Source: Escherichia coli (GTDB taxonomy: Bacteria; Pseudomonadota; Gammaproteobacteria; Enterobacterales; Enterobacteriaceae). From it: DNA of 64,000 nt. The notes under the pieces were generated by a model that was not told the origin of the DNA, did no database searches, and saw only the letters and a list, made by a program, of their open reading frames with translations. This document shows positions 1 to 64,000 of this stretch, in pieces. How positions within the stretch are numbered: the first letter of the stretch is position 1; each line of letters starts with the position of its first letter. The translations under genes and the position numbers were made by a program. Location of the stretch: the NCBI RefSeq assembly GCF_048403405.1, contig NZ_CP183129.1; one strand, given 5' to 3'.

Positions 1-1
1 T

Positions 2-784
2 TTTGCTTGAGTTGGCTAGTTTTCGGATGAAATCAATGTCATTACCTTTATAAAAAACAGCCTTTGTATCTGTAGATACTAGCCAGTTTCGCTCAACTGC
101 TTTCTGTTTATCAAGGCGATAAAGCATGCTGGTTTGTTCAAGGCCTAAATATACATCCCAACTAAGAAATACTTCGGTTTTCTTTTCTCGGCAAGCTATA
201 AAAAGAGTAGGAGTAACCGCTTCTCCAAATGGAGTTCTGATATAATCATCACTTTCTAACGATAAAATTACATTTTTCGAATCATCAATTGGCGATGTAG
301 TAATGGATGTGTGCCATTTTCCTACATCTGTGGCTTTCTCTAATTTTGATTCAGCTTGAGCGATTTTATCCTGTGGGAATAGTTTATCGTAGCAGTTTAG
401 TCTGGCTTCTTTATCATTTTCTGCACGACATTTAGATATCTCAGAAAGATTTGGTTGCTGAGCCTCTGTTGTTACTGGCTTTTCCGTTTTAGATTTTGAG
501 TTTACAGATGGAGTAAATGTTGGAGAAAAGAAACGATCATAACAAGATAAACGTCTATCATCATCTTTCTCATCAGGGCATTGATCTCTGCTTTCGAATT
601 TTTCAGCAACTTTCGTTCGAGTCGGTTGTATTGACTTATCGTAACAAGAAAGTCTGTCTTTATTATTTTCTATTGCTCGGCACTGGAGTACTGCATTGAA
701 GTTCTTATGTTCAGTTGCTGCTTGAACAGGCAGTACACTAATTGATATAAATGATGCACCTATAGAAAAAATTATATTTTTCAT
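2..784 (-). CDS. Secreted protein with three C-x(8-10)-RL-x-CYD repeats; start at 784, C-terminus runs off the window start (partial)
   Basis: Manual minus-strand translation from ATG at 784-782 is open to position 2 (about 261 codons); N-terminal signal-peptide-like MKNIIFSIGASFISISVLPVQA; repeats QCRAIENNKDRLSCYDK / QCPDEKDDDRRLSCYDRF / KCRAENDKEARLNCYDKLF; AT-rich. Absent from ORF track because no stop lies in the window. Confidence 0.6.
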   Translation of the reverse strand, partial: MKNIIFSIGASFISISVLPVQAATEHKNFNAVLQCRAIENNKDRLSCYDKSIQPTRTKVAEKFESRDQCPDEKDDDRRLSCYDRFFSPTFTPSVNSKSKTEKPVTTEAQQPNLSEISKCRAENDKEARLNCYDKLFPQDKIAQAESKLEKATDVGKWHTSITTSPIDDSKNVILSLESDDYIRTPFGEAVTPTLFIACREKKTEVFLSWDVYLGLEQTSMLYRLDKQKAVERNWLVSTDTKAVFYKGNDIDFIRKLANSSK

Positions 785-788
785 TTTA

Positions 789-1121
789 TTATCCCTTTGG
801 TTTAGTAAGAAATACTAAAATTCCGATAATGATATCGCCAATAACCCATAAGCTTCCAATGGTAATTAAACCTAAGCCTGTACCAATAACTGCACCGGCT
901 TTTTCGGCATCGGATGTGGCATTATTTATTATTTCACTAGTGCCTCCTAGTCCAACTAAAAGCGTATAGATCATAAAAATATTAAATAATATAAAAACCC
1001 ACTTAATGATCCGTCCAAAAAATGAACGCTTAAGTTTTTGCAGTTGTTTACCACAAGCAGGGCAATACAATGCTGAATCGCTCACCTCTTTCTGGCATTC
1101 AGGACATTTGATTAATGCCAT
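789..1121 (-). CDS. Small zinc-ribbon (CPxC...CPxC) membrane protein, hypothetical
   Basis: ORF track 110 aa; N-terminal CPECQ...CPACG zinc-ribbon motif followed by two hydrophobic helices; AT-rich; stop 4 nt before the start of the 2..784 gene. Confidence 0.6.
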   Translation of the reverse strand: MALIKCPECQKEVSDSALYCPACGKQLQKLKRSFFGRIIKWVFILFNIFMIYTLLVGLGGTSEIINNATSDAEKAGAVIGTGLGLITIGSLWVIGDIIIGILVFLTKPKG

Positions 1122-1383
1122 GTAATCCGCCTCCTTTGGATTAATACGAGTTGATATTTGTTACAAAACATTTTGATTTTATCAGATTTATTTTTATTGA
1201 TAAGTGTCAATTGATTAGCTGGTATAGAGTGAGGCATATAGAAGGGCTGGTCTGTATCAGTATGTGATGCAAAAATCCCACAGTTTCATGGAATTTTTGC
1301 ATTTAGAGCTGTGAGATAGGGTGCCTTATCGACCTTACCCTGGCAACCGATTGACGGGGGATTACTCCCCCGTCGCGGTTTCC

Positions 1384-1524
1384 TTACTGCTTACACTGTA
1401 AGAACGCCGCAAACTCCGCTCCCCAGAAGCTCATCCGTATTTCACACAGCGAACCGTGCAGCATCCAGATGATGAGGATTACCGTCACGCAGAACGTGAT
1501 GGCCGTAAGCGATTTTTGCGACAT
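1384..1524 (-). CDS. Hok/Gef-family type I toxin (small membrane peptide)
   Basis: Manual translation MSQKSLTAITFCVTVILIIWMLHGSLCEIRMSFWGAEFAAFLQCKQ (46 aa); AAGGAG Shine-Dalgarno upstream; SLCE(I/L) and E-x-AAFLxCK motifs resemble HokA-like proteins (from memory); strong hairpin GACGGGGG-AGTAAT-CCCCCGTC downstream. Below ORF-track size cutoff. Confidence 0.55.
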   Translation of the reverse strand: MSQKSLTAITFCVTVILIIWMLHGSLCEIRMSFWGAEFAAFLQCKQ

Positions 1525-1714
1525 AGCGCTTGCTCCTTTTTCGGGGAGGCGCTAACCTATCACTTGCTTAGGGTAGACGGTTAGGGCCTCGGTTAAACAA
1601 AAGTGTTTTCCGGGGCCTTTCCACATCCGGCCATCGGGTATTCCCTCCGACCATCAGCCGAAAGGCACCCGCGCGTAATCTATCGCTTTTTTGTTACTCC
1701 GGCAATTCTGCCTG

Positions 1715-1975
1715 TTAATTCTGAGGTAAAGGCAAACTCATCTGATTGTTTCCCCTGTGTGAAGCTGGCAGCTCATGCCACGGGATACCTTCTGAAGAGT
1801 GAACGCCGGAGGCGTGTTTTGATGTGAATTTATGGAAGGCTTCCAGTGTTGAGAAGCATACGCCGCATTCCAGATTGTTACACTGGTAATACTTTTGCCG
1901 CACGGTGTTTGAATCATTTTCCGGACGACTGGTGCGGATACGGGCAGATGCGCCACAAAGCGGACAACGGAACAT
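1715..1975 (-). CDS. ogr: Late gene transcriptional activator Ogr (zinc-finger)
   Basis: Starts MFRCPLCGASARIRTSR...YYQCNNLECG, matching the P2 Ogr/phage 186 B pattern; lies immediately downstream of D. Confidence 0.85.
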   Translation of the reverse strand: MFRCPLCGASARIRTSRPENDSNTVRQKYYQCNNLECGVCFSTLEAFHKFTSKHASGVHSSEGIPWHELPASHRGNNQMSLPLPQN

Positions 1976-2017
1976 AGCGACCTCCCTTAACGTGGTGCTG
2001 CCGCTATTCTAAGTTGC

Positions 2018-3127
2018 TCACTCTGTTTCCGCTATCCATTCCGGGATTTTTGCCTCAAGCTCAAGCTGCGTGGTAAAGCCGCTGTTATCAATAGTGTGCT
2101 CGGCTTTTGCAATGATCCAGTCCTGATTATCAATCTCGCTTTTAAATCCTGTTACCGTACCATGCATTTCGGGGTAGAGTTCTGCACGTCCACGCGCCAG
2201 CGTGATGGAGAATGATGCGGCTCCGCGTTGTAGTTGCTGCCACTTTGCCGCCGCTGCGCGTCTTGCTGCCTGTTCGTTCTGATAGGTCTTGCGTAACACA
2301 AACACATTGCCTTCCGCGCCTTCCATATAATCACCTTCACGGCTGCTGCTTTTCTCCTTTTGGGGTTTTGGTGGTTTGCGGCGTTTCACGCTGACTTTTT
2401 TCTTTTCCCCGTAATTAAGATCAAGCCAGTAGGCGCGTACCCCCGTATACGCCTCGCGGTCAGCAATACGGAACTGATGGCGATCGCCGCTGCTGCGTGT
2501 AATGGCGAACGAGGGCAACGGCTGGCCCTGTGCGTTCACGCCACCACCTGGCATGATGAATAACAGATTGCCGCTTTTTACCGTGGTGATTGCGCCCAGC
2601 ATTTCCGCCATGCGCGTAAGGAAGGACATGTCGCTTTCTTCGGTCTGGTCGGCGTGGTCGATTTCGATATCCATCAGCATTTCGCTGATTTGTGGTTTCA
2701 GACCATACCGATGAGCGATGGCGGATACCACACGCTCAACGGTCACATCATGCCAGGACACCTCACGTTTAACGTTAAATTCATCCCGAAAATCTGCGCT
2801 TCTGGCTGAAACAGTCAGCCTGTCCGGCGGTCCTTCGTGAGCGATTTCATCAACAATGTAAGTGCCTTTTTCTGTCAGCGGTTCTCCTTTCCAGCCAATG
2901 AGAACCGTCAGGCGCGCGCCCCGTGGCGGTAGCTGCAACTGACCATCCGCATCATCCAGCGTGATGGTGAGCTGGTCCGCCTCAAATCCCCGGTTGTCGG
3001 TCAGTGACAGGCTCATCAGGCGCTCTGCCACGCCTGACAGCGTTTTACCCTCCGCGAGAATATCAAAATCCGGCATTTTCACGGGGTCTGTGCCCTGACT
3101 GAGCAATTGCATGGTGGTGTCGGTCAT
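2018..3127 (-). CDS. D: Tail protein D (late control gene D)
   Basis: ORF track frame 2018..3259; start trimmed to ATG at 3127 (MTDTTMQLLSQGTDPVKMPDFDILAEG...) preceded by a GGGAGGGAA ribosome-binding site; P2 gpD-like length and sequence. Confidence 0.85.
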   Translation of the reverse strand: MTDTTMQLLSQGTDPVKMPDFDILAEGKTLSGVAERLMSLSLTDNRGFEADQLTITLDDADGQLQLPPRGARLTVLIGWKGEPLTEKGTYIVDEIAHEGPPDRLTVSARSADFRDEFNVKREVSWHDVTVERVVSAIAHRYGLKPQISEMLMDIEIDHADQTEESDMSFLTRMAEMLGAITTVKSGNLLFIMPGGGVNAQGQPLPSFAITRSSGDRHQFRIADREAYTGVRAYWLDLNYGEKKKVSVKRRKPPKPQKEKSSSREGDYMEGAEGNVFVLRKTYQNEQAARRAAAAKWQQLQRGAASFSITLARGRAELYPEMHGTVTGFKSEIDNQDWIIAKAEHTIDNSGFTTQLELEAKIPEWIAETE

Positions 3128-3284
3128 CTGTTCCCTCCCTGTGCGGCATGGTCGCATGTGCGTGCGGAGGGGGTTACTGCTTTTTGTTGTCGCCGGGTCG
3201 GGAGAACGGCGCAGGGGTGAGATTACGCGCGTGGTGGGTGATGATTGTTGCCGAATCATTTAACGGATACAAGGGGCTGAAGCT

Positions 3285-4469
3285 ATGAGTGAAACTCGTT
3301 TTCATGGTGCCCGTGTTACGGAAAATACCGACCTGGTAACAGCGATTAACGATGTTGATTCCAGCGTTATCGGTATCGTGGCAACGGCGGATGATGCGGA
3401 CGCGAAGCTGTTCCCGCTGAATAAGCCCACACTGCTGACCCGCGTCAATGACGTGCTGGGAAAATGCGGGACAACGGGGACGCTTTATCGTGCGCTTAAG
3501 GCCATCGCAGACCAGGTGAGCACAAAGGTGATCGTCGTTCGCGTGGCTGAACACAAAGAAGAAGACGGAAAGACGCAGGATCAACTGGTTATCGGTGGTT
3601 CTGAGGATGACGGCAGCTATACGGGGATGTATGCGCTGCTTGTTGCAGAGCAGGATGAAAGCATCGGATACCGTCCGCGTATTCTGGCCGCGCCGGAGCT
3701 GGACACGGAGGCTGTAACAAAATCCCTGTGCGTGATTGCAGGTAAACTGCGCGCGTTTGTGTATGCCTCATGTCACGGCTGTAACACGATGGCTGAGGCG
3801 ATTACCTACCGCCAGAAATTCAACGAACGTGAGGTGATGCTCTTATGGCCGGACTTCATCGCCTACAACCCGAAAAGTGGCAAAAACGAAACGTTCCCCG
3901 CGCCTGCCTATGCGTGCGGCCTTCGTGCGTACATTGACCATGAGCAGGGCTGGCACAAATCGCTGTCCAACGTTCCGGTTAAAAATGTGCTGGGAATGTC
4001 CAGGCATGTGTTCTGGTCGTTGCAGGCCGAAGACAGCGATGCCAACAGCCTCAACAACAAAGAAATCACGACCATTATTCGTCGCAACGGGTTCCGCTTC
4101 TGGGGCAACCGCACACCGGAAACGAACGCCTACATCTTTGAGGTGTATACCCGAACCGCACAGGTGCTGGCTGATTCAATTGCGGAAGCGCAGTTTGAAA
4201 CCATCGACAGTCCACTGACACCTGCGAACGTGAAGGATGTTATCAGCGCCATCAGGGCAAAACTGGATTCGCTGGTTACTGCCGGGAAACTGATTGGTGT
4301 GGAGTGCTGGTATGACGTGGTGGATAACGGCACCACGAATTTACGTCAGGGACGTGTGCGTATTCGCTACAAATATACGCCTGTTCCCCCGCTGGAAGAC
4401 ATGGAGCTTTACCAGACGTTTACTGATGAATTCTTTGGTCCCGCATTTGCGGTGCTGGGAGGTGCCTGA
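3285..4469 (+). CDS. FI: Tail sheath protein FI
   Basis: 394 aa; GIVATADDADAKLFPLNKP...DGFRFWGNRT...YTPVPPLE motifs as in P2 gpFI. Confidence 0.9.
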   Translation: MSETRFHGARVTENTDLVTAINDVDSSVIGIVATADDADAKLFPLNKPTLLTRVNDVLGKCGTTGTLYRALKAIADQVSTKVIVVRVAEHKEEDGKTQDQLVIGGSEDDGSYTGMYALLVAEQDESIGYRPRILAAPELDTEAVTKSLCVIAGKLRAFVYASCHGCNTMAEAITYRQKFNEREVMLLWPDFIAYNPKSGKNETFPAPAYACGLRAYIDHEQGWHKSLSNVPVKNVLGMSRHVFWSLQAEDSDANSLNNKEITTIIRRNGFRFWGNRTPETNAYIFEVYTRTAQVLADSIAEAQFETIDSPLTPANVKDVISAIRAKLDSLVTAGKLIGVECWYDVVDNGTTNLRQGRVRIRYKYTPVPPLEDMELYQTFTDEFFGPAFAVLGGA

Positions 4470-4981
4470 TGGCTGTACCAAAACATCTTCGCTTTTTTAC
4501 GTTGTTTGTGGATGGTGAAAACGAAGTGGGTAAAGTGACATCCGTCACGCCGCCCAAACTGACGCGCAAAACCGACAGCTATCGTGGTGGTGGCATGATG
4601 GGGGCGGTAAGTATTGATCTCGGTCTGGACGACTCCGCGCTTGATGCGAGTTTTGTCATGGGGGGAGCTGTTCGTGCGCTGTTCCTTAAATATGGCGGCA
4701 CGATTGACGGCACGCTGCTGCGTTTTGCGGGTGAATACTACACCGATGCAGAAAGCGATCTGTATGAAATCGAGATGCGCGGGCGTGTGACGGAAATTGA
4801 TATGGGGGAAGCCAAACAGGGCGAAGCCACATCACACACTTACGCTGTCAAAAACACCTACTACAAGCTGAGCGTTAACGATCGCCCGCTGTGGGAAATC
4901 GACCTGTTGAACCACATCTACCGGAAGGACGGCAAGGACATTGTGCCTGACCGTATCCGTTCCGCGCTTGGGCTTGGCTGA
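4469..4981 (+). CDS. FII: Tail tube protein FII
   Basis: 170 aa, directly follows FI; P2 gpFII-like. Confidence 0.9.
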   Translation: MAVPKHLRFFTLFVDGENEVGKVTSVTPPKLTRKTDSYRGGGMMGAVSIDLGLDDSALDASFVMGGAVRALFLKYGGTIDGTLLRFAGEYYTDAESDLYEIEMRGRVTEIDMGEAKQGEATSHTYAVKNTYYKLSVNDRPLWEIDLLNHIYRKDGKDIVPDRIRSALGLG

Positions 4982-5036
4982 TAAGTAATATGCAGGCGGC
5001 GCAGTGCGTCGCCTCTGACTGAAAAGGAGACAACTG

Positions 5037-5411
5037 ATGAAAGACATCGATACTGAAACCCGGAATAACACCGTGGCGGATGATGTGACGGCAGGTGAGG
5101 ATATGGCTGTCGAACGTGGCGTAAAACTGACCCGACCAATTGAGCGTGGTGGCGAAAAAATCACGTATGTGGAGATCACCGGGGCTATTGAGCAGGCTGG
5201 ATCCCTGCGTGGTCTGTCGCTGTCTGATGTGCTGAATCTGAAAGCGGATACCATGTTTACGCTGTTGCCTCGCGTGACCTCGCCACGACTGGATGAAGTG
5301 ATGATTAAAAAAATGTCGTCACGCGATTTTATTCAGTTGTGCGCTGTGGCTGTAAATTTTATGAGCGAGCCAGACTCTGGCGCGAAGAGCGTGCAGGAGA
5401 CGGCAGCGTAA
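5037..5411 (+). CDS. E: Tail assembly chaperone E (zero-frame product)
   Basis: ORF between tube and tape-measure genes, the position of P2 gene E. Confidence 0.75.
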   Translation: MKDIDTETRNNTVADDVTAGEDMAVERGVKLTRPIERGGEKITYVEITGAIEQAGSLRGLSLSDVLNLKADTMFTLLPRVTSPRLDEVMIKKMSSRDFIQLCAVAVNFMSEPDSGAKSVQETAA

Positions 5412-5575
5412 TCACCCTGGTGTGCTTTGAGCACATCGAAGATCTGGTGGCGGATATTGCCGCCATTTTTAACTGGTCGCCCGCCGAAATCTTCATGATG
5501 ACGCCCGGCGAAGTGGTTAGCTGGCGCGAGCGGGCGGCACTTCGCAGCGGGAATGCAGATAATGAAGACTCTTGA
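5037..5575 (+). CDS. E+E' fusion by programmed -1 ribosomal frameshift
   Basis: The -1 frame is open from 5309 to 5575 and overlaps the E frame; an A7 run (5307-5313) in ATT-AAA-AAA-ATG is a plausible slippery site; 3' end overlaps the T start, as in P2 E/E' and lambda G/GT. Confidence 0.55.
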
Positions 5576-8369
5576 TATCCGGGTCGCTTTCAGCGCCGTT
5601 GACAGGCTGACCCGGCCTGCCGAAAACGCCCGCCGCCTGATGGGGCAGTTTGGTGACTCCATCCAGCGAACGCAGGGGGCGATCAAAAATCTCGAGCGTC
5701 AGGCGCGTTCATTTGAGCGCGCCCGTGACGCTGTCAGTAAAGCGGATGCTGGCATCGTGAAAGCACGACGCCAGCTTAACGCCCTTAATCAGTTACAACG
5801 CACGGGTACAGTGCTCAGCGAAAAACAACAAAAGCTGATGCAGCAGTTAAGCACCCGGCTTGAACGCCTGAATGAATCGCGCACACGGGAAATTCAGAAA
5901 ATGCGGGAGCTTGGCGGAGAGCTGAAACGCCACGGCATTTCCCTGACAGGCAGCGATAACACCATCCAGCAGGCCATCAGACGCACCGAACAGTACAACA
6001 ACCAGCTTGAACGCGAACGGCAGGCGCTTGCGCGTGTAACGCGGGCGCGTGAGCGGTATTCGCGCGCGCAGGAAACAGCGGGAAAACTGAAAACAGGTGG
6101 TGCGCTGGCAATTGGTGCGGCAGCGGCGGGCGGCTATGCTGCCGGGCGTTTTTTGCAGCCTGCGATCGGGTTCGGCAAAGAGATGTCCCGCGTTCAGGCA
6201 CTGACGCGAATCGACCAGAACAGCCCGCAGTTTAAGGCGCTGCGTGAGCAGGCGTTAAAACTTGGCTCTGAAACGCAGTTCACCGCAGGCGATGCCGCCA
6301 GTGGACAGGCATTTCTTGCAATGGCTGGCTTCACTCCGCAGGCCATTCAGGCTGCGCTTCCCGGCGTGCTGAGCATGGCAACGGCTGGCGGTATGGATCT
6401 CGGCGAGACGGCAGATATTGGCTCAAATATCCTGACGCAGTTCGGCCTTTCTGCTGACCAGATGGACCGGGTCGGTGACACACTCACCGCAGCGTTTACC
6501 CGTACCAACACTGACCTTCGCGCACTGGGCGAAACCATGAAATATGCAGGTCCGGTGGCGGGTAAGCTGGGAATATCGCTGGAGCAGGCCGCAGCGATGG
6601 CTGGCGTGCTGGCGAATATGGGCATCAGAGGGAGTGATGCCGGGACGGCAATGCGTGCCAGCCTGGCTCGTCTGGCATCACCGCCAAAGGCGGCGGCAGA
6701 AGCTCTGAAAGAGCTGGGCGTGTCCGTCTCGGATGCCGGGGGCAAAATGCGCCCGATGGAGGATGTGCTGGCCGACCTTTATAAAGCCACCCGTAAATAC
6801 GGGGAAGTTGACCGGGTATCGTTCTTTAAGGACATTGCCGGAGAAGAGGCTTTCACATCGTTTATGGCGCTCGTTGATGCAGCGGGTGACGGTTCCTTAC
6901 CCAAACTGAGAAAAGAACTTGAAGGCGCGCGCGGTGAGGCTGAACGCACAGCAAAGGTTATGGCCAACAACCTTGACGGCGATCTGAAATCACTCGGCAG
7001 TGCATGGGAAGGGTTGCGCATCCGCATTGCAGATCTGATTGACGGTCCGCTGCGTTCTGTCACGCAGTGGCTCACGCGGGTGGTCTCAAAAGTGACGGCA
7101 CTGGCGCAGGCCCATCCGGCACTGACGCGCCAGTTACTGATAGCGGGAGGTGCACTGCTGGCGACAACAGCAACGGTTGGTTCGTTGTCTCTGGTTATTG
7201 GGGTGCTTCACGGGAAGCTGGCTACGTTACGTCTCGGTTTTTCTCTCCTGACCGGATCAATGAATGCTGTCAGGGGCCTGCCAGCACTATGGGGAATGGT
7301 GACGGGTTCCGTTTCTTTACTGGGAGGCGCTATCGGGGCGCTGATCAGTCCGGTTGGTCTTATCGTGGCTGCGCTTGCCGGAGCTGCCGTTCTTATCTGG
7401 AAATACTGGGATCCCATCAGGGCATTTTTTGCCGGGGTGTTCAGCGGGATTATGGAAAGGCTGACCCCGTTGCGCGAAACCTTTGAACGGTTTGGTCCTG
7501 TTTTTGACGCAATCGGAAGCGGGATCAGCCAGGTGTTTAACTGGTTTAAATCGCTGCTGTCACCGATGGAGTCCAGCAAGGAAACGCTGGATAAATGTAC
7601 CAGTGCTGGCGAGATATTCGGTAACGTTCTTGGCGGTGCGTTACAGCTTGTTCTGACACCTGCAAAAATGCTACTGGATACGCTGGCGTGGATACTTGAA
7701 AAACTTGGCGTCCTTCCGGATGAAGCGGAAAAGGCGCGCAAGAAAATCGAAGACGCACAGCGTGCGGCCATTCTTCAGGACAAGGTTGCCTTGCTTCAGG
7801 GGGACCTTGCGAAAATCAATCCGCCGAAGCCTGTGGAAAATGGCAATGGCACCGGAGGTGATAAACCCAAAGACAACAAACCGCTCACAGACAGCAATAC
7901 CGGGACGCTACGCAGACTCAGCAAAATTGCTGATAACACAGGTAAGCTGGTTGATGAGACGAAAAAACGCATTGGCCCTGGCGATATTGTCTTTAAGAAC
8001 CTGCCCCGCGCACTTGCTGTTCGTGGGGAGTGGCAGGAGCGGAAGATTGCGCAGGTCAGTAAGCCTGCCCCCGCAATTAATATCACACCCGTAGTCCCGG
8101 CTCCGCTGCCTCCGGCGCTGGTCCCTGTTGTTGCGGCCAGCTCCCGCCCGGTGGCGGAGGCCATACGATCGCCAGTGGCATCAGTTCCTGCAGCTTCCCG
8201 TAATCGGGAGCCTGCTGTCTCCAGATTTGGCGGTGAAATTCATGTTCATCTGCATAACGTTGTTACGCAGAATCCCCGCGAACTGGCGAAACTGGTCGGT
8301 GAAATGGTCAGGGCAGAGATGGAACGGCGCGCCCGTGCCGGACGTGGCAGTTTTTACGATAAAGATTGA
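5553..8369 (+). CDS. T: Tail tape measure protein T
   Basis: 938 aa; coiled-coil-rich N-terminal part, Gly/Ala-rich hydrophobic middle; position after E/E'. Alternative start ATG at 5562. Confidence 0.85.
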   Translation: MQIMKTLDIRVAFSAVDRLTRPAENARRLMGQFGDSIQRTQGAIKNLERQARSFERARDAVSKADAGIVKARRQLNALNQLQRTGTVLSEKQQKLMQQLSTRLERLNESRTREIQKMRELGGELKRHGISLTGSDNTIQQAIRRTEQYNNQLERERQALARVTRARERYSRAQETAGKLKTGGALAIGAAAAGGYAAGRFLQPAIGFGKEMSRVQALTRIDQNSPQFKALREQALKLGSETQFTAGDAASGQAFLAMAGFTPQAIQAALPGVLSMATAGGMDLGETADIGSNILTQFGLSADQMDRVGDTLTAAFTRTNTDLRALGETMKYAGPVAGKLGISLEQAAAMAGVLANMGIRGSDAGTAMRASLARLASPPKAAAEALKELGVSVSDAGGKMRPMEDVLADLYKATRKYGEVDRVSFFKDIAGEEAFTSFMALVDAAGDGSLPKLRKELEGARGEAERTAKVMANNLDGDLKSLGSAWEGLRIRIADLIDGPLRSVTQWLTRVVSKVTALAQAHPALTRQLLIAGGALLATTATVGSLSLVIGVLHGKLATLRLGFSLLTGSMNAVRGLPALWGMVTGSVSLLGGAIGALISPVGLIVAALAGAAVLIWKYWDPIRAFFAGVFSGIMERLTPLRETFERFGPVFDAIGSGISQVFNWFKSLLSPMESSKETLDKCTSAGEIFGNVLGGALQLVLTPAKMLLDTLAWILEKLGVLPDEAEKARKKIEDAQRAAILQDKVALLQGDLAKINPPKPVENGNGTGGDKPKDNKPLTDSNTGTLRRLSKIADNTGKLVDETKKRIGPGDIVFKNLPRALAVRGEWQERKIAQVSKPAPAINITPVVPAPLPPALVPVVAASSRPVAEAIRSPVASVPAASRNREPAVSRFGGEIHVHLHNVVTQNPRELAKLVGEMVRAEMERRARAGRGSFYDKD

Positions 8370-8375
8370 GGAGTC

Positions 8376-8870
8376 ATGGTCATGATGATGATCTACGGCA
8401 TGTTTGTTTTTGAGCTGCGCACACTGCCGCATCAGCAGTTACAGCAAAACAAAAGCTGGCGGCATGTGAAAAATGAACGCGTTAACCGTTCAGCAAGCTG
8501 GCAGTATATAGGTGCAGGTGATGATCGCATTGTGCTTTCCGGCGTGCTTTATCCTGAAATTACAGGTGGCGAAGTGTCGCTTTCGTTGCTGACCACGCAG
8601 GCATATACAGGACGCCCCTGGCCTCTGATTGATGGTGTCGGGCAGATTTACGGCATGTATGTGCTGACTGAAACGAATACGACCCGTTCCGAGTTTGATC
8701 GCTACGGTAAGGCGAAAAAGATAGAATTTTCACTGACCCTTGAACGCTGTGATGAGGATTTGCGGGAGCGCCTGCAATCCTCATCATTCAGCGATATGCT
8801 GTCCGGCTTCAAAGATAAGGTGACATCATCTCTTAACAGCGCGGCCAGTTCAGTTAAAGGGCTGTTCTGA
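8376..8870 (+). CDS. U: Tail protein U
   Basis: 164 aa; MMMIYGMFVFELRT... resembles P2 gpU. Confidence 0.85.
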   Translation: MVMMMIYGMFVFELRTLPHQQLQQNKSWRHVKNERVNRSASWQYIGAGDDRIVLSGVLYPEITGGEVSLSLLTTQAYTGRPWPLIDGVGQIYGMYVLTETNTTRSEFDRYGKAKKIEFSLTLERCDEDLRERLQSSSFSDMLSGFKDKVTSSLNSAASSVKGLF

Positions 8871-8883
8871 TTTAACACAAAAA

Positions 8884-8912
8884 CCGCTAATGGTCAGATT
8901 AGCGGTTATTTT
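8884..8912. terminator. Bidirectional intrinsic terminator between convergent U and invertase genes
   Basis: Hairpin CCGCTAA-tggtcaga-TTAGCGG flanked by T-rich tracts on both strands. Confidence 0.5.
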
Positions 8913-9493
8913 GTTTCCTGACTCTTCTCTATTGTTCCGATTGATTCTCCTGCGGGGTGGTAACGATAAATCGTCGATATACCAATGCCGTAAATTATTG
9001 CCAGTTGTTTTCTGTCGTGCCCGTTTTTGATCAGCCTTGCTATTTGCTCATGCTGTTCTTTTGTCAGCTTCGGTCGACGTCCGCCTGTGCGCCCCCGTGC
9101 GCGTGCTGCCGCCAGTCCGGCCAGTGTACGTTCAACAATTAATTCACGTTCCATTTCAGCCAGGGCACCCATCACGTGGAAGAAAAAACGCCCCATTGGA
9201 GAAGATGTATCTATGCTGTCGGTCAGACTGCGAAAATTAATTCCTCGCTCCCGTAGTTCCCCGACGAGAGAAATCAGATGTTTCATGCTTCGCCCGAGGC
9301 GATCCAGTTTCCAGACAACCAGCGTGTCACCTTTTTGAAGGCGCTTTAAAGCGCGTTTTAATCCCGGTCGGTCTGTCTTTGTCCCGCTTAATTTATCTTC
9401 AAATATTTGTTCACATCCTGCACAAACAAGAGCGTTTCGTTGCAGGTCTGTATTCTGGTCATTTGTTGATACCCTTACATAGCCAATCAGCAC
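8906..9493 (-). CDS. Site-specific DNA invertase, Gin/Pin/Cin/Hin serine recombinase family
   Basis: (V)LIGYVRVSTNDQNTDLQRNALVCAGCEQIFEDKLSGTKTDRPGLKRALKRL... is near-identical in pattern to Mu Gin / e14 Pin; start trimmed to GTG at 9493. Confidence 0.9.
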   Translation of the reverse strand: MLIGYVRVSTNDQNTDLQRNALVCAGCEQIFEDKLSGTKTDRPGLKRALKRLQKGDTLVVWKLDRLGRSMKHLISLVGELRERGINFRSLTDSIDTSSPMGRFFFHVMGALAEMERELIVERTLAGLAAARARGRTGGRRPKLTKEQHEQIARLIKNGHDRKQLAIIYGIGISTIYRYHPAGESIGTIEKSQETK

Positions 9494-9547
9494 GCTGAAT
9501 CTCCCGTCCAAAAGCGCAAATCATGCCATGCAGGCCGGAAACGGCCA

Positions 9548-9580
9548 TTATCTAAAACCTCGGTTTACAGGAAACGGTAA
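9548..9580. other. gix-like inversion crossover site (right)
   Basis: TTATCTAAAACC-TC-GGTTTACAGGAA matches the gix/cix-type 26-bp site; an inverted copy lies at 12614-12646. Confidence 0.8.
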
Positions 9581-10581
9581 ACAAGGCTGGTAACGCCGTC
9601 CAAAAGACAGGCGATATCTTGTCCGGTGGGCTTACTTTTGAAAACGACTCAATCCTTGCCTGGATTCGGAATACTGACTGGGCAAAGATTGGTTTTAAAA
9701 ATGATGCCGACAGCGATACTGATTCATACATGTGGTTTGAAACAGGCGACAACGGCAATGAATATTTCAAATGGAGAAGCAAACAAAGCACCACAACAAA
9801 AGACCTGATGAATCTTAAATGGGATGCTTTGTCTGTTCTTGTTAAAGCCCTTTTCAGCAGTGAAGTAAAAATATCGACAGTCAATGCACTGAGGATATTT
9901 AATTCATCTTTTGGTGCTATTTTTCGCCGTTCTGAAGAATGCCTGCATATCATCCCGACACGAGAGAATGAGGGAGAAAATGGTGATATAGGGCCACTAC
10001 GCCCCTTTACGCTTAATCTCAGAACTGGTCGGATAAGCATGGGGCATGGTCTTGATGTTACAGGGGATATATTTGCAAACCGTTTTGCAATTAACAGTAG
10101 TACCGGCATGTGGATTCATATGCGTGACCAGAATGTTATTTTGGGACGCAATGCGGTATCCACCGATGGTGCACAGGCATTACTTCGTCAGGACCATGCT
10201 GATCGCAAATTTATGATTGGTGGGCTGGGAAATAAGCAATTTGGCATCTACATGATTAATAACTCAAGGACAGCTAATGGCACCGATGGTCAGGCGTACA
10301 TGGATAATAACGGGAACTGGCTTTGCGGTTCGCAAGTTATTCCCGGCAACTATGGCAATTTTGATTCCAGATATGTGAAAGATGTTCGACTTGGTTCACA
10401 GCAATATTATGGAGTGAACAACTGGCAAACATGGAATTTCCAGTGCCCGTCAGGTCATGTATTGTCTGGTATTAATGTTCAGGATACAGGGTCCAACTCT
10501 GCCGATAATATAGCGGGCGTTTATTACAGACCCGTTCAAAAGTATATAAATGGCACCTGGTATAATATAGCGAGCGTTTAA
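9559..10581 (+). CDS. Alternative tail-fiber C-terminal variable cassette (promoterless, silent in this orientation)
   Basis: Frame opens inside the crossover site and encodes LGLQETVN, the same peptide encoded at the other site within H; C-terminus [12 protein letters not shown] parallels the H C-terminus [12 protein letters not shown]. Confidence 0.75.
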
Positions 10582-10582
10582 T

Positions 10583-11110
10583 ATGATGCACTTAAAGAAC
10601 ATAAAAGCGGGTAATGCTAAAACACTGGAACAGTATGAGTTAACAAAGAAGCACGGAGTCATCTGGCTTTACTCTGAGGACGAAAAAAACTGGTATGAGG
10701 AAGTGAAAAACTTTCAGCCAGACACCATAAAGATTGTTTACGATGCAAATAATATTATTGTCGCCATCACTAAAGATGCCTCCACGCTTAACCCTGAAGG
10801 TTTTAGCGTCGTTGAGGTTCCAGATATTACAGCCAACCGCCGCGCTGATGATTCAGGAAAGTGGATGTTTAAGGATGGAGCTGTAGTTAAACGGATTTAT
10901 ACGGCAGACGAACAGCAACAACAGGCCGAATCACAAAAGGCCGCATTGCTTTCCGAAGCTGAATCAGTCATCCAGCCGCTGGAACGCGCTGTCAGGCTGA
11001 ATATGGCAACAGACGAGGAACGCACACGACTGGAAGCATGGGAACGCTACAGTGTTCTGGTCAGCCGTGTGGATACGGCAAATCCTGAATGGCCACAAAA
11101 GCCTGAATAA
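10583..11110 (+). CDS. Alternative tail fiber assembly protein (silent orientation)
   Basis: 175 aa; N-terminus [23 protein letters not shown] nearly identical to the active copy at 11139..11672, C-terminal part divergent. Confidence 0.8.
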
Positions 11111-11115
11111 AAATT

Positions 11116-11137
11116 AAGGCCCGCTATCGGGCCTTGT
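11116..11137. terminator. Bidirectional hairpin between the two convergent tail fiber assembly genes
   Basis: AAGGCCCG-ctat-CGGGCCTT perfect stem at the centre of the invertible segment. Confidence 0.5.
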
Positions 11138-11138
11138 C

Positions 11139-11672
11139 TCATTCAGGTTGTTCGGGAAATGTTACTGGCAGGCTGGAGGTGTCTGTAGATTCGACTTTCT
11201 GCGCATAGAGCATCCACTCGGTTAATTTTGGTTTATTCTCGTCGGAAATGATGCCCAGCCGTAGCTGTGAGTCCCATAGCTGGGTTTTATCCCTGACAAG
11301 TTGCAACAGGCTTTGCTTTTCATTTTCCGCCTGCTGCCTCTGCTCTTCCTCGGTATAAGTTCGCTTTACCACTACGCCATCTTTGAACATCCATTTACCC
11401 GAAATGTCAGCACGGCGATTTGCTGTAATATCAGGTAATTCAACGACGCTTGCGCCTTCCGGATTAATTGCTGAAACATCCTTTTCAATACAAATAATAA
11501 CGCCGTTATGGTCATAGACCATTTTTAAAGTGTCTGGCTGGAAATTCTTTTGTTCCTCATACCAGTTTTTTCCATCCTCTGAATAAAGCCATTTGATGTT
11601 AAATTGTTTCGTTAGCTGGTATTGCTCTTTTGTTTTAGGGTTGCCAGCAGTAATGTTTTTTAAGTGCATCAT
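11139..11672 (-). CDS. G: Tail fiber assembly protein (P2 G-like), active orientation
   Basis: 177 aa, immediately downstream of H. Confidence 0.85.
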
Positions 11673-11674
11673 CG

Positions 11675-13777
11675 TTAAATACTCCCCGCGTTATACCACG
11701 TCCCATTAATGCAATACTGAATTGGCCTTGCCTGAGTTGTATCAATTAATTCATCACGGTTTCCGTTAACTGAACCCGTAACGACATAACCTGACCTGTC
11801 AGACCAGCCGGGACCATTCCATGTCTGAACAGATGACAGACCGCCAAGGCGAATACCTGTAATAAACCTTGAGTTACATTCTGCCTGCGTGTATGCACCA
11901 ACATCTCCCGCTGAGGGTTTGCGGGTCGTGGTGTAAAACTCTGACCAGTCAGCTTCAAAGCCATAACCATCACGCGCTGAACGATAAAAAATGCCGCCGT
12001 TCCTGTAATTCACGCGGAACTGTACAGCAGGGCAACTCCCCGCATTCATATTGAAATGAAGAATTAACGTTGATGCGCCGGTGATTCTGGCGCAATAAAC
12101 TCCGCTGTTCCAGTTCCAGCCAACAGCTTTATCATTTCCGACAGTGCTTCCTGTTTGCCCTAAAGCAAATGCAGGTTGTTGATTTTTCGTGTTGTAGTCT
12201 CGTCGCCAGCCAGGAGCGTAAGCATCACCATGATTGATATAAGTGAATTGAGCGTTAGTAATTCCGCCACCGCTGGACGTGCTCGGCGTGGTAACGCGTA
12301 TGGTCATTGCGCCGCGAGTGCCAATAACTTCCACCACAGCACCTGCAAGACAAATATTTCCGCAACCTGTATCTGTAATGACCTTATTATTTGCATAAGC
12401 CCATGAGCCTTTGCACATCCAGTAAGGATGGTTAAATGCTCCCTGACTCTCCAGCCACGAAATAAATTGCGCGGTTGTCCAGACCTGACTATCGCCACCA
12501 ATATTCAGCCATGCGCTATATGCGCGGCAGGCACCAATATTTTTGGTGAAGGTATCTTTTCCTGGAATATCTGCGCCGTTCTGGTTTTTCTGTAATGCGC
12601 CAGAAGCCTGATTTACCGTTTCCTGTAAACCGAGGTATTCGATAACGGCAGCAACGGTCGATTTCGCAAGAATATCCCGCCCGACTTTTGTCAGGGTTGC
12701 CAGGCTGGCGACATCATTCCCCGTAAAATACGGAAACCTGTCTGCCGCAGTAGCAAGCCCGGCCAGCGCCGTCAGGGTGGCATCTTTCGGTTGCTTACCC
12801 GCAAGCGCTTTAGTCATGGTGGTCGCAAAATTCGGGTCGTTTCCCAGCGCCGCCGCTAACTCGTTCAACGTATTCAGTGCGTCAGGCGACGAGTCTACAA
12901 GTGCGGCAATCGCGGCCATCACATAAGCCGTGCTTGCGATCTGAGTATTATTAGTCCCTTTTGGCGCAGTTGGCGTTGTTGGCGTTCCGGTCAGTGCAGG
13001 ACTATTTAAGGGCGCTTTCTTGTTCGTTTCATCCATTACCGCCTTAACCGCTTTTGGCGTCGCAGCCAGCGTTTCAGATGTGCTGTTGGTGGCGCTACTG
13101 AGCTGAACTATCCCTTTTCGCGCAGTGGTAGCGTCCTGTGCGGTGTATTTGCCATTAGCCAGGTCATATGCCGCCTTAACAGCCTTTGGCGTTGCCGCAA
13201 GCGTTTCAGACGTGCTGTTAGTGGCGCTGCTAAGTTGAACAAAGCCTTTTGCGGTCAGCGAGGCGTCCGGGTGACGTCGTGAGTGTTCATGCTCTTTCAG
13301 TTTGTCATCCACGTAATCCACTGTGGCCATCACCATGGTGTTATCCACGGTAAGCGCCACGGTGGCAGTGCTGGATACGGTCAGAATGGTGCGAAATGTT
13401 TGTGCACGTCCTGACCCTTCGGCAACGGCTGGCTTGTAACTTTCGGCAGTATTGCCTACTGCGATTAAATCGCCGTGCTCATCAAACACACCAATTTCCC
13501 GGATCCAGAATCCGCCCGTTTCTGGAGGAATAACCAGCTCCGCAATAATGCGGTTCTGATGTGTTGCGTCCAGTATGACGCGATTAACAGTGTGTCGCCA
13601 CACCTCATGCACCAGACGGGTCTGCTTACTGTCTGGTGTGGGCAACGTGCCGCCACCGTCGCCCACGGCCATATGAGTCAGGCGGACAGGCTTACCATCT
13701 GGCGCGGCTGCCTGAGCTAATTTTTTTGCACCCGTATCGGTGATAACGGTTTTAAATTTTCGTGTTGTGGTACTCAT
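11675..13777 (-). CDS. H: Tail fiber protein H (constant N-terminal part 13777-12634, variable C-terminal part inside the invertible segment)
   Basis: 700 aa; conserved P2 H-like N-terminus, internal tandem repeat [22 protein letters not shown] x2; crossover site within the coding sequence. Confidence 0.9.
12614..12646. other. gix-like inversion crossover site (left), inside H
   Basis: TTACCGTTTCCTGTAAACCGAGGTATTCGATAA is the reverse complement of the 9548-9580 site, with 31 of 33 positions matching. Confidence 0.8.
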
Positions 13778-13779
13778 GC

Positions 13780-14310
13780 TTAATCGTCCGGATAAATGGT
13801 AATGACTTCACCGTCGTAAGTTGCTGCCGCCGCGAAAATATCTCCCGGGATCTCCTGAATGATATTCAGCCCTGTCATGTGGCGGCTGACCGGGCGGGCA
13901 TCAGCAATCAACCGCTCCATTTCCAGATACATTTCCTCCGTCACGCCACTGTCCAGCGTGCCGACTTCAACGGTAAATGTTCCCGGTTCTCCGCCGAACT
14001 CCCACCACTCAGACACGCGAATGAGGTATCCCAGCGGCTCAATGGCCCGGCGCAGTGCGCTGATGGTCCCTTTGTGTCGGTGTATCAGCCATGCATCACG
14101 AATCACCTGTCGCTTTGTCTCTTCCGGCCAGTTGCGATCCCAGCGGTCAACGGAAAATGCCCAGGCGAGATAAGGCAGCAAATGCACCGGGCAGGTGTCC
14201 GGTGACCACAGCGTGTTGAGGTCTACCGGGATGTCTGTAATGCGCGCTCCGACAGCTTCGGCGCAACGCATGAAACGGCTGGCTGATGGCGGTAACAGTG
14301 AATTACTCAT
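13780..14310 (-). CDS. I: Baseplate/tail protein I
   Basis: ORF track frame 13780..14343; start trimmed to MSNSLLPP as in P2 gpI. Confidence 0.8.
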   Translation of the reverse strand: MSNSLLPPSASRFMRCAEAVGARITDIPVDLNTLWSPDTCPVHLLPYLAWAFSVDRWDRNWPEETKRQVIRDAWLIHRHKGTISALRRAIEPLGYLIRVSEWWEFGGEPGTFTVEVGTLDSGVTEEMYLEMERLIADARPVSRHMTGLNIIQEIPGDIFAAAATYDGEVITIYPDD

Positions 14311-15199
14311 TGCGCCCACCTTCGCTGATGGTGAATGACTCACAGCGCGCCGCCTGTATGTCGCTGATGGCCAGATTCTGTGTGGGTTCGATTATCTCCA
14401 CGCGTTGCACACCGTGCACATGCAGTGCGGCAGCAATGGCGGACAACGCCACGTCCTGACCGATAAGCCCCTGCTCAGCCAGCCACTTCCTGAACGACGA
14501 TTCAGCCGCCGCCAGAATAGGTTCGGATTCCGGACCGGGGTAAAAGTACAGTTTTGCATTCAGCCGCCATGTCACGATTCTGGCGCTCTGTACGGTCAGG
14601 CGGTCGGCCACCGGGCGGGTATCCTCTGCATTCAGAACGGCGCGAACGGTATTAAGCAACGCCTCCGTTGCTGTGCCGTCGCCTTCAGTGGACAGGATGG
14701 AAACCGTCACATTTGCCGGAGACGGACTGATAGCCCGCGCATCACGCACCAGACCGCTGGCGCTGCGGGCAAAATACTCGTATGCACCTGACGGGCCAGC
14801 AACACTCAGGCCGTCGTACGCCCGCTGCGCCCGCAGTCTCAGCGAGGTGTCGCTCTCCATCACCGCGTCGGTGGTATCCGTTGCCGGAGTGATAACCAGG
14901 CGCTTTGTGTTCATATTGCCCGCGAGGTTGTCCAGGTCTGTCCCGGCGCTGTGGCTTAACATGCAGGCGCGTGCCCCCTCGTTAACCCGCTGGCGTAACA
15001 GCATTTCACGAAACGACATGGTTTGAGCGATAACGTTCAGGGGTTCCGATTCCAGCTCCAGCGCGGCGGAAACGGCTTCACGCTGTTCGGCGGGATAGGA
15101 CGCAATCATCATGGCTTTTGTGTCAGCCAGAATTGCTTCAAAGTCAGGCTCCGCGATGATGGCGGGTTCCGGTAACTGGGAAAGGTCAACGGCGGGCAT
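14303..15199 (-). CDS. J: Baseplate assembly protein J
   Basis: 298 aa; P2 gpJ-like, overlaps the I start. Confidence 0.85.
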   Translation of the reverse strand: MPAVDLSQLPEPAIIAEPDFEAILADTKAMMIASYPAEQREAVSAALELESEPLNVIAQTMSFREMLLRQRVNEGARACMLSHSAGTDLDNLAGNMNTKRLVITPATDTTDAVMESDTSLRLRAQRAYDGLSVAGPSGAYEYFARSASGLVRDARAISPSPANVTVSILSTEGDGTATEALLNTVRAVLNAEDTRPVADRLTVQSARIVTWRLNAKLYFYPGPESEPILAAAESSFRKWLAEQGLIGQDVALSAIAAALHVHGVQRVEIIEPTQNLAISDIQAARCESFTISEGGRNE

Positions 15200-15202
15200 G
15201 AT

Positions 15203-15553
15203 TTACTCCCTCAGCGTGATGGTTAACTCAATATTCTGCATGGTCTGCATGACAGTGCCCGACAGCGTCACCCCGGCGCGGCCTCCCGCTTTCCAGACAA
15301 CGTCGATGGCATCCAGGGCAATGCGGGGTTCCCATCGTGTCAGCGCAATCACGGCAGCACTCATGCATTGCAGACGCGTGGTGTTATTCATGGGTTCGTC
15401 AATCAAATCAGGCACAAGGCTGCCATATTCCCGTCGCATAACCCGGCTGGCCAGCGGGGTGGTCAGGATGTCCCTGACTGACTGTTTCAGGTGCTCCATA
15501 TCGTTCAGGTTTCCCGTTCCGTCCGGGTTCATTCCTGTGTAGCGGGTTGTCAC
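15203..15553 (-). CDS. W: Baseplate protein W (gp25-like)
   Basis: 116 aa, position between V and J. Confidence 0.85.
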   Translation of the reverse strand: MTTRYTGMNPDGTGNLNDMEHLKQSVRDILTTPLASRVMRREYGSLVPDLIDEPMNNTTRLQCMSAAVIALTRWEPRIALDAIDVVWKAGGRAGVTLSGTVMQTMQNIELTITLRE

Positions 15554-16131
15554 TGCGGGCCTCCTGTCGAATCGCTGCCACCTTTAACGCCACCGTGCTT
15601 ATGCGTATGCACTGTGATGCCGTTTGAGGTGAAGTTGCCGCCGCTGTGCGTGATATTGCCGCTCATCTTTCCCCCTTTTGTGACGTCAAGCGTCGCTGTT
15701 CTCAGAAGGTTTGTGCATTCCACGACGGGCGTATCCAGTGTCACGCTGACGGATGCCTGCAGGGTGGCTGTTTTCATGCCGCTGGCGCTCAGTGCGCCTG
15801 CGTCTGCGTCGTAGCGGAACACCGCGCCATCCGGCGCGCTGACCACGATTTCTTTCAGGCTTTTGCCGGGGGCCGGACTGGCATCACTCCACAGGCTGCC
15901 AATTATCATGGCGGTTTCCGGGTTGCCGCCAATGCAGGCAATTACCACCTGTTCGCCTGGTGATGGCGGCAGCCACACATTGAAGGCTCCCGCGCGCGTG
16001 GTGTTCCAGCGCAACCAGCCTGTTTCCAGTTCGCCGCTGCGAACGCGCACGCGCCAGGACTTCTCATCAACTTCAGAGATGATCCCGGTGCGGATGATAT
16101 TACTCAGCAGTCGCATGAGTTCTGCGCTCAC
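15550..16131 (-). CDS. V: Baseplate spike protein V
   Basis: 193 aa; overlapping stop/start with W. Confidence 0.85.
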   Translation of the reverse strand: MSAELMRLLSNIIRTGIISEVDEKSWRVRVRSGELETGWLRWNTTRAGAFNVWLPPSPGEQVVIACIGGNPETAMIIGSLWSDASPAPGKSLKEIVVSAPDGAVFRYDADAGALSASGMKTATLQASVSVTLDTPVVECTNLLRTATLDVTKGGKMSGNITHSGGNFTSNGITVHTHKHGGVKGGSDSTGGPQ

Positions 16132-16772
16132 CGTACAGCCTCCGCAATCCGGCCCAGCACCGTGTTATAAATCAGGCGCTCATCTGCCTGGCTGATACCC
16201 AGCAGCTCACGTACCGGGTAATCGGTGAAAATGCCCGGCGCAACCTGATCGCGCTCACCGAACTGATGAACGCGGGCAATACGTGCGGCCACGCCGCTGT
16301 AACCCACCGTCACACCGGAAGCATCTGCACGGGCTTTCAGGTAGCGGGCGGTGCGCAGTTTTACGAACATGGGGACGCGCTTTGTGCTGTCCTGGTTGAT
16401 GCGCCGGGTGCGTATTTCCAGAAAACGGTCGATGTCATCCCGGTAAAACGTGCGGATATTGTTTTTATCCTCATCCCACCCGGTAATGGTTCGCCCGTAT
16501 TTCCCCGTGTCGTGATGCCAGTTTTTCAGCGTGCGTGCTTCGTTATTCCAGATAAAGCGAATGCGTTCCTGTATCCGGGTTACGCGGCGTCTGCGTGGTG
16601 TCCACGCGGTCCCGTCCGGCGCTTTCTGTGACCGGATACGCGCCTGCTGGGCGCGGCGTAAATCCTGTGCCAGCTTTCTGGCGATGTTATTGATGGCCTG
16701 CTGATTCAGGCTGTCGCGGATGGCCTCAAAGGTTTCATCCACGCGTGTGAATGCCTTATCCATCGCTTTCAC
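16128..16772 (-). CDS. S: Tail completion / virion morphogenesis protein S
   Basis: Position between R and V; longer than P2 gpS, so start uncertain. Confidence 0.7.
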   Translation of the reverse strand: MKAMDKAFTRVDETFEAIRDSLNQQAINNIARKLAQDLRRAQQARIRSQKAPDGTAWTPRRRRVTRIQERIRFIWNNEARTLKNWHHDTGKYGRTITGWDEDKNNIRTFYRDDIDRFLEIRTRRINQDSTKRVPMFVKLRTARYLKARADASGVTVGYSGVAARIARVHQFGERDQVAPGIFTDYPVRELLGISQADERLIYNTVLGRIAEAVR

Positions 16773-17223
16773 CCCACGTCACATCCTGGAATACATGCGA
16801 CCAGTCGCCTTCGGAAGATGGCAGGCGGGGTTTTGGCTCCGGCAGGTGTTCTGCCTGCGGTGTGCCCTGACTGCTGCGCGTGATGCGAACGCGTTCCCGC
16901 AGGGGGAGCGTAAACAGGAGATCGGCGCTGTCATCGTCATTGATAACGGCGGAGAATTTGATGTCCTGATTACGCTCCGGATTGAGCAACAACTGTGGCT
17001 GATTTTCGGATAACCACGCCAGCAGCGGCAGCGTGAGGTCGTCCAGCTCCCCGGCGTAATCCATGACAAACATCACCATCTGATAGCGGTAAACAAACGA
17101 GGGCGTTTCTCCGGTCGTTTCAATGTTGCCGCTCTCCACGAAAATGGTGAATTTTTCCGGGTTGGCCTGACACCATCGGCATGAACGGGTCATGGCTTCA
17201 CGCAGGGAATCAGTTTTCAGCAT
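16756..17223 (-). CDS. R: Tail completion protein R
   Basis: 155 aa, same length as P2 gpR, position after the lysis genes. Confidence 0.75.
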   Translation of the reverse strand: MLKTDSLREAMTRSCRWCQANPEKFTIFVESGNIETTGETPSFVYRYQMVMFVMDYAGELDDLTLPLLAWLSENQPQLLLNPERNQDIKFSAVINDDDSADLLFTLPLRERVRITRSSQGTPQAEHLPEPKPRLPSSEGDWSHVFQDVTWGESDG

Positions 17224-17500
17224 GGTTGTTGTCCTCGTTGTTCAGTCGTTGCAGCCTGCGCTGTTCCAGTAATTCAATGGCCCGTTTATCCGCGTTACAG
17301 GTTTCCAGTGCATCCAGAAGGCGGTCGCCCCATATACCGAGATTTCCCCATGTGGGAGTATCAGGGAAGGGGGGAGGCGTTACCGGTATGGTCAGCGTCT
17401 GCGGTATAAGCCGGACTGACGGCGCTGGCAGTGGCGCGTTCTGCGTGCCTGCGCAGCCTGTCAGTAAAACGAGCGTCAGGCAAAGCGTGGGCGCATTCAT
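17210..17500 (-). CDS. lysC: o-spanin (LysC/Rz1-like outer-membrane lipoprotein) embedded in the lysB frame region
   Basis: Lipobox LLTGC after the signal sequence MNAPTLCLTLVLLTGCAG; Pro-rich; overlaps the 3' part of lysB in another frame. Confidence 0.65.
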   Translation of the reverse strand: MNAPTLCLTLVLLTGCAGTQNAPLPAPSVRLIPQTLTIPVTPPPFPDTPTWGNLGIWGDRLLDALETCNADKRAIELLEQRRLQRLNNEDNNHAEN

Positions 17501-17768
17501 CTTTTGCAATATCGTTGCGTAGCTGTTCACGTCTTGCCTCTCCGTCCTGATTGCGTTGCTGATTTTCCACGCGGAGTTGCGCCAGCACCTGCTGCATATC
17601 CTGTACCCCGGCGCTGATGATATTCAGGGTGTCGGCGGTACGTTTCAGGGTGCTGGCCTGCGCTTCGTTTCTGGCGTTCTCCCGGCCCAGCGACCATGAC
17701 AGACGCATGGATGTTCCCCATGCGGCAATCAGAAGGAAAGCGACACCCAGCGTGGGCCAGAGCTTCAT
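17361..17768 (-). CDS. lysB: i-spanin (LysB/Rz-like)
   Basis: Start trimmed to MKLWPTLGVAFLLIAAWG (N-terminal transmembrane helix) followed by a coiled-coil region. Confidence 0.7.
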   Translation of the reverse strand: MKLWPTLGVAFLLIAAWGTSMRLSWSLGRENARNEAQASTLKRTADTLNIISAGVQDMQQVLAQLRVENQQRNQDGEARREQLRNDIAKDECAHALPDARFTDRLRRHAERATASAVSPAYTADADHTGNASPLP

Positions 17769-18157
17769 GCGGGATAGGCTCCGTGTGGTAACTGAAAATG
17801 CGGTCCGTCTTTCAGGGTCTTCCAGTCGCCGCCCCATTCCACCGGAATATTCAGCTCCCGGCTGGCCTGTCTGAATGCTGCTGCGATTTTTTCGTACAGC
17901 GGCCATTCCCATGACACCTGGCTGCCGATATAAGCCACAACATCCACGGCATGTCCCGTAAGGTGGCGGCTGTTCATGGTCTGGCTCTTACCTGTGGCCA
18001 CAAGTTGCTTCTGGCGGTAACGGCTGCGCAACCCTTCGGTGATACCAAAATCCACTTCCGAAATTTCCAGTGCCCGTCGGGTCACTTTCACCAGATCAGG
18101 ATTTACACCCTGCAAATTCTTTTCGCTCCGGCTGCTGAATTTAAATGTGTTGCTCAT
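17765..18157 (-). CDS. Endolysin, peptidase M15-type (L-alanyl-D-glutamate / D-Ala-D-Ala peptidase fold)
   Basis: 130 aa with HxxxxxxD...H metal-binding pattern typical of M15 phage endolysins; not the P2 K lysozyme type. Confidence 0.7.
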   Translation of the reverse strand: MSNTFKFSSRSEKNLQGVNPDLVKVTRRALEISEVDFGITEGLRSRYRQKQLVATGKSQTMNSRHLTGHAVDVVAYIGSQVSWEWPLYEKIAAAFRQASRELNIPVEWGGDWKTLKDGPHFQLPHGAYPA

Positions 18158-18477
18158 TCGTCCTTCTCCTTCACCCTGCGATTAAAGGCCGCAATAACCT
18201 TGTCGCGTGCTTTCTCTGCGCCCATAAAACCGATTGATGCGCCGATAAACGTCACGGCATCTTCAGGAAACCCGAAGAAGCGCAACGACCCGGCCACGGC
18301 CATGGCAAGAACGCCGCACGCCAGCGATCCCGTTACGGTCTGAACCAGTGTTCGTCCGTCATAAAGACTCATCAGCGCGGAAATGCTGACCGCCGCGCCT
18401 ACTGCATACACCGTTGGCAGGTGGTCAAAGAGCCACGCAATAACCTGCTCTGTGATCCCTGTTTGAATGGTGCTCAC
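18154..18477 (-). CDS. Holin (multi-transmembrane small protein)
   Basis: GTG start at 18477 preceded by GGGGGGAG; three hydrophobic helices; immediately follows the X stop and precedes the endolysin. Confidence 0.6.
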   Translation of the reverse strand: MSTIQTGITEQVIAWLFDHLPTVYAVGAAVSISALMSLYDGRTLVQTVTGSLACGVLAMAVAGSLRFFGFPEDAVTFIGASIGFMGAEKARDKVIAAFNRRVKEKDE

Positions 18478-18479
18478 TG

Positions 18480-18686
18480 CTACTCCCCCCACAACTGAAT
18501 CATTTCTCGTTTCTTCTTCTCCGGCTCCGGCATCTCCACGTCCTGCCCGGCGTCCAGAAATACCTGCTGACAGAGTCCGGGGTTGGCATCCAGCACCTTT
18601 TCGGTGGCGCCCTGCGTCGTGCCGTAGTACCGGAAACAGAGCGAATCCACGGTGTCGCCTTCCAGTGCCTTCACTTTCATCAGCAC
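18480..18686 (-). CDS. X: Tail protein X (LysM-like)
   Basis: 68 aa, ...GDTVDSLCFRYYG...ANPGL... as in P2 gpX. Confidence 0.8.
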   Translation of the reverse strand: MLMKVKALEGDTVDSLCFRYYGTTQGATEKVLDANPGLCQQVFLDAGQDVEMPEPEKKKREMIQLWGE

Positions 18687-19183
18687 AGCTCCGCAAAAAT
18701 TCGCGGGCGGCGCAGAATGTCAGAGATGGCCCAGCTCACATCGCGCCACAAATCCGATGTCTGTATATCCAGTGCGTCCGCCCGGCGGTCGCCCTTATCC
18801 GTTGTGTCCGCATCGCGGTAACGCTCCAGAATCAGGGCGCGCGTGGCGGTATAAACCGCATTGCGCCAGTGCCAGAGATTGACGCTTTCTCCGTTAATTA
18901 CGGGTGCCGGAACATCGGCCAGCGTCTGATGGCCAGCCGCCTGCTGTTCCTGCTGCCATGCTTCCAGCTCGCGGGTAACGTGAGCCACCGCCCCGGTGGC
19001 GGTATGCAGCAGGCGGGAGGTGGTCACGCGCCCCGGCAGTCGTACCGCCAGACGCAGCTCACGCAGCACAATATCCGGCCAGAATGCACCCGCTGAAATA
19101 CGGGTATCACCATCATCGGTATCGGTGATGTCGTCCTCTGCGGGGCCGGGGTTGGTTCTGGCAACCATACTCATGGGGTTCAC
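18680..19183 (-). CDS. L: Head completion/stabilization protein L
   Basis: 167 aa, position between M and X. Confidence 0.8.
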   Translation of the reverse strand: MNPMSMVARTNPGPAEDDITDTDDGDTRISAGAFWPDIVLRELRLAVRLPGRVTTSRLLHTATGAVAHVTRELEAWQQEQQAAGHQTLADVPAPVINGESVNLWHWRNAVYTATRALILERYRDADTTDKGDRRADALDIQTSDLWRDVSWAISDILRRPRIFAELC

Positions 19184-19275
19184 TCCTGAAAAAATCGGGC
19201 GGTGGGTGCGCGGTGTAAACGGTCACGGAGTCAAACCGGAACACCGCGCACGCCGCCCGCTGACGGGGTCAGTCG

Positions 19276-20076
19276 TTAACCGCGCTTCGCCTTCTGCGTC
19301 GCGGTGGTTTTTCGTGTTGCAGGCTTCCGCGTTGTCTTTTTACTTTTGCTGCTTTCGTCCTGCGCCTGCGGTGCGCTGGCGTCTTCTGGTTCGGCTGCGG
19401 AATCGGCTTTTTTCAGGGCGCGGGAAAGGGTTGCAATCTCGCGTTTCACACCTGCGTTCGGGTTCAGGTGCATCGCTTCGCGCAGCAGCTTCAGTGATAA
19501 GGCCATGTTGTCTGCATCGGTCAGACCACGACGGGCAAAGGCGCACGCCTTGCATAATTTGGCGCGCACTTCGTCCGGCATATCCTGGTTGGCGACAATT
19601 TCCCAAAGTGTGTCCAGTGGTTCGATAAAGGCGGACAAATCCGCGTCGGCATCCGTCCCGGCCTGCGTCAGTACCGGGTTGCAGATTTCTTCGGTCAGTA
19701 CCGTGGCAGCAGTACGGCCAAAGTTATCCGGCATGATGAGGTTGTGACGGACCACATACGCACCAATACGCAGCGCAAGCGGAAGATCGCCGCAGTCAAT
19801 TGCCCACACCATCAGCGTGGCAATCACTTCATCCTGCTGCCCGCCGTCAGCCTCCAGCGTTCCCTCAATCCAGCCGGAAAAATCCGGCAACAACTCTTTT
19901 TTGATGGCGGCTTTCGCGCTTCTGGCCTGTACGCCCTTAAGCCGGGCCTGTGCCAGACGCAGACGATACAGCACCTCTTCATGCGCGGTACGCGCGGCGT
20001 GGTCCACGCCTTCATTCGCCCGGCCTGCGCGCTGTGCCATCACGTTCTGCCAGTGTTGCTGTGCAGGAGTAATCAT
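19276..20076 (-). CDS. M: Terminase small (endonuclease) subunit M
   Basis: 266 aa, position after the major capsid gene; basic C-terminal tail. Confidence 0.8.
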   Translation of the reverse strand: MITPAQQHWQNVMAQRAGRANEGVDHAARTAHEEVLYRLRLAQARLKGVQARSAKAAIKKELLPDFSGWIEGTLEADGGQQDEVIATLMVWAIDCGDLPLALRIGAYVVRHNLIMPDNFGRTAATVLTEEICNPVLTQAGTDADADLSAFIEPLDTLWEIVANQDMPDEVRAKLCKACAFARRGLTDADNMALSLKLLREAMHLNPNAGVKREIATLSRALKKADSAAEPEDASAPQAQDESSKSKKTTRKPATRKTTATQKAKRG

Positions 20077-20121
20077 TTGTTCTCTCCGTTACTGGCGGGC
20101 ATGATGCCCGCCGTGAGTTGA

Positions 20122-21174
20122 TTAGCTGTCGGCGAACTTCAGGCCAGTGACCATCGCGCACTTGCCATAGTCTTCAACGACATAAGCGTCATTGATGGAC
20201 TGGTAGGTGGCGATGCGGTTGTATTCCGGCTCGTCTTTCATCAGACGACGCATTGAACCTTTCTGCCAGTAAATCGACAGGTTGTTGAACGAGGTGATCA
20301 GCATCGTTGCATCCGGGAAGAACGGCGCAAGGAACACACCCAGCCCGCCAATGGTGCGCGATGACAGGATGAGCTGCCCGGCGAGTAATTCCGCATTGGG
20401 ATTCTGGCCGCTGATGCTGTTCAGCACGGGCAGACGCAGCGAGTTAAACAGGTTGCGCCCCATAATCACCACGAGGTCGTCAGCTTCCTTGTGCCATTCA
20501 TCCAGCAGGGATGAGCGTGCGTCCTGAACCAGTGCATCAGCATTCGCATACTTACCCGCGTGCGCCACGGTGTTGTCCATGTTGCGGGAGGTCAGCGTCA
20601 CGTCATTCATTACGCGCGCGCTGGCATTGGTTCTGATGTGCTTCAGCCACCCCACGTTAACGTCCTGAAGCAGCTTGTTGGTGCTGAAGTTGGACTCATC
20701 CGCGTGAGACGTGCCGTTGAAACCGATCATGATGCGGTCAAGCGCCACCTGCCGGGCAATCTGTGTGCTGACGCGTGACTGAAAATCAGGGTGTGCCGCC
20801 CAGGCATCAAGCTGCGGATACGAAATAAACGTGTCGTAGTTCACCTGTTCGCACTGATATTTGCGGTTTTTCAGATCAACCACGTTATTCGGGTTACGGC
20901 GTTTTGTGCCGTCATAACTGGTATTCGTGCGCGCAATCGGCCCGGTGGTGTCCAGGAGGATTTTTTCGCCTTTCTGGTCGGTCACACCGAACACGTTAAT
21001 TTTTTTTGTAAATTCAGTGCTCTCCTTTACTGCGTTTTCAAAACGCTGCTGCACCGAGGGTTCCACGGTAAATCGCGATACCAGTGCAGATACCGGGATG
21101 TTGTTAAGCGACGCCTGCTGCGCCATATAGCAACCCAGCTTGTTGCGGGTAATATCTGACATCACCAGATTCAT
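20122..21174 (-). CDS. N: Major capsid protein N
   Basis: 350 aa; KFTVEPSV...NKYECEQVN...IDYVVEDY motifs as in P2 gpN. Confidence 0.9.
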   Translation of the reverse strand: MNLVMSDITRNKLGCYMAQQASLNNIPVSALVSRFTVEPSVQQRFENAVKESTEFTKKINVFGVTDQKGEKILLDTTGPIARTNTSYDGTKRRNPNNVVDLKNRKYQCEQVNYDTFISYPQLDAWAAHPDFQSRVSTQIARQVALDRIMIGFNGTSHADESNFSTNKLLQDVNVGWLKHIRTNASARVMNDVTLTSRNMDNTVAHAGKYANADALVQDARSSLLDEWHKEADDLVVIMGRNLFNSLRLPVLNSISGQNPNAELLAGQLILSSRTIGGLGVFLAPFFPDATMLITSFNNLSIYWQKGSMRRLMKDEPEYNRIATYQSINDAYVVEDYGKCAMVTGLKFADS

Positions 21175-21197
21175 AAAAAATTTGCTCCTTTGTCTTA

Positions 21198-22067
21198 TCA
21201 GAAGTCAGCCAGTTGATCGGAGGCTGCGCCTGTTGCGGTGAACCGGTTCTGCGGATCGCCGTCCTGCGTGCGCAGTTTTTCCTTCAGTGCTGTCAGCTCT
21301 GTGGTCAGTAAAGTGATTTTCTGGCTGTCCTGCTGATGGCGGGTTTCCAGCGCATTAAAACGGTCGATAATGTCGGCCTGTGACGTTGCGACACCTTCCA
21401 CCGCTTCCTGAATACGGGAGAAACTGGCGTCATCCGCTTTGCGGCCACGGCCAATAATCCCCATAACGCGGTTAAACCACTGGGTGCCTTCTTCCTGACG
21501 TTGTTCGGTGAGTTCGATAAGTTCTGACTCCATAGCGGCGGTAAACATCGCCACGTCTCCCTGCTGACAGTTGAATGTCATCAGTTGCATACGTTGTTGT
21601 GCCGCAAAGGCCAGACGTTCCGTGCCCAGGCTGGCGGGGGTGTCGGTCATTGCCAGCCCGCGCAGGTAAGGGCCTCCCGTGATGGTTGACTGTGGTTCCA
21701 GCTCAATACTGGAGTAAATTTTTTTACCATCGTTAAGCAGGGACATCATGCGAGCGGTCGGCTCAATTTCGGCATACAGTGCCGTGCGACCTGCCAGCGG
21801 GCCATCGGTTATGTCTTCGGTGCTCAACCCCACAACATCGCCCATAGCGGAAAACTCGCTACCGGGGAGTGGTGACAGGATGTGCTCAATATTCACACGT
21901 GCACCATAAACGGACGGGTTATAACTGGTGGCGGCAGCTTTCAGCATGTCGCCGTTGATTTCGCGCCCGTCTGCCGTTACACCGGAGACAGCCACGCGAA
22001 ACTTTTTGCGGGATGTCTTTTTTTCATTAGCCATAGTTTTTGCCCCTCTGACTGGTTCTTCAGTCAT
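21198..22067 (-). CDS. O: Capsid scaffolding protein O
   Basis: 289 aa, first gene of the O operon, divergent from P. Confidence 0.85.
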   Translation of the reverse strand: MTEEPVRGAKTMANEKKTSRKKFRVAVSGVTADGREINGDMLKAAATSYNPSVYGARVNIEHILSPLPGSEFSAMGDVVGLSTEDITDGPLAGRTALYAEIEPTARMMSLLNDGKKIYSSIELEPQSTITGGPYLRGLAMTDTPASLGTERLAFAAQQRMQLMTFNCQQGDVAMFTAAMESELIELTEQRQEEGTQWFNRVMGIIGRGRKADDASFSRIQEAVEGVATSQADIIDRFNALETRHQQDSQKITLLTTELTALKEKLRTQDGDPQNRFTATGAASDQLADF

Positions 22068-22188
22068 GATGGCAAAGCGTAACAGGCTGATACAAAGGGC
22101 TTTTGTTGTAAGAAAACAGTCAGAACAGGGGGTTAAGGAGAACGGTTTCGCGCGCGGGTAATCTTCCTGTAATTACTCAGGGGGAGCA

Positions 22189-23940
22189 ATGATTCAGGAC
22201 GCTTTTGTGCGCCAGCGTGCGCGACAACTTTACTGGCAGGGTTATCCGCCCGCAGAAATATCACGTCTGATGGGAATAAACCCGAACACGATTTATGCGT
22301 GGAAAAAACGCGACCAGTGGGATGAAACGCCACCCGTGCAGCGTGTCACGCAGTCCATCGATGCGCGCCTCATCCAGCTTACTGAAAAACAGAATAAAAC
22401 AGGCGGTGACTTTAAGGAAATAGACCTGCTGACCCGGCAACTTAAAAAGCTGCATGATGGCCAGCCGGATGTGATGGCCGCAGGAAAGAAAGGCCGGGCG
22501 AAAAAACTCAAAAATCATTTCACGCCGGAACAGATTGCCGCACTGCGGGAAAAAATCATCAGCAGGCTGGAGTGGCATCAGCGGGGCTGGTTTGACTCCC
22601 TGACCCTTTGCAGGGAAGCCGGGATACGTAACAGGATGATCCTGAAATCCCGACAGATTGGGGCGACCTGGTATTTTGCACAGGAAGCACTGCTGATGGC
22701 GCTGCGTGACGATGTGGTGCAACCTTATCAGCGTAACCAGATTTTTTTGTCTGCGTCGCGTCGTCAGGCGTTCCAGTTTAAAAGCATTATTCAGAAGGCC
22801 GCGGCTGAAGTTGATGTGGAGCTGAAAGGGGGCGATAAAATCATCCTCTCCAACGGCGCAGAGCTGCATTTTCTCGGCACTTCTGCTGCGTCGGCACAGT
22901 CCTATACGGGCAATTTTTATTTTGATGAATTCTTCTGGGTCAGTCGCTTTGCTGAACTGCGCAAGGTGGCTGGCGCTATGGCAACCCTCAGCGGACTGCG
23001 GCGCACCTACTTCTCCACGCCATCCACCGAAACGCACGAGGCATACGCCTACTGGAACGGCGACCGCTGGAACGAGAAAAAGGCCACGCATAAACGCCAG
23101 CGTTTTTCTGTGGACTGGAAAACGCTGCATAACGGGCTTATCTGCCCTGACCGGACGTGGCGGCAAATTGTCACGCTGGAAGATGTGGTTAATCACGGCT
23201 GGAAACACACCGATATTGATGAAATTCGTGATGAAAACACCGAAGACGAGTTCCTCAATCTCTATATGTGTGAGTTTGTCCGCGAAGGGGAATCGGCATT
23301 TAACCTGAATATCCTGATTGGCTGCGGTGTTGACGGATACGACGACTGGAAAGACTGGAAACCTTTTGCTCCCCGCCCGATGGGGAATCGCCCGGTATGG
23401 ATTGGGTATGACGCAAACGGCAGCAGTGGCAACGGCGACAGCGGCGCTGTGTCCGTGGTGGTTCCTCCGGCTGTTCCTGGTGGCCGTTTTCGAACGGTGG
23501 AGACGCGACGCGTTCAGGGGCTGGAGTTTGAAGAACAGGCCAGAGTCATTGAAGAGTTCACGTGTCGCTACAACGTGGAACACATCGGCATTGATGTGAC
23601 GGGCGGGAACGGGGAGGCTGTTTATCAGATAGTGAAACGGTTTTTCCCTGCCGCTATTCCGTACACCTTCACGCTGTCATCAAAACGGTCGCTGGTACTG
23701 AAAATGCTGCAAATAATGCGTGCCGGGCGGTGGGAATACGATCGCGCCGAACGCGAGCTGGTCGCGGCCTTTAACGCCGTGCGTAAGGTGAAAACACCGG
23801 GCGGCTTTATCACTTACGAAACGGACCGCGCGAGGGGGATCAGCCACGGCGACCTTGCGTGGGCAACCATGCTTGCTGTCATTAACGAACCAATTGGCGG
23901 CGAAGGAGAAAACGAGCGTTTCACGGTTATGGAGTTCTGA
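22189..23940 (+). CDS. P: Terminase large (ATPase) subunit P
   Basis: 583 aa; N-terminus ...RARQLYWQGYPPAEISRLMGINPNTIYAWKKRDQWD as in P2 gpP. Confidence 0.9.
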   Translation: MIQDAFVRQRARQLYWQGYPPAEISRLMGINPNTIYAWKKRDQWDETPPVQRVTQSIDARLIQLTEKQNKTGGDFKEIDLLTRQLKKLHDGQPDVMAAGKKGRAKKLKNHFTPEQIAALREKIISRLEWHQRGWFDSLTLCREAGIRNRMILKSRQIGATWYFAQEALLMALRDDVVQPYQRNQIFLSASRRQAFQFKSIIQKAAAEVDVELKGGDKIILSNGAELHFLGTSAASAQSYTGNFYFDEFFWVSRFAELRKVAGAMATLSGLRRTYFSTPSTETHEAYAYWNGDRWNEKKATHKRQRFSVDWKTLHNGLICPDRTWRQIVTLEDVVNHGWKHTDIDEIRDENTEDEFLNLYMCEFVREGESAFNLNILIGCGVDGYDDWKDWKPFAPRPMGNRPVWIGYDANGSSGNGDSGAVSVVVPPAVPGGRFRTVETRRVQGLEFEEQARVIEEFTCRYNVEHIGIDVTGGNGEAVYQIVKRFFPAAIPYTFTLSSKRSLVLKMLQIMRAGRWEYDRAERELVAAFNAVRKVKTPGGFITYETDRARGISHGDLAWATMLAVINEPIGGEGENERFTVMEF

Positions 23941-24986
23941 TGAGCAGAAAAAATAAAAAAGTGCGCATGAGTTCACGCATTGATCTCGCTGATGCGCTCA
24001 GGAAAGAATCATCGCTCAGTGCATTCACATTTGATGGTCCTTATCGCCTGACCGGGCATGACCTGCTGGACAATATGTACTGTGCTGATAACGGGCGGTG
24101 GTATGAAACCCCGGTGGACTGGTACGGTCTGGCAAGAGCCGCCCGGCAAACGTCCTGGCATCAGTCTGCGCTTTACTTTAAGCGCAATGTATTACTCGGT
24201 TGCTACATCCCGCACCCGCTGCTTTCCCGGCAGGATTTCTCGGCGCTGGCGCTGGACTGGTTTGTGTTCGGTAACGCATTCCTTGAGCTTCGGAGCAATA
24301 TGCTCGGCGAACCGCTTAAATTACGGCACGCCCTGGCGAAATACATGCGACGCGGAAGCGATCTTGAATCATGGTGGTATGTGCAGGATGGCAAGGACGC
24401 GTTCCAGTTTCGCCCTGGCAAAGTGTGCCACCTGATGAATCCGGATATTAACCAGGAAATCTACGGCATGCCGGAATATCTTGGCGCATTACTCTCGGCC
24501 AGCCTTTCTCATTCGGCGGACATGTTCAGAAAACTGTACTACGACAACGGATCCCACGCCGGGTGCATCATCTACATCGGTGCAGCGCAGGTAAACCGCG
24601 AAAGCATGGACTCCCTGAAAGAAACGTTACAGGGTGCGCGTGGTGGTGGTGCATTTAAAAACGTGCTCATTCATGCGCCCAACGGGGGCAAAGAAGGGGT
24701 GCAAATTTTGCCGTTCCAGCAGATCACCGCAAAAGATGAGTTCATGAATGTTAAGGCGGCATCCCGTGATGATGTGCTGGCTGCGCACCGCGTTCCGCCG
24801 CAACTGATGGGGGCGATGCCGGGCGAAAAAAGTGCGTTTGGTGATGTGGAGAAGGCCGCGCGGGTTTACGCAATTAACGAGCTGATGCCCGTCATGGAGG
24901 CCATGAAGCACATCAATGACTGGCTTGGCGAAGAGGTGATCCGCTTTAACCCTTACGCACTGTTAGACACCCAGCCCACATCCTGA
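23940..24986 (+). CDS. Q: Portal protein Q
   Basis: 348 aa; ...NGRWYETPVDWYGLA...RVPPQLMG...GDVEKAARV...EEVIRFNPYALL as in P2 gpQ. Confidence 0.9.
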   Translation: MSRKNKKVRMSSRIDLADALRKESSLSAFTFDGPYRLTGHDLLDNMYCADNGRWYETPVDWYGLARAARQTSWHQSALYFKRNVLLGCYIPHPLLSRQDFSALALDWFVFGNAFLELRSNMLGEPLKLRHALAKYMRRGSDLESWWYVQDGKDAFQFRPGKVCHLMNPDINQEIYGMPEYLGALLSASLSHSADMFRKLYYDNGSHAGCIIYIGAAQVNRESMDSLKETLQGARGGGAFKNVLIHAPNGGKEGVQILPFQQITAKDEFMNVKAASRDDVLAAHRVPPQLMGAMPGEKSAFGDVEKAARVYAINELMPVMEAMKHINDWLGEEVIRFNPYALLDTQPTS

Positions 24987-25013
24987 CGCGCTTCGCTTGT
25001 CTGCTGCTTCGCC

Positions 25014-25036
25014 GGGGCATAAAAAATTTATGCCCC
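25014..25036 (+). terminator. Hairpin downstream of Q
   Basis: GGGGCATAAA-aaa-TTTATGCCCC inverted repeat just after the Q stop. Confidence 0.4.
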
Positions 25037-25289
25037 GACTCTCCAGCTCCTGTATCAGTCAGATAATTTCACGACGCTTTCCTGCTGATTGCCATCATCG
25101 ACAGTCAGACTCTTACGCAATCCCACCGCGTTGACTGCATGTTCTCGCCGTCTCAGTGCGATTTTGACGGCCTTACCTTTCACCCCATCAAATCAAAAGC
25201 CCTCACGTCTTTTTCACGCTCAGCGTGAGAAATACAGCCATTCTGTTGTGTCTCTGCGACATCGTTCAGGGGATGCTATTTACCCCCTG

Positions 25290-25325
25290 AAACGCGGGCT
25301 GTTCCCCCGTCACCTGCGCGCAGAA
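25290..25325. other. Candidate cos (cohesive-end) region
   Basis: Lies between portal Q and the accessory region, where P2-family cos sits; GC-rich 19-mer ending CAC followed by TGCGCGC resembles the remembered P2 cos end. Low confidence. Confidence 0.3.
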
Positions 25326-25537
25326 AAAGCGCGTTTTTTTGTGCACGCACGGATCCTTGACGGATCCAGCCGCCATGCGGGCCGGAAGGGTAAAAAGTCG
25401 TTCAAAAAAATTGTGCAAATTTGTGCACTTTTGTGCAGGTAAGCATGCCTATATATTTGACCGTGGCTTGCCTTTGATGTAGTTTATACGTCACAAAAAC
25501 CACAAAACGTGGTTATGATTTCTATGAGGGGGTTGAT

Positions 25538-25573
25538 ATGAAAAAAATGTATGATGAATTTGATGGTTTCTAA
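25538..25573 (+). CDS. Candidate 11-codon mini-ORF (MKKMYDEFDGF) upstream of the AT-rich cassette
   Basis: GAGGGGG ribosome-binding site 6 nt upstream of ATG; followed within 20 nt by a strong intrinsic terminator; TATGAT -10-like hexamer at 25513-25518. Confidence 0.35.
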   Translation: MKKMYDEFDGF

Positions 25574-25593
25574 GCTACGTTGACCTCTAATGA

Positions 25594-25620
25594 GGCGGGG
25601 ATTTGCTCCCCGCCTTTTTT
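25594..25620 (+). terminator. Intrinsic terminator / candidate attenuator hairpin
   Basis: GGCGGGGA-tttgc-TCCCCGCC stem followed by T6, 15 nt upstream of the next gene start. Confidence 0.6.
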
Positions 25621-25634
25621 ATGGATGAAATAGG

Positions 25635-26132
25635 ATGAACCCAATAACACTACAAATCATCAGCAATGCTATTGTTCTGCTTGGCGTTTTGGTTGCCATT
25701 GGAACCATTATCTACAATGTGCGTACCGCAAAAAAAACTCAAACGGCCAACTTTCTTTTTGAGAGTCGGCAAGATATGCAATATATAGAGTCATTGCATA
25801 CCCTGAAACAAGTGCATCGTTCAGGCAAATCATTTCGTTCTTATGTTTTTCCTTGTGATGGTTGCATAATAACAGATGAAGAAATGGCCGAGCGTCGAAA
25901 ATTTCAATATATTTTAAATTTTTACGAGCGAGTTGCTGTAAGTATTCGTGAAGGTATTTATGATGAAAAAATGATAAAAAGAACATCTTACACAACAGTT
26001 GTAGAGACATATGATATTGCCGAGCCATTAATTAAAGCAATCAGAGAAAGCATTAATTCGGATACTACATATCAAGAATTCGAATGGTTAGTAAGAAGAT
26101 GGAAAGCTAATCCTTTACGGAAAAACAAATAA
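25635..26132 (+). CDS. Hypothetical protein, single N-terminal transmembrane helix plus ~130-aa soluble domain (unassigned family)
   Basis: 165-aa ORF in strongly AT-rich DNA, where long open frames are unlikely by chance; N-terminal hydrophobic helix ITLQIISNAIVLLGVLVAIGTIIY. Confidence 0.75.
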   Translation: MNPITLQIISNAIVLLGVLVAIGTIIYNVRTAKKTQTANFLFESRQDMQYIESLHTLKQVHRSGKSFRSYVFPCDGCIITDEEMAERRKFQYILNFYERVAVSIREGIYDEKMIKRTSYTTVVETYDIAEPLIKAIRESINSDTTYQEFEWLVRRWKANPLRKNK

Positions 26133-26171
26133 TGTTTTACCCTTTAATTTACAAGTAACACAGGGGGAAGT

Positions 26172-27014
26172 GTGACACAGAATCCGTTTTCATTTTATGA
26201 CTTTTTGGGCTATCTAATTCCAGGTGGGTTATTCCTGTTTATCCTTTTTTTGTTTTCTATTGAAATTAACCCTGTTTATATAGAAGGTATTCTTAACCAT
26301 ATCCTGAAATATAAAGAAATAATAAGTGTATTTATATATGTGGCATTAATCGTTCTATCATATATTTCAGGTCACTTCATATCTATTCTATCATCCTGTT
26401 TAATTGAAAAATACATGAACAGTAAACTTGGGTATCCTTCAATTTATCTGTTTTCTAAAAGAAGCTCCCTGAAAATAAAACGACATAATACTAAGTTCAG
26501 TATAGTTAATTTTATTCGTGGAGTTTTTTTATTTCCTGTATCAGCTTTTGATAAAGCAGAACATCATAAAACCACACTGCATTCTATACTTATTAAAGTC
26601 TTTTGGCCGCAAATACGAGATGGTTATATAAATGTTTTTTCTGTATCTACGCTATATCGACGTAAGGGCTTGAGGGGCAATCTTTTTCGCCTTGCTTATC
26701 ATTATGTGTATGAACATTCTAAAAATCATCAGGTGAAAATGCAAAACTATGTTGCTTTGTATGGTTTTTGTAGAAACATTACATTTGTTTTTCTCGCTTC
26801 AGTCTGGTTGCTTATGTTCCTGCTCCTTCTATCCTTTTTAATAGATATAAATATCAGACTGTTACCTTTTTGTTTTCTTCTCTTGTTTTGTATTGCTGTA
26901 TCCCGAGTATTTTATTATGGTTTTGTTAAGTATTATCGCCGCTATTCTCTTGAGGTTTTAATGGCATTTGCGGTACTTCAGCACGATAAAAAAACTTCGG
27001 CAATTTCATCATGA
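26172..27014 (+). CDS. Hypothetical polytopic inner-membrane protein (unassigned family)
   Basis: 280-aa ORF, GTG start after CAGGGGGAAG ribosome-binding site; several long hydrophobic segments at the N- and C-termini; AT-rich; 39 nt downstream of the preceding gene. Confidence 0.75.
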   Translation: MTQNPFSFYDFLGYLIPGGLFLFILFLFSIEINPVYIEGILNHILKYKEIISVFIYVALIVLSYISGHFISILSSCLIEKYMNSKLGYPSIYLFSKRSSLKIKRHNTKFSIVNFIRGVFLFPVSAFDKAEHHKTTLHSILIKVFWPQIRDGYINVFSVSTLYRRKGLRGNLFRLAYHYVYEHSKNHQVKMQNYVALYGFCRNITFVFLASVWLLMFLLLLSFLIDINIRLLPFCFLLLFCIAVSRVFYYGFVKYYRRYSLEVLMAFAVLQHDKKTSAISS

Positions 27015-27023
27015 TTTGAAACA

Positions 27024-27046
27024 TTGGCACCCTGTTAGCAAGGGTG
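27024..27046. terminator. Hairpin between the convergent cassette and parR-like gene
   Basis: GGCACCCT-gttagca-AGGGTGCC perfect stem. Confidence 0.4.
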
Positions 27047-27097
27047 CCAGAATGATGTGTTGGTCTGTATTTTATTAGTTCACATACAATTATCAGA

Positions 27098-27412
27098 TTA
27101 TTCTGGGAATAAGGTCTGAATATTCTTTTTTATTCTATAAAAATTGCATTCAACTCCGCTAGGCTGATTATCCTGGTATGTTTCCTTGATGCTAACGGTA
27201 TTGAAGGGGAGGTTGTCCTCTGGCCATTCGGCCATCCAGTAGGCAAATGCTGGGTTGCGCTTTATGAGCGCTAGCCCAGCCAGAAAGGCCGCGCGTTGCG
27301 CGCGGCTGCGTTCGGAGGCTGGTAGGCTATCGAGGTAATTGCACGCCTCCTGTTCACTCTTGACGGCGGCGGGCTTCAGATAGAAACTTATCCGTCTGGT
27401 TGGTGTCGTCAT
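27098..27412 (-). CDS. ParR/StbB-like partition adaptor
   Basis: Start trimmed to MTTPTRRISFYLKP...; YLDSLPASERSRAQRAAFLAGLAL resembles the R1 ParR motif as remembered; lies directly downstream of the ParM-like gene. Confidence 0.65.
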   Translation of the reverse strand: MTTPTRRISFYLKPAAVKSEQEACNYLDSLPASERSRAQRAAFLAGLALIKRNPAFAYWMAEWPEDNLPFNTVSIKETYQDNQPSGVECNFYRIKKNIQTLFPE

Positions 27413-27416
27413 TGGT

Positions 27417-28376
27417 TTACTCCTTGTCCATTGCGTACAGCCCATTAACCAGAGCAAACTGTGGCACCCCGTCCGCGATGAAAGTCGCATTAACTCCGCA
27501 GACTTCGCGGATAGCGGGTGCCACAATCTCCGCCCCTCCACCGACAACCATCACCCGCCCGTAACCCGAAAAAACCGCCAGCGCGCGGATCACGCGTTGT
27601 TTCAGTGTTTCTTCCTTTTCACGAATAACCGCCATCAGGCTGGCGTAATGCGCGTCATTGTGGATGTGCTGGCGCAGCCAGGCTTCATCATGGCGATGTT
27701 CGATAATGGTATTGGCGATGTGGTGACTGGTGCGCATACCGTTAGTGGCCATCACCGACAGTACGGCATCGGCCATCAGGGAAACGCCTACGTGTGGATC
27801 GCAAAACACCTGGCTGATACCTGCCAGTTGCCCTTGAACCTTTGCCACATCCAGCGTGGTTCCGCCTAAATCCACAATCAGCAGGGATTCAAACGGACTC
27901 ATGTCAGCCAGTGCTTTAAAGCCAGCCGGAATGGATTCAGGCATAACCCGCACGTTACGGATAGTGAATGCTTCGCCGTTCTGGTACTCCACCGAGCGCA
28001 TAACGTTCGCTTTTTTGCGGTTGATGTTGGCCATGTCCGGCTGTGCGTTTGTCTCGAAATACTCGCTCAGTGGCAGGGTGACAACCACATCCACCTCTTG
28101 TGGCGTGATGCCTGATTTGACCAGCGCGTGATGAATGGCGATTACATTCACATCGCTGTACTGGTATTGCGTGTCGGTCGTCTGGACAAAGCGATCGCTG
28201 ACCGGATCAAAACCATAGCGCACGCCATCAAGCATGTAGTTCGCGGGCTGCATGCCACCGAACGGCGCAGACCATTCCGACTTGAAGCTGTTCGGGCTGA
28301 TGGCGTTGCGGCGTTCGCCATTCTCAGTCCATGCCAGCTTGATGTTGGTGGAGCCGTCGTCGATACAAATTTTCAT
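27417..28376 (-). CDS. ParM/StbA-like actin-type partition ATPase
   Basis: 319 aa; IDDGSTNIKL, ISPNSF, QYSDVNV..HHAL, RKKAN, PESIPAG, LIVDLGGTTLD, GVSL, VVGGGAE and LVNG motifs as in plasmid R1 ParM (from memory). Confidence 0.8.
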   Translation of the reverse strand: MKICIDDGSTNIKLAWTENGERRNAISPNSFKSEWSAPFGGMQPANYMLDGVRYGFDPVSDRFVQTTDTQYQYSDVNVIAIHHALVKSGITPQEVDVVVTLPLSEYFETNAQPDMANINRKKANVMRSVEYQNGEAFTIRNVRVMPESIPAGFKALADMSPFESLLIVDLGGTTLDVAKVQGQLAGISQVFCDPHVGVSLMADAVLSVMATNGMRTSHHIANTIIEHRHDEAWLRQHIHNDAHYASLMAVIREKEETLKQRVIRALAVFSGYGRVMVVGGGAEIVAPAIREVCGVNATFIADGVPQFALVNGLYAMDKE

Positions 28377-28402
28377 GTCGATTTTCCTTATGTTGGTTAA
28401 TT

Positions 28403-28520
28403 AACCGTTTACGGGATTTTTAAATCCCGCTTTCGCCTGTTTTGTGCGCGCTTCATATATCGCGGCGCGTTTTTTGCTCATTTACGGGATTTGTGAATCC
28501 CGTTTCTGTCTGTTTTTTGT
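28403..28520. repeat. Two ~40-bp direct repeats, each with an internal palindrome (candidate parC-like centromere/operator)
   Basis: TTTACGGGATTT(T/G)T(A/G)AATCCCG...CTGTTTT occurs at 28403-28445 and 28477-28520, upstream of the ParM-like start and overlapping the 3' end of gene A. Confidence 0.45.
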
Positions 28521-31293
28521 TTCCACTGGTCAGGCCAGTCCTCAGCAGGTTTGCTTTGCGGCGGGCGCGTTCAGTGGTTTCTCTGATTCTCTGTGCGTGC
28601 TCTGCGTCACGAATGGCGCGCAGCATGTCAGAAAGCACGGTAACGGGTGTTTTCATGGTGTTCTGGACCTGCTGAAGTGTGGATGCCAGGCGTGCGGCGG
28701 CTTCGGGGTCTGATGCCCCGAGCTGTGCCAGATAGCTGGAGACCGGGTTATGGCGGATCTCCGTGCTGCTTACGCCGTGATTACGGCTCAGGCGCTGCCA
28801 GAGCTGCGTGATTCGGCTGTCCGGGCGGGCATCCGGTTTGCGTACAATTTCAAATCCCTGCGGTGCAATGATGCTGCCGTCAACGTACAGACTGCCGCCC
28901 CGTAACAGGTGCTGCATCTGTTGTTCACCGATATGCAGGCCGAGAGATTCAGCAGACTCCCGCCATTCTTTAGCGAGTAATTCGTGGTTATCAGGCAAAG
29001 GCCGCTGCTGTTTGCGGCTCTGTGTCCAGCTCTGCATTTCATCGCTGCTGTTTTTTGCCTGTTTGTCACGAAGCGAACGCATCAGCGCCCGGCGTTCGTG
29101 TCGTTTCAGTGAGCGCATCCATTCGTTCACTTCAACGCCGTTAGGGAGCTGCGGCCACGGTGCTGGCCGTTCTTCCGGCTGTTCTGTCCCGTTGTTGTCC
29201 GTTTCCTGTACACGGGGACAGTTATTGCCACGAGTCCAAGGGGCGGCAGGGCCGCCCTGAAGGTCAAAACCATTTTCGCGGGCGCTGTCTTCCGCTTCCG
29301 GTTTGCGTCTTACCAGCTTCCAGTTATCCGGATGCGTGCACACACGGGAGGATTCCCCGATGAGTGGTGACCAGATCCCGTAAATCTGTACGCTCTGTTC
29401 GCCGTAATCGTTCATCTCATCGGCGAGGTCGTAGGCGGTGCGAATCAGGTAGTCTTTGCGTGGAACAAGTACGCCGCCCTGTTTCTCTATGTAGGTGGCA
29501 AAACATCCGGCATCAGCGGCGGCAAGAACCGCATCCATTGCGTCATCCTTCAGCCGTTGCGGGCCTTCCGGGTTGCGTGCCATCTGGCTGGCAAGGCGGC
29601 GCAGTTCACGCCATACCTGGCGGGAGGGGATGCCAAAGAACTGGAACTGGCGGACCCGGTGAAGGCGCGCCCAGCCGATGGCGCGTTCCACGCTCTCGGC
29701 CATTGATTTTCCGGTTTCGTGGTCAACGCGTGGCTTGCCCGTTTTCGGGTCGATGCCATCCACGGCACGGCTGTCCAGGTTTTTCCCGATGTAGGTGGCG
29801 ATGTAGCTGGTCGGTGTGCCTTTTGAGCCGTCGACGTACTCCGCCTTAAAGCGTGGGGTAATATCATCACCCAGCTCGTGACGATCTTCCTGAATGGCAA
29901 TATCGCGGGTGTGGGACACAATAGTGTCGATTTCTTCCGGATGAGCAAAGACCATCATATGCCAGTGCACGGTGCCGTCATGGTGAGGCTCCACCGTGCG
30001 GATGCCATACCAGCGCAGGCCGTCGCGGTTCAGTTTCTTGCGGACCGCCGCAAAAAACGTGTTAACCAGGTAATCGCTGGAGTCGCGCATGGTGGCCCCG
30101 TTCCATTTGGGATTCGGATGACCGTTCTCTGTTGTGGCGTGGTATTTTGACGGGCAGGTGACAGTCAGAAACACCGCTCTGTCGCCACGGGCTTCGGCCA
30201 GAAGTTCCAGCCCCTTCATGGTGGCCATCATTTCTGCCTTACGGTGAACCGGGTTACTTACTCCCGCGTAATACACTGTCTCGAGATCAATCGTGAACCC
30301 ATCTTCGTTTTCCAGCATGAAACTTTTCAGGAAATCGCGTGTTTTCTCGCGCTGTGCGCGAAACTCGCTTAATGCGTCCTGGCTCAGATAGGGCGATGTT
30401 TTTCTGGAAACCAGACAGGCGGCGCGGAGTTGTTCTTCTCTCCACTCGCAACGTAACAGCCACAGTTTGCGTTTCCACCATTCCGCACAGGTCAGGCGAA
30501 GGATTGCGCCCGGCAGCAGCTCCGTGTCCGGTTCGTTCCTCCGGTCTTTATCTGTTGTCAGTGCGTCATAATGTGGAGGCATGATGTGCAGGTGTAACGC
30601 CATGCGGGCCAGCATCTGATACGCCTTCAGCGTTACATCCATGGTCAGTTCGCCATCGGTCGCGCCAAAGCCATCGCAGAGTTTTTCGAAGGTGCTGCTG
30701 AACATCGCCGCCGTCATGGTGGCCAGCGTCTGTATCTGGTGTTTGTTGAGCTGCGGCAGGTAAAGCAAATCGTCCAGGCGTTCGCGTCCGGCAAGGGAGC
30801 GATAACCAGGTGTCAGCCAGCGCCCGTCAGTGCGATCCAGACGTTCGAATATTTTGCGCAGGGTTCCGCGTGCATAGCGTTCCGCCTGCCAGGTCTTTTT
30901 GCCTTTCTGACGATCGGCTTCCTGCTTCTTGCGCAGGAAAGAGAGGTGGCGGCTCAGAGGTTCTCGCAGATAACCGGGAAGCGCCTTCAGTGTGGCAAAG
31001 GCACGGGCTACCGGGTCTTGTTCTGTTGCCCGGCGCTTACTGATGATGCTCTGTGCCAGCTTTTCACGCTGTCCGGCTTCCTCAAGGGATGCCATGAGTT
31101 TTTTACCCATGGCGGATTGTGCGAAAAAGGCTTCTTCCTTCGCTTCCTGTTCTTCCTGTGCCCTTTTGTCCGCCTCAAGGTAGTAACGGATGGCGCGTTG
31201 CAGGTCGGTTTCAGTTTCCTGCCTGCGCTCCGTAAATCTGGCCGGATCAATAGCTGGTCGTGGTTCATTCCAGCTCCATGCAAACGCACTCAT
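28453..31293 (-). CDS. A: Replication initiation protein A (rolling-circle HUH endonuclease)
   Basis: Long ORF with HWHMMVF HUH-like motif and P2 gpA-like region; start trimmed to MSAFAWS, abutting the upstream gene stop. Confidence 0.85.
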   Translation of the reverse strand: MSAFAWSWNEPRPAIDPARFTERRQETETDLQRAIRYYLEADKRAQEEQEAKEEAFFAQSAMGKKLMASLEEAGQREKLAQSIISKRRATEQDPVARAFATLKALPGYLREPLSRHLSFLRKKQEADRQKGKKTWQAERYARGTLRKIFERLDRTDGRWLTPGYRSLAGRERLDDLLYLPQLNKHQIQTLATMTAAMFSSTFEKLCDGFGATDGELTMDVTLKAYQMLARMALHLHIMPPHYDALTTDKDRRNEPDTELLPGAILRLTCAEWWKRKLWLLRCEWREEQLRAACLVSRKTSPYLSQDALSEFRAQREKTRDFLKSFMLENEDGFTIDLETVYYAGVSNPVHRKAEMMATMKGLELLAEARGDRAVFLTVTCPSKYHATTENGHPNPKWNGATMRDSSDYLVNTFFAAVRKKLNRDGLRWYGIRTVEPHHDGTVHWHMMVFAHPEEIDTIVSHTRDIAIQEDRHELGDDITPRFKAEYVDGSKGTPTSYIATYIGKNLDSRAVDGIDPKTGKPRVDHETGKSMAESVERAIGWARLHRVRQFQFFGIPSRQVWRELRRLASQMARNPEGPQRLKDDAMDAVLAAADAGCFATYIEKQGGVLVPRKDYLIRTAYDLADEMNDYGEQSVQIYGIWSPLIGESSRVCTHPDNWKLVRRKPEAEDSARENGFDLQGGPAAPWTRGNNCPRVQETDNNGTEQPEERPAPWPQLPNGVEVNEWMRSLKRHERRALMRSLRDKQAKNSSDEMQSWTQSRKQQRPLPDNHELLAKEWRESAESLGLHIGEQQMQHLLRGGSLYVDGSIIAPQGFEIVRKPDARPDSRITQLWQRLSRNHGVSSTEIRHNPVSSYLAQLGASDPEAAARLASTLQQVQNTMKTPVTVLSDMLRAIRDAEHAQRIRETTERARRKANLLRTGLTSGNKKQTETGFTNPVNEQKTRRDI

Positions 31294-31679
31294 GGCTGGT
31301 ATCCCGTCACGCGCTGCCACTCCTGCGAGAAGAGGGCGGAAAGGCGGTTAAATTCAGCGGTGTATTCACTCAGCGAGGCACACCCGCCAGCAGTGCGATG
31401 CGCCAGCATTGCTGCAAATACGGAGGCCGGAGAGTCGTAATACGCCAGCAGTGATTCGCCGTGCGGTGTCAGGCAGTGCAACGCCAGTCCGTGTGGTGTG
31501 AAGTCCACGCGGTAGCAGTCGTCTACTGTGAAATAAAGGGTGTCTGCATTCTCCGGTTTTGTGGTGCGTGCTCTGTTGTCACGACCACGGATGTAGAGAT
31601 CAAATAACCCCTGAAGAACGGGAGCCAGACGGGTGTCCTGTGTGCGCACCCATCTTGTGAAGTCATGAGCGTCAATCAT
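31290..31679 (-). CDS. Hypothetical early-region protein (position of P2 B / orf80-83)
   Basis: 129-aa ORF ending at the A start. Confidence 0.55.
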   Translation of the reverse strand: MIDAHDFTRWVRTQDTRLAPVLQGLFDLYIRGRDNRARTTKPENADTLYFTVDDCYRVDFTPHGLALHCLTPHGESLLAYYDSPASVFAAMLAHRTAGGCASLSEYTAEFNRLSALFSQEWQRVTGYQP

Positions 31680-31751
31680 GCTGCAATTCTCTTTACTACA
31701 GATGTGCGAAGGCCTCCCGCCGCAAGGTGCAGAAAAGGCCCGGAACAGGAA

Positions 31752-31982
31752 TTAATGGAGTTTGTTTTGCTGCTGGATGAGCTGTTGAAGCTCGTGCAGA
31801 TCATCCGCCAGATAGCTGAAAACAGAGGCGGAATAAATGTTTGATAGTGCGTGGCTGCGCTCATGCAGCATATTGATGTGCATGATTTGCGCGACGCGTG
31901 ATGCGCGGGAAAGTCTGCGGTTGATTTCAGTCTGGATGTGACGACGCTCCGCGATAGCGCGGTGCTGTTTGCGGTCTGCCAT
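31752..31982 (-). CDS. Hypothetical small protein
   Basis: 76-aa ORF in the early operon; no family recognised. Confidence 0.4.
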   Translation of the reverse strand: MADRKQHRAIAERRHIQTEINRRLSRASRVAQIMHINMLHERSHALSNIYSASVFSYLADDLHELQQLIQQQNKLH

Positions 31983-32161
31983 GGTGTGGCCTCTTTGCTC
32001 GGTGATAGAAATAACTCACCATCCAGAGTTGAGAATCTCGGGGTGGCGAGACGTACAGGGTTCTCAACACCGGAGAGCAAAGAATCCGGCCCGACCGAAG
32101 TCGGCCCCGTACGCCCCGCCATAATTCTGACGCGAAAAAGACGTGGCAATACAGTACGCAC

Positions 32162-32186
32162 AAAAAAACCGCTTGCGCGGTTATGC
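32162..32186 (-). terminator. Intrinsic terminator on minus strand
   Basis: Minus-strand hairpin AACCGC-GCAA-GCGGTT followed by T7. Confidence 0.45.
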
Positions 32187-32304
32187 GCTTTGCTCTGTAT
32201 CGGGTTGAGAATCCCGGCACCCGTTTTATGAGGTGCAGCGGAAATGTAACCTGACCGATTGAGGCATGGCAAGCGGTTTTTTTGTGTGTGCATGTTCTGG
32301 TTTC

Positions 32305-32604
32305 TTACTGGTTCAGAAAAAAATCAAAAACGTTATCGATGCGTTGCAGCAGCTCTTGCTGCATTGCTTCCGGCGTTTCCGGTTCGCCAGGTGCCCCCAG
32401 CGTTGCGCAGAAATCAGCGATTTCATGATGGAGCGTGAGGCGAATGGCAGGAGCCGTGGTTCTGGCGTGCTCCAGCTGATCCAGCAGTGCCAGCACAGCA
32501 GACGGCGAGAGCATTGCGCGAAATGCCAGTAATTTTTGAGGCGTTGCCATTCGTTGCAGGGCAAATGCCAGTTCGCGTAGCTTCTGGTGGTTGATGGTGC
32601 TCAT
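32305..32604 (-). CDS. Hypothetical early-region protein
   Basis: 99-aa ORF overlapping its neighbour by 4 nt. Confidence 0.55.
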   Translation of the reverse strand: MSTINHQKLRELAFALQRMATPQKLLAFRAMLSPSAVLALLDQLEHARTTAPAIRLTLHHEIADFCATLGAPGEPETPEAMQQELLQRIDNVFDFFLNQ

Positions 32605-32846
32605 GCTCTGGCTTCCTTCAGTAGCTGGTTAAACATGTTGGTAAGTGGATTGCCGCACCCGAACGGCATCGGGTTTATCTGGTAAGAAAAGCGACCGCCT
32701 GTTTTGCGCTCTTTTCTTATGACTGAACCGCTGCGCCAGAGTCGGCGTAACTCCGCATTAATGGCTGTGGTTGGGGTATTCAGTGCTGCGGCGATTTCTC
32801 CACCGCTACACCCCGGATTGGCAGCGATATAATCCAGAATGGTCAT
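32601..32846 (-). CDS. Hypothetical early-region protein (possible winged-helix DNA-binding)
   Basis: 81-aa ORF, operon-style overlaps on both sides. Confidence 0.55.
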   Translation of the reverse strand: MTILDYIAANPGCSGGEIAAALNTPTTAINAELRRLWRSGSVIRKERKTGGRFSYQINPMPFGCGNPLTNMFNQLLKEARA

Positions 32847-33046
32847 CTGCGTGACTCCTGTACCTGTCGGATAAGGTTCACCTGCACCACATTCGTGGCG
32901 CAGAAGTAAGTGCCGTCAGTGAGATAGATGTGATGTGCATCCTTTTCTGAACGGTGTTTGTCGATTGTGGTAATCAGGCGTTCGTCGACTTCGTATTCAC
33001 GTCCTCTGGAGGTAAAACGAACGACAGGAAAATGCTTAATTGCCAT
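32843..33046 (-). CDS. Hypothetical early-region protein
   Basis: 67-aa ORF. Confidence 0.5.
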   Translation of the reverse strand: MAIKHFPVVRFTSRGREYEVDERLITTIDKHRSEKDAHHIYLTDGTYFCATNVVQVNLIRQVQESRR

Positions 33047-33132
33047 TACGCCTCCTTGGCGTATGCGAATACCTCCGCGAATGCGGATTGTTTTTACATT
33101 TTCTTATTTAACCTGTGGTTTTATTTGCTCTG

Positions 33133-33246
33133 TTATTCGCCAGTGAAAAAGCGTTCAATCTTTTTTACTGAATGAATAATTCGCATAATCCCAATGGCGC
33201 AGGCCACAGAAATAATCAGAACAAGCCATGAGATAAATATACTCAT
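33133..33246 (-). CDS. Small hydrophobic peptide (37 aa), translationally coupled
   Basis: Manual translation MSIFISWLVLIISVACAIGIMRIIHSVKKIERFFTGE; its ATG overlaps the TGA stop of the upstream 80-aa gene (ATGA); below ORF-track cutoff. Confidence 0.4.
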   Translation of the reverse strand: MSIFISWLVLIISVACAIGIMRIIHSVKKIERFFTGE

Positions 33247-33485
33247 GCGATATTCCCCAGCTTATACGGTTCAATATGTTCCCCGCATTCTGCGGCACAG
33301 ATTAGCTCGGAAAGTTCGTTAAGTGCATCCAGATCATCAGCGTAAAAAGCCACGTCATACAGACTCCGGATTGCCCTGGTCAATGAGTCACGGGCTGCAC
33401 GTTCAGCATGAGAGCCTGATGCACTTAAGCGAAAATAAAAACGCTCAAGTGCTTTGTTGATGAGTGTTTTATATTCTTTGCCCAT
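33243..33485 (-). CDS. Hypothetical early-region protein
   Basis: 80-aa ORF. Confidence 0.55.
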   Translation of the reverse strand: MGKEYKTLINKALERFYFRLSASGSHAERAARDSLTRAIRSLYDVAFYADDLDALNELSELICAAECGEHIEPYKLGNIA

Positions 33486-33496
33486 TGCAACACCCT

Positions 33497-33784
33497 TTAA
33501 TCTGCTTTCTGAATTTCAGCTTCTGAATCCATGCAAATAATTTCGATATAGGGTTCATTGCCATTAGCCTGGCGCGCTTTTTCAGCTTTGCTAATGATTT
33601 CTCGTACGGTCTGGTACGGAAGTTCCACAAGCAGTCGCGTGCCGTTCAGATAAACGTAAGTGGCTTCGTCGGCTCCGTTTTTACCCGCCGGAGCCACTCC
33701 ATCAATAGCGGATGCGCGTAATAACAGTTCACCGCGAAAATCAATAAAACGGATAAATACACCTTGTGCATGGTCTTTGGTCAT
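33497..33784 (-). CDS. Hypothetical early-region protein
   Basis: ORF track frame 33497..33844, start trimmed to the internal Met (MTKDHAQ) to avoid overlap with the upstream gene. Confidence 0.5.
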   Translation of the reverse strand: MTKDHAQGVFIRFIDFRGELLLRASAIDGVAPAGKNGADEATYVYLNGTRLLVELPYQTVREIISKAEKARQANGNEPYIEIICMDSEAEIQKAD

Positions 33785-33794
33785 AAAGCACCTG

Positions 33795-34136
33795 TTATAA
33801 ATCAGCCTGTTTAATAAAACTTTGTCCGCGAAGCAGACGATCAACCGTGCGTAGTGCTTCGTATAATGTGAAATCCTGCCCGAACTGATTTTCGCCGCTG
33901 CTTAGAGCAAAAATGCGGTTTCCAGTAAACGGGTTGCGTGGGCATTTGTGGACCACGATTCCAGCTTTCTCAATCAGCCAGGCATGCTCGCCGATTTGTT
34001 TTACTGGGTAGCCATCCGGCGTTGCGTGTGTATCACTCAGGCTGTAGCGGATGTTGCTGCGTGATGCACTGGTAGCGAAACGATTAGCGTGACGTTCAGC
34101 ACCATTACGAAAGCGTGAATTACGTTGCTGTTTCAT
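33795..34136 (-). CDS. Hypothetical early-region protein
   Basis: 113-aa ORF. Confidence 0.5.
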   Translation of the reverse strand: MKQQRNSRFRNGAERHANRFATSASRSNIRYSLSDTHATPDGYPVKQIGEHAWLIEKAGIVVHKCPRNPFTGNRIFALSSGENQFGQDFTLYEALRTVDRLLRGQSFIKQADL

Positions 34137-34388
34137 GTTAAAGACTCTGTACAGATTTAATTATTCCGGCATAGCGGCCGAACTCAAAATATTTGCGATT
34201 AAATCGCATCGCATTGTTTTCACGTTGTGCGGACTGCTGGTTCATTTTCGTTTGCCTCCGCACATGAGAATTACGCCGCTTAAGAGGTAACCGAAGTTAA
34301 TTGATAGTATTACAATTAACATAAGGTCCAATTTGTCCATGCCACACATAATTACCCTCATTGCAGTAGTTGTGGTTTATCAGGTTTC

Positions 34389-34595
34389 TCACCCGATAAA
34401 CCAGATAACAAACGCTATAAACATCGCCCCAATAGCTGCCGGGAAAAGCCCTTTGGTATAAGCGGCGATATATTCAATGCTGAGTTCAATAAAGCGTTCT
34501 TCATGTCCCGTTAACTTACGAAACAAATAGATCGCTATTACGCCTATCTCAATAAAAACAAGGGTCAGAATGGCGCTGATGATATGGCTGGTCAT
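34389..34595 (-). CDS. Small membrane protein (two transmembrane helices)
   Basis: 68 aa, hydrophobic; immediately downstream of cox. Confidence 0.5.
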   Translation of the reverse strand: MTSHIISAILTLVFIEIGVIAIYLFRKLTGHEERFIELSIEYIAAYTKGLFPAAIGAMFIAFVIWFIG

Positions 34596-34601
34596 TTATG
34601 A

Positions 34602-34889
34602 CTAAAGCCCCAGCCACAACAACCATGCATCGCGGCGTTCTTTCGGTTGCTCAAAAAACGCTTTGCGCATGCCTTCGTTAAATGCTGGCAGATATACCCA
34701 GTTTTCTGATGCACGCGTCTTTACTGAACCTGGTTTCACAAAGTCAATTGTCGGTAGCTTTGCTGCGTCAATCATGGTTCTGACTGTGGATTCCTTGCGG
34801 CCGATCATCTTGGCGAATAGTTGATATGGCACCGCTTCAAGTGGATATGGTGCTACCTGAATGAAGCCCCCAAGCTCTGATTCGCTCAT
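34602..34889 (-). CDS. cox: Cox (excisionase / early-promoter repressor)
   Basis: 95 aa; ...PYQLFAKMIG...WVYLPA...WLLWLGL resembles P2 Cox; divergent from C. Confidence 0.8.
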   Translation of the reverse strand: MSESELGGFIQVAPYPLEAVPYQLFAKMIGRKESTVRTMIDAAKLPTIDFVKPGSVKTRASENWVYLPAFNEGMRKAFFEQPKERRDAWLLWLGL

Positions 34890-34954
34890 TGTGGTAATCT
34901 CCCTAATTCGTTCGAATGGCTCAAAATGGCTTATATCGGCTTATTTGAGTGTTT

Positions 34955-35010
34955 TTATGTTTGTGCCCGATGTGGCATGTTGCGATGGAGGATATGCCCG
35001 ATATGGCATC
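34955..35010. promoter_or_regulatory. Immunity switch region with direct-repeat operator candidates
   Basis: GTGCCCGATGTGGCATG and ATGCCCGATATGGCATC direct repeats about 32 bp apart between divergent cox and C (P2 C binds direct repeats). Confidence 0.4.
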
Positions 35011-35323
35011 TTTGTCAAGCATGGGTGAAAAATTTCGCCTGATTCGTGAAGCAGAAGGTATGACCCGCCAGGAGTTTGCGGATTGTGTTGGGCTGCCTTA
35101 TGGGACGGTAACTAACTATGAGGTGAGGGGGAAGCAAGTAACAGAGGGTGCCTTACTTAAGGTTACGAAACACCCTAAATTTAAGAAATATGCTTATTGG
35201 TTATCAACAGATGAAACGATGCCGGAGGTTGGGCAAATTTCTCCGGCTCTCTCTCTTGATGGTTCCTGCAATTCGGAGGGAGATCGTGTTTCAACCGAAA
35301 CAATCCAAAAATTATCCCGCTGA
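35003..35323 (+). CDS. C: Immunity repressor C (helix-turn-helix)
   Basis: ...MTRQEFADCVGLPYGTVTNYE... helix-turn-helix region as in P2 C; start ambiguous among 35003, 35021 or upstream Met codons. Confidence 0.8.
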   Translation: MASLSSMGEKFRLIREAEGMTRQEFADCVGLPYGTVTNYEVRGKQVTEGALLKVTKHPKFKKYAYWLSTDETMPEVGQISPALSLDGSCNSEGDRVSTETIQKLSR

Positions 35324-35419
35324 GGCCAGAAAACTGGTTAGACCTGCTTTTTGTCTGGTCTGATTATTGCTGGAAAGAGGCTGGAGAAATTGTAGAGCGG
35401 TTCATTGGAGGGCTTCGCA

Positions 35420-36424
35420 ATGTCGATTAAGAAGCTCGAAGATGGTCGTTATTTGCTGGACATCAGGCCGAACGGACGCAAGGGAAAGCGCGTGCGTAAG
35501 GTATTTGACAAAAAATCGGTAGCGGTGGCCACTGAACGCTACATCATGGCGAACGCTGAAAAGCGGGAATATATACAGGGCTACCGTGATCGTCGAACGC
35601 TAAATGATTTGCTTGAGTTGTGGTGGATGTATCACGGCCAGCACAGGCGTAAGGCAGAAGAAGACCGAAAACAACTGCGCAACATAATCAATGAGCTTGG
35701 CGCTGATATGCAGGCTGTGGATCTTGATAAGCTAAAAATTATCGCGTGGCGTTCTCAAAAGATAGCTGATGGATTGAAACCGTCATCTGCTAACAGATAC
35801 ATGAATCGGTTATCCGGAATGTTTACCGTACTGAAGAAAATAGGCCTCTGGGATGCAGAACATCCGGTAAGGGGAATTTCTATTCTTTATGTATCTCCAC
35901 GAGAAATGGCTTTCCTGTCCCAGAAGGAAGTGGCGTTATTGCTCGATACACTGGAGGGCGATTACTGGCGTGTTGCGCTTTTGTGTTTAAGCACGGGGGC
36001 GCGCTGGAGTGAAGCCTGTAAGCTTCGTGGTGAACAGATAGTTCATAACCGTGTAACGTTTCTTGAAACCAAAAATGGCCGAAAGAGAACAGTGCCAATT
36101 TCGCAGGCAGTTTGTGAGGCGATCAAAACCAGAGAAACAGGCGGCTTGTTTGAGGTGAAGTACCGGGAATTCTGCTTGGCGCTGAAAAGAGTTAAGCCCG
36201 ATTTGCCAAAAGGCCAGGCTGCACATGTGCTGCGGCATACGTTCGCCAGCCATTTTGTGATGAACGGAGGAAACATTATTGCGCTTCAGAAGATTCTTGG
36301 CCACGCAACCATTCAGCAAACAATGGCATATGCACATTTTGCACCGGATTACCTGCAGGATGCGGTGGCCCTTAATCCGCTGAAAGGTGGCGTGAGTGTC
36401 CACGCAGTGTCCACGGGGGATTAA
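35420..36424 (+). CDS. int: Tyrosine integrase (P2 Int-like)
   Basis: MSIKKLEDGRYLLDIRPNGRKGKRVRKVFDKK...LSTGARWSEA...HVLRHTFASHF...MAYAHFAPDYLQDA closely parallels P2 Int. Confidence 0.9.
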   Translation: MSIKKLEDGRYLLDIRPNGRKGKRVRKVFDKKSVAVATERYIMANAEKREYIQGYRDRRTLNDLLELWWMYHGQHRRKAEEDRKQLRNIINELGADMQAVDLDKLKIIAWRSQKIADGLKPSSANRYMNRLSGMFTVLKKIGLWDAEHPVRGISILYVSPREMAFLSQKEVALLLDTLEGDYWRVALLCLSTGARWSEACKLRGEQIVHNRVTFLETKNGRKRTVPISQAVCEAIKTRETGGLFEVKYREFCLALKRVKPDLPKGQAAHVLRHTFASHFVMNGGNIIALQKILGHATIQQTMAYAHFAPDYLQDAVALNPLKGGVSVHAVSTGD

Positions 36425-36582
36425 TTTTATATAGCCTGAAACGGCTTAAAGGGCGATACTGAATAACAATTTTTCAGTATTGCCCGTCTAAATGGTTATG
36501 TTGTTATCTGTATGATTATGAATGTTTTTTCAGATTAAACAGCAGTTTGCAAATGGGCGTTTGTTAATAAAGGAGCCTTAGA

Positions 36583-37740
36583 TTGTCAGAGACTGAAAAA
36601 TGGTTAAAAATCCTTGTTGATGAAAATATGCCTTATGCCCGCGACTTATTTAGCCGTTTGGGTGAGGTGACCGCGGTTCCCGGGCGTCCAATTCCCGTGG
36701 CTCAACTGGCAGACGCGGATGCGATGATGGTGCGTTCGGTCACGAAAGTGAATGAATCTTTGCTGGCAGGAAAACCCATTAAATTTGTTGGCACTGCCAC
36801 CGCGGGGACCGACCATGTCGATGAAGCGTGGTTAAAGCAGGCGGGAATTGGTTTTTCCGCGGCACCTGGCTGTAATGCGATTGCGGTGGTGGAATATGTT
36901 TTCTCCTCACTGCTGATGCTTGCCGAACGCGATGGATTTTCACTGCACGAGCGTACCGTGGGGATCGTGGGCGTTGGTAACGTTGGTCGCCGTTTACAGG
37001 CGCGACTGGAAGCGTTAGGGATTACAACCTTGCTTTGCGATCCGCCCCGCGCCGACCGTGGGGATGAGGGGGATTTCCGCTCGCTGGATGAATTAGTTCA
37101 GCATGCGGATATTCTGACTTTCCATACGCCACTCTTTAAAGATGGTCCGTACAAAACGCTGCATCTGGCGGATGAAAAACTGATCCGCAGCCTGAAGCCG
37201 GGAGCGATTCTGATTAACGCCTGCCGTGGCGCAGTTGTCGATAATACCGCCCTGCTGACCTGCCTGAACGAAGGCCAGAAGTTAAGCGTAGTGCTGGATG
37301 TCTGGGAAGGCGAACCGGAACTTAACGTGGAATTGCTGAAAAAAGTGGATATCGGCACGCCGCATATCGCAGGCTATACCCTGGAAGGTAAAGCACGCGG
37401 TACTACGCAAGTGTTTGAAGCTTATAGCAAGTTTATTGGGCATGAACAGCACGTTGCGCTGGATACATTACTGCCCGCGCCAGAGTTTGGTCGCATTACG
37501 CTGCATGGCCCGCTCGATCAGCCAACGCTGAAAAGGCTGGTGCATTTGGTGTATGATGTGCGCCGCGATGACGCACCGCTGCGTAAAGTCGCCGGGATAC
37601 CGGGTGAGTTCGATAAACTGCGCAAAAACTATCTTGAGCGCCGTGAATGGTCATCTCTGTATGTGATTTGTGATGACGCCAGCGCGGCATCATTGCTGTG
37701 TAAACTGGGTTTTAACGCCGTTCATCATCCGGCACGTTAA
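36583..37740 (+). CDS. pdxB: Erythronate-4-phosphate dehydrogenase
   Basis: Full-length match to E. coli PdxB pattern ([15 protein letters not shown]...); exact start codon uncertain. Confidence 0.9.
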
Positions 37741-37805
37741 TCTCTTCTTCATGCTCTCTGCTGTAATATTGGCAGGGAGCTTTGCTATTTCTGGAGTAAA
37801 CCACC

Positions 37806-38819
37806 ATGTCTGAAGGCTGGAACATTGCCGTCCTGGGCGCAACTGGCGCTGTGGGCGAAGCCCTGCTTGAAACGCTGGCTGAACGTCAGTTCCCGGTTGG
37901 GGAAATTTATGCACTGGCACGTAACGAAAGCGCAGGCGAACAACTGCGCTTTGGTGGTAAGACAATCACCGTGCAGGATGCTGCTGAATTCGACTGGACG
38001 CAGGCGCAGCTGGCGTTTTTTGTCGCAGGCAAAGAAGCTACCGCTGCCTGGGTTGAAGAAGCGACCAACTCAGGTTGTCTGGTGATCGACAGCAGCGGAT
38101 TGTTTGCTCTCGAACCTGACGTACCGCTGGTGGTGCCGGAAGTAAACCCGTTTGTACTGACCGATTACCGCAACCGGAATGTCATCGCCGTACCGGACAG
38201 TCTGACCAGCCAACTGCTGGCGGCACTGAAACCGTTAATCGATCAGGGCGGTTTGTCGCGTATCAGCGTTACCAGCCTGATTTCAGCCTCCGCCCAGGGC
38301 AAAAAAGCGGTCGATGCGTTAGCGGGGCAGAGTGCGAAATTACTCAATGGCATTCCGATTGACGAAGAAGATTTCTTCGGGCGTCAGCTGGCGTTCAACA
38401 TGCTGCCGTTACTGCCGGATAGCGAAGGTAGCGTGCGTGAAGAACGTCGTATCGTTGACGAAGTACGCAAAATCCTGCAGGACGAAGGGCTGATGATTTC
38501 GGCAAGCGTCGTCCAGGCACCGGTATTCTACGGTCATGCCCAGATGGTCAACTTTGAAGCACTGCGTCCGCTGGCAGCAGAAGAAGCGCGTGATGCGTTT
38601 GCTCAGGGCGAAGATATTGTGCTCTCTGAAGAGAACGAATTCCCGACTCAGGTGGGGGATGCTTCTGGTACGCCGCATCTTTCCGTTGGCTGCGTACGTA
38701 ATGACTACGGTATGCCGGAGCAAGTTCAGTTCTGGTCGGTGGCCGATAACGTTCGCTTTGGCGGCGCGCTGATGGCAGTAAAAATCGCCGAGAAACTGGT
38801 GCAGGAGTATCTGTACTAA
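37806..38819 (+). CDS. usg: Usg protein (aspartate-semialdehyde dehydrogenase paralog)
   Basis: 337 aa, conserved position between pdxB and truA. Confidence 0.9.
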
Positions 38820-39631
38820 TGTCCGACCAGCAACAACCGCCAGTTTATAAAATTGCGCTGGGCATTGAGTACGACGGCAGTAAGTATTACGGCTGGCAAC
38901 GGCAGAACGAAGTCCGCAGTGTGCAGGAGAAGCTGGAAAAGGCGCTCTCCCAGGTGGCGAACGAACCGATCACCGTCTTCTGCGCCGGGCGTACTGACGC
39001 AGGTGTACACGGCACCGGGCAGGTTGTGCATTTCGAAACGACCGCGCAGCGCAAAGACGCTGCGTGGACGTTGGGCGTAAATGCGAATTTACCTGGTGAC
39101 ATCGCCGTGCGTTGGGTTAAAGCTGTACCTGATGATTTTCATGCCCGATTTAGCGCCACGGCTCGCCGTTATCGCTACATCATCTACAATCATCGGCTGC
39201 GCCCGGCGGTATTGAGTAAAGGGGTAACCCATTTTTACGAACCGCTGGACGCTGAACGGATGCATCGGGCCGCGCAATGCTTGCTGGGCGAGAATGATTT
39301 CACCTCGTTCCGTGCGGTGCAGTGCCAGTCCCGAACCCCGTGGCGCAACGTTATGCATATTAATGTCACGCGTCACGGTCCTTATGTGGTGGTAGATATC
39401 AAAGCGAATGCCTTTGTACATCATATGGTCAGGAATATTGTCGGCAGCCTGATGGAAGTCGGTGCCCACAACCAGCCGGAGAGCTGGATAGCAGAGTTGC
39501 TGGCGGCAAAGGACAGAACGCTGGCGGCAGCAACGGCAAAAGCGGAAGGGCTGTATCTGGTCGCGGTGGATTACCCTGACCGGTATGATCTTCCAAAACC
39601 GCCAATGGGCCCGCTATTTCTGGCGGACTAA
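38819..39631 (+). CDS. truA: tRNA pseudouridine(38-40) synthase
   Basis: 270 aa, conserved TruA sequence and position. Confidence 0.95.
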
Positions 39632-39713
39632 CAAGAATAATGCTCGGAACATTTCAGGCTGTAGCCAACGTAGTTACAGCCTGAAAGATGACGAGTACAA
39701 GGCATAGGCTAAT

Positions 39714-40373
39714 ATGGACCTGATTTATTTCCTCATCGATTTTATCCTGCACATTGACGTGCATCTGGCAGAACTGGTCGCGGAGTATGGCGTCTGGGTT
39801 TATGCCATTTTGTTCTTAATTTTGTTCTGTGAAACCGGTCTGGTGGTAACGCCGTTTTTACCGGGTGATTCATTGCTGTTTGTTGCCGGTGCGTTGGCAT
39901 CACTGGAAACCAACGATCTCAACGTCCATATGATGGTGGTGCTGATGCTGATCGCCGCGATTGTGGGTGACGCGGTGAACTACACCATTGGACGGTTATT
40001 TGGTGACAAACTGTTCAGTAATCCGGATTCGAAAATCTTTCGTCGCAGTTATCTTGATAAGACTCATCAGTTTTACGAGAAACATGGCGGCAAAACGATT
40101 ATTCTCGCCCGTTTTGTGCCGATCGTCAGAACGTTCGCGCCGTTCGTTGCGGGAATGGGCCACATGTCGTATCGTCATTTCGCCGCTTTTAACGTCATCG
40201 GCGCGTTGCTATGGGTACTGATTTTTACCTACGCGGGTTATTTCTTCGGAACGCTCCCCTTCATTCAGAGCAACCTTAAACTGATGATTGTTGGCATTAT
40301 TTTTGTTTCAATATTGCCAGGTGTTTTCGAATTTATTCGCCACAAACGCGCTGCGGCACGCGCCGCAAAATAA
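39714..40373 (+). CDS. dedA: DedA family inner-membrane protein
   Basis: 219 aa, hydrophobic; conserved position. Confidence 0.9.
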
Positions 40374-40528
40374 AAAGTAACTCCGCGGTTCGACCACTTT
40401 TTTATCCAAAGTTTCGGGCTGTTATGTTTTAATGTGCAACATTCATGGTCTGTTGGGGGCAAAAATGGCATTATGCGTCCCCAAAGATAAAACTGGCATC
40501 GAACCAGGTTCAGACAGAAAGGTCCCTA

Positions 40529-41443
40529 ATGAGCTGGATTGAACGAATTAAAAGCAACATTACTCCCACCCGCAAGGCGAGCATTCCTGAAGGGGTGTGG
40601 ACTAAGTGTGATAGCTGCGGTCAGGTTTTATACCGCGCTGAGCTGGAACGTAATCTTGAGGTCTGTCCGAAGTGTGACCATCACATGCGTATGACAGCGC
40701 GTAATCGCCTGCATAGCCTGTTAGATGAAGGAAGCCTTGTGGAGCTGGGTAGCGAGCTTGAGCCGAAAGATGTGCTGAAGTTTCGTGACTCCAAGAAGTA
40801 TAAAGACCGTCTGGCATCTGCGCAGAAAGAAACCGGCGAAAAAGATGCGCTGGTGGTGATGAAAGGCACCCTGTATGGAATGCCGGTTGTCGCTGCGGCA
40901 TTCGAGTTTGCCTTTATGGGCGGTTCCATGGGGTCTGTGGTAGGTGCACGTTTCGTGCGTGCCGTTGAGCAGGCGCTGGAAGATAACTGCCCACTGATCT
41001 GCTTCTCCGCCTCTGGTGGCGCACGTATGCAGGAAGCACTGATGTCGCTGATGCAGATGGCGAAAACCTCTGCGGCGCTGGCAAAAATGCAGGAGCGCGG
41101 CTTGCCGTACATCTCCGTGCTGACCGACCCGACCATGGGTGGTGTTTCTGCAAGTTTCGCCATGCTGGGCGATCTCAACATCGCTGAACCGAAAGCGTTA
41201 ATCGGCTTTGCCGGTCCGCGTGTTATCGAACAGACCGTTCGCGAAAAACTGCCGCCAGGATTCCAGCGCAGTGAATTCCTGATCGAGAAAGGCGCGATCG
41301 ACATGATCGTCCGTCGTCCGGAAATGCGCCTGAAACTGGCGAGCATTCTGGCGAAGTTGATGAATCTGCCAGCGCCGAATCCTGAAGCGCCGCGTGAAGG
41401 CGTAGTGGTGCCACCGGTACCAGATCAGGAACCTGAGGCCTGA
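40529..41443 (+). CDS. accD: Acetyl-CoA carboxylase carboxyltransferase beta subunit
   Basis: Start trimmed to MSWIERIK; zinc-finger CDSCG...CPKCDHH. Confidence 0.95.
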
Positions 41444-41512
41444 TAACTGATAAGGGCAGGGCCACTGGCTCTGCCCTTTTGCTATTCTCACCGTAACGAA
41501 TCAGCGGATACC

Positions 41513-42781
41513 ATGATTATCAAACGCACTCCTCAAGCCGCGTCGCCTCTGGCTTCGTGGCTTTCTTATCTGGAAAACCTGCACAGTAAAACTATCGATC
41601 TCGGCCTTGAGCGCGTGAGCCAGGTCGCGGCGCGTCTTGGCGTCCTGAAACCTGCGCCATTTGTGTTTACCGTTGCGGGTACGAATGGCAAAGGCACCAC
41701 TTGCCGTACGCTGGAGTCGATTCTGATGGCGGCAGGGTACAAAGTGGGCGTCTACAGTTCGCCGCATCTGGTGCGTTATACCGAGCGCGTACGTGTGCAG
41801 GGCCAGGAATTGCCGGAATCGGCCCACACCGCCTCTTTTGCGGAGATTGAATCGGCACGCGGTGATATTTCCCTGACCTATTTCGAGTACGGTACGCTGT
41901 CGGCGTTGTGGCTGTTCAAGCAGGCACAACTTGACGTGGTGATTCTGGAAGTAGGGCTGGGCGGTCGTCTGGACGCAACCAATATTGTCGATGCCGATGT
42001 CGCGGTAGTAACCAGTATTGCGCTGGATCATACCGACTGGCTGGGGCCAGATCGCGAAAGTATTGGTCGCGAGAAAGCAGGTATCTTTCGCAGCGAAAAA
42101 CCGGCAATTGTCGGTGAGCCGGAAATGCCTTCTACCATTGCTGATGTGGCGCAGGAAAAAAGTGCACTGTTACAACGTCGGGGCGTTGAGTGGAACTATT
42201 CCGTCACCGATCATGACTGGGCGTTTAGCGATGCTCACGGCACGCTGGAAAATCTGCCGTTGCCGCTTGTCCCGCAACCGAATGCCGCAACGGCGCTGGC
42301 GGCACTGCGTGCCAGCGGGCTGGAGGTCAGTGAAAATGCCATTCGCGACGGGATTGCCAGCGCAATTTTGCCGGGACGTTTCCAGATTGTGAGCGAGTCG
42401 CCACGTGTTATTTTTGATGTCGCGCATAATCCACATGCGGCGGAATATCTCACCGGGCGTATGAAAGCGCTACCGAAAAACGGGCGCGTGCTGGCGGTTA
42501 TCGGTATGCTACATGATAAAGATATTGCCGGAACTCTGGCCTGGTTGAAAAGCGTGGTTGATGACTGGTATTGTGCGCCACTGGAAGGGCCGCGCGGTGC
42601 CACGGCAGAACAACTGCTTGAGCATTTGGGTAACGGCAAATCATTTGATAGCGTGGCGCAGGCATGGGATGCCGCAATGGCGGACGCTAAAGCGGAAGAT
42701 ACCGTGCTGGTGTGTGGTTCGTTCCACACGGTCGCACATGTCATGGAAGTGATTGACGCGAGGAGAAGCGGTGGCAAGTAA
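41513..42781 (+). CDS. folC: Dihydrofolate synthase / folylpolyglutamate synthase
   Basis: 422 aa, GTNGKGTT P-loop. Confidence 0.95.
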   Translation: MIIKRTPQAASPLASWLSYLENLHSKTIDLGLERVSQVAARLGVLKPAPFVFTVAGTNGKGTTCRTLESILMAAGYKVGVYSSPHLVRYTERVRVQGQELPESAHTASFAEIESARGDISLTYFEYGTLSALWLFKQAQLDVVILEVGLGGRLDATNIVDADVAVVTSIALDHTDWLGPDRESIGREKAGIFRSEKPAIVGEPEMPSTIADVAQEKSALLQRRGVEWNYSVTDHDWAFSDAHGTLENLPLPLVPQPNAATALAALRASGLEVSENAIRDGIASAILPGRFQIVSESPRVIFDVAHNPHAAEYLTGRMKALPKNGRVLAVIGMLHDKDIAGTLAWLKSVVDDWYCAPLEGPRGATAEQLLEHLGNGKSFDSVAQAWDAAMADAKAEDTVLVCGSFHTVAHVMEVIDARRSGGK

Positions 42782-43421
42782 GTTTCAGAATCGGTTAGTG
42801 GGCACGATCGTGCTGGTGGCGCTGGGGGTGATTGTACTTCCAGGGCTGCTGGACGGGCAGAAAAAACATTATCAGGATGAGTTCGCGGCTATCCCGCTGG
42901 TGCCGAAAGCGGGCGATCGCGATGAGCCTGATATGATGCCAGCCGCCACCCAGGCGTTGCCGACGCAGCCGCCGGAAGGCGCAGCGGAAGAGGTGCGGGC
43001 AGGTGATGCCGCAGCACCGTCGCTCGATCCGGCCACTATTGCAGCCAATAACACCGAGTTTGAACCGGAACCTGCACCGGTCGTCCCACCGAAGCCGAAA
43101 CCGGTGGAGCCGCCTAAGCCGAAGGTTGAAGCACCACCTGCGCCGAAGCCGGTCGTGGAAGAAAAAGCAGCGCCAACGGGTAAAGCCTATGTTGTACAAC
43201 TGGGCGCACTGAAAAATGCCGATAAAGTGAATGAGATTGTCGGTAAGCTGCGCGGTGCCGGTTATCGGGTTTATACGTCGCCATCCACGCCAGTGCAGGG
43301 TAAAATTACCCGTATTCTGGTTGGGCCAGATGCCTCGAAAGATAAGCTGAAAGGTTCGCTGGGTGAGTTGAAGCAACTTTCTGGCTTAAGTGGCGTGGTA
43401 ATGGGCTATACGCCGAATTAA
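42771..43421 (+). CDS. dedD: Cell division protein DedD (SPOR domain)
   Basis: GTG start (VASKFQNRLVGTIVLVALG); Pro/Lys-rich linker; overlaps the folC stop. Confidence 0.9.
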   Translation: MASKFQNRLVGTIVLVALGVIVLPGLLDGQKKHYQDEFAAIPLVPKAGDRDEPDMMPAATQALPTQPPEGAAEEVRAGDAAAPSLDPATIAANNTEFEPEPAPVVPPKPKPVEPPKPKVEAPPAPKPVVEEKAAPTGKAYVVQLGALKNADKVNEIVGKLRGAGYRVYTSPSTPVQGKITRILVGPDASKDKLKGSLGELKQLSGLSGVVMGYTPN

Positions 43422-43430
43422 TACGGTCTT

Positions 43431-43612
43431 GCCTGATGCGACGCTGGCGCGTCTTATCAGTCCTACGCAGGAGTAGAACCGTAGGTCGAATAAGGCGTTC
43501 ACGCCGCATCCGACAGCCGTTGCCTGATGCGACGCTGGCGCGTCTTATCAGGCCTGCGCAGGGGTAGAACCGTAGGTCGAATAAGGCGTTCACGCCGCAT
43601 CCGACACGCATT
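43431..43612. repeat. Tandem REP/BIME-type extragenic palindromic repeats (two ~90-bp units)
   Basis: GCCTGATGCGACGCTGGCGCGTCTTATCAGGCCT... unit repeated at 43431-43520 and 43522-43611. Confidence 0.7.
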
Positions 43613-43698
43613 GCCCGATGCCGCAAAGGCATAAAAAGTCGATGGCGTTGAATATTTTTTCAGCGCCATTTTTATTGATGCGTGGGAAGGAAATCCCT

Positions 43699-43714
43699 AC
43701 GCAAACGTTTTCTT
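43699..43714. promoter_or_regulatory. PurR operator (PUR box) upstream of cvpA-purF
   Basis: ACGCAAACGTTTTCTT matches the PUR box consensus; -10-like TTAGAAT follows. Confidence 0.5.
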
Positions 43715-43770
43715 TTTCTGTTAGAATGCGCCCCGAACAGGATGACAGGGCGTAAAATCGTGGAACACAT

Positions 43771-44259
43771 ATGGTCTGGATTGATTACGCCATAATCGCG
43801 GTGATTGCTTTTTCCTCTCTGGTTAGCCTGATCCGCGGCTTTGTTCGTGAAGCGTTATCGCTGGTGACATGGGGTTGTGCTTTCTTTGTTGCCAGTCATT
43901 ACTACACTTACCTGTCAGTCTGGTTTACGGGCTTTGAAGACGAACTGGTTCGAAATGGGATTGCCATCGCGGTACTGTTTATCGCTACCCTGATTGTTGG
44001 TGCTATCGTGAACTTCGTGATAGGCCAGTTGGTGGAGAAAACGGGGTTGTCAGGCACCGATCGGGTGCTGGGCGTCTGTTTCGGTGCGTTGCGCGGTGTG
44101 TTGATTGTTGCCGCCATTCTCTTCTTTCTCGACTCCTTTACCGGGGTGTCGAAAAGCGAAGACTGGAGCAAATCACAGCTGATCCCGCAGTTCAGTTTTA
44201 TCATCAGATGGTTTTTTGATTATCTGCAAAGCTCGTCAAGTTTCTTGCCCAGAGCGTAA
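43771..44259 (+). CDS. cvpA: Colicin V production membrane protein
   Basis: 162 aa, hydrophobic; upstream of purF. Confidence 0.9.
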   Translation: MVWIDYAIIAVIAFSSLVSLIRGFVREALSLVTWGCAFFVASHYYTYLSVWFTGFEDELVRNGIAIAVLFIATLIVGAIVNFVIGQLVEKTGLSGTDRVLGVCFGALRGVLIVAAILFFLDSFTGVSKSEDWSKSQLIPQFSFIIRWFFDYLQSSSSFLPRA

Positions 44260-44295
44260 GTGCTCTGAGATGTGGCTTAACGAGGAAAAAGACGT

Positions 44296-45813
44296 ATGTG
44301 CGGTATTGTCGGTATCGCCGGTGTTATGCCGGTTAACCAGTCGATTTATGATGCCTTAACGGTGCTTCAGCATCGCGGTCAGGATGCCGCCGGCATCATC
44401 ACCATAGATGCCAATAACTGCTTCCGTTTGCGTAAAGCGAACGGGCTGGTGAGCGATGTATTTGAAGCTCGCCATATGCAGCGTTTGCAGGGCAATATGG
44501 GCATTGGTCATGTGCGTTACCCTACGGCTGGCAGCTCCAGCGCCTCTGAAGCGCAGCCGTTTTACGTTAACTCTCCGTATGGCATTACGCTTGCCCACAA
44601 CGGCAATCTGACCAACGCTCACGAGTTGCGTAAAAAACTGTTTGAAGAAAAACGCCGCCACATCAACACCACTTCCGACTCGGAAATTCTGCTTAATATC
44701 TTCGCCAGCGAGCTGGACAACTTCCGCCACTACCCGCTGGAAGCCGACAATATTTTCGCTGCCATTGCTGCCACAAACCGCTTAATCCGCGGCGCGTATG
44801 CCTGCGTGGCGATGATTATCGGCCATGGTATGGTTGCTTTCCGCGATCCTAACGGGATTCGTCCGCTCGTACTGGGAAAACGTGATATTGACGAGAACCG
44901 CACAGAATATATGGTCGCTTCCGAAAGCGTTGCGCTCGATACACTAGGCTTTGATTTCCTGCGTGACGTCGCGCCGGGCGAAGCGATTTACATCACTGAA
45001 GAAGGGCAGTTGTTTACCCGTCAATGTGCTGACAATCCGGTCAGCAATCCGTGCCTGTTTGAGTATGTATACTTTGCTCGCCCGGACTCGTTCATCGACA
45101 AAATTTCCGTTTACAGCGCGCGTGTGAATATGGGCACGAAGCTGGGCGAGAAAATTGCCCGCGAATGGGAAGATCTGGATATCGACGTGGTGATCCCGAT
45201 CCCGGAAACCTCGTGTGATATCGCGCTGGAAATTGCTCGTATTCTGGGCAAACCGTACCGTCAGGGCTTCGTTAAAAACCGCTATGTAGGCCGTACCTTC
45301 ATCATGCCGGGTCAGCAACTGCGTCGTAAGTCCGTGCGCCGTAAACTGAACGCCAACCGCGCCGAGTTCCGCGATAAAAACGTCCTGCTGGTCGACGACT
45401 CCATCGTCCGTGGCACCACTTCTGAGCAGATTATCGAGATGGCACGCGAAGCCGGAGCGAAGAAAGTGTACCTCGCTTCTGCGGCACCGGAGATTCGCTT
45501 CCCGAACGTTTATGGTATTGATATGCCGAGCGCCACGGAACTGATTGCTCACGGTCGCGAAGTAGATGAAATTCGCCAGATCATCGGTGCTGACGGGTTG
45601 ATTTTCCAGGATCTGAACGATCTGATCGAAGCCGTTCGCGCTGAAAACCCGGATATTCAGCAGTTTGAGTGTTCGGTGTTCAACGGCGTCTACGTCACCA
45701 AGGATGTTGATCAGGGCTACCTCGATTTCCTCGATACGTTACGTAATGACGACGCCAAAGCAGTGCAACGTCAGAACGAAGTGGAAAATCTCGAAATGCA
45801 TAACGAAGGATGA
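44296..45813 (+). CDS. purF: Amidophosphoribosyltransferase
   Basis: 505 aa, N-terminal MCGIVGI. Confidence 0.95.
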
Positions 45814-45907
45814 TGCCTTCGCTCAGGGTGCCGGTCTGGCACCCTGACTTGCAACTCCCGCCGAAATCCTGCAAAGTCTGCCTGCAAGTCTGACAGGGCA
45901 ACTATTT

Positions 45908-46477
45908 ATGAAACGACTTATTGTGGGCATCAGCGGTGCCAGCGGCGCGATTTATGGCGTGCGCTTATTACAGGTTCTGCGCGATGTCGCAGATGTTGAA
46001 ACGCATCTGGTAATGAGCCAGGCCGCGCGCCAGACCTTATCTCTTGAAACGGATTTTTCCCTGCGCGAAGTGCAGGCATTAGCCGATGTGACGCACGATG
46101 CGCGCGATATTGCTGCCAGCATTTCTTCCGGTTCTTTCCAGACACTGGGGATGGTGATTTTACCCTGTTCAATCAAAACCCTGTCCGGCATTGTCCATAG
46201 CTATACTGATGGCTTACTGACCCGTGCGGCAGATGTGGTGCTGAAAGAGCGTCGCCCGTTGGTGCTCTGCGTACGTGAAACACCATTGCACTTAGGCCAT
46301 CTGCGTTTAATGACTCAGGCAGCAGAAATCGGTGCGGTGATTATGCCTCCCGTTCCGGCGTTTTATCATCGCCCGCAATCCCTTGATGATGTGATAAATC
46401 AGACGGTTAACCGTGTACTCGATCAATTCGCCATAACGCTTCCTGAAGATCTCTTTGCCCGCTGGCAGGGCGCATAA
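45908..46477 (+). CDS. ubiX: Flavin prenyltransferase
   Basis: 189 aa, MKRLIVGISGASGAIYG. Confidence 0.9.
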   Translation: MKRLIVGISGASGAIYGVRLLQVLRDVADVETHLVMSQAARQTLSLETDFSLREVQALADVTHDARDIAASISSGSFQTLGMVILPCSIKTLSGIVHSYTDGLLTRAADVVLKERRPLVLCVRETPLHLGHLRLMTQAAEIGAVIMPPVPAFYHRPQSLDDVINQTVNRVLDQFAITLPEDLFARWQGA

Positions 46478-46489
46478 CTCCGCTGTTGC

Positions 46490-46516
46490 CCTGTTTCAGG
46501 GCAATTTTGCAACCGC
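46490..46516 (+). terminator. Intrinsic terminator after ubiX
   Basis: TTGCCCTG-ttt-CAGGGCAA followed by TTTTG. Confidence 0.4.
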
Positions 46517-46658
46517 GATCAAATCCTCGACATTTTGTTCCTTTCGATGAATCGAAACGCTGCGATTCAACCGCCATACCTGCTATCTTCAACTTCAGGA
46601 CAATAATGCAACGTCTTATTAACATATTTAACGTTGAATGTTACTGCTGTCGTAAAGA

Positions 46659-46675
46659 TGGCATAAGACCTGCAT
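46659..46675 (+). promoter_or_regulatory. Candidate sigma-54 promoter of argT
   Basis: TGGCAT-N5-CTGCA with GG and GC elements spaced as in the -24/-12 consensus. Confidence 0.45.
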
Positions 46676-46742
46676 GAAAGAGCCTGCAAACACACAACAC
46701 AATACACAACATAAAAAAGCCATTTTCACTTGAGGGTTATGT

Positions 46743-47525
46743 ATGAAGAAGTCGATTCTCGCTCTGTCTTTGTTAGTCGGTCTCTCCGCAGCGGCTTCCA
46801 GCTATGCGGCGCTACCGGAGACGGTACGTATCGGAACTGATACCACCTATGCGCCGTTCTCATCGAAAGATGCCAAAGGTGACTTTGTTGGCTTTGATAT
46901 CGATCTCGGTAACGAGATGTGCAAACGGATGCAGGTGAAATGTACCTGGGTTGCCAGTGACTTTGACGCGCTGATCCCCTCACTGAAAGCGAAAAAAATC
47001 GACGCCATTATTTCGTCGCTTTCCATTACCGATAAACGTCAGCAGGAGATTGCTTTCTCCGACAAGCTGTACGCCGCAGATTCTCGTTTGATTGCCGCCA
47101 AAGGTTCGCCGATTCAGCCAACGCTGGATTCACTGAAAGGTAAACATGTGGGTGTGCTGCAGGGATCAACCCAGGAAGCTTACGCTAACGAGACCTGGCG
47201 TAGCAAAGGCGTGGATGTGGTGGCCTATGCCAACCAGGATTTGGTCTATTCCGATCTGGCTGCAGGACGTCTGGATGCCGCACTGCAGGATGAAGTGGCG
47301 GCCAGCGAAGGTTTCCTCAAGCAACCAGCCGGTAAAGAGTTCGCTTTTGCTGGCTCATCAGTGAAAGACAAAAAATACTTCGGTGACGGTACCGGTGTAG
47401 GGCTACGTAAAGATGATGCCGAACTGACGGCTGCCTTCAATAAGGCGCTTGGCGAGCTGCGTCAGGACGGCACCTACGACAAGATGGCGAAAAAGTATTT
47501 TGACTTTAATGTCTACGGTGACTGA
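46743..47525 (+). CDS. argT: Lysine/arginine/ornithine periplasmic binding protein
   Basis: 260 aa with signal peptide; paralog of the downstream hisJ. Confidence 0.9.
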
Positions 47526-47745
47526 TACGTCGCAGGGAAGCTGTACCTGATGGAATGATCATCATGGTGCACGCCAGGTTTGTTGCACTATCGTGGTGCA
47601 TTGAAATGCATACTTAAGCATTTTTAATGAAAAATAATACGTCTAACGGGGCGGGATATTTTGCCTTGATGGTCAATTTTATGGCACGATAAGTGTAACA
47701 AACCTGTAAATATTCCCTATAAAAAGACTGTCAGTTGAGGACATT

Positions 47746-48528
47746 ATGAAAAAACTGGTGCTATCGCTCTCTCTGGTTCTGGCCTTCTCCAGCGCAACTG
47801 CGGCATTTGCTGCGATTCCGCAAAACATCCGCATCGGTACCGACCCGACCTATGCGCCATTTGAATCAAAAAATTCACAAGGCGAACTGGTTGGCTTCGA
47901 TATCGATCTGGCGAAGGAGTTGTGCAAGCGCATCAATACGCAATGTACGTTTGTCGAAAACCCACTGGATGCGTTAATCCCGTCCTTAAAAGCGAAGAAG
48001 ATTGACGCCATCATGTCATCGCTTTCCATTACGGAAAAACGTCAGCAAGAAATAGCCTTCACCGACAAACTGTACGCTGCCGATTCTCGTCTGGTGGTGG
48101 CGAAAAATTCCGACATTCAGCCGACAGTCGAGTCGCTGAAAGGCAAACGGGTAGGCGTATTGCAGGGCACCACCCAGGAGACGTTCGGTAACGAACACTG
48201 GGCACCAAAAGGCATTGAAATCGTCTCTTATCAGGGGCAGGACAACATTTATTCTGACCTGACTGCCGGACGTATTGATGCCGCGTTCCAGGATGAGGTC
48301 GCTGCCAGCGAAGGTTTCCTCAAACAACCCGTCGGTAAAGATTACAAATTCGGTGGCCCGTCTGTTAAAGATGAAAAACTGTTTGGCGTAGGGACCGGCA
48401 TGGGCCTGCGTAAAGAAGATAACGAACTGCGCGAGGCTCTGAACAAAGCCTTTGCCGAAATGCGCGCTGACGGTACTTACGAGAAATTAGCGAAAAAGTA
48501 CTTCGATTTTGATGTTTATGGTGGTTAA
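47746..48528 (+). CDS. hisJ: Histidine periplasmic binding protein
   Basis: 260 aa with signal peptide. Confidence 0.95.
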
Positions 48529-48617
48529 TCGCCATCGGTGAAAGAAAGTCCGCTCCCTTCGGGTAACCGGAGGGAGACAAGAGGCGGTAATTCACCACAC
48601 ACGACAGGACAGGCAGC

Positions 48618-49304
48618 ATGTTGTATGGGTTTTCAGGTGTTATTTTACAGGGGGCGCTCGTCACGCTGGAGCTGGCTATCAGCTCTGTAGTGCTCGCTGT
48701 AATCATCGGTTTAATTGGCGCTGGCGGTAAGCTCTCGCAAAATCGGCTTTCGGGGCTGATTTTCGAAGGGTACACCACGCTGATTCGAGGCGTGCCGGAC
48801 TTGGTGTTGATGCTGCTAATTTTCTACGGTTTGCAGATTGCACTAAACACGGTGACGGAGGCGATGGGCGTCGGGCAGATTGATATTGATCCGATGGTCG
48901 CAGGTATTATCACTCTCGGTTTTATCTACGGTGCTTACTTTACCGAAACGTTCCGTGGCGCGTTTATGGCTGTGCCGAAAGGGCATATAGAGGCGGCGAC
49001 GGCGTTCGGTTTTACTCGTGGGCAAGTGTTTCGGCGGATCATGTTTCCGGCGATGATGCGTTACGCCCTGCCAGGCATTGGCAACAACTGGCAGGTGATC
49101 CTCAAATCTACCGCTCTGGTTTCGTTACTTGGCCTGGAAGATGTGGTCAAAGCCACGCAGCTGGCAGGCAAAAGTACCTGGGAACCGTTCTATTTCGCCA
49201 TCGTCTGTGGCGTGATTTACCTGGTTTTCACCACTGTTTCCAATGGTGTGCTGCTGTTCCTTGAGCGCCGCTACTCCGTGGGTGTGAAGAGGGCTGACCT
49301 GTGA
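48618..49304 (+). CDS. hisQ: Histidine ABC transporter permease
   Basis: 228 aa, hydrophobic. Confidence 0.95.
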   Translation: MLYGFSGVILQGALVTLELAISSVVLAVIIGLIGAGGKLSQNRLSGLIFEGYTTLIRGVPDLVLMLLIFYGLQIALNTVTEAMGVGQIDIDPMVAGIITLGFIYGAYFTETFRGAFMAVPKGHIEAATAFGFTRGQVFRRIMFPAMMRYALPGIGNNWQVILKSTALVSLLGLEDVVKATQLAGKSTWEPFYFAIVCGVIYLVFTTVSNGVLLFLERRYSVGVKRADL

Positions 49305-50017
49305 TCGAAATCTTACATGAATACTGGAAACCGTTGTTGTGGACCGACGGTTATCGCTTTACTGGCGTGGCGATCACTCTGTGGCTGCTTATTTTGTCGG
49401 TAGTGATAGGCGGAGTTCTGGCGCTGTTTCTGGCGATTGGTCGCGTCTCAAGTAATAAATACATCCAGTTTCCAATCTGGTTATTTACCTATATTTTTCG
49501 CGGTACGCCGCTGTATGTTCAGTTGCTGGTGTTCTATTCTGGCATGTATACGCTGGAGATTGTTAAGGGGACCGAGTTCCTTAACGCCTTTTTTCGCAGT
49601 GGCCTGAACTGTACCGTGCTGGCGCTGACGCTTAACACCTGTGCTTACACCACCGAGATTTTTGCCGGAGCGATCCGTTCAGTGCCGCATGGGGAAATCG
49701 AAGCCGCCAGAGCCTATGGCTTCTCGACCTTTAAAATGTATCGCTGCATTATTTTGCCTTCTGCGCTGCGTATTGCGTTACCGGCATACAGCAACGAAGT
49801 GATCCTGATGCTGCACTCTACTGCGTTGGCATTTACTGCCACGGTGCCGGATCTGCTGAAAATAGCCCGCGATATTAACGCCGCCACGTATCAACCTTTT
49901 ACCGCCTTCGGCATTGCCGCGGTGCTCTATTTAATCATCTCTTATGTCCTGATCAGCCTCTTTCGCAGAGCGGAAAAACGCTGGTTGCAGCATGTGAAAC
50001 CTTCTTCAACGCACTGA
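49301..50017 (+). CDS. hisM: Histidine ABC transporter permease
   Basis: 238 aa, overlaps the hisQ stop. Confidence 0.95.
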
Positions 50018-50024
50018 GAATACG

Positions 50025-50798
50025 ATGTCCGAGAATAAATTAAACGTTATCGATTTGCACAAACGCTACGGCGAACACGAAGTGCTGAAAGGGGTTTCAC
50101 TGCAAGCGAATGCCGGAGATGTAATTAGCATCATCGGATCGTCGGGATCGGGGAAAAGTACCTTTCTGCGCTGCATTAACTTCCTCGAAAAACCGAGCGA
50201 AGGATCGATCGTGGTCAATGGCCAGACGATCAATCTGGTGCGCGACAAAGATGGTCAACTCAAAGTCGCCGATAAAAATCAGCTGCGCTTACTGCGCACA
50301 CGCCTGACGATGGTATTCCAGCACTTCAATCTCTGGAGCCATATGACGGTGCTGGAAAACGTCATGGAAGCGCCGATTCAGGTGTTGGGCCTGAGCAAGC
50401 AGGAAGCGCGCGAGCGGGCGGTGAAGTATCTGGCAAAAGTCGGGATAGACGAGCGTGCGCAGGGGAAATATCCGGTGCATCTTTCCGGCGGTCAGCAACA
50501 GCGTGTTTCCATCGCAAGGGCGCTGGCAATGGAACCGGAAGTTTTACTATTTGATGAACCTACCTCGGCGCTCGATCCTGAACTGGTAGGCGAAGTGTTA
50601 CGTATTATGCAGCAACTGGCAGAAGAGGGGAAAACCATGGTGGTAGTGACTCACGAAATGGGCTTTGCTCGCCATGTTTCTACTCACGTCATTTTCCTCC
50701 ATCAGGGGAAAATAGAAGAAGAGGGCGCGCCAGAACAGTTATTCGGTAACCCGCAAAGTCCTCGTCTGCAACAGTTCCTTAAAGGTTCGCTGAAATAA
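50025..50798 (+). CDS. hisP: Histidine ABC transporter ATP-binding protein
   Basis: 257 aa; Walker [10 protein letters not shown], signature LSGGQQQR. Confidence 0.95.
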
Positions 50799-50993
50799 TT
50801 TCCTCTCCGGTGGCTAACGCTGCCGGAGTATTTCATGGGGAATTTGCGAGTCCGCTTCCGCTGAAATGTAAAAGTTGCAGTCCGCTAAAAATAGTTCTGA
50901 ATTCGCTGTCCAAAGATAAAAACTGCCTGCTGCATTGGGTGTAAATCGTGGTTATTGTCGCGTCATCTTAAATTTGAGGGGTGACGGAACGCC

Positions 50994-51884
50994 ATGACAA
51001 TATCGACAACTTCCACGCCGCATGATGCGGTATTTAAATCTTTTTTACGCCATCCAGACACCGCGCGGGATTTTATTGATATTCATCTTCCCGCGCCGCT
51101 GCGCAAACTGTGTGATTTAACAACACTTAAACTGGAACCAAACAGTTTTATTGATGAAGACCTGCGGCAATATTATTCCGACCTCTTGTGGTCTGTGAAA
51201 ACGCAGGAGGGAGCGGGTTATATTTATGTGGTGATAGAGCACCAAAGTAAGCCAGAGGAATTAATGGCTTTTCGCATGATGCGCTATTCCATTGCGGCGA
51301 TGCAAAACCATCTTGATGCGGGCTATAAAGAGCTTCCATTAGTGATCCCGATGCTGTTTTATCATGGTTGCAGAAGCCCTTATCCATATTCACTCTGCTG
51401 GCTTGATGAATTTGCCGAGCCTGCGATTGCCCGCCAAATTTATTCATCGGCTTTTCCGCTGGTGGATATTACCGTGGTGCCGGATGACGAGATTATGCAA
51501 CATCGCAAAATGGCGCTGTTGGAGTTAATTCAGAAACATATTCGTCAGCGCGATCTGTTGGGATTAGTCGACCAAATTGTTTCGCTGCTAGTTACAGGGA
51601 ACACTAATGACAGACAGCTAAAAGCCCTGTTTAATTACGTATTACAAACGGGGGATGCCCAGCGTTTCCGTGCATTTATTGGTGAGATAGCGGAACGCGC
51701 ACCACAAGAAAAGGAGAAACTGATGACTATTGCTGACAGATTACGTGAAGAAGGCGCAATGCAGGGCAAACACGAAGAAGCCCTGCGTATTGCTCAGGAG
51801 ATGCTGGAAAAAGGATTTGACTACGAAGTCATCCTGACGCTGACCCGACTTTCGCCAGACGATCTTATCGCGCAAAACCACTAA
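50994..51884 (+). CDS. rpnB: Rpn-family recombination-promoting nuclease (transposase_31-like, YfcI)
   Basis: 296 aa; conserved position after hisP. Confidence 0.8.
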
Positions 51885-51931
51885 TCCTGTAACACCGGGA
51901 ATTAACTGGCGGATGTTTGCAGTAGACCACA

Positions 51932-52825
51932 TCAGCGAACAACATCCGCCAGCGCCTCTTCTAAATCGTACCAGCGAAACGCAAAACCCGCTTCTTCCAA
52001 CCGTTTAGGCAAGGCGCGTTGACCGCCTAATACCAGTACTGAAGATTCGCCCATTAACAGTCGAATAGCGGTCGCGGGGACGCGCAAAATGGCCGGGCGA
52101 TGCAGCGCATGACCGAGCGCATGGGCAAATTGTTCATTGCGTACCGGGTAGGGCGAAACCATATTAAATGGCCCGCGCAGCTCGTTATCGAGCAGCCAGA
52201 GAATGCCGTTGACCATATCATCAATATGAATCCAGGCCAGATACTGCCGACCGGAACCAATCGGCCCGCCCAGGCCAAGACGAAACGGCGGCAGCATTTT
52301 ACCGAGAATACCGCCATCCGGTGCCAGCACTACGCCGGTACGCAGCAGGCACACTCGCGTTTTGTCACTTTGTGCCCGACAGGCAATTTCTTCCCAGCGG
52401 GCGCAGAGTTTATGAGTAAATTCGTTATGCGGCGGTTCCTCTTCGGTAACCACCACTTCACCTAAGTCGCCATAATAGCCCGTTGCCGAGCCGGAAATGA
52501 GTACCGACGGCGGCGTGTCGCTGGCATTAATCAAATCGACCAGTTTTTGCGTGATATTCCAGCGGCTTTGGCAGAGACGCTCTTTTTGCTCGTGAGTCCA
52601 GCGTTTATCAGCAATCGGTTCTCCGGCCAGGTTGATTACCGCATCAACGCCGTTGAGGTTACTTTGATCGGCAAGCCCTTGCCATAGTGTCACCCGAGGG
52701 CCGAGAACGGAACTGGCTTTCTGCGGGTTACGCGTCACTACCGTGATTTGATGGCCCAGATCCAGCAAACGCGGAATCAAATGGCGACCAATTAATCCCG
52801 TCCCTCCGGTGATCACTATCTTCAT
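51932..52825 (-). CDS. yfcH: Epimerase-family protein YfcH (NAD-binding)
   Basis: 297 aa; [13 protein letters not shown] Rossmann motif. Confidence 0.85.
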
Positions 52826-52845
52826 GCAGCCTCCCGATATGGCGG

Positions 52846-53208
52846 TTAACGCTGCCAGCTTAAGGTCATGGATACCGAATCGGCGTAGCGCAGCGCGTGC
52901 AGTTTATCGATCTCCACTTCAGCATACGTCACCCAGTGATGTTCACGTGCGATATCGAGCACATTCTGAGTTAATTTTTCCAGCAAAGAGAAACGGTTAT
53001 TCTCTACATGCTGAATAATGTTTTTCGTTACGGTGCGATAATTCAGCGCATCGTTGATATCTTCGCTAGTGCGCGCTTTATCGGCGGGGTAGTGGATCGT
53101 CACATTGATAACAATATCCTGACGGTTGTTAATTTCTTCTTCCTTAATTCCGATAAACGTACGTAAACGAAGGTTCTTTATACGAATAATAGCGGCAGGT
53201 TGTGCCAT
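52846..53208 (-). CDS. folX: Dihydroneopterin triphosphate 2'-epimerase
   Basis: 120 aa. Confidence 0.9.
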
Positions 53209-53264
53209 TGCAGGTTCTCCGTTGTTTTACTTAGAATGAAATAATACACGAGAACCTGTTTCTG

Positions 53265-54741
<1,477 letters not shown>

Positions 54742-54744
54742 TGA

Positions 54745-55299
54745 GTGATGAAACTGATGTTTGCATCGGACATTCATGGGTCGTTACCGGCGACGGAACG
54801 TGTTCTGGAGTTGTTTGCCCAAAGCGGTGCCCAGTGGCTGGTGATCCTTGGCGACGTGTTGAATCACGGCCCGCGTAATGCTTTACCGGAGGGTTACGCG
54901 CCAGCCAAAGTCGCTGAACGGCTTAATGAAGTGGCACATAAGGTTATCGCTGTGCGCGGCAACTGCGACAGCGAAGTGGATCAAATGCTGCTGCATTTCC
55001 CGATAACCGCGCCGTGGCAACAGGTATTACTGGAAAAACAACGTCTGTTTTTGACGCATGGTCATCTTTTTGGCCCGGAAAACCTACCTGCTTTAAACCA
55101 GAACGATGTGCTGGTGTACGGTCATACCCATCTGCCAGTGGCAGAACAGCGGGGGGAGATTTTCCACTTCAACCCCGGCTCGGTGAGTATTCCGAAAGGC
55201 GGTAATCCGGCGAGTTATGGCATGCTGGATAATGACGTACTTAGTGTAATCGCACTCAATGATCAAAGTATCATTGCGCAGGTCGCGATTAATCCGTAA
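54745..55299 (+). CDS. yfcE: Metallophosphoesterase YfcE
   Basis: 184 aa; DIHG...GDVLNHGPRN...GHTH motifs. Confidence 0.85.
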   Translation: MMKLMFASDIHGSLPATERVLELFAQSGAQWLVILGDVLNHGPRNALPEGYAPAKVAERLNEVAHKVIAVRGNCDSEVDQMLLHFPITAPWQQVLLEKQRLFLTHGHLFGPENLPALNQNDVLVYGHTHLPVAEQRGEIFHFNPGSVSIPKGGNPASYGMLDNDVLSVIALNDQSIIAQVAINP

Positions 55300-55356
55300 T
55301 TTACCCACAACTCAAAATGCGCCGTAAGAGCGCCAGAAAAAGAAGGTTTCCTGATA

Positions 55357-55899
55357 ATGGAACAGCGTCGTTTGGCAAGTACTGAATGGGTGGATATTGT
55401 CAATGAAGAGAACGAAGTCATTGCACAAGCCAGCCGGGAACAAATGCGGGCACAGTGTCTGCGTCATCGTGCAACTTACATCGTCGTGCATGATGGCATG
55501 GGCAAAATTCTGGTCCAGCGTCGTACCGAGACAAAAGACTTTTTACCCGGCATGTTAGATGCGACCGCAGGCGGTGTGGTCCAGGCCGATGAGCAACTGC
55601 TGGAATCCGCGCGTCGCGAAGCGGAAGAAGAGTTGGGCATTGCCGGTGTCCCCTTTGCCGAGCACGGGCAGTTCTATTTCGAAGATAAAAATTGCCGTGT
55701 CTGGGGCGCGTTGTTCAGTTGCGTCTCTCACGGTCCCTTCGCCCTACAGGAAGATGAAGTCAGTGAAGTTTGCTGGTTGACGCCGGAAGAAATCACCGCA
55801 CGCTGCGATGAGTTCACTCCAGACTCGCTGAAAGCGCTGGCGTTGTGGATGAAGCGCAATGCCAAAAATGAAGCCGTAGAGACTGAAACGGCAGAATGA
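55357..55899 (+). CDS. yfcD: Nudix hydrolase YfcD
   Basis: 180 aa; Nudix box region REAEEELG. Confidence 0.85.
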
Positions 55900-55931
55900 A
55901 AAAAGAGCCGCAATTGCGGCTCTTAACATTT

Positions 55932-57452
55932 TTAGTGGTAGCCCATCAACTGAGCGCCGATCACTACGACGCTGGACATAATAAACAGCAGTCCAAGCAG
56001 GGTCGCGCCCACCTTCAGCCAGTTACGGAAGTCCACCCGGCACACACCGAGCGTCGCCATTAACGAAGCTGAGGTTGGGTAAATGATGTGGCTGAAGCCA
56101 TCACCAAACTGGAACGCCAGCACGGTAACCTGACGGTTAACACCGACCAGATCGCCAAGCGGTGCCAGTAACGGCATGGTTAACGCCGCCTGACCAGAAC
56201 CGGACGTCACGAAGAAATTAAATACTGCCTGGAAGAGCAACATAAACCAGGCCGCGACCGCATTGTCCAGACCGCTAATGGCATTGGCAATGCTGTTGAG
56301 GATGGTATTTAACACGCTGGCATCACCCGCTTCACCATTACCGACCAGCAGCAAAATCCCTTTGGCGAAACCCACCAGCAGGGCAGGGGCGATCATCATT
56401 CGCGCCCCTTCGGTAAAGGATGAAGCCATGGTATTAACCGTCATGCCGTTAAGGCGGAAAACAACGCCGATGATGCCAATCACCAGACCCATGGTGAAGA
56501 ACTGGCTGGCAATTTCTGGAATAAACCAGGCATTAACGATCACGCCCCAAATCACCCAGACCATTACGGCGGTCAGGACAATCAATACCAGCCAGTCACC
56601 AAAGGTAAACGGACGTTGTTCAACATCCGCCTGCTTTTCACGAAAGAAGCGGTCGGACTCATGCACGCGTGACAGAAGAGGATTCTTTTTCACTCGTGAG
56701 GCGTACACCATGGTAAAGATCAGGCCAATCAGAGTGGCGATAACCCACACCACGATGCGCAACCCGGAGCCAGAAAGCACCGGAACGCCGGCAATCCCCT
56801 GAGCAACAACCACACAAAACGGGTTCATCCACGAACTGGCAAAACCGATTTGCGTGGCGATATAGGTCACCAGGACGGTGGTAATACTGTCATAGCCTAG
56901 CCGGACCATTAGCGGTGCGATGATAATGGCAAAGGCGACGGCCTCTTCTCCCATACCAAATACCGCGCCGCCAAGTGAAAACAGAATAAAGAGCGCAGGA
57001 ATAAAGAGAATTTCATTTCCGCGGGTATGGCGAATAAGCGCCAGGATACCGTTATCAATGGTTCCTGTACGCATCACAATGCCAAACGCGCCGCCAATCA
57101 CCAGCATAAACATGATGATGCCAACGGCTGTCCCGTATTTCGATCCTGAGGTTAACCCTTCAAACGGGAAGTTCATCAGACCCGGGCGTTCATCGCCCGT
57201 CGTGAACAGCTGTACGCGGTGATACTCAGGTTCGCCTGCTTCGTTAGTCAGAATGCGAAAAGAGTGTGGATCTACGACTTTGCGAGTTTTTGTTTGACCA
57301 TCAACCTGATACTGCACTTCCTGACTGTCAAACATCCCCACCGGAACTACCCAGGTGGCAAGGCTGGTTAAAATAGCAACAAAAAAGATAATCACCAACG
57401 TATCGGGCATTGCCCATCTTCTTGTTGGTTTAGATTCAGTGATTGCGGACAT
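55932..57452 (-). CDS. yfcC: Putative transporter YfcC (C4-dicarboxylate anaerobic carrier family)
   Basis: Start trimmed to MSAITESKPTRR; polytopic membrane protein. Confidence 0.85.
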   Translation of the reverse strand: MSAITESKPTRRWAMPDTLVIIFFVAILTSLATWVVPVGMFDSQEVQYQVDGQTKTRKVVDPHSFRILTNEAGEPEYHRVQLFTTGDERPGLMNFPFEGLTSGSKYGTAVGIIMFMLVIGGAFGIVMRTGTIDNGILALIRHTRGNEILFIPALFILFSLGGAVFGMGEEAVAFAIIIAPLMVRLGYDSITTVLVTYIATQIGFASSWMNPFCVVVAQGIAGVPVLSGSGLRIVVWVIATLIGLIFTMVYASRVKKNPLLSRVHESDRFFREKQADVEQRPFTFGDWLVLIVLTAVMVWVIWGVIVNAWFIPEIASQFFTMGLVIGIIGVVFRLNGMTVNTMASSFTEGARMMIAPALLVGFAKGILLLVGNGEAGDASVLNTILNSIANAISGLDNAVAAWFMLLFQAVFNFFVTSGSGQAALTMPLLAPLGDLVGVNRQVTVLAFQFGDGFSHIIYPTSASLMATLGVCRVDFRNWLKVGATLLGLLFIMSSVVVIGAQLMGYH

Positions 57453-57641
57453 AGCGCAAATATTCCCTTGCACAAAACAAAGTGGTAAGTATGCAAAGTG
57501 AGATGGCGCAATTCATTGATGCAGCGCAGCTAAGCAAGATAATCAGAAAGGATTAATGCAAATTAAGAGAATAAAAAACCGGAAATAGTGACTATTTCCG
57601 GTTCAGATATCCGCAGCGCAAAGCTGCGGATGATGACGAGA

Positions 57642-59786
57642 TTACTGCTGCTGTGCAGACTGAATCGCAGTCAGCGCGATGGTGTAGACGATATCGTCAA
57701 CCAGTGCGCCACGGGACAGGTCGTTAACCGGTTTGCGCATACCTTGCAGCATCGGCCCGATGGAGATCAGGTCGGCAGAACGCTGTACCGCTTTGTAGGT
57801 GGTGTTACCGGTGTTCAGATCCGGGAAGATGAACACGGTAGCGCGACCTGCAACCGGAGAGTTCGGCGCTTTGGATTTCGCAACGTCAGCCATTACCGCA
57901 GCGTCGTACTGCAGCGGACCGTCGATCATCAGGTCAGGACGTTTTTCCTGCGCCAGACGAGTTGCTTCGCGAACTTTTTCTACGTCGCTACCAGCACCAG
58001 AAGTCCCGGTGGAGTAGGAGAGCATAGCAACGCGCGGTTCGATACCGAAGGCCGCAGCGGAATCAGCGGACTGAATCGCGATTTCTGCCAGCTGTTCTGC
58101 GGTCGGATCCGGGTTGATCGCACAGTCACCGTAAACGTAAACCTGTTCCGGCAGCAGCATGAAGAACACGGAAGATACCAGGGAGCTGCCCGGTGCAGTT
58201 TTGATCAGCTGCAGCGGCGGACGGATGGTGTTTGCGGTGGTGTGAACAGCACCGGAAACCAGACCATCAACTTCATCCTGTTCCAGCATCAGCGTACCGA
58301 GAACCACGTTGTCTTCCAGCTGTTCGCGGGCAACGGTTTCGGTCATGCCTTTGTTCTTACGCAGTTCGACCAGACGACCAACATAGCTTTCGCGAACCAC
58401 TTCTGGATCAACGATTTCAATGCCTGCACCCAGTTCTACACCCTGAGACGCTGCAACACGGTTGATCTCTGCCGGATTACCCAGCAGTACGCAAGTTGCG
58501 ATACCACGTTCAGCACAGATAGCGGCTGCTTTAACGGTACGCGGTTCGTCACCTTCCGGCAGAACGATACGTTTGCCCGCTTTGCGCGCAAGTTCAGTCA
58601 GCTGATAACGGAACGCTGGCGGAGACAGACGACGGCTGCGCTCAGAAGTGGCAGTCAGAGAATCGATCCAGTCAGCGTTGATGTAGTTAGCAACGTATTC
58701 CTGAACTTTCTCGATACGCTCGTGATCGTCAACCGGAACTTCCAGGTTGAAGCTCTGCAGGCTCAGAGAAGTCTGCCAGGTGTTGGTGTTCACCATAAAT
58801 ACCGGCAGGCCGGTAGCGAAAGCACGTTCGCACAGTTTAGAAATGCGCGCGTCCATTTCGTAGCCGCCAGTCAGCAGCAGGGCACCGATTTCTACGCCGT
58901 TCATGGCAGCCAGGCAAGCGGCAACCAGCACGTCAGGACGGTCTGCGGAAGTCACCAGCAGAGAACCGGCACGGAAGTGCTCCAGCATGTGCGGAATGCT
59001 GCGTGCGCAGAAAGTGACGGATTTAACGCGGCGAGTATTGATGTCGCCTTCGTTGATGATGGTCGCATTCAGGTGGCGAGCCATATCGATCGCACGAGTC
59101 GCGATCAGGTCAAAGCTCCACGGAACCGCGCCGAGAACCGGCAGCGGGCTGGATTCTTGCAGCTTCGCCGGATCAACATTGTTTACTTTAGCTTTGGAAG
59201 AGTCGTCGAAAATCTCGGACAGATCCGGGCGAGTACGACCCTGTTCATCAACCGGTGCGTTCAGTTTGTTAACGATAACGCCGGTGATGTTGGTGTTTTT
59301 GGCACCGCCGAAGCTGTTGCGGGTCAGTTCGATACGCTCTTTCAGCTGTTCCGGGGTGTCAGTGCCCTGAGACATAACGAAGACGATTTCCGCATTCAGC
59401 GTTTTAGCGATTTCGTAGTTCAGAGACTGGGCAAACTGGTGCTTACGTGTCGGGACCAGACCTTCAACCAGAACGACTTCAGCGTCTTTGGTGTTAGCGT
59501 GGTAGTTTGCGACGATCTCTTCCATCAGCACATCTTTCTGATTGCTGGAAAGCAGACCTTCAACGTAGCTCATTTTCAGCGGTTCAGCGGCCGTCGTGGT
59601 GGAAGAGTTCGCACGCACGATAGTGGTAGTCTGATCGGGCGCATCGCCACCGGTACGCGGCTGAGCGATAGGTTTGAAAACGCTCAGACGAACGCCTTTG
59701 CGTTCCATTGCACGGATCACGCCAAGGCTGACGCTGGTCAGACCGACGCTGGTTCCGGTAGGGATCAGCATAATAATACGGGACAC
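57642..59786 (-). CDS. pta: Phosphate acetyltransferase
   Basis: 714 aa, [32 protein letters not shown]. Confidence 0.95.
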
Positions 59787-59860
59787 GGTTTATCCTCTTT
59801 CGTTACCGCCGATTTGGCGGGTTACAAAACAGCACCGCCAGCTGAGCTGGCGGTGTGAAA

Positions 59861-61063
59861 TCAGGCAGTCAGGCGGCTCGCGTCTTGCGCGATAACCAGT
59901 TCTTCGTTGGTTGGGATAACCACCGCAGGACGGGTACCTTCTTTGTTGATGAAACCAGATTTGCCGAAACGTGCAGCCAGGTTGCGTTCATGATCAACTT
60001 CAAAGCCCAGCACGCCCAGTTTGCCCAGAGACAGCTCACGAACCATCGCGGCATTTTCACCGATACCACCGGTGAATACAACAGCGTCCAGACGACCATC
60101 CATCAGCGCAGTGTAGGCACCGATGTATTTCGCCAGGCGGTGGCAGTAAACGTCCATTGCGCGCTTCGCGTCTTCTTTCGTCGCGTAGTTGTCTTCAACA
60201 TAGCGGCAGTCGCTGGTCACTTCGGTCAGACCCAGCAGGCCAGACTCTTTGGTCAGCAGTTTGTTGATTGCGTCAACGCTCATGCCCAGGGTGTCGTGCA
60301 GGTGGAAGATGATCGCCGGATCGATATCACCAGAACGGGTACCCATGACCAGACCTTCCAGCGGGGTCAGGCCCATAGAGGTGTCAACGCATTTACCGTT
60401 GCGGATAGCAGAAACGGAACCACCGTTGCCCAGGTGGCAGGTGATGATGTTCAGTTCTTCTACCGGTTTGTTCAGCATTTTTGCCGCTTCCTGGGTTACA
60501 TAGAAGTGGCTGGTGCCGTGCGCGCCGTAACGACGGATGCCGTGCTCTTTGTACAGGTTGTACGGCAGGGCGTAGAGGTAAGACTCTTCCGGCATAGTCT
60601 GGTGGAACGCGGTGTCAAATACAGCAACGTTTTTGTCTTTCAGCTGTGGGAAAGATTTCAGAGCTTCTTCGATACCGATCAGGTGAGCCGGGTTGTGCAG
60701 CGGTGCAAAAGAAGCTGCATCTTTGATACCCTGAATAACAGACTCATCGATCACTACGGAGCTGGTATACTTTTCGCCGCCGTGTACGATACGGTGACCG
60801 ATAGCAGTCAGCTGCGCAGACAGTTCTGGTTTTTGTGCCAGAATAGTATTAACGATAAAGTTGAGCGCTTCGCTGTGAGCGGCGCCTGCACCTAAAGCCG
60901 CTTCCTGTTTATTGCCGTCCATTTTCCATTTGATACGTGCTTCGGGCAGGTGGAAACATTCGGCTAAACCAGAAAGGTACTCTTCACCATTTACTGCATC
61001 GATGATGGCAAATTTCAGTGAAGAACTACCGCAGTTCAGAACCAGTACTAACTTACTCGACAT
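59861..61063 (-). CDS. ackA: Acetate kinase
   Basis: 400 aa, [20 protein letters not shown]. Confidence 0.95.
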
Positions 61064-61400
61064 GGAAGTACCTATAATTGATACGTGGCTAAAAAAACGT
61101 CAGGGAGCCATAGAGCGTAGCGCATGATGACACCGACATTTATGATTAACATCATGCACTGCAAATTTTTTTTGCATGATGGAAGAAATATCTTGAGTCT
61201 ATGCCATTTTGCGTAATTTTCAGCCAATGGCATAATGTATATGAATTTGACGACTCAATGAATATGTACTACTTAGGCCTTCAGGCTGCTAAAGGATACC
61301 TGATAGTGGGTATGGAAGACAAAATGTTTTGAACGTTGTCCCGCTGAGTTGTGAATTTGCACAAATTTTTGAATCTTTATATGTGAAGTTGAGGTGAAGC

Positions 61401-61856
61401 ATGTCAACGCCGGATAATCGTTCTGTTAATTTTTTTAGCTTGTTTCGCCGGGGACAGCATTACTCAAAGACGTGGCCGATGGAAAAACGCCTTGCCCCGG
61501 TCTTTGTCGAAAATCGCGTTATCAAGATGACGCGTTATGCGATCCGTTTTATGCCGCCGATCGCCGTATTTACTCTCTGCTGGCAGATTGCCCTGGGCGG
61601 TCAGCTTGGGCCGGCAGTTGCCACTGCGCTGTTCGCTTTAAGTTTACCCATGCAGGGATTGTGGTGGCTGGGCAAACGTTCTGTAACGCCATTACCCCCT
61701 GCAATCCTTAACTGGTTTTATGAAGTTCGCGGTAAATTGCAGGAGTCTGGACAGGTGTTGGCACCCGTTGAAGGCAAGCCTGATTACCAGGCATTAGCTG
61801 ACACGCTTAAGCGCGCATTCAAACAACTGGATAAAACTTTCCTTGATGATTTGTAA
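61401..61856 (+). CDS. yfbV: UPF0208 membrane protein YfbV
   Basis: 151 aa. Confidence 0.85.
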
Positions 61857-61860
61857 TTGA

Positions 61861-62433
<573 letters not shown>

Positions 62434-62443
62434 GGAGGCCCGC

Positions 62444-63094
62444 GTGCGGTGCAAAGGTTTTCTGTTTGATCTTGATGGAACGCTGGTGGATTCCCTGCCT
62501 GCAGTAGAACGGGCGTGGAGCAACTGGGCCAGACGTCATGGGTTAGCGCCGGAAGAGGTGCTGGCTTTTATTCACGGTAAACAGGCGATCACCTCTCTGC
62601 GCCATTTTATGGCGGGCAAATCCGAGGCTGATATTGCCGCCGAGTTTACGCGTCTGGAGCAAATCGAGGCCACGGAAACCGAGGGTATTACCGCGCTTCC
62701 GGGGGCAATCGCCTTACTCAATCATTTGAATAAAGCAGGTATTCCGTGGGCCATTGTGACTTCTGGCTCCATGCCGGTAGCGCGAGCGCGCCATAAAGTA
62801 GCTGGGCTTCCCGCACCAGAGGTGTTTGTAACCGCTGAGCGAGTGAAGCGCGGAAAACCAGAACCTGATGCGTATCTGTTAGGCGCGCAGCTGCTTGGGC
62901 TTGCGCCGCAGGAGTGTGTGGTGGTGGAAGATGCTCCCGCTGGCGTGCTTTCTGGCCTGGCGGCGGGTTGTCATGTCATTGCGGTTAACGCTCCGGCAGA
63001 TACCCCGCGCCTGAATGAGGTCGATTTGGTCCTCCACAGTCTGGAGCAAATTACTGTGACCAAACAGCCAAATGGCGATGTTATTATTCAGTGA
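62444..63094 (+). CDS. yfbT: HAD-family sugar phosphatase YfbT
   Basis: 216 aa; FDLDGTLVDS HAD motif I. Confidence 0.85.
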   Translation: MRCKGFLFDLDGTLVDSLPAVERAWSNWARRHGLAPEEVLAFIHGKQAITSLRHFMAGKSEADIAAEFTRLEQIEATETEGITALPGAIALLNHLNKAGIPWAIVTSGSMPVARARHKVAGLPAPEVFVTAERVKRGKPEPDAYLLGAQLLGLAPQECVVVEDAPAGVLSGLAAGCHVIAVNAPADTPRLNEVDLVLHSLEQITVTKQPNGDVIIQ

Positions 63095-63111
63095 AACACC
63101 TGATCATGATT

Positions 63112-63137
63112 TAGCCCCGTCTCGTCGGGGCTTTTTT
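63112..63137 (+). terminator. Intrinsic terminator after yfbT
   Basis: AGCCCCG-tctcgt-CGGGGCT followed by T5. Confidence 0.5.
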
Positions 63138-63180
63138 ATGGCAGAATCAAGTCATCCCCCTCAATTAACAAGGATAAGTT

Positions 63181-64000
63181 GTGAACGGTGAATTGATTTG
63201 GGTTCTTTCATTACTGGCCGTTGCCATCGTCTTGTTTGCGACGGGCAGAGTGCGTATGGATGCGGTCGCTTTGTTTGTTATTGTCGCGTTTGCATTAAGC
63301 GGAACGCTGACGGTCCCCGAAGTATTTTCCGGCTTTTCCGATCCTAACGTTGTCCTGATTGCCGCCTTGTTCATTATTGGCGATGGTTTGGTCCGTACCG
63401 GTGTTGCCACTGTAATGGGGACATGGCTGGTCAAAGTGGCGGGCAACAGTGAAATCAAAATGTTGGTTTTGTTGATGCTGACCGTCGCGGGGCTTGGCGC
63501 GTTTATGAGTTCAACCGGCGTTGTCGCTATCTTTATTCCTGTGGTGTTAAGCGTTGCCATGCGTATGCAAACGTCGCCGTCGCGCCTGATGATGCCGTTA
63601 AGTTTTGCCGGGCTGATAAGCGGCATGATGACGCTGGTGGCGACGCCGCCGAACCTGGTAGTCAACAGTGAATTGCTGCGTGAAGGCTATCATGGTTTTA
63701 GTTTCTTTAGCGTAACACCTATTGGCCTGGTCGTGCTGGTGCTGGGTATTTTGTATATGTTAGTGATGCGTTTCATGCTGAAAGGGGATACCCAGACCCC
63801 GCAGCGCGAAGGCTGGACGCGTCGAACCTTTCGCGATCTTATCCGTGAATATCGACTGACCGGGCGTGCGCGTCGTCTGGCTATTCGCCCCGGTTCGCCA
63901 ATGATTGGTCAACGGCTGGACGATCTCAAACTACGTGAGCGTTATGGCGCTAACGTCATCGGTGTTGAACGCTGGCGGCGTTTTCGTCGCGTTATCGTGA
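63181..64000 (+). CDS. yfbS: Putative transporter YfbS, N-terminal part (3' end beyond window)
   Basis: GTG start; manual translation [37 protein letters not shown]... continues open to the window end; the ORF track only shows an antisense ORF here. Confidence 0.85.

Follow-up and report, generated by a model that had tools for sequence, protein, structure and literature searches.

The stretch of Escherichia coli DNA analyzed here (64,000 nt; hereafter the window) begins with two AT-rich genes beside the ogr and hok genes of a P2-like prophage, and the locus raises the question of whether these genes belong to the phage, whether their products act together, and what they do. The leading gene of the pair (789..1121, minus strand; ORF list) encodes a 110-aa inner-membrane protein with an N-terminal zinc ribbon followed by a two-helix, DrpB-like hairpin. 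A spacer of 4 nt, read directly from the sequence (785..788, minus strand), separates it from the gene of a VasI-like protein (1..784, minus strand; ORF 2..784), whose ATG at position 784 is the first ATG after the end of the zinc-ribbon gene. The second gene crosses the window start; the window holds a stop-free reading of 261 aa, the first 261 of 297 codons. Extension to the left, using an E. coli genome (locus L001) that matches window positions 1-1400 at 99.9%, completed the gene as a 297-aa reading frame (L001:11894-12784). Upstream of the pair and on the same strand lie ogr (1715..1975; Pfam Ogr_Delta, 52.4 bits; RefSeq annotation), the last conserved P2-type gene ahead of the cargo slot, and, between ogr and the pair, a hok/gef-family toxin gene (1384..1524; Pfam HOK_GEF, 30.1 bits against a gathering threshold of 22; RefSeq annotation).

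The original prediction had described this arrangement from the letters alone: a 110-aa zinc-ribbon protein with two transmembrane helices, a secreted protein with three Cys repeats 4 nt downstream, and ogr and hok upstream on the same strand. All of these features were found at the positions it gave. It had also proposed an operon of foreign origin and noted that both genes are more AT-rich than the prophage backbone, which agrees with a GC content of 0.355 for positions 1..1250 compared to 0.523 for the remaining prophage and 0.520 for the chromosome. One further cargo region within the prophage is equally AT-rich (minimum GC 0.314).

A direct-repeat search revealed a duplicated 20-bp att core (AAAATCCTTGTTGATGAAAA), with one copy on the flk side (L001:11724-11743) and the other at the integrase/pdxB end of the prophage (window 36607..36626, plus strand). 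The flk-side copy lies about 277 nt to the left of window position 1, past the VasI-like gene. The empty site in E. coli K-12 matches both junctions colinearly as far as the att core and lacks the pair, and in Klebsiella phage 3LV2017 the annotated attR likewise lies beyond its copy of the pair. The immediate neighbors in the window genome are flk, hok, ogr, and P2 tail genes. Because the att core maps beyond both genes, the pair is prophage cargo and not a separate island. Both options had been left standing beforehand, and only the first survives. A small genomic island beside the prophage would account for a composition sharply unlike that of the phage backbone and for copies that sit without a prophage at the cueR-copA site in other genera; however, the att core outside the pair, the K-12 empty site, and deposited phage genomes that carry the pair, including the active phage phiSM and a copy inside an annotated attR, speak against it. 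The junction comparison refutes such an island at this locus, and we give it next to no probability. The pair constitutes an accessory operon of a P2-like prophage of the phiSM/P88 type, whose integration site is the 5' end of pdxB. Within this prophage the pair fills a variable slot that extends from ogr/hok to the right attachment site. Its location is that of a moron: the genes lie inside the att sites, the contents of the slot vary among related prophages, and the GC content deviates. The interval between ogr and att is a small cargo slot separate from the P2 hotspot next to cos that Rousset et al. described (PMC9122126). A common housekeeping family with a conserved, non-mobile context was also considered for the two genes, and the context found was P2-like prophage cargo.

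The same pair occurs in 236 of 5,426 complete E. coli genomes (approximately 4%), at the flk-pdxB site and in the ogr-hok-att slot. Essentially the same pair, with no structural difference, is carried by phiSM of Citrobacter rodentium, Escherichia phage 500465-2, PhiR44_2, and Xuanwuvirus P884B11 (94-99% identity for the VasI-like protein and 90-99% for the zinc-ribbon protein). With two proteins 99% identical to those of the window, phiSM is an active temperate phage that integrates at the same pdxB site and lysogenizes E. coli K-12 (PMC6456863). The gene order gpD-ogr-(hok)-zinc ribbon-VasI is repeated in E. coli, Klebsiella, Enterobacter, Brenneria, and Raoultella, so that the expected association of the pair with the ends of P2-like prophages held across several enterobacterial genera. 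Remnant copies at the cueR-copA site, without a functional phage, were found in Enterobacter mori and Pantoea. A profile search of genome contigs with the VasI alignment returned six loci; the back-translated pattern was very narrow, and this number is not a census.

Another small gene, encoding a zinc-ribbon/TM2 protein and lacking a VasI partner, is present in 94 further E. coli genomes; in the single locus inspected, it occupied the same ogr-hok-att slot at the flk-pdxB site. The occurrence of a VasI-250 gene beside a zinc-ribbon/TM2 gene in three draft genomes had raised the idea of a partner swap, in which VasI would need a zinc-ribbon/2TM partner. This idea was downgraded because the zinc-ribbon/TM2 gene stands without VasI in the 94 complete genomes, because the VasI-250 and zinc-ribbon/TM2 genes are convergent, and because the TM2 hairpin is unrelated to DrpB according to hhalign.

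Several elements ahead of the pair point to transcription as a unit of its own. A scan for consensus sites identified a sigma-70-type promoter-like site (TTATCA-16 nt-TAAAAT, with TG before the -10; 1176..1203, minus strand; L001 13203-13176). The scan yielded five sites compared to a mean of 5.8 in shuffled sequence, which is no excess, and the window site is thus described as a consensus match; in an alignment of nine loci (A4), it coincides with a TTGTCA / (G)ATAAAAT element conserved between genera. Just downstream of the -10 lies a perfect palindrome, TTTGT-A-ACAAA (1157..1167, minus strand), which in A4 is kept in the E. coli window, both Klebsiella loci, Raoultella, Enterobacter mori, and Pantoea, and is absent from the L009, L027, and Brenneria rows. 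This palindrome (TTTGTAACAAA) is a candidate operator, for which no matching regulator was found. A terminator hairpin that is conserved across genera follows ogr, upstream of the promoter-like element, and a strong hairpin without a U-run follows the VasI-like gene. A conserved terminator, promoter, and palindrome in this order have the appearance of moron architecture, and we infer that in the lysogen the operon would be expressed as classical morons are, from a promoter of its own. In another P2-like prophage, a VasI homologue without the zinc-ribbon gene is flanked by the repressor (HTH_3) and integrase genes, a position that hints at lysogenic expression.

The end of the zinc-ribbon gene contains a Shine-Dalgarno-like AAGGGA which, together with the 4-nt spacing, suggests coupled translation of the two genes. 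In related loci the genes overlap by 4 nt instead, and the pairing is kept down to 37% VasI identity, so the earlier reading of the tight spacing as an operon gained support.

The VasI-like product is predicted to be a Sec-exported, non-lipoprotein periplasmic protein. Its N-terminus resembles a Sec signal peptide by sequence and hydropathy (MKNIIFSIGASFISISVLPVQA|AT) and is followed by three helical-hairpin repeats on low-confidence linkers and by a β-sandwich of the VasI/IalB type. The repeats are exact copies of C-x9-RL-x-CYD (residues 35-49, 69-83, and 119-133), and they are not due to chance, because each of the three stretches matches positions 1-32 of the Pfam VasI profile. The 261-aa fragment scored 61.8 bits against this profile (PF11319; gathering threshold 26.5), which was matched separately by the N-terminal repeats (47.9 bits) and the C-terminal domain (35.7 bits). 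The full-length protein missed the equivalog cutoff of TIGR03360 (77.1 bits compared to 124.2), with an alignment that covers the whole model (positions 3-187 of 187). The protein thus shares with VasI/TagO (PF11319, formerly DUF3121; TIGR03360; VCA0118 of Vibrio cholerae) a signal peptide, the N-terminal C-x9-RL-x-CYD motif, a β-rich C-terminal domain that contains a further conserved pair of Cys residues, and a Pfam score above the threshold. In contrast to its relatives, which carry one or two copies of the motif, it has three, and it lies in a P2-like cargo slot without nearby T6SS genes, coupled to a DrpB-like membrane protein.

The VasI-like protein also has the fold of the invasion-associated locus B protein (IalB; PDB 3DTD, Bartonella henselae) and a match to Pfam PF06776, at only 18% identity and with the difference that the solved construct lacks the Cys-repeat N-terminal region. 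Since IalB itself has no known molecular function, the likeness provides no mechanism. A sequence search of the PDB gave nothing meaningful; its hits were a tubby-related protein (E 0.077) and one titled 'conserved protein' (E 0.51). Phages such as RB16 and KP15 also encode uncharacterized proteins with the VasI/IalB fold.

The zinc-ribbon protein contains a C-x2-C...C-x2-C motif (Pfam Zn_Ribbon_1, 31.8 bits; gathering threshold 25) and hydrophobic stretches at approximately residues 38-58 and 81-105. Its AlphaFold2 model (pLDDT 75.5) predicted the zinc ribbon and a helical hairpin (H34-66 and H71-105) with a short inter-helix loop. The protein was assigned to phrog_6586. When its family alignment (A1) was compared with that of DrpB (A3), hhalign gave a probability of 93.2% (E 3e-7, 79 columns), as opposed to 3.2% for the reversed, at most 1.8% for column-shuffled, and 40.2% for half-swapped controls. 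A single DrpB sequence against A1 reached 19%, and the relationship rests on the profile-profile comparison with its shuffling controls. The protein scored below the NCBIfam DrpB equivalog NF038392 (20.8 bits, cutoff 50, E 3.6e-4, positions 2-84 of 86). As judged from these comparisons, its membrane hairpin is homologous to the divisome protein and Rcs activator DrpB (YedR) over the whole hairpin, including the end motifs. Both proteins are two-helix membrane hairpins with the motifs R-S-x-x-G-K...W-x-F and T-R-P-K/R; the phage protein differs in its added N-terminal zinc ribbon and in being phage-borne and paired with an exported protein. DrpB localizes to the septal ring, suppresses an ftsEX deletion, and induces the Rcs system (PMC7648144, PMC11709261). 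Its residue T89, which is critical for Rcs induction (PMC11709261), aligns with the invariant T106 of the zinc-ribbon protein; DrpB exerts its Rcs effect in multicopy, and the physiological meaning of this phenotype is uncertain (PMC11709261). Function and family had both been listed as unassigned at the outset, and the family part can now be refined to VasI/TagO (PF11319) for the exported protein and to a DrpB-like protein for its partner. We hold the cargo, operon, and family assignments, taken jointly, with high confidence.

As a best guess, held with low confidence, we considered that the pair encodes an envelope-protective module expressed in the lysogen. Both products would cooperate at the envelope, the periplasmic protein docking on the membrane protein or being positioned by it, while the zinc ribbon fused to the DrpB-like hairpin would lie in the cytoplasm. 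The payoff would be protection of the lysogen, most likely by making entry harder for superinfecting phages or other contractile injection devices; another likely route would be that the DrpB-like hairpin turns on envelope-stress or capsule responses. We lean slightly towards a joint envelope module expressed in the lysogen, rate the chances of the explanation as a whole (an accessory operon encoding a joint, lysogen-protective envelope module) as about even, and regard any specific protective or exclusion mechanism as doubtful. Imm and Sp of phage T4 form an envelope-level superinfection-exclusion pair. In the P2-related Vibrio phage K139, glo encodes a periplasmic protein and has been called an immunity gene of the K139 family (PMC4870250). 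These systems resemble the present pair in combining a small inner-membrane protein with an exported or periplasmic one in an autonomous phage unit; they serve only as a working analogy. Among the neighbors, hok in the window and a GmrSD-like gene adjoining the prophage-less copy in Enterobacter mori have a defense flavor. PADLOC-DB v2 contained no family for either protein at E values up to 1, and the two PHROGs families matched carry no functional annotation. VCA0118, the only VasI protein tested, promotes T6SS killing and not protection, which counts against a protective role (PMC3166118).

Three other accounts of the pair were weighed. The VasI-like protein could be a T6SS accessory factor that plugs into the T6SS of the host and raises killing or virulence, with the zinc-ribbon protein unrelated or auxiliary. 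Consistent with this are the Pfam VasI score above the gathering threshold, the TIGR03360 alignment over the entire model, and the listing of phiSM ORF1 as T6SS-related virulence cargo by Magaziner et al.; in V. cholerae, VCA0118 is dispensable for secretion of Hcp and VgrG-1 and required for amoeba killing and full killing of E. coli (PMC3166118). However, the TIGR03360 score fell below the equivalog cutoff, and no T6SS gene was found beside VasI relatives in 14 distinct full-length contexts, a sample too small for a family-wide fraction. These contexts comprised P2-like prophage ends or remnants, other prophages, and unrelated neighborhoods; two further contigs were too short for a judgment. 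Also unfavorable are the recurrence of the fold in the RB16- and KP15-type phage proteins and the fact that phiSM lysogenizes K-12, which to our knowledge has no T6SS. The coupling to a DrpB-like membrane protein is conserved, and we know of no T6SS cluster with such a feature. Despite the 'TagO' label, we infer that the pair does not function within a type VI secretion machine, and we consider the T6SS role improbable. A comparably low probability is given to the DrpB-like protein acting on the divisome or envelope-stress circuitry of the host during induction or lytic growth, with the VasI-like protein as a periplasmic helper. The homology spanning the entire hairpin and the precedent of Kil and DicB, well-known prophage-encoded division inhibitors, would fit such a takeover, but the unit follows a terminator and has a sigma-70-like promoter of its own, outside the early and late operons, and Enterobacter mori and Pantoea retain remnants at cueR-copA without a functional phage, which speaks for an advantage to the cell and not to lytic growth.

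The two genes might instead be independent morons that share a cargo slot and have no joint function. The zinc-ribbon gene is solitary in Pantoea and Haemophilus, the VasI gene has no zinc-ribbon partner behind ogr of Pantoea coffeiphila or in the repressor-integrase slot, and the alternative zinc-ribbon/TM2 cargo goes without VasI in its 94 E. coli genomes; since each gene also occurs alone, joint action is not obligatory. Against independence stand the 4-nt spacing or overlap, the single promoter-like element seen upstream of the first gene, and a co-occurrence that extends from 99% to 37% VasI identity, the lower end being a metagenomic contig in which the order is reversed (VasI, then the zinc-ribbon homologue). 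Moreover, the identity of both proteins to the E. coli pair drops in step across phage records (99/99%, 94/90%, and 63/72%). We consider full independence unlikely and retain the joint envelope module as the preferred reading.

phiSM ORF1 was listed in 2019 as 'VasI family' cargo at the level of annotation (Magaziner et al., PMC6456863); the word 'zinc' is absent from that text, and the partner gene, the DrpB relationship, and the conserved slot are not described there. Since the pair is already annotated in public genomes (RefSeq), the finding is only moderately novel, and its ordinary outcome would be another prophage moron, RefSeq-annotated and known as phiSM cargo since 2019. What is new is that the VasI domain shares the IalB fold and that its overlooked partner is a zinc-ribbon fusion of a DrpB hairpin. 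At its most far-reaching, the pair would be a new envelope immunity module spread by P2-like phages, in which a DrpB mimic, with the zinc ribbon as a regulatory or anchoring handle, would position a tethered VasI/IalB-type protein and either block contractile devices (superinfecting myophages, tailocins, or T6SS spikes) or induce Rcs and capsule; we see only a small chance of this. If it is true, VasI/TagO in T6SS clusters and IalB in alpha-proteobacterial pathogens would manage passage through the periplasm or its integrity. The VasI/TagO family comprises 3,653 cluster representatives; the few relatives sampled all lay outside T6SS clusters, and for a large branch carried by phages the label 'T6SS-associated TagO' probably misleads. 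The pair is present in about 4% of complete E. coli genomes and in prophages of Klebsiella and other enterobacteria, and a phenotype could provide the orphan VasI, IalB, and DrpB-like families with a first function.

The ZnR gene, which encodes a 110-aa protein (window 789..1121, minus strand), and the exported-protein gene, which follows it on the same strand after a 4-nt spacer (ATG at 784, with the frame open past the window start), are arranged as an operon. The second gene was completed by the leftward extension that the original prediction had proposed: the matching locus of E. coli CRE1540 (L001; 99.9% match to window 1-1400) gives a full exported product of 297 aa. The higher AT content that had been noted for both genes relative to the prophage backbone was confirmed, with a GC of 0.355 in 1..1250 vs 0.523 in the remaining prophage.

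Between flk and pdxB, the window carries an entire P2-like prophage. One copy of a 20-bp direct repeat, AAAATCCTTGTTGATGAAAA, was found at L001:11724, approximately 277 nt beyond the left edge of the window and thus outside the second gene, and the other at window 36607, within the opening codons of pdxB. The empty site of K-12 was colinear with both junctions: on the flk side as far as the end of the core, and on the pdxB side starting where the core begins. Both genes therefore belong to the inserted element, and the pair is prophage cargo. The prediction had left open cargo or a separate island; the first stood, whereas an island beside the prophage was rejected, since the att repeat lies outside both genes and since two phages carry the pair. 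These are phiSM, an active temperate phage of Citrobacter rodentium, which uses the same pdxB integration with a phage-supplied TTG start (PMC6456863) and whose two proteins are 99% identical to the window pair, and Klebsiella phage 3LV2017, in which attR is annotated beyond its own copy of the pair. At the pdxB start in the window (36583..36626), the prophage-supplied TTG opens a 385-aa pdxB ORF with an N-terminus 7 residues longer, matching the phiSM description (PMC6456863), and the displaced original GTG start is left as a flk-side stub (L001:11720-11743).

ZnR contains a C-x2-C...C-x2-C zinc ribbon (Pfam Zn_Ribbon_1, 31.8 bits) and two hydrophobic segments, in agreement with the zinc ribbon and two transmembrane helices predicted for it. 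Its AlphaFold2 model (mean pLDDT 75.5) featured a small ribbon and a helical hairpin (H34-66 and H71-105). The protein falls in phrog_6586, a PHROG of unknown function; its match to NCBIfam DrpB was weak, and a profile-profile comparison was therefore made. When a 27-sequence ZnR alignment was compared with a 26-sequence DrpB alignment, a probability of 93.2% (E 3e-7) was obtained over 79 columns covering both helices; the reversed control gave 3.2%, 30 column shuffles gave at most 1.8%, and the halves-swapped control gave 40.2%, from one half only. The invariant ZnR residue T106 aligned with DrpB T89, which is critical for multicopy Rcs induction (PMC11709261). ZnR is thus an inner-membrane protein that combines a zinc ribbon and a DrpB-like hairpin in one chain. 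Hydropathy and the positive-inside charge pattern predict a cytoplasmic ribbon and C-terminus and a periplasmic loop at residues 59-78.

The second product, predicted as a secreted Cys-repeat protein running off the window edge, indeed starts with a signal peptide of Sec type that lacks a lipobox (judged by sequence and hydropathy profile) and carries three exact C-x9-RL-x-CYD repeats (residues 35-49, 69-83, and 119-133), each of which matched VasI profile positions 1-32. Among relatives, proteins of about 210 aa have one repeat, those of about 250 aa two, and those of about 297 aa three. In an alignment of 37 relatives, C119, R128, L129, C131, and D133 of the last repeat and a second Cys pair (C198 and C294) were invariant. 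AlphaFold2 modeled the repeats as helical hairpins separated by low-confidence linkers, and residues 150-297 at block-mean pLDDT 86-97. The exported product comprises a signal peptide, Cys-repeat hairpins, and a VasI/IalB-type domain; several phages encode proteins of the same fold, all uncharacterized.

The region upstream of ZnR was aligned across nine loci from seven genera. Loci without hok showed a GC-rich terminator hairpin after ogr, and downstream of the terminator position most loci conserved a TTGTCA/(G)ATAAAAT promoter-like element (window 1203..1176, minus strand), which a consensus scan also picked up. Six of the nine loci carried a perfect palindrome, TTTGT-A-ACAAA (window 1167..1157), just 3' of the conserved -10 element; it is a candidate operator that matched no known regulator. 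The stretch from the VasI stop codon to the att core contains a perfect inverted repeat of 22 bp (L001:11818-11862, ~140-180 nt outside the left edge of the window); the surrounding 106 nt fold at -48 kcal/mol with no U-run, so the repeat could act as a terminator or belong to an attP arm. The word TGTTATCTGT from this region recurred near the integrase end (window 36502). Judged from these flanking elements, the architecture appears moron-like.

Different genes occupy the interval between ogr/hok and att. The ZnR-VasI pair was present in 236 of 5,426 complete E. coli genomes, and plasmid records accounted for 9 of the 240 matching places; the plasmid-borne matches fit the ParM/partition genes that this type of prophage carries and hint at a phage-plasmid lifestyle. 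In 94 other complete E. coli genomes, a 98-aa protein combining an N-terminal zinc ribbon with a TM2 domain (PF05154, 68 bits) was encoded without VasI (L026:3509-3805 in E. coli ETEC1706; L003:6830-7126), at the same integration site and in the ogr-hok-att slot in the one locus inspected. Its architecture resembles that of ZnR (zinc ribbon plus two TM helices), but the hairpins are not homologous. The slot can thus be regarded as a small site of variable cargo, and it differs from the hotspot next to cos in P2-like phages (PMC9122126). At cueR-copA, Enterobacter mori carries a GmrSD-like gene and the pair without phage structural genes (L019:4983-8885), and Pantoea a lone ZnR gene (L010/L011/L012:5001-5333), directly adjoined by a P2-like integrase in one strain; these copies have the appearance of remnants, retained from the right ends of P2-like prophages.

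Further features were observed elsewhere in the prophage. The hotspot of Rousset et al. (PMC9122126) corresponds to window 25635..28376, from the portal gene to the replication genes, where CRE1540 is annotated with a DUF4760 protein (165 aa), a 280-aa hypothetical protein (weak PADLOC Csx27 match, E 1.6e-5), and ParM/partition-like genes. One 1250-nt stretch outside 1..1250 was as low as GC 0.314, and a dip to 0.40-0.47 occurred at about 8700..9900; at the equivalent place, between tail and tail-fibre genes, CRE1540 has an annotated serine acetyltransferase (L001:21027-21599). Translation at the corresponding window coordinates ran into stop codons, so the two prophages differ by indels upstream. 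The gpD ORF (window 2018..3259), listed as 413 aa, has an odd basic N-terminal extension; RefSeq gives CRE1540 a 266-aa 'VgrG/Pvc8 family' CDS and a small pseudogene here, and translation probably starts at an internal ATG. The phiSM virions were described with long non-contractile tails (PMC6456863). P2-type tail sheath and tube genes are annotated by RefSeq in the phiSM-type prophage of the window (3285..4469), and the phiSM and phiNP morphologies may have been swapped in that paper.

Judging from its context, the unit would be expressed in the lysogen, and its products would act at the envelope to the lysogen's benefit. We favor a role in shielding the lysogen from incoming phages or other puncturing devices, or in activating an envelope-stress/capsule response via the DrpB-like part, although as a specific mechanism this is a tentative proposal that draws on analogy. 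The T4 Imm/Sp pair is one analogue. Another is K139 glo (PMC4870250). A division or takeover role in lytic growth is a rival reading, DrpB itself being a cell-division as well as an Rcs-activating protein. A second rival, a true T6SS accessory role, would fit the RefSeq name, 'type VI secretion system-associated protein TagO', and a Pfam VasI (PF11319) match above threshold; the TIGR03360 equivalog level was not reached (77 bits vs a cutoff of 124). In V. cholerae VCA0118, the one tested VasI, Hcp/VgrG-1 secretion does not need the protein but full killing does (PMC3166118), by a mechanism that is not known (PMC3166118, PMC6653060). The evidence is that the T6SS label probably does not describe the phage-borne branch of the family.

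The pair could also be two independent genes sharing a slot. Co-occurrence at P2-like prophage ends, which the prediction had proposed to check, held in that the order gpD-ogr-(hok)-ZnR-VasI recurred in prophages of E. coli, Klebsiella, Enterobacter, Brenneria, and Raoultella at differing integration sites, the genes lying 4 nt apart or overlapping by 4 nt; one metagenomic contig had the reverse order, VasI (37% identical) and then a ZnR homologue. It did not hold throughout: ZnR occurred without VasI in Pantoea and Haemophilus, VasI followed ogr without ZnR in Pantoea coffeiphila, and a 208-aa VasI homologue (46% identity) was flanked by the repressor (HTH_3) gene on one side and the integrase on the other in a different P2-like prophage (L028/L029:7001-7627). 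The linkage is not absolute. Just beyond the integrase end of that prophage are a GmrSD-like gene and two hok genes.

Both genes already had annotations in RefSeq and in phage genome deposits, and a 2019 paper lists the VasI-family gene among the cargo of phiSM (PMC6456863). New here are the relationship of the partner to DrpB, the fold shared with IalB, the conservation of both pairing and slot, and the evidence against the T6SS label. The pair belongs to known kinds, as a moron-like prophage unit and as members of the VasI/IalB and DrpB-like families.

Follow-up and report, generated by a model that had tools for sequence, protein, structure and literature searches.

Inverted FI-U tail block of P88-like Escherichia coli prophages: a clade-wide gene order with a predicted bidirectional late promoter between D and FI

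In phage P2 the F operon is transcribed from one promoter (pF) along a single strand in the order FI-FII-E-E'-T-U-D, with D as its last gene and ogr following, while the divergent late genes P and O are served by pP and pO from one activator dyad situated midway between them (hexamers 44-49 nt to each side, mapped starts about 55 nt from the dyad centre). The P2-like phages Fels-2 and Escherichia phage Cartapus keep FI-U-D in the P2 orientation, unlike the locus described here, and carry a tail-fibre inversion cassette in the same variable slot as this locus, flanked by the F block and the gene for tail-fibre assembly. The closest relatives are Escherichia phage P88, P884B11 and Citrobacter phage phiSM, of which P88 and phiSM can be induced or form plaques (PMC6456863); they resemble our locus in all gene strands, in a 157-bp D/FI gap and in the dyad that this gap contains, and differ from it in the variable tail-fibre part and in the cargo at the prophage ends.

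The window (the whole 64-kb stretch of DNA that was analysed) holds a P88-like E. coli prophage (Xuanwuvirus, Peduoviridae), integrated between flk and pdxB. Its region 1700..9568 aligns as a single piece with P88-type phages at 95.8-97.9% nucleotide identity (megablast; about 10 kb queried), and a P2-type gene set (V W J I H, FI FII E T U D, ogr, O N M L, P Q, A, cox, C and int) was recognised by PHROG matches, tblastn against P2 and the PGAP annotation of a near-identical prophage. A scan of the 64-kb window for tRNA genes returned none. The genes and other features that bear on the gene order are the following:

1715..1975, minus strand: ogr homologue, lying downstream of D and encoding a late-gene activator with a C4 zinc finger
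2018..3127, minus strand: D, tail/baseplate hub protein (PHROG 52 tail protein, E=1e-166)
3128..3284, 157 bp: D/FI divergent control region, proposed as a late promoter that depends on Ogr and works in both directions (pD and pF)
3285..4469, plus strand: FI, tail sheath (PHROG 23, E=4e-125)
4469..4981, plus strand: FII, tail tube (PHROG 55; PGAP name 'phage major tail tube protein')
5037..5411, plus strand: E, tail assembly chaperone (PHROG 103; E/E' region 5037..5575)
5420..5575, plus strand, -1 frame: E', tail assembly chaperone (PGAP 'GpE family' ORF at the equivalent position)
5553..8369, plus strand: T, tape measure (PHROG 28, E=3e-215)
8376..8870, plus strand: U, tail protein, final gene of the flipped block (PHROG 76, E=9e-75)
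8882..8907: bidirectional intrinsic terminator in the U/invertase gap (hairpin with 10-bp stem, T runs on both strands)
8906..9511, minus strand: Gin/Cin-type DNA invertase (PHROG 125, E=1e-96), part of the tail-fibre cassette and outside the flipped block
9544..12649: invertible tail-fibre segment carrying tfa genes and alternative C-termini of H, with gix-type repeats near 9547..9575 and 12618..12646 as its boundaries
11675..13777, minus strand: H; the I, J, W and V genes are likewise on the minus strand

The ORFs and PHROG matches confirm the layout originally described, in which the minus strand carries D and ogr and the plus strand FI-FII-E/E'-T-U, and in which (by the ORF coordinates) D and FI diverge across 157 bp, whereas U converges on the invertase gene at a two-way terminator; the FI-U block is hence opposite to both D and V-H. 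Placed beside P2, these are the same F-operon genes (32-48% identical), with ogr after D in both, yet here FI-U is flipped, U ends at a terminator and D would have a divergent promoter of its own. The longest D ORF extends to 3259, although homology begins only at residue 43-45; we place the start at 3127, where the equivalent start is annotated in P88 and which is preceded by GGGAGGGA; the product shares 48% identity with P2 gpD and 97-99% with the D proteins of P88 and phiSM. The ogr product matches Pfam Ogr_Delta (PF04606, E=8e-14) and shares 42% identity with P2 Ogr across 53 aa, with a cysteine spacing of CX2CX24CX4C (CX2CX22CX4C in P2) and an NCBIfam Ogr equivalog score (44.5 bits) that falls under the cutoff of 116 bits; in identical DNA of E. 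coli CRE1540 the gene is named 'ogr/Delta-like zinc finger' by PGAP.

The segment ogr-D-FI...U-invertase forms a single collinear megablast piece in P88, phiSM and P884B11 (96-98% identity), and the annotated maps of P88 and phiSM have strands identical to those of the window. The same order recurs, at protein identities of only about 50-70%, in representatives of three further genera, namely SEN5 of Senquatrovirus, Kp4871-3 of Reginaelenavirus and Kp4847-1 of Reipivirus, and also in 80 IMG/VR loci; FI is opposite to D in 86 of 86 loci (loci with D at least 62% identical). Within the species, 1354 of 5426 complete E. coli genomes (about a quarter) carry the D/FI junction intact (query 2700..3700), and 1356 of the 1381 records with any match cover at least 80% of the query. 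Since P2, Fels-2, phiCTX, Cartapus and Mannheimia PHL101 are mutually collinear, the inversion appears to be a derived and old clade trait, the ancestral order being read from this handful of outgroups and not from a rooted tree. Taken together, these genome comparisons show a fixed, old and clade-wide order, one that is evidently compatible with viable phage. Within the library searched, a discussion of the inversion or of a D/FI promoter was found neither in the papers on P88, phiSM and SEN4/5 nor in surveys of P2-like phages.

This distribution bears directly on how the arrangement could have come about. That the block was flipped by misassembly, or by a recent event in this strain, would have in its favour only the departure from P2 order, and we consider it practically dismissed by the identical junction in the 1354 independently assembled genomes and by its recurrence in genomes of isolated phages and in the three further genera. 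The original prediction had offered this option beside that of a lineage with a rearranged tail module, and had itself named the sharing of the order by related prophages as the observation that would speak against it; the lineage option has stood (P88, phiSM, three more genera, 80 IMG/VR loci and a quarter of E. coli genomes), while the recent inversion or misassembly, any role of the adjacent invertase and the supposed lack of a dyad (see below) have not. A programmed switch, in which the Gin-type invertase flips FI-U, is suggested by the invertase gene abutting one block end, yet its probability is likewise negligible. Such a switch needs gix-type crossover sites, which are present at the tail-fibre segment 9544..12649 (bounded by a 62-nt inverted repeat with core AA(A/T)ACCTCGGTTTACAGGAAACGGTA, and matching the invertible segments of Mu, P1, P7, D108 and SfMu at 90-93% identity) and absent from the FI-U block: a search for inverted repeats flanking the block found none, and the best gix-like sites at its ends have 13-14 mismatches in 26 positions to the phage's own gix core, a resemblance at background level, in keeping with the earlier remark that the breakpoints are not gix-like. 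Moreover, the close relatives show a single orientation (86/86) and not both, and inverted relatives often have no invertase, as in SEN5 and in CRE1540, where a serine acetyltransferase occupies the place of the invertase cassette; the U/invertase junction is found in only 620 genomes, as compared to the 1354 with the D/FI junction. Conversely, in Fels-2 and Cartapus the invertase adjoins FI and the P2 order is kept nonetheless, and therefore the invertase is unrelated to the flip; it inverts only the tail-fibre segment 9544..12649. The order might also have been acquired by tail-module exchange with another phage and not by inversion in situ, given that P2-like phages are mosaic and that tail-operon rearrangements have been reported in Smp131 (PMC3931495). 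We regard this as quite unlikely, as identity to P2 is alike inside the block (FI 45, FII 43 and U 46%) and outside it (D 48, V 46 and J 54%), and the FI-side promoter retains the geometry of P2 pF.

The elements by which D and the flipped block may be transcribed late in infection lie in the D/FI gap and are compared below with a second site of the same prophage:

3148..3153, minus strand: predicted pD -10 hexamer GACCAT, predicted start near 3141
3184..3207, plus strand: activator-type dyad TTGTTGT-N12-AGAAC (core TGT-N12-AGA at 3188..3205, centre 3196.5)
3240..3245, plus strand: predicted pF -10 hexamer GATGAT, predicted start near 3252
22103..22126, plus strand: other activator dyad TTGTTGT-N12-AGAAC, in the O/P divergent late promoter region

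A strict search of the gap for TGT-N12-ACA gave no match, and allowing one mismatch revealed the AGA site, so that the statement that the FI/D region has no Ogr-type dyad was mistaken (TGT-N12-AGA at 3188..3205); the P2 pF and pP/pO sites (TGT-N12-CCA) are likewise one base off TGT-N12-ACA. The longer pattern TTGTTGT-N12-AGAAC has only two matches in the 64 kb (0.29 expected by chance), one in the D/FI gap and one in the O/P gap, the two being identical in all 12 specified bases. Of 76 unique related D/FI regions, 74 contain a single TGT-N12-A[CG]A placed 73-79 nt upstream of FI, a conservation count that is not made of independent cases since these relatives share ancestry; the half-sites carry 2.0 bits and the variable spacer about 0.3 bits. 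In four of four genomes the D/FI and O/P sites have the same variant of the right half-site (AGA at both sites in the window and in Kp4847-1, ACA at both in SEN5 and Kp4871-3), a co-variation that rests on these four genomes and on the clade-level pattern. A second near-match, TGT-N11-GCA at 3140..3156, was rejected because it falls within the leader of D and other genera do not conserve it.

On the FI side, GAnnAT is conserved at +44..+49 from the dyad centre among 23 representatives, and the distance from activator site to -10 equals that of P2 pF. At the mirror position (-44..-49) the D-side hexamer has its A2 and T6 invariant (2.0 bits) in 23 diverged representatives, a feature that the upstream side of P2 pF does not have. 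In P2 pO and pP the hexamers stand at the same distance as in the D/FI gap and the mapped starts lie 7 nt beyond them, and at the O/P site of the window TAATCT occupies +44..+49, with CATCAT one base off the mirror position. The arrangement of one dyad between two divergent late genes is thus like that of P2 pP/pO, except that in the window it lies between D and FI (with AGA as its right half-site) in place of P and O, and that its starts are predictions. The D/FI gap has what is typical of these late promoters, a partial dyad about 55 nt upstream of the predicted start and a -10-like hexamer at the right distance with no good -35, and the phage encodes an Ogr/Delta activator.

On the other hand, the dyad could serve pF alone, D being transcribed from a separate promoter that is independent of Ogr or uses another factor. 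The D-side hexamer is indeed weak (GACCAT shares only 3 of 6 bases with TATAAT), D would have a short leader of about 14 nt, and a conserved CG-alternating run (CGCGCGCG) intervenes between the dyad and the D-side hexamer. We grant this reading a minor, though appreciable, chance. The conserved hexamer at the exact mirror distance argues against it, as does the P2 pP/pO precedent of one site for two divergent promoters (PMC3931495); furthermore, a generic scan of the gap detected no sigma-70 consensus promoter (-35/-10 pair) on the D strand, and in the O/P region the CG run likewise stands before the hexamer of the P side. The best overall explanation, which we hold to be likely, is that the flip is old and lineage-wide and that a single dyad acts for both pF and pD. 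The need for an independent late promoter for D, as originally proposed, finds support in the lineage-wide flip.

We consider it somewhat probable that the one Ogr-type dyad of the D/FI gap drives pF together with a lineage-specific pD, that the inversion was tolerated by this means, and that two bidirectional sites run the late programme. In such a scheme, which is read from motif geometry and conservation, the flip would have set the upstream side of pF against the start of D, so that the dyad at 3188..3205 would now serve two divergent late promoters. Transcription from pF would start near 3252, read FI to U and stop at the two-way terminator, while that from the new pD, starting near 3141, would cover D followed by ogr; read-through into ogr would preserve the positive feedback that in P2 comes from pF read-through. 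All late genes would come under the O/P and D/FI sites, since S overlaps V and there is no third site, and pV would have been lost in the clade. The old inversion would then have been tolerated because D landed beside an activator site that is able to act both ways.

The gene order of P2 is not universal in Peduoviridae, which calls for caution: a locus that departs from it should not on that ground be marked as misassembled or recently rearranged. Moreover, the model of a shared dyad offers a concrete and testable account of how an essential gene, D, may keep its late control once cut off from its operon, and the exact start sites that it predicts may be of use in engineering P88-type phages or tailocin-like particles.

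A P2-type Escherichia coli prophage occupies the left 36.5 kb of the window (int 35405..36424; pdxB starting at 36583), and in E. coli CRE1540, which is 100% identical to positions 2700..3700, the same element lies between flk and pdxB. The gene map of the original prediction was reproduced by ORF listing and PHROG searches: FI to U lie on the plus strand, D and ogr on the minus strand, D and FI diverge across 3128..3284 (the 157-bp D/FI gap), and U converges on the invertase gene at a two-way terminator (hairpin 8882..8907, T runs on both strands). As the P2 record reads V-W-J-I-H-G ... FI-FII-E-T-U-D-ogr on a single strand, the FI-U block is inverted relative to P2.

Genes of the tail region (ORF listing and PHROG searches)
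1715..1975, minus strand: ogr (86-aa frame)
2018..3127, minus strand: D
3285..4469, plus strand: FI
4469..4981, plus strand: FII
5037..5411, plus strand: E
5420..5575, plus strand: E' (-1 frame)
5553..8369, plus strand: T
8376..8870, plus strand: U
8906..9511, minus strand: invertase
11139..11672, minus strand: tfa
11675..13777, minus strand: H
minus strand: I-J-W-V

The matches to Pfam Ogr_Delta (E=8e-14) and to P2 Ogr (42% identity) belong to the 86-aa product, and an overlapping 72-aa GTG frame was rejected as ogr. The longest D and O ORFs extend into promoter regions (to 3259 over 3128..3259 and to 22067 over 22035..22067, both minus strand); judged by homology and by other annotations, translation truly begins at 3127 and 22034. 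The phiSM record (OR565851) wrongly gives the name 'ogr' to D and 'late control gene D' to the sheath gene, an ogr CDS is missing from the P88 RefSeq record (NC_026014), and in CRE1540 PGAP calls D truncated (801 nt) despite identical DNA. Cargo of low GC (35%) occupies 1..1700, between the prophage end and ogr (a TagO-like gene cut at the window start, a zinc-ribbon protein at 789..1121 and a hok/gef toxin gene at ~1384..1524, named after CRE1540 and phiSM annotation). In the region 25600..28400, the portal gene Q is followed by a low-GC cargo slot that encodes a hypothetical protein (26172..27014) preceded by one with a DUF4760 match (25635..26132); ParM-like plasmid segregation genes (~27098..28376) come next, still inside the prophage.

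The suspicion of a recent inversion or misassembly did not hold, as related phages show the same order. A 10-kb query (1700..11700) matched P88, P884B11 and Citrobacter phiSM at 96-98% identity in one unbroken piece (spanning ogr, D and FI to U, and reaching into the invertase gene), and in the annotation of P88 and phiSM the genes lie on the same strands as in the window. Since P88 is an induced phage and phiSM is released spontaneously, forms plaques and lysogenises (PMC6456863), the flipped order is functional. Searched for among 5426 complete E. coli genomes, the D/FI junction (2700..3700) was recovered intact from 1354, and the U/invertase junction from 620. Furthermore, tblastn with the window proteins recovered the same flip in SEN5 (Senquatrovirus, Salmonella), Kp4871-3 (Reginaelenavirus, Klebsiella) and Kp4847-1 (Reipivirus), whose tail proteins are only ~45-70% identical to those of the window, and all 86 loci with a D at least 62% identical (80 of them IMG/VR contigs) carry it. 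Because the order is common to relatives across genera, and P2, Fels-2, Pseudomonas phiCTX, Escherichia phage Cartapus and Mannheimia PHL101 are collinear, we regard the flip as a derived and old character of one Peduoviridae clade; in Burkholderia KS5, U adjoins D on the same strand (PMC3091744). The element is a typical Xuanwuvirus member, and the flipped block can already be seen in annotated public records and in ICTV-recognised genera; text discussing it was not found in the searchable literature.

With regard to origin, the level of identity to P2 within the block (45% for FI, 43% for FII, 46% for U) resembles that of genes beyond it (48% for D, 46% for V, 54% for J), which fits an in-situ inversion with putative breakpoints just upstream of the activator dyad of the FI promoter (pF) and between U and D; acquisition of the flipped order through module exchange is the less probable alternative. 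The invertase is a bystander to the flip: inverted repeats flanking the FI-U block were not found, the flip occurs without an invertase in the CRE1540 prophage and SEN5, and Fels-2 and Cartapus keep the P2 order although a Gin-type invertase directly precedes FI. The breakpoints were rightly predicted not to be gix-like, the 26-nt gix core showing 13-14 mismatches at the block ends, the mode of random 200-nt regions and thus background only. The phage's gix-type sites lie in a 62-nt repeat (9544..9605 and 12588..12649) bounding the tail-fibre segment. The invertase cassette and its invertible segment (9544..12649) share 90-93% identity with the equivalents in Mu, D108, P1, P7 and SfMu, which indicates that a host-range cassette was exchanged recently between unrelated phage families. 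P2 has a variable cargo slot between G and FI (PMC3573123), whereas in the window lineage the slot, with the invertase cassette, sits between tfa and the U end.

The D/FI gap had been reported to lack an Ogr-type TGT-N12-ACA dyad; the strict consensus is indeed absent, but with one mismatch allowed TGT-N12-AGA is present at 3188..3205, and the annotated pF and pP/pO activator sites of P2 (TGT-N12-CCA) are likewise one base off consensus. The extended motif TTGTTGT-N12-AGAAC (both strands, at most 1 mismatch) has exactly 2 matches in the whole 64 kb, against 0.29 expected by chance:

3184..3207: D/FI gap
22103..22126: O/P gap, the second junction at which late genes diverge

Of 76 unique D/FI regions of relatives, 74 contain a single TGT-N12-A[C/G]A, whose end lies 73-79 nt upstream of FI. 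In an ungapped, dyad-anchored alignment of 23 representatives (<90% identical) the half-sites reach 2.0 bits (spacer ~0.3), and -10-like hexamers stand at mirror positions, GAnnAT on the FI strand at +44..+49 (GATGAT, 3240..3245, in the window) and aAncAT on the D strand at -44..-49 (A2 and T6 invariant; GACCAT, 3153..3148). An alternating-CG run (CGCGCGCG) separates dyad from hexamer (~3154..3170 on the D side, 3225..3234 on the FI side, ~22147..22158 on the P side); its conservation between genera is strong towards D in the D/FI gap and towards P in the O/P gap.

The same architecture characterizes the O/P regions of relatives. In the P2 record one activator site serves the divergent pP and pO, whose mapped starts (3016 and 3127) each lie 55.5 nt from the dyad centre, 7 nt beyond hexamers at the same +/-44..49, whereas upstream of P2 pF such a hexamer is lacking; PP and PO have likewise been described as sharing one dyad that is read both ways (PMC3931495). 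The right half-site variant agrees between D/FI and O/P in 4 of 4 paired genomes (AGA in the window and Kp4847-1, ACA in SEN5 and Kp4871-3). Among the window Ogr (1715..1975) and its homologues in related loci, those with ACA dyads have CP(I/V)C and ...VEK(L/M)V, and those with AGA dyads CP(F/L/Y)C and ...VER(E/K/R)V or FHKF; this tracking may represent specificity co-evolution or mere shared ancestry. Within the prophage, TTGT-N12-A[CG]A with a correctly placed hexamer occurs only at the D/FI and O/P sites. No activator-type dyad was found before V, and S (16128..16772) overlaps V (15550..16131); the window lineage therefore appears, unlike P2, to be without pV, and V-W-J-I-H-tfa would be read from pO.

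On the basis of the mirror hexamers, the P2 pP/pO geometry, the likeness to O/P, the presence of only two such sites and the apparent loss of pV, we propose that the single dyad in the D/FI gap drives both pF (predicted start ~3252) and a lineage-specific D promoter, pD (predicted start ~3141, with a leader of ~14 nt carrying GGGAGGGA). Transcription continuing from pD into ogr would keep the feedback that in P2 is given by pF read-through. The flipped block is real but ordinary, and this proposed model, in which a known type of promoter is used in a variant way, is the sole addition made here.

Follow-up and report, generated by a model that had tools for sequence, protein, structure and literature searches.

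The E and E+E' tail proteins of phage P2 and the G and GT proteins of phage lambda are the closest described counterparts of the gene pair analysed here. Lambda, a siphovirus, has a tail that is non-contractile, and its slippery sequence, G_GGA_AAG, is unlike the one proposed for this locus. The lambda chaperone gene lies before the tape measure gene, and a low-frequency −1 shift generates a C-terminally extended form, an arrangement that the present locus would share. The ratio of the two lambda forms matters for tail assembly (PMC5009743). In P2 the slip site has been described as T6G (PMC3931495), and the RefSeq record places the −1 frameshift immediately after GGT-TTT-TTG and names both products 'essential tail protein'. 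No amino-acid similarity is reported between the P2 and lambda pairs (PMC3931495), and lambda G/GT is taken here, by analogy, as a functional analogue only. The A_AAA_AAG and A_AAA_AAA sites of dnaX and of IS elements form a further point of comparison. They superficially resemble an A7 run within E of the present locus, but they have the X_XXY_YYZ phase and are accompanied by stimulators.

The window, a stretch of 64,000 nucleotides from the Escherichia coli contig NZ_CP183129.1, carries what its sequence identifies as the tail operon of a P88-like (Xuanwuvirus, Peduoviridae) E. coli prophage. The open reading frames and their Pfam matches give the order sheath, tube, E, E', T, U (Table 1). 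Many E. coli chromosomes match the 611 bases around the proposed slip site at 100% identity, and the locus is found in 1369 of 5426 complete E. coli genomes, about a quarter of them. It shares 98.7-99.7% identity with P88-like Xuanwuvirus phages, including P88_4B11 and several prophage-derived phages, and 83% with P88 itself, which has the gene order and the site of the window. The locus resembles the FETUD operon of P2: the pair lies between tube and tape measure, both frames are homologous to those of P2, the predicted shift falls near the end of E, and E' ends just inside T. The D gene is placed differently, on the opposite strand and upstream of FI in the window and after U in P2.

Table 1. 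Positions of the genes and proposed recoding features in the window
Feature	Position	Strand	Details
gpD-like gene	2018-3259	−	upstream of FI
Tail sheath gene, FI-like	3285..4469	+	Pfam Phage_sheath_1 and related domains; RefSeq annotation
Tail tube gene, FII-like, directly upstream of E	4469..4981	+	Pfam PF04985 Phage_tube, 2.1e-45
E, tail assembly chaperone, 124 aa, standard-translation product	5037..5411	+	ORF; P2 E homologue
A7 run, Lys91-Lys92 and first base of Met93	5307..5313	+	codons ATT AAA AAA ATG, 5304-5315
A_AAT_TTT, proposed −1 slippery heptamer	5354..5360	+	P-site AAU Asn107, A-site UUU Phe108
E', predicted −1-frame segment after the slip, 71 aa	5360..5575	+	first codon TAT 5360-5362, stop TGA 5573-5575; PF06528
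Dual-coding stretch, E C-terminal tail (16 aa) over the start of E'	5361..5411	+	variable sites by E-frame codon position 2/6/4
51-aa 'GpE family phage tail protein' ORF, GTG start	5420..5575	+	RefSeq and phage-record annotation
T, tape measure gene	5562..8369	+	Pfam PF10145, 3.6e-58; RefSeq start equivalent = 5562
U-like tail gene	8376..8870	+	Pfam PF06995 Phage_P2_GpU, 5.5e-39

The ATG of E is preceded by a GGAG Shine-Dalgarno sequence. The protein matches the profile phrog_103 ('tail protein') at 1.4e-33 and Pfam PF10109 Phage_TAC_7 over residues 29-109 at 20.6 bits, under the cut-off of 25. Despite this sub-cut-off Pfam score, E is identified by sequence as a homologue of P2 E, because the phrog_103 match is joined by a BLASTP match to P2 E+E' (9e-29) that covers the E part. 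The NCBIfam collection held no family that matched E or either of the two fusions discussed below. In the −1 frame, the junction ATT|AAA forms a TAA at 5306-5308, so the frame opens at 5309; it closes at the TGA at 5573-5575. This frame matches Pfam PF06528 Phage_P2_GpE at 46.3 bits (cut-off 23; E = 2.9e-12) and is, judged by its sequence, genuinely coding. E' thus placed shares sequence with the 3' end of E, lacks its own ribosome binding site and stops inside the start of T. With T starting at 5562, as in RefSeq, the TGA sits 14 nt within T; the ORF list also offers an alternative ATG start for T at 5553.

The original prediction, a reading of the bare sequence, had described E, the codons ATT-AAA-AAA-ATG at 5304-5315 and a −1 frame open from 5309 to 5575, all of which were confirmed by direct reading. 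It took the overlap for the −1 frameshift conserved in tail chaperones, as in P2 E/E+E', a claim supported by synteny and by homology in both frames, and it placed the slip at 5300-5320, on the A7 run. This placement is not supported. The run is out of phase, and the E frame offers a single canonical X_XXY_YYZ heptamer, A_AAT_TTT at 5354-5360, which lies beyond that interval, 45 bases downstream of the run.

The heptamer coincides with the slip site of P2. The window codons GTA-AAT-TTT-ATG (V-N-F-M) stand in the same alignment column as P2 GGT-TTT-TTG (V-G-F-L), and the slipping Phe is the same residue in both. In the multiple alignment, MSSRDFIQLCAVAVNF of the window stands opposite LELPDLVALAGKVVGF of P2, while a fusion at the A-run puts unrelated sequence there. 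Alignment with P2-like E+E' proteins therefore bears out the family homology and sets the junction at about residue 108, not at the A-run. The heptamers themselves differ, T_TTT_TTG in P2 and A_AAT_TTT in the window. The T6G of P2 is missing in the window, which reads AAT-TTT-ATG; the change of TTG to ATG leaves the overlapping A_AAT_TTT. Since the ATG after Phe removes T6G, Phe-UUU would be the A-site codon in the window, whereas it is the P-site codon in P2. The site had been described as A-rich rather than T-rich, a description that does not fit: the slipping A-site codon is UUU for Phe, the slipping Phe codon of P2 as well, and only the P-site half is AAU.

A survey of 80 IMG/VR loci (roughly 44-100% identity), six named phages and the window, together 87 sources, found a canonical heptamer at this position in all 87. 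T_TTT_TTG occurs alone in 21 sources, T_TTT_TTC in 2 and T_TTT_TTA in another 2. A_AAT_TTT is found alone, as in the window, in 18 and overlapping T_TTT_TTG, the P88 type, in 19, while C_CCT_TTC accounts for 16 and C_CCT_TTT overlapping T_TTT_TTG for 9. Because 38 of the 87 sources have no T_TTT_TTG (the 18 with A_AAT_TTT only, the 16 with C_CCT_TTC and the two pairs with T_TTT_TTC and T_TTT_TTA), T6G is a feature of the P2 site and not of the surveyed family. The Klebsiella type, exemplified by ST16-OXA48phi5.4, has C_CCT_TTC instead of the A_AAT_TTT of the window. The P88 types read A-AAT-TTT-TTG, with two overlapping heptamers, and carry a −1-frame TGA after the A-run, in both respects unlike the window. 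In nine loci a −1-frame TGA directly adjoins the heptamer, so no productive slip can take place upstream of it there. Among close relatives, A_AAT_TTT is invariant across 25 distinct sequences; taken alone this is modest evidence, because the relatives with this heptamer have diverged little.

The pattern of constraint was compared on either side of the heptamer. In the 25 distinct close sequences, variable sites at E-frame codon positions 1, 2 and 3 number 3/1/11 between 5307 and 5353, a distribution that shows constraint on the E frame alone from the A-run up to the heptamer. The heptamer itself contains no variable site. From 5412 to 5552, past the E stop, the same count is 3/12/5, a pattern that reads as the wobble of the −1 frame. 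Pairwise comparisons give the same picture. The window and the L022 lineage, whose −1 frame is likewise open from the A-run, differ at 5 nucleotides in 5310-5354, and these leave all 15 E-frame amino acids unchanged but alter 5 of 14 in the −1 frame. Against P88, the same interval shows 2 of 15 changes in the E frame versus 10 of 14 plus a stop in the −1 frame; just after the heptamer the relation is reversed, with 8 of 16 changes in the E frame versus 3 of 15 in the −1 frame. The heptamer is exactly the point in the sequence where conservation leaves the E frame for the −1 frame.

Homology across the junction was compared for the two possible fusions. On the heptamer fusion the phrog_103 profile extends over residues 7-115 (116 bits), on the A-run fusion only over residues 7-92 (91 bits). 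The E' profile phrog_1756 scores the A-run fusion slightly higher (140.4 bits vs 131.3 bits for the heptamer fusion), an edge that we discount on the assumption that the profile was perhaps built from called −1-frame ORFs starting upstream of the junction, which would match by construction. The ORF list of the window contains a −1-frame ORF of this kind, started by a GTG at 5339. The BLASTP match of the heptamer fusion to P2 E+E', at 33% identity, runs through both parts end to end with the junctions aligned. An AlphaFold model of the heptamer fusion, built on a 20-sequence alignment, has a mean pLDDT of 82.8 and a pTM of 0.73, and it contains a helix at residues 95-111 that the E frame specifies in the stretch from the A-run to the junction. 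A Foldseek comparison of this model with the PDB gave a best E-value of 0.36 and no usable structural relative.

These results bear directly on the A-run. A −1 slip of tRNA-Lys on the A7 run would join E residues 1-92 to an 87-residue extension, giving a product that is likewise 179 aa long. In its favour, the window lineage has a −1 frame open from 5309, a single tRNA could move from AAA at 5310-5312 to AAA at 5309-5311, and the tetramer A_AAA, which corresponds to the phase of the run, shifts in an E. coli reporter at 0.125% with no stimulator and slightly over background, at 0.256%, with the IS3 pseudoknot (PMC4066793; the IS911 stimulators were not tested with it). Against this, the run lies in the E frame as AAA_AAA_A after a T; it is read T_AAA_AAA and not X_XXY_YYZ, and the P-site tRNA would have to re-pair with UAA. 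P88 and Chuche possess the same AAA-AAA-A, encoding a conserved Lys-Lys, with a −1-frame TGA four codons on, so a slip there would abort, and homologues from Klebsiella, Enterobacter, Yersinia and P2 have no A-run at the equivalent position. The −1 translation of 5310-5354 is the unconserved one in the comparisons with L022 and P88, and a slip at the run would remove the conserved E residues 93-108 together with the predicted helix. Nor are A7 runs enriched in the window, where 26 are observed vs 20.65 +/- 6.33 expected. With its AAA_AAA_A phase after T and the failed comparative tests, the run is unlike the dnaX and IS sites. As a programmed slip site it is rejected on phase, the TGA of its relatives, the E-frame-only constraint, homology and the helix; it is almost certainly not one, and tRNA slippage there is a very improbable source of E+E'. 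A minor extra product of slippage at the run may nevertheless be made in the window lineage, the −1 frame being open there.

The same fusion would result if RNA polymerase slipped on the A7 run and added one A in some transcripts. Polymerases tend to slip on homopolymer runs, which may be why E. coli genes are depleted in AAAAAAA (PMC4066793), and A8 alleles of this very run exist at the DNA level in public assemblies. The P88-type stop, the unconstrained −1 frame before 5354 and the loss of conserved E residues count against this explanation as they do against tRNA slippage on the run, and efficient bacterial cases are documented for runs of 9. Transcriptional slippage is thus extremely unlikely to account for E+E'. 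A different proposal dispenses with the frameshift altogether: translation would start independently at the GTG at 5420 and yield a separate 51-aa E' protein. This very ORF is the one annotated in RefSeq and in several phage records, and its sequence is present on about 1000 contigs in public collections. However, no Shine-Dalgarno sequence lies at normal spacing before the GTG. The Klebsiella ST16 phage reads GTT GCG there, with no start codon, and the ORF is unannotated in this phage and in phiT5282H. The −1 frame is conserved from the heptamer onward, beginning about 60 nt ahead of the GTG, and E' of P2 is reported to have no ribosome binding site and to be expressed by frameshift (P2 record; PMC3931495). 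A free E' would also leave the conservation of the heptamer in 87/87 sources unexplained, and it is most improbable.

The annotation of the locus can be understood in this light. RefSeq and phage records list E as a 'tail protein' beside the separate 51-aa 'GpE family' ORF, and this ORF is probably an annotation stand-in for an unmodelled frameshift. In Klebsiella and Enterobacter phage records no E' is annotated, and no start codon is found at the position equivalent to 5420. Ribosomal slippage is annotated in none of the public records inspected for the locus and for P88, Chuche, phiT5282H and Klebsiella ST16-OXA48phi5.4.

The A7 run shows variation of another kind. Public contigs L089-L094 have A8 in place of A7, so that the two frames are fused at the DNA level; five of these contigs come from independent samples, and the tail operon is otherwise intact in them. 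Because such alleles exist in DNA, the A-run fusion protein turns up among the normally called ORFs of a 15-billion-protein collection, in several sequence backgrounds; the heptamer-junction fusion protein is absent from the same collection. A 178-aa variant, P0015 (…MIKNVV…), looks from the protein alone like the product of a shortened run. Among complete E. coli records with a window-type locus, the exact A7 is found in 552 of 600 and the exact A8 in 0 of 600. The run is a homopolymer indel hotspot that otherwise merely codes for Lys-Lys. By its sequence, an A8 allele would yield the fusion only and no free E. Since the product ratio is crucial in lambda (PMC5009743), the allele is, by analogy, probably an inactivating mutation. 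The A8 alleles are not evidence for programmed slippage at the run.

The reading that best fits these observations is that the prophage makes its E and E+E' chaperones by a P2-type −1 frameshift at A_AAT_TTT, to which we assign a probability of about 0.85. Most ribosomes would read E to its stop and produce the 124-aa chaperone. A minority would slip back one base on A_AAU_UUU, the tRNA-Asn and tRNA-Phe on AAU-UUU re-pairing with AAA-UUU, and would continue in the −1 frame from TAT to the TGA. The predicted E+E' protein, join(5037..5360,5360..5575), would comprise E residues 1-108 and 71 residues of E', with the junction …AVAVNF|YERARLW…. The original prediction had the fusion end within the first codons of T, as the present model does, and gave it about 92 + 88 residues; either junction gives 179 aa, and the split becomes 108 + 71 instead of 92 + 87. 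The two junctions predict different peptides, DFIQLCAVAVNFYER as the tryptic peptide across the heptamer junction, and NVVTR and FYSVVR for the A-run junction. Were only the P-site tRNA-Phe to slip, on U_UUU, the protein would be the same as with the heptamer slip; this is a variant of that slip, not a rival.

The slippage itself, its efficiency and the roles of both proteins we infer from the sequence and from the analogy with P2 E/E+E' and lambda G/GT. On that analogy, binding to the tape measure protein would fall to the E portion common to both products and recruitment of tube subunits to the E' portion, and the frequency of frameshifting would set the ratio of E to E+E'.

The shift competence of the heptamer has been documented in E. 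coli. The class H_HH.U_UU.Y is among the most efficient −1 motif classes in this organism (Sharma et al. 2014, PMC4066793). In the reporter used in that work, A_AAU_UUU shifted at 0.070% with no stimulator, at 0.355% with the IS911 stimulators and at 11.4% with the IS3 pseudoknot. The corresponding values are 0.118%, 0.247% and 0.765% for U_UUU_UUG, the site of P2, and 0.193%, 1.39% and 23.2% for C_CCU_UUC (PMC4066793). The background of the reporter is about 0.055%, close to the 0.070% of unstimulated A_AAU_UUU. A_AAU_UUU is thus a competent site that depends on a stimulator in the reporter system, and in reporters it is at least as responsive to stimulators as the U_UUU_UUG of P2.

Stimulators of the usual kinds were sought around the site. 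RNAalifold on 12 diverse sequences gave 0 pairs of conserved downstream structure, the downstream fold of the window is not significant (z = -1.33), and none of eight lineage-specific folds is significant either (z -0.21 to +0.85). A small hairpin, GCCAG-ACT-CTGGC (5369-5381), was seen by eye; as a stimulator it was dropped, being neither conserved in the P88 types nor part of the minimum-energy fold. Upstream of the site, P2 and the Yersinia phage share the Shine-Dalgarno-like sequence AAGGTG; this element is not conserved and is absent from the window. If the shift at A_AAU_UUU is efficient here, it would point to an unrecognised stimulator, such as an effect of the nascent peptide or some other non-canonical signal.

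A literature search for a P88 or Xuanwuvirus frameshift, or for AAATTTT as a tail-chaperone slip site, found nothing relevant. By sequence, the system is very probably known in kind, a homologue of P2 E/E+E' and an unannotated member of that group with a variant heptamer. The only differences from P2 are the identity of the heptamer, a longer E (124 aa in the window vs 91 aa in P2, with 48 nt of E after the site vs 18) and the inverted position of the D gene. A bolder and improbable extension of this comparison sees turnover of slip sites around one fixed Phe codon, which would occupy the P-site in T_TTT_TTG lineages and the A-site in A_AAT_TTT and C_CCT_TTC lineages. The window lineage, having no T6G, would then depend on A_AAU_UUU. 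Separately, and just as improbably, the A7 run with its natural A8 alleles could be a mutational on/off switch for tail production.

As for method, the most conspicuous homopolymer of an overlap is not necessarily where the slip occurs; the case is decided by phase, relatives and the distribution of changes over codon positions. For the family, a P2-like phage that has no T6G and keeps the overlapping heptamer is now documented, a small refinement and not a new mechanism. The corrected model of E+E' would give annotators the right product for a prophage family carried by about a quarter of complete E. coli genomes.

The probable slip site in the tail assembly chaperone gene E is built around one fixed Phe codon, which is surrounded by one or two overlapping canonical heptamers depending on the lineage. 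The arrangements found are A_AAT_TTT_TTG, C_CCT_TTT_TTG, C_CCT_TTC alone and A_AAT_TTT alone. During a slip the Phe codon can therefore occupy the P site in some lineages and the A site in others. P2 (L008 668-676) and the Yersinia phage (L007) share a further element, a Shine-Dalgarno-like AAGGTG upstream of T_TTT_TTG; counted from the first base of AAGGTG, the slip-site Phe codon (TTT) is 12 nt downstream. This element is absent from the window and from most other lineages.

Downstream of the heptamer, bases 5361-5411 code in two frames, and a comparison of the window with P88 separates them. Amino-acid changes affect 3 of 15 positions in the −1 frame, where the extension E' begins, and 8 of 16 in the C-terminal tail of E. 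The start of E' is thus the more conserved of the two, which suggests that the last 16 residues of E are under weak constraint.

The original prediction placed the slip at the A7 run (5307-5313). Public assemblies carry an allele with A8 at the equivalent position, on several sequence backgrounds (loci L089-L094; near 3270 in L089), in which codons 1-92 of E are joined to the −1 frame in the DNA itself. The resulting called ORF of 179 aa is identical to the product originally predicted from slippage on A7. Among 600 complete E. coli records, the exact A7 sequence occurs in 552 and the exact A8 sequence in none. A 178-aa variant in the protein collection (P0015) looks, to judge by its protein sequence only, like the product of a shortened run.

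Two further features are listed below. The gpD-like gene lies on the opposite strand ahead of the sheath gene, whereas D follows U in the P2 FETUD operon; RefSeq gives it 369 aa, with its end at 3127. Farther along, in the region 8906-13777, a serine recombinase gene adjoins a segment of ~3 kb that also holds an alternative tail-fibre C-terminus. Together they look like an invertible host-range switch, similar to the G-segment of Mu and the C-segment of P1.

Coordinates of probable slip sites and tail-region features (window positions unless a locus is named)
Feature	Position	Strand	Remarks
Heptamer site at fixed Phe codon	L003 1855-1864		P88
Heptamer site at fixed Phe codon	L006 1920-1929		
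Heptamer site at fixed Phe codon	L005 1986-1992		
gpD-like late-control/baseplate hub gene	2018-3259	minus	upstream of sheath gene
Serine recombinase	8906-9511	minus	Resolvase and HTH_7 domains
Inverted repeats	9544-9605 and 12588-12649		bound ~3 kb segment
Tail-fibre assembly gene, first of two oppositely oriented	10583-11110	plus	in ~3 kb segment
Tail-fibre assembly gene, second	11139-11672	minus	in ~3 kb segment

In RefSeq and phage records, bases 5420-5575 stand as a separate ORF that starts at GTG and encodes a 51-aa "GpE family phage tail protein"; no ribosomal slippage is annotated. In Klebsiella and Enterobacter relatives E' is wholly unannotated. The annotation of E' thus looks like a systematic gap in this prophage family.

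Follow-up and report, generated by a model that had tools for sequence, protein, structure and literature searches.

The Gin/gix tail-fibre switch is a textbook system that is already annotated in many genomes. In phage Mu, and likewise in D108 and SfMu, the constant part of the fibre gene is followed by a gix site, a tip with its chaperone gene, an inverted chaperone and tip, a second gix site and gin. The C segment of P1 and P7 with its invertase Cin follows the same logic, with an enhancer inside the recombinase gene. Pin of e14, Hin of Salmonella, Min of p15B and the P2-like segments of EPEC E2348/69 belong to the same Fis-dependent serine-invertase family; Hin switches a promoter rather than a coding-sequence fusion. 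The P2-like prophages of EPEC were found experimentally to flip, as demonstrated by sequencing and PCR, and one of them is a two-state switch like the one described here (PMC4272514).

The locus analysed here lies within a 64,000-nucleotide stretch of Escherichia coli DNA, which is referred to as the window. It is very probably active as a two-state switch of host range, of the same type as the Mu G segment, and belongs to a P88-like prophage that looks intact. A switch of this kind is not new in principle. A first-pass annotation of the same DNA had already proposed it, and that interpretation is supported, with errors that were limited to details.

The gix sites

The invertible segment and its two bounding sites are as follows:
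9561..12632, no strand: invertible segment, homologue of Mu G and P1/P7 C, 3,072 bp
9548..9573, plus strand: gix site adjoining gin and heading the silent cassette, TTATCTAAAACCTCGGTTTACAGGAA, with its centre TC at 9560-9561
12620..12645, minus strand: gix site within the tail fibre gene H, TTATCGAATACCTCGGTTTACAGGAA, with its centre at 12632-12633

The segment had been described as bounded by inverted gix-like sites with 24 of 24 core positions identical, and this description holds, the shared 24-nt core lying at 9558-9581 and 12612-12635. The two 26-bp sites are inverted relative to each other, and each consists of imperfect 12-bp half-sites around a 2-bp core, which is TC in both. A wider inverted repeat of 62 nt with 79% identity surrounds them. 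The gin-proximal site shows no mismatch to the gix pattern, is one base away from that of Mu and is identical to the P88 and SfMu sites. The H-internal site shows one mismatch to the pattern; its outer half-site is diverged (AATACC versus AAAACC), with two positions that differ from Mu's, and the whole site is identical to that of P88 and of the strain pair GF8/GF161 considered below. By their sequence, both are canonical gix sites. Both encode the peptide LGLQETVN in the fibre frame, as had been noted. The left-hand site had been assigned to H; it is the right-hand site (12620-12645) that lies within H, and the left-hand one heads the silent cassette.

No other gix match occurs in the window; none is expected by chance, and none arose in 100 shuffles. 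A third site, which would turn the locus into a shufflon like those of p15B and of one EPEC P2-like prophage, was sought as a full site with at most three mismatches and by a palindromic consensus scan, and was rejected, as only two sites are present.

Tail fibre and assembly genes

The reading frames and the hairpin associated with the segment are listed below:
11675..13777, minus strand: tail fibre gene H in its present form, 700 aa
12634..13777, minus strand: constant part of H, 87% identical to P88 H
11675..12633, minus strand: variable S'-type tip of H, 98% identical to Mu S'
11139..11672, minus strand: current tail fibre assembly gene (U'-type), 177 aa
9559..10581, plus strand: silent, promoterless alternative fibre tip (S-type), an open frame
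10583..11110, plus strand: silent tail fibre assembly gene (U-type), 175 aa
11116..11135, no strand: hairpin separating the two convergent assembly genes, with terminator character on the minus strand

The segment shares 89-95% nucleotide identity with the invertible segments of Mu, D108, P1, P7, D6 and SfMu. It shows the Mu G and P1 C layout, in which a constant 5' part lies outside and two opposed 3' parts lie inside with their assembly genes. The open reading frames bear out the earlier description of H as fused to one variable C-terminus and followed by an assembly gene, with a silent, promoterless cassette and a second assembly gene on the opposite strand. A stop codon stands immediately upstream of the silent cassette (open from 9559 to 10581), and the reading frames of both the cassette and the silent chaperone remain open.

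H as a whole is 56% identical to P2 H. Its present tip matches PDB 8ju3 (E 2e-217), and the silent tip matches 5yvq, the structure of Mu S (E 1e-147). A comparison of the tips with known receptor-binding domains had been suggested, and each corresponds to one of the Mu tips with a solved structure, S or S'. The silent tip is 95% identical to SfMu gp52, 84% to the C-terminus of P88 H and 69% to Mu S. The U'-type assembly gene is 97% identical to Mu U' and matches PDB 5yvq_B, which is Mu U (E 4e-64); the silent U-type gene is 94% identical to SfMu gp51, 91% to Mu U and 89% to P2 G. The N-termini of the two assembly genes had been called nearly identical, but they are only similar, the genes being 58% identical overall and their 5' ends 74% identical at the nucleotide level. 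For fibre, chaperones and invertase, no specific NCBIfam family scored above the curated cut-offs; Pfam and PDB were informative.

An in-silico flip of the segment gave an in-frame H' of 721 aa, and both fusions stay in frame. Either orientation yields a complete in-frame fibre gene followed by its own assembly gene (177 or 175 aa), which agrees with the earlier proposal that inversion swaps the tips as in Mu G and P1 C. From the 98% identity of one tip to Mu S' and the 69% identity of the other to Mu S, we infer that the two forms would have different hosts; the host ranges of the Mu forms are summarised in PMC4406740. A counterpoint comes from SfMu, whose tips are both closely related to these: its induced and infection-grown lysates did not differ in host range (PMC4406740).

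The hairpin between the convergent assembly genes had been given as 11116-11137 and as bidirectional. It is present at that place and spans 11116-11135, with a perfect 8-bp stem (six GC pairs) and a 4-nt loop. An outer stem is formed on both strands by the two gene ends, CCTGAAT(A/G)A, and the folding energies range from -25 to -28 kcal/mol (z -6.4 and -7.2). The T-run that follows the hairpin, AATTTTTATT, occurs on the minus strand only, and the reading as a symmetric bidirectional terminator was rejected on this ground.

The Gin invertase and its putative enhancer

Next to the segment lie the recombinase gene and a candidate regulatory element:
8906..9493, minus strand: gin-type DNA invertase gene, 195 aa with a GTG start, identified by its open reading frame and by Pfam and PDB matches
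9404..9475, minus strand: putative Fis-dependent recombinational enhancer (sis) in the 5' part of gin, placed by homology only

The Gin-family assignment made for this frame at first pass was confirmed by Pfam and by matches to the Mu Gin structures. A Resolvase domain covers residues 3-135 (E 1.9e-50) and an HTH_7 domain residues 138-181, and the best PDB match is Mu Gin (4m6f, 3uj3; E ~1e-101). The catalytic Ser9 is retained within the motif VRVSTNDQ. The protein therefore has the features of the Gin/Hin/Cin/Pin serine invertases, namely a catalytic domain, a serine near position 9-10 and a C-terminal helix-turn-helix. Its GTG start is the one used in Mu gin. A TTG-start version of the frame is longer and reaches 9511.

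The invertase is 98.5% identical to that of P88, 85.6% to Mu Gin and 73% to Cin. Across residues 1-103 there is only one mismatch to Mu Gin, while the C-terminal half is ~66% identical (residues 104-182, counted from the alignment). The catalytic domain is thus nearly identical to Mu's and the DNA-binding domain is divergent, making this a mosaic Gin. Its domain content and these identities make the protein orthologous to Gin.

In this invertase family the enhancer acts in cis and carries two Fis sites. Over its first ~215 nt, gin departs from the Mu gene at 2-3 positions, and the P1 enhancer is annotated at nt 19-90 of cin. The 5' coding DNA of gin is a candidate site of the Fis enhancer, at a place that matches Mu and P1. 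In a simple promoter scan, no sigma-70 match was found upstream of gin; we assume that the gene is expressed, given the near-identity of its upstream region to that of Mu.

The result of the promoter scan, together with the gix half-site that departs from Mu's, would suit a locus that descends from a Mu-type switch and no longer inverts here, owing to an unexpressed gin, a weakened H-internal gix or an impaired enhancer. In that case the fibres of the prophage would all be of the S' type. A precedent may be SfMu, which has a mutated site and may not invert (PMC4406740). Against such a relic, the gin frame is intact, Mu has almost the same sequence in the upstream and enhancer regions, and the silent cassette and chaperone are still open. 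The orientations found in public genomes, presented below, also argue against it, and we regard loss of inversion at this locus as very unlikely.

Inversion in E. coli genomes

Among complete E. coli genomes, 64 carried the segment in the orientation of the window and 59 in the flipped orientation, a ratio of approximately 1:1. Even among near-clonal strains both orientations are found, with the flip as the sole difference. Once the segment was flipped at the gix centres, GF8 and GF161 aligned over 11,001 bp without a mismatch, and 2020N21-110-15 aligned in the same way with its parent 2020N21-110 over 11,151 bp. In both pairs the crossover was confined to the 24-nt shared core, in an interval that always contained the gix centre.

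The window's Gin is amino-acid identical to WP_000905057.1 and to the protein of the 2020N21-110 and 2020N21-110-15 pair, and both of the window's gix sites are identical to those of GF8 and GF161. These identities argue against the relic reading. The diverged half-site of the H-internal gix could lower the inversion rate, yet strains with the same site differ by the flip. Compared at sequence level, near-identical elements show natural flipping at exactly these gix sites, and by extension from them the switch in the window's own genome is almost certainly active.

Orientation differences might also arise from RecA-dependent recombination between the repeats or from assembly error, since inverted repeats can in principle recombine and assemblers can mis-orient a segment flanked by repeats. 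The perfect repeat is only 24 nt (within the 62-nt repeat of 79% identity), far below the length at which RecA is efficient. It is also far shorter than sequencing reads, and mis-assembly is therefore unlikely in complete genomes. Moreover, the constant position of the gix centre inside the crossover interval, the presence of a dedicated invertase with a putative enhancer and the PCR confirmation of flipping in P2-like prophages (PMC4272514) all point to Gin. The probability of an origin other than Gin is, in our judgement, extremely small.

The host prophage

The element is inserted between flk and pdxB. Its gene set, gene order and identities to P2 and P88 agree with the earlier assignment to a P2-like prophage, and it is apparently an intact P88-like member of the P2 family (Xuanwuvirus, Peduoviridae). 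The P2 gene set was read from the annotation of a 99.6% identical region in strain UID2404240038. It forms one integrated block that contains Q P O N M L X, lysis genes, R S V W J I H G, FI FII E T U D, ogr, int, cox and A. Head, packaging, lysis, integrase and replication genes are all present, and gene D is unbroken. The proteins I, H, FI, FII, T, U, D and ogr share 33-62% identity with those of P2.

The gene order is that of P88; relative to P2, the FI-U block is inverted. Gin was rejected as the cause of this fixed inversion, and neither a gix-like sequence nor an inverted repeat of at least 8 nt was found at the two boundaries of the block.

The element is widespread in E. coli: 475 genomes matched 80% or more of the window's first 25 kb. 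This wide distribution would fit a switch that also, or mainly, serves the host cell, through a fibre-derived block to phage adsorption or a tailocin-like weapon with two targets. A precedent exists in cryptic prophages of E. coli K-12, where PinQ-driven inversion of the e14 P segment is reported to give, in one orientation, a fibre-derived product that prevents other phages from adsorbing (PMC12529663). The prophage described here looks complete, unlike e14; H is part of a late operon, which is expected to be off in lysogens, and the sequence gives no pointer to fibre expression from the prophage state. We consider a benefit to the host cell extremely unlikely as the role of this locus.

Proposed mechanism of the switch

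The data are best read as a phage host-range switch, for which the following course is proposed. A lysogen would produce a low level of Gin, whose dimers would bind the two inverted gix sites and form a synaptic complex with host Fis bound to the enhancer inside the 5' end of gin. Ser9 would cleave the central 2-bp core of each site; after a 180-degree rotation of one subunit pair the DNA would be religated, and the 3,072-bp segment would then lie the other way round. Because the first 381 codons of H, together with its start codon and promoter, are outside the segment, inversion would exchange only the 3' end of H. The last 319 codons of H, which specify the Mu S'-type tip, would be replaced by 340 others specifying the S-type tip, and the matching assembly chaperone gene would be brought directly behind H. 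The unused tip and chaperone are promoterless and point in the opposite direction. A population of induced lysogens would consequently release two kinds of virion, predicted to use different lipopolysaccharide receptors. The dependence on Fis and the enhancer, the chemistry of strand exchange and the receptor specificities are extrapolated from the literature on Mu, P1 and Hin. There is also a slim chance that orientation-dependent products alter the sensitivity of the lysogen to other phages, or that the mosaic Gin, working at asymmetric gix sites, biases or regulates the switch where a plain 1:1 alternation would be expected.

These results have consequences for annotation, since the locus exists in two states. 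The frame called on the silent strand, which begins at an internal TTG at 9619 and is labelled 'tail fiber protein' or 'hypothetical protein', represents the other 3' end of H and should not be counted as a gene of its own. In comparative genomics, isolates that are identical elsewhere will seem to differ by a 3-kb structural change where the flip has occurred, and it would be wrong to interpret this as an assembly error or as a rearrangement of any significance. For phage biology and therapy, particles induced from such a lysogen should, by analogy, mix two receptor specificities.

Comparison with known systems

The closest described relatives of the whole element are P88 and the prophage records 'Escherichia phage 520873' and '503458', which belong to the same genus and have the same gene order, in which the invertase gene is flanked by the invertible segment on one side and by the inverted FI-U tail operon on the other. 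P88 differs in that it was deposited in the opposite orientation, with an S-type tip fused, and its H has one extra 44-aa repeat. In the text of the P88 paper (PMC5285337), the words 'inversion' and 'invert' were not found.

The switch itself is closest to that of Mu, whose G segment, like those of D108 and SfMu, has ~91-93% DNA identity to the segment in the window. Mu differs in being a transposable phage, whereas the host element here is a P2-family temperate phage. Likewise, the constant part of Mu S has short matching stretches only, and the constant part in the window resembles P2 H. The silent tip is closer to the SfMu and P88 versions than to Mu S. P1 and P7 have a homologous S' tip (86%) and U' chaperone (96%), in a C segment that is longer (4.2 kb). 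The second EPEC locus and p15B have at least three sites and are shufflon-like, whereas the locus in the window has two sites only.

Organisation of the tail-fibre locus

The ORF listing placed P2-type baseplate genes V, W, J and I on the minus strand, read leftward, ahead of the tail-fibre gene H. The features of the locus are as follows.

8906..9493, minus strand: serine invertase gene (gin), 195 aa, GTG start, left of the silent cassette
9548-9573, plus strand: recombination site (gix), from the 26-bp pattern search
9559..10581, plus strand: silent fibre cassette, an open frame upstream of the 175-aa assembly gene
10583..11110, plus strand: silent assembly gene, 175 aa, facing the minus-strand genes
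11139..11672, minus strand: assembly gene of the present state, 177 aa (ORF listing)
11675..13777, minus strand: tail-fibre gene H, 700 aa (ORF listing)
12620-12645, minus strand: gix site inside H, from the 26-bp pattern search

In the silent cassette the first usable start was a TTG within the frame, at 9619; immediately 5' of the frame lay a stop codon. In the near-identical RefSeq loci, the cassette (9619-10581) is labelled from this internal codon as a gene of its own, named "hypothetical protein" or "phage tail fiber protein", and the half receiving the label varies with the orientation assembled. This separate-gene label is an artefact that arises from the invertible design.

The two assembly genes, previously described as nearly identical at the N-terminus, were only 58% identical overall and 74% in DNA across the first 65 nt. 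The perfect bidirectional hairpin reported between them at 11116-11137 was recovered as a hairpin at 11116-11135, but it was not bidirectional, as a T-run was present on the minus strand only. A second hairpin, with a 10-bp stem and T-runs on both strands, was observed at 8882-8907 between the convergent ends of the tail gene U and gin; its form suggests a bidirectional terminator that would insulate gin from the tail operon.

Recombination sites and invertase

The repeat finder identified a 62-nt inverted repeat (79%; 9544-9605 and 12588-12649) containing 24 identical nucleotides (9558-9581 and 12612-12635), and each arm held a 26-bp site, TTATC-N-AA(A/T)ACC TC GGTTTACAGGAA. Scanning all 64 kb of the window at ≤3 mismatches detected no gix sites beyond those at 9548-9573 and 12620-12645, and the pattern had 0 matches in the 100 shuffles used as a control. 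The coordinates in the first-pass annotation and its count of 24 identical positions out of 24 were therefore right; however, it is the right-hand site that lies in H and not, as it had stated, the left.

Pfam assigned a Resolvase catalytic domain and an HTH_7 resolvase domain to the invertase, and the best solved-structure matches were Mu Gin 4m6f and 3uj3 (E about 1e-101). Its protein identity was 98.5% with the invertase of P88, 85.6% with Gin of both Mu and SfMu, and 73.5% with Cin of P1, and the nucleophilic Ser9 was kept. The comparison with Mu Gin revealed a mosaic, with a single difference in residues 1-103 followed by a divergent stretch at 104-182 (about 66% identity) that includes the DNA-binding HTH. 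The gix sites were almost the same as those of Mu despite this divergence. In an alignment with Mu, SfMu, P88 and P1 that spanned the gix site and the initial ~215 nt of gin, the window's DNA was nearly base-for-base equal to Mu, the GTG start included. In the P1 record, nt 19-90 of cin are annotated as the inversion enhancer; this stretch is equivalent by position to 9404-9475 of the window, where we infer a putative conserved Fis-dependent enhancer.

The two states of the fibre

In-silico inversion of the 3,072-bp segment 9561..12632, between the two central dinucleotides, gave an in-frame 721-aa fibre (H'), directly followed by the 175-aa assembly gene. The two tips were barely related except at the shared LGLQETVN junction and in their final ~70 residues, which were 36% identical.

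Matches of the fibre tips and assembly genes in the two states
Fibre tip, present state: 98% Mu S'; 95% SfMu gp49; PDB 8ju3, E 2e-217
Assembly gene, present state: 97% Mu U'
Fibre tip, silent state: 95% SfMu gp52; 84% P88 H C-terminus; 69% Mu S; PDB 5yvq, E 1e-147
Assembly gene, silent state: 94% SfMu gp51; 89% P2 G

Given these matches to the Mu tips (S and S') and assembly genes (U and U'), the window's state is, by sequence likeness, the equivalent of Mu G(-).

The constant part of H also contained an 80-nt direct repeat (13039-13118 and 13171-13250; 84%) with a spacing of 132 nt (44 aa), encoding a protein motif whose copy number differs between relatives; strain 2020N21-110-15 has an H with 132 nt more, and P88 a constant part with 44 aa more.

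Evidence for inversion

The 5-kb region around the segment was compared with 5,426 complete E. coli genomes, counting matches with at least 80% in one collinear piece. The window's orientation was found in 64 genomes and the flipped-segment query in 59, with several strain sets present in both lists. GF8 and GF161 (chicken meat, Switzerland) showed 2,214 differences over 11,001 bp as deposited and 0 once flipped between the gix centres. Similarly, the urine isolate 2020N21-110 and 2020N21-110-15, whose record gives host and source as "not applicable", matched at every position of 11,151 bp once flipped, and a polymorphism in the outer half-site placed the crossover within the shared core of 24 nt, which holds the gix centre. 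RecA recombination or mis-assembly as the origin of these orientation differences is unlikely, as the perfect repeat is just 24 nt and the crossover is always at the gix core.

The window has exactly the Gin amino-acid sequence of the 2020N21-110 pair and exactly the two gix sites of the GF8/GF161 pair, which provides strong, if indirect, sequence evidence that this element flips. A frozen relic that no longer inverts is likewise unlikely, since all parts are intact and identical to those of elements differing by the flip. The invertase and invertible tail-fibre segment noted earlier were thus confirmed, and their reading as a tail-fibre inversion switch is supported by the in-frame H' and the strain pairs.

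E. coli MSI001 (NZ_CP076645.1) carried two copies of the 5-kb region (1573064-1578064 and 1261902-1266902; 98.4% each), one per orientation; a single cell line would therefore hold two such prophages in opposite states.

Prophage context

Over its first 25 kb, the window had 99.6% identity with the closest public genome, that of E. coli strain UID2404240038, whose annotation places the locus in a ~35 kb prophage between flk/tagO and pdxB. The annotation lists, for this prophage, hok, ogr, D, FI, FII, E, E', T, U, gin, the segment, H, I, J, W, V, S, R, lysis genes, X, L, M, N, O, P and Q, then ParM-type partition genes, the gene A for replication, cox, a repressor and int. The description as a P2-like prophage was correct, given this P2 gene set, protein identities to P2 of 33% to 62%, the nearest named phages (P88 and two prophage records classed Xuanwuvirus, Peduoviridae) and an unbroken 413-aa D (2018..3259, minus strand). 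A host-benefit role such as that of PinQ/e14 (PMC12529663) is improbable and is not suggested by the sequence, as the prophage is complete and H lies within a late operon.

The corresponding D in UID2404240038 (13219-14072 of the fetched region, equal to window 2018-3259) is annotated as a 266-aa shortened protein plus a partial fragment, and the window's copy looks more intact. Relative to P2, where a single strand carries H, G, FI...U, D and ogr, the block 3285-8870 (FI, FII, E, E', T, U; plus strand) was inverted between the minus-strand D and gin/H, as also seen in P88 and related prophages; D is consequently separated from the F operon, and FI diverges from it across a short intergenic region. 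The boundaries of this block showed neither a gix-like site nor an inverted repeat. The same annotation places a Hok/Gef-type toxin gene (hok/gef, about 1385-1525) at one prophage end, and ParM with a partition protein (about 27100-28400) beside the replication gene, a pair of plasmid-like maintenance functions within an integrated prophage.

Comparison with known systems

The segment DNA was about 91-93% identical to the Mu G, P1 and P7 C, and SfMu G segments, and the architecture exactly matched that of Mu. PMC4406740 summarises the Mu host-range switch and the hosts listed for G(+) and G(-). Using sequencing and PCR, Goldberg et al. (2014; PMC4272514) showed constant flipping, in culture, of invertible loci in two P2-like EPEC E2348/69 prophages, one locus being a simple two-state switch. 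P88 has the same layout and sites as the window, and inversion is not discussed in the P88 paper. Near-identical copies are already annotated in RefSeq. Given the Mu, EPEC and P88 precedents, the finding is ordinary: the kind of system, its mechanism and its occurrence in this phage lineage are all known already.

Follow-up and report, generated by a model that had tools for sequence, protein, structure and literature searches.

The Pfam family PF03406 (Phage_fiber_2, "Phage tail fibre repeat") is a curated repeat family that was first noted in lambda Stf and is also present in K-12 StfR and in the collagen-like fibre proteins of EHEC prophages. The motif is found in P2-like, Mu, P1, lambda-like, and Stx phages, and in the lambda-like and Stx phages it is usually single and only 70–75% identical. 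In a 2012 paper on the fibre proteins of EHEC prophages, it was treated as a conserved domain whose structure and function were unknown (PMC3368898). PDB sequence searches returned the motif only in the Mu S constructs 5yvq, 8ju3, and 9ki1, and the paper on the Mu virion builds only "the N-terminus" of gp49, without a residue range (PMC11915804). For P2 gpH, residue 370 was chosen as the best junction for a P2–P1(S') chimera (PMC9942202). A literature search found no paper on copy-number variation of the PF03406 repeat in gpH.

We analysed a direct repeat within a tail-fibre gene of Escherichia coli contig NZ_CP183129.1, using a stretch of 64,000 nt that is referred to as the window. The repeat is an already known and ordinary feature, namely PF03406: the HMM match lies far above threshold, the period (approximately 42–44 aa) and the tail-fibre context agree with the family, and nothing essential differs here. 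We consider it very likely that the repeats encode the conserved cores of two adjacent 44-residue PF03406 modules, and that these belong to the proximal, constant portion of a P2 gpH-type fibre carried by a P88-like (Xuanwuvirus) prophage.

The fibre gene and its two repeat units

The gene, its domains, and the repeat arms are as follows.

11675–13777, minus strand: tail-fibre gene of the P2 gpH type, 700 aa (ORF with Pfam PF12571, PF03406 twice, and gp37_C; 56% identity to P2 gpH)
13319–13762, minus strand: N-terminal baseplate-attachment domain, aa 6–153 (PF12571 Phage_tail_fib, 181.7 bits, E = 1.1e-53)
13136–13267, minus strand: Phage_fiber_2 unit 1, aa 171–214 (best PF03406 stretch, aa 173–213)
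13004–13135, minus strand: Phage_fiber_2 unit 2, aa 215–258 (second PF03406 stretch; local phmmer match, aa 215–254)
12650–13003, minus strand: conserved post-repeat region, aa 259–376 (approximately 95% nucleotide identity to P88; amino acids nearly identical to P2 gpH)
11678–12646, minus strand: C-terminal receptor-binding part of the Mu S' type, aa 378–700 (PDB 8ju3, Mu tail fibre S/S', 720 bits)
13171–13250, no strand: DNA repeat arm over the core of unit 1 (repeat family D1, 84% identical to the other arm)
13039–13118, no strand: DNA repeat arm over the core of unit 2 (repeat family D1, reference copy)

The original prediction had named this gene tail-fibre gene H, and its N-terminal PF12571 domain, its similarity to P2 gpH, and its neighbours bear this out; the strand had to be added, the gene lying on the minus strand. 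Tail_P2_I and Baseplate_J, the homologues of P2 I and J, are immediately upstream and a Caudo_TAP gene is downstream, in the same order as in P2 and P88. PF03406 matched the ORF with 140.5 bits against a cut-off of 22 (E = 1.2e-41) in two stretches, the best of which covers profile positions 1–41 of 42, and the two 44-aa units are directly adjacent in the protein (aa 171–214 and aa 215–258). The gp37_C match near the C-terminus of the ORF was weak. The post-repeat region (aa 259–376) also matched a tail collar fibre chain, 9d93, in the PDB sequence search (E = 1.9e-10).

Identity to P2 gpH is 56% over the whole protein and almost complete over aa 150–386, while the distal receptor-binding part is of another type, Mu S'. 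This part showed few differences from PDB 8ju3 across 323 aa, and at the nucleotide level it is 94–97% identical to the S' of Mu, D108, and P7. By these alignments, the fibre gene appears to be a mosaic of a P2 gpH-type proximal part and a Mu S'-type C-terminus.

At the DNA level, a repeat search of positions 11500–15500 identified two arms of 80 nt each (13039–13118 and 13171–13250), 84% identical and spaced 132 nt from start to start. In a sliding comparison of the same region, the 67 of 80 matches at offset 132 were the top score of any pair of 80-nt windows, whereas the best pair in 60 shuffles reached 40.9 ± 0.9 matches (maximum 43). The direct repeat is real and far above chance; the remaining repeat families in these 4 kb are just 15–29 nt. 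The pair at 13041–13110 and 13171–13240 that had been described earlier falls inside the arms found here, and the duplicated peptide reported with it is indeed a 22-aa sequence coded twice, 44 residues apart (aa 181–202, window 13172–13237, and aa 225–246, window 13040–13105, both on the minus strand). Its description as a tandem repeat of about 70 bp holds for a direct repeat, and the head-to-tail 70-bp unit has to be replaced by a period of 132 nt (44 aa) consisting of a 22–26-aa core and a diverged linker. Over their full 132 nt, the two units are 66% identical and share no exact run longer than 11 nt. Tandem Repeats Finder (11500–14000) did not call the pair, because its copies are too few and its linkers too diverged. 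What the program did report was an unrelated 9-nt tandem array, TTGGCGTTG, present 2.9 times at 12961–12986. This array follows closely downstream of the repeat units in the fibre gene, within the region that codes for a 10-aa stretch.

The distal end of the gene, from codon 377 on, lies inside a predicted invertible segment of the Mu G / P1 C type, which spans window positions 8906–12649 including the invertase.

12588–12649, no strand: inverted-repeat arm in H, codons 377–397 (presumed crossover site; pair I3, 62 nt, 79% complementary)
9544–9605, no strand: other inverted-repeat arm (62 nt, pair I3)
11139–11672, minus strand: tail-fibre assembly gene paired with the expressed C-terminus (PF02413 Caudo_TAP, E = 1.9e-36)
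10583–11110, plus strand: second, opposed tail-fibre assembly gene (PF02413, E = 8.5e-38)
9556–10581, plus strand: promoterless alternative fibre C-terminus of the Mu S / P2 H type (PF21446)
8906–9511, minus strand: serine invertase, 201 aa (PF00239 Resolvase, E = 1.5e-50; PF02796 HTH_7)

The two arms have a perfect 25-nt core in common, ACCTCGGTTTACAGGAAACGGTAAA, and between them are two opposed sets of a C-terminus and a Caudo_TAP assembly gene. The frame of the alternative C-terminus opens just inside the inverted repeat (NLGLQETVN...), and in RefSeq it is a 'phage tail protein' that lacks the N-terminus. In the orientation found in the window, the Mu S'-type tip is predicted to be expressed. 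The natural inversion junction, at approximately residue 377, lies a few residues beyond the junction engineered at residue 370 of P2 gpH (PMC9942202).

In public records, E. coli chromosome NZ_CM125670 matches the 501 nt surrounding the repeat at 100% identity, and this record annotates the fibre gene as 'phage tail protein'. When that locus was set against the window from position 6881, it started in register and then showed many position-by-position mismatches, presumably owing to an indel that shifts the register; the identity is established for the 501-nt query. Most homologues among the 120 best protein matches are labelled 'partial' and are approximately 420–600 aa long. Their ends probably coincide with breaks of short-read contigs in the invertible segment or the repeat region, so that public protein sets probably under-represent full-length alleles.

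Selection on the core and copy number among relatives

The two copies in the window differ at 10 nucleotides over the 22 core codons, and all 10 differences are synonymous, with 0 non-synonymous. As synonymous changes make up 25% of the possible single-base changes in the core, the probability of an all-synonymous pattern is approximately 1e-6. Unit 1 of the window and unit 1 of P2 encode an identical peptide with 13 of the 22 codons different, where 14.6 would be expected at synonymous saturation. Judged by these codon comparisons, the core is evidently conserved as protein, under very strong purifying selection. The near-saturation of synonymous sites indicates that the duplication in the window is old, and the invariance of the core peptide despite it points to a structurally important module. 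Across paralogous and orthologous units together, peptide conservation of this 22-aa Ser/Thr/Ala-rich core was unusually strict.

The original prediction had proposed comparing repeat number among relatives, and this comparison revealed orthologues with 1, 2, 3, 4, or 6 units. E. coli K99B carries one unit, the window and P2 carry two, P88 carries three, and two E. coli contigs carry four (L005) and six (L004). The steps among orthologues were always exactly 44 aa (132 nt), and in a DNA alignment of the window, P88, K99B, and P2 the differences appeared as single in-register gaps of 132 or 264 nt. The best 120 protein matches contained 2–6 units, at positions 194, 238, 282, 326, 370, and 414, a sample biased by the bit-score ranking, which favours many-copy proteins.

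Isolated P2-like phages span one to four units. Two units were present in P2, Wphi, pro147, R18C, HQ103, and Shae_phiSM; three in P88, 520873, 503458, P884B11, fiAA91-ss, PSP3, and STYP1; and four in vB_EcoM-12474, P22H4, 9W, and several Yersinia phages, while some P2-like phages and Mu have one. Phages sharing the backbone of the window (95–97% identity) have two or three. Assembly artefacts are an unlikely source of these differences in count, since they are already seen between complete phage genomes. An exhaustive HMMER scan of 1.84 billion cluster representatives (50% identity) matched 2,308 proteins, in some cases in over 10 stretches, and the modal unit spacing among 150 diverse matching representatives was 44 aa. 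Two P1-like records contain 11 and 15 unit copies (Escherichia phage vB_EcoM-673R5, ON470615.2, and ON470617.2); the annotation of ON470615.2 splits the fibre region into several short CDSs, perhaps as a result of frameshifts or misassembly of the array.

Unit positions are orthologous between phages, with first units clustering at 83–93% and last units at 86–97% nucleotide identity, and internal units forming a third group that is nearer to the first units. P2 units 1 and 2 have a longest exact common run of 20 nt. In the single unit of K99B (NZ_CM135133, 2599–4854), every informative site 5' of this run matches P2 unit 1, the switch lies around the run, and after a brief transition almost all such sites agree with P2 unit 2. 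On either side of the repeat, K99B is 97% and 99% identical to P2. The one-unit allele of K99B reads as a clean chimera of P2 units 1 and 2, that is, a natural deletion junction, and such a chimeric unit is what unequal crossover or slippage deletion between cores would produce. A deletion in the K99B lineage is the parsimonious direction, because the two P2 units are approximately 62% identical to each other and the flanks are nearly identical to those of K99B.

The original prediction had also held that the repeats can mediate length variation by recombination. The K99B junction and the unit counts of relatives agree with this, with a caveat for the allele in the window. Alleles with 3–6 units have exact runs of 20–48 nt between units (48 nt between units 1 and 2 of P88), whereas the window units share only 11 nt exactly, which makes them ill suited to homologous recombination at present. 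The allele in the window should be comparatively stable, with further change rare and no recombination hot spot.

A single deletion does not cleanly derive this allele from a P88-type three-unit allele or from a four-unit allele, the informative sites being of mixed affinity and in many cases private. Identity to P88 is 85–90% in the repeat region, versus 97.8% and 94.6% in the flanks, and this greater divergence suggests a history of patchy recombination.

Proposed role of the modules and competing explanations

In the proposed reading, the modules sit between the baseplate-attachment domain and a conserved stalk leading to the exchangeable receptor-binding C-terminus, and are protein-level structural units under very strong purifying selection. 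Their number varies from 1 to 6 among orthologues in exact 132-nt steps, and at least one unit was lost when the cores recombined unequally or slipped. Each module would add a fixed increment to the trimeric fibre, so that copy number may set its length or reach. The two modules in the window are an old, synonymously diverged pair corresponding to the first and last units. We place the repeat in the shaft on account of its position only, and the terms 'shaft spacer' and 'length increment' are drawn from position and modularity.

Structure prediction gave unusable models. An AlphaFold2 monomer of aa 150–345 with an alignment of 28 sequences had a mean pLDDT of 41 and a pTM of 0.17, and a pseudo-trimer of three copies of aa 150–264, joined by (GGGGS)5 and run with a matched alignment, had a pLDDT of 31. 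Intertwined trimeric fibres often yield poor AlphaFold models. In each unit, 11 residues are predicted with low confidence to form a short helix.

A possible alternative, compatible with the reading above, is that the cores serve mainly as homology linkers, or mosaic joints, for the exchange of fibre modules between unrelated phages, with length variation as a side effect. In diverse representatives, unrelated modules directly follow the last core (...AATPKAVK), including a P2-type module of 18 aa, the Mu/P1-type YDNAEKRLQKDQNGADIP, the lambda Stf-type NDNANGRVPSxRKVNG, and others; the motif is also spread over P2-like, Mu, P1, lambda-like, and Stx phages, and the lower identity of the repeat region than of its flanks to P88 is as expected of a recombination patch. 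However, low nucleotide identity at synonymous sites between the cores of different phages limits homologous exchange, and the strict conservation of the peptide argues that it has a structural role of its own.

It is unlikely, though equally compatible with the structural reading, that the core forms a binding surface and no passive spacer, through which the folded-back fibre docks on the sheath or baseplate or contacts an assembly factor or a surface glycan, and that copy number changes avidity instead of length. The extreme purifying selection on the 22-aa Ser/Thr/Ala-rich peptide would fit such a surface, as would the Mu fibres docked along the sheath (PMC11915804). However, residues at the trimer interface of fibre shafts can be as conserved, and alleles with one to six units all seem to be maintained in phages.

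We regard as rather doubtful an adaptive elaboration in which copy number is a length or avidity dial that fits fibre reach to host surface thickness and the synonymous divergence of the first and last units was selected as anti-collapse recoding. If so, the recoding may shield a minimal two-module fibre from recombinational collapse, and the internal modules of 3–6-unit alleles, with their 20–48-nt runs, may be the expandable part.

It is highly improbable that the pair is a recent tandem duplication forming an active hot spot, at which fibre length would change frequently in the prophage through RecA recombination or replication slippage. Efficient RecA recombination in E. coli usually needs roughly 20–30 nt. 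Relatives do differ in copy number and multi-copy alleles have exact runs of 20–48 nt between units, but the arms in the window are 84% identical over 80 nt and 66% over 132 nt, their longest exact run of 11 nt is below the RecA requirement, and the near-saturated synonymous sites mark the duplication as old. It is barely credible that the repeat functions at the DNA or RNA level, for example in protein binding, in recombination or as a folded RNA, and only happens to overlap the coding sequence, since nothing beyond the existence of the direct repeat was found in favour of this, whereas conservation lies in the peptide and not in the nucleotides (all 10 core differences synonymous; orthologous cores encoding one and the same peptide although 13 of 22 codons differ), the match to a protein family is very strong, and the opposite strand has no ORF of at least 60 aa across 13041–13240. 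No tRNA genes were found in the window.

Comparison with P2, P88-type phages, and Mu

Since the motif is curated and the textbook orthologue, P2 gpH, has an identical two-unit layout, the locus has little significance beyond correct annotation. Added here are the range of 1 to 6 units in exact 44-aa steps, one natural recombination junction, and the invariance of the core peptide at nearly saturated synonymous sites. These could be of interest to those engineering P2, P4, or pyocin fibres who wish to change length without touching the receptor-binding tip.

P2 gpH (NP_046775) likewise follows J and I and precedes an assembly gene, shares the N-terminal domain family, and contains two 44-aa units side by side that have this core peptide and are 97.7% identical in amino acids to the query unit. 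It differs in its N-terminal domain, which is clearly less conserved than aa 150–386, and in its C-terminus, which in P2 is fixed, of the Mu S type, and without an invertase, whereas in the window it is of the Mu S' type and lies within the invertible segment. Mu S/S' (gp49 and gp52; PDB 5yvq, 8ju3, 9ki1) has a Phage_fiber_2 unit in its constant part (aa 111–151), and the arrangement here resembles the Mu G segment in that the variable C-terminus is almost identical to S', inverted repeats occur within the fibre gene, and a serine invertase is adjacent. Mu differs in having another N-terminal domain and one unit instead of two, and in being a transposable rather than a P2-like phage. Xuanwuvirus P88 and the E. 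coli phages 520873, 503458, and P884B11 share 95–97% nucleotide identity with the window over approximately 22–25 kb (the late region, in the first 25 kb of the window) and possess the same invertible fibre segment; their fibre genes carry three units, compared with two in the window, the difference being a single in-register gap of 132 nt.
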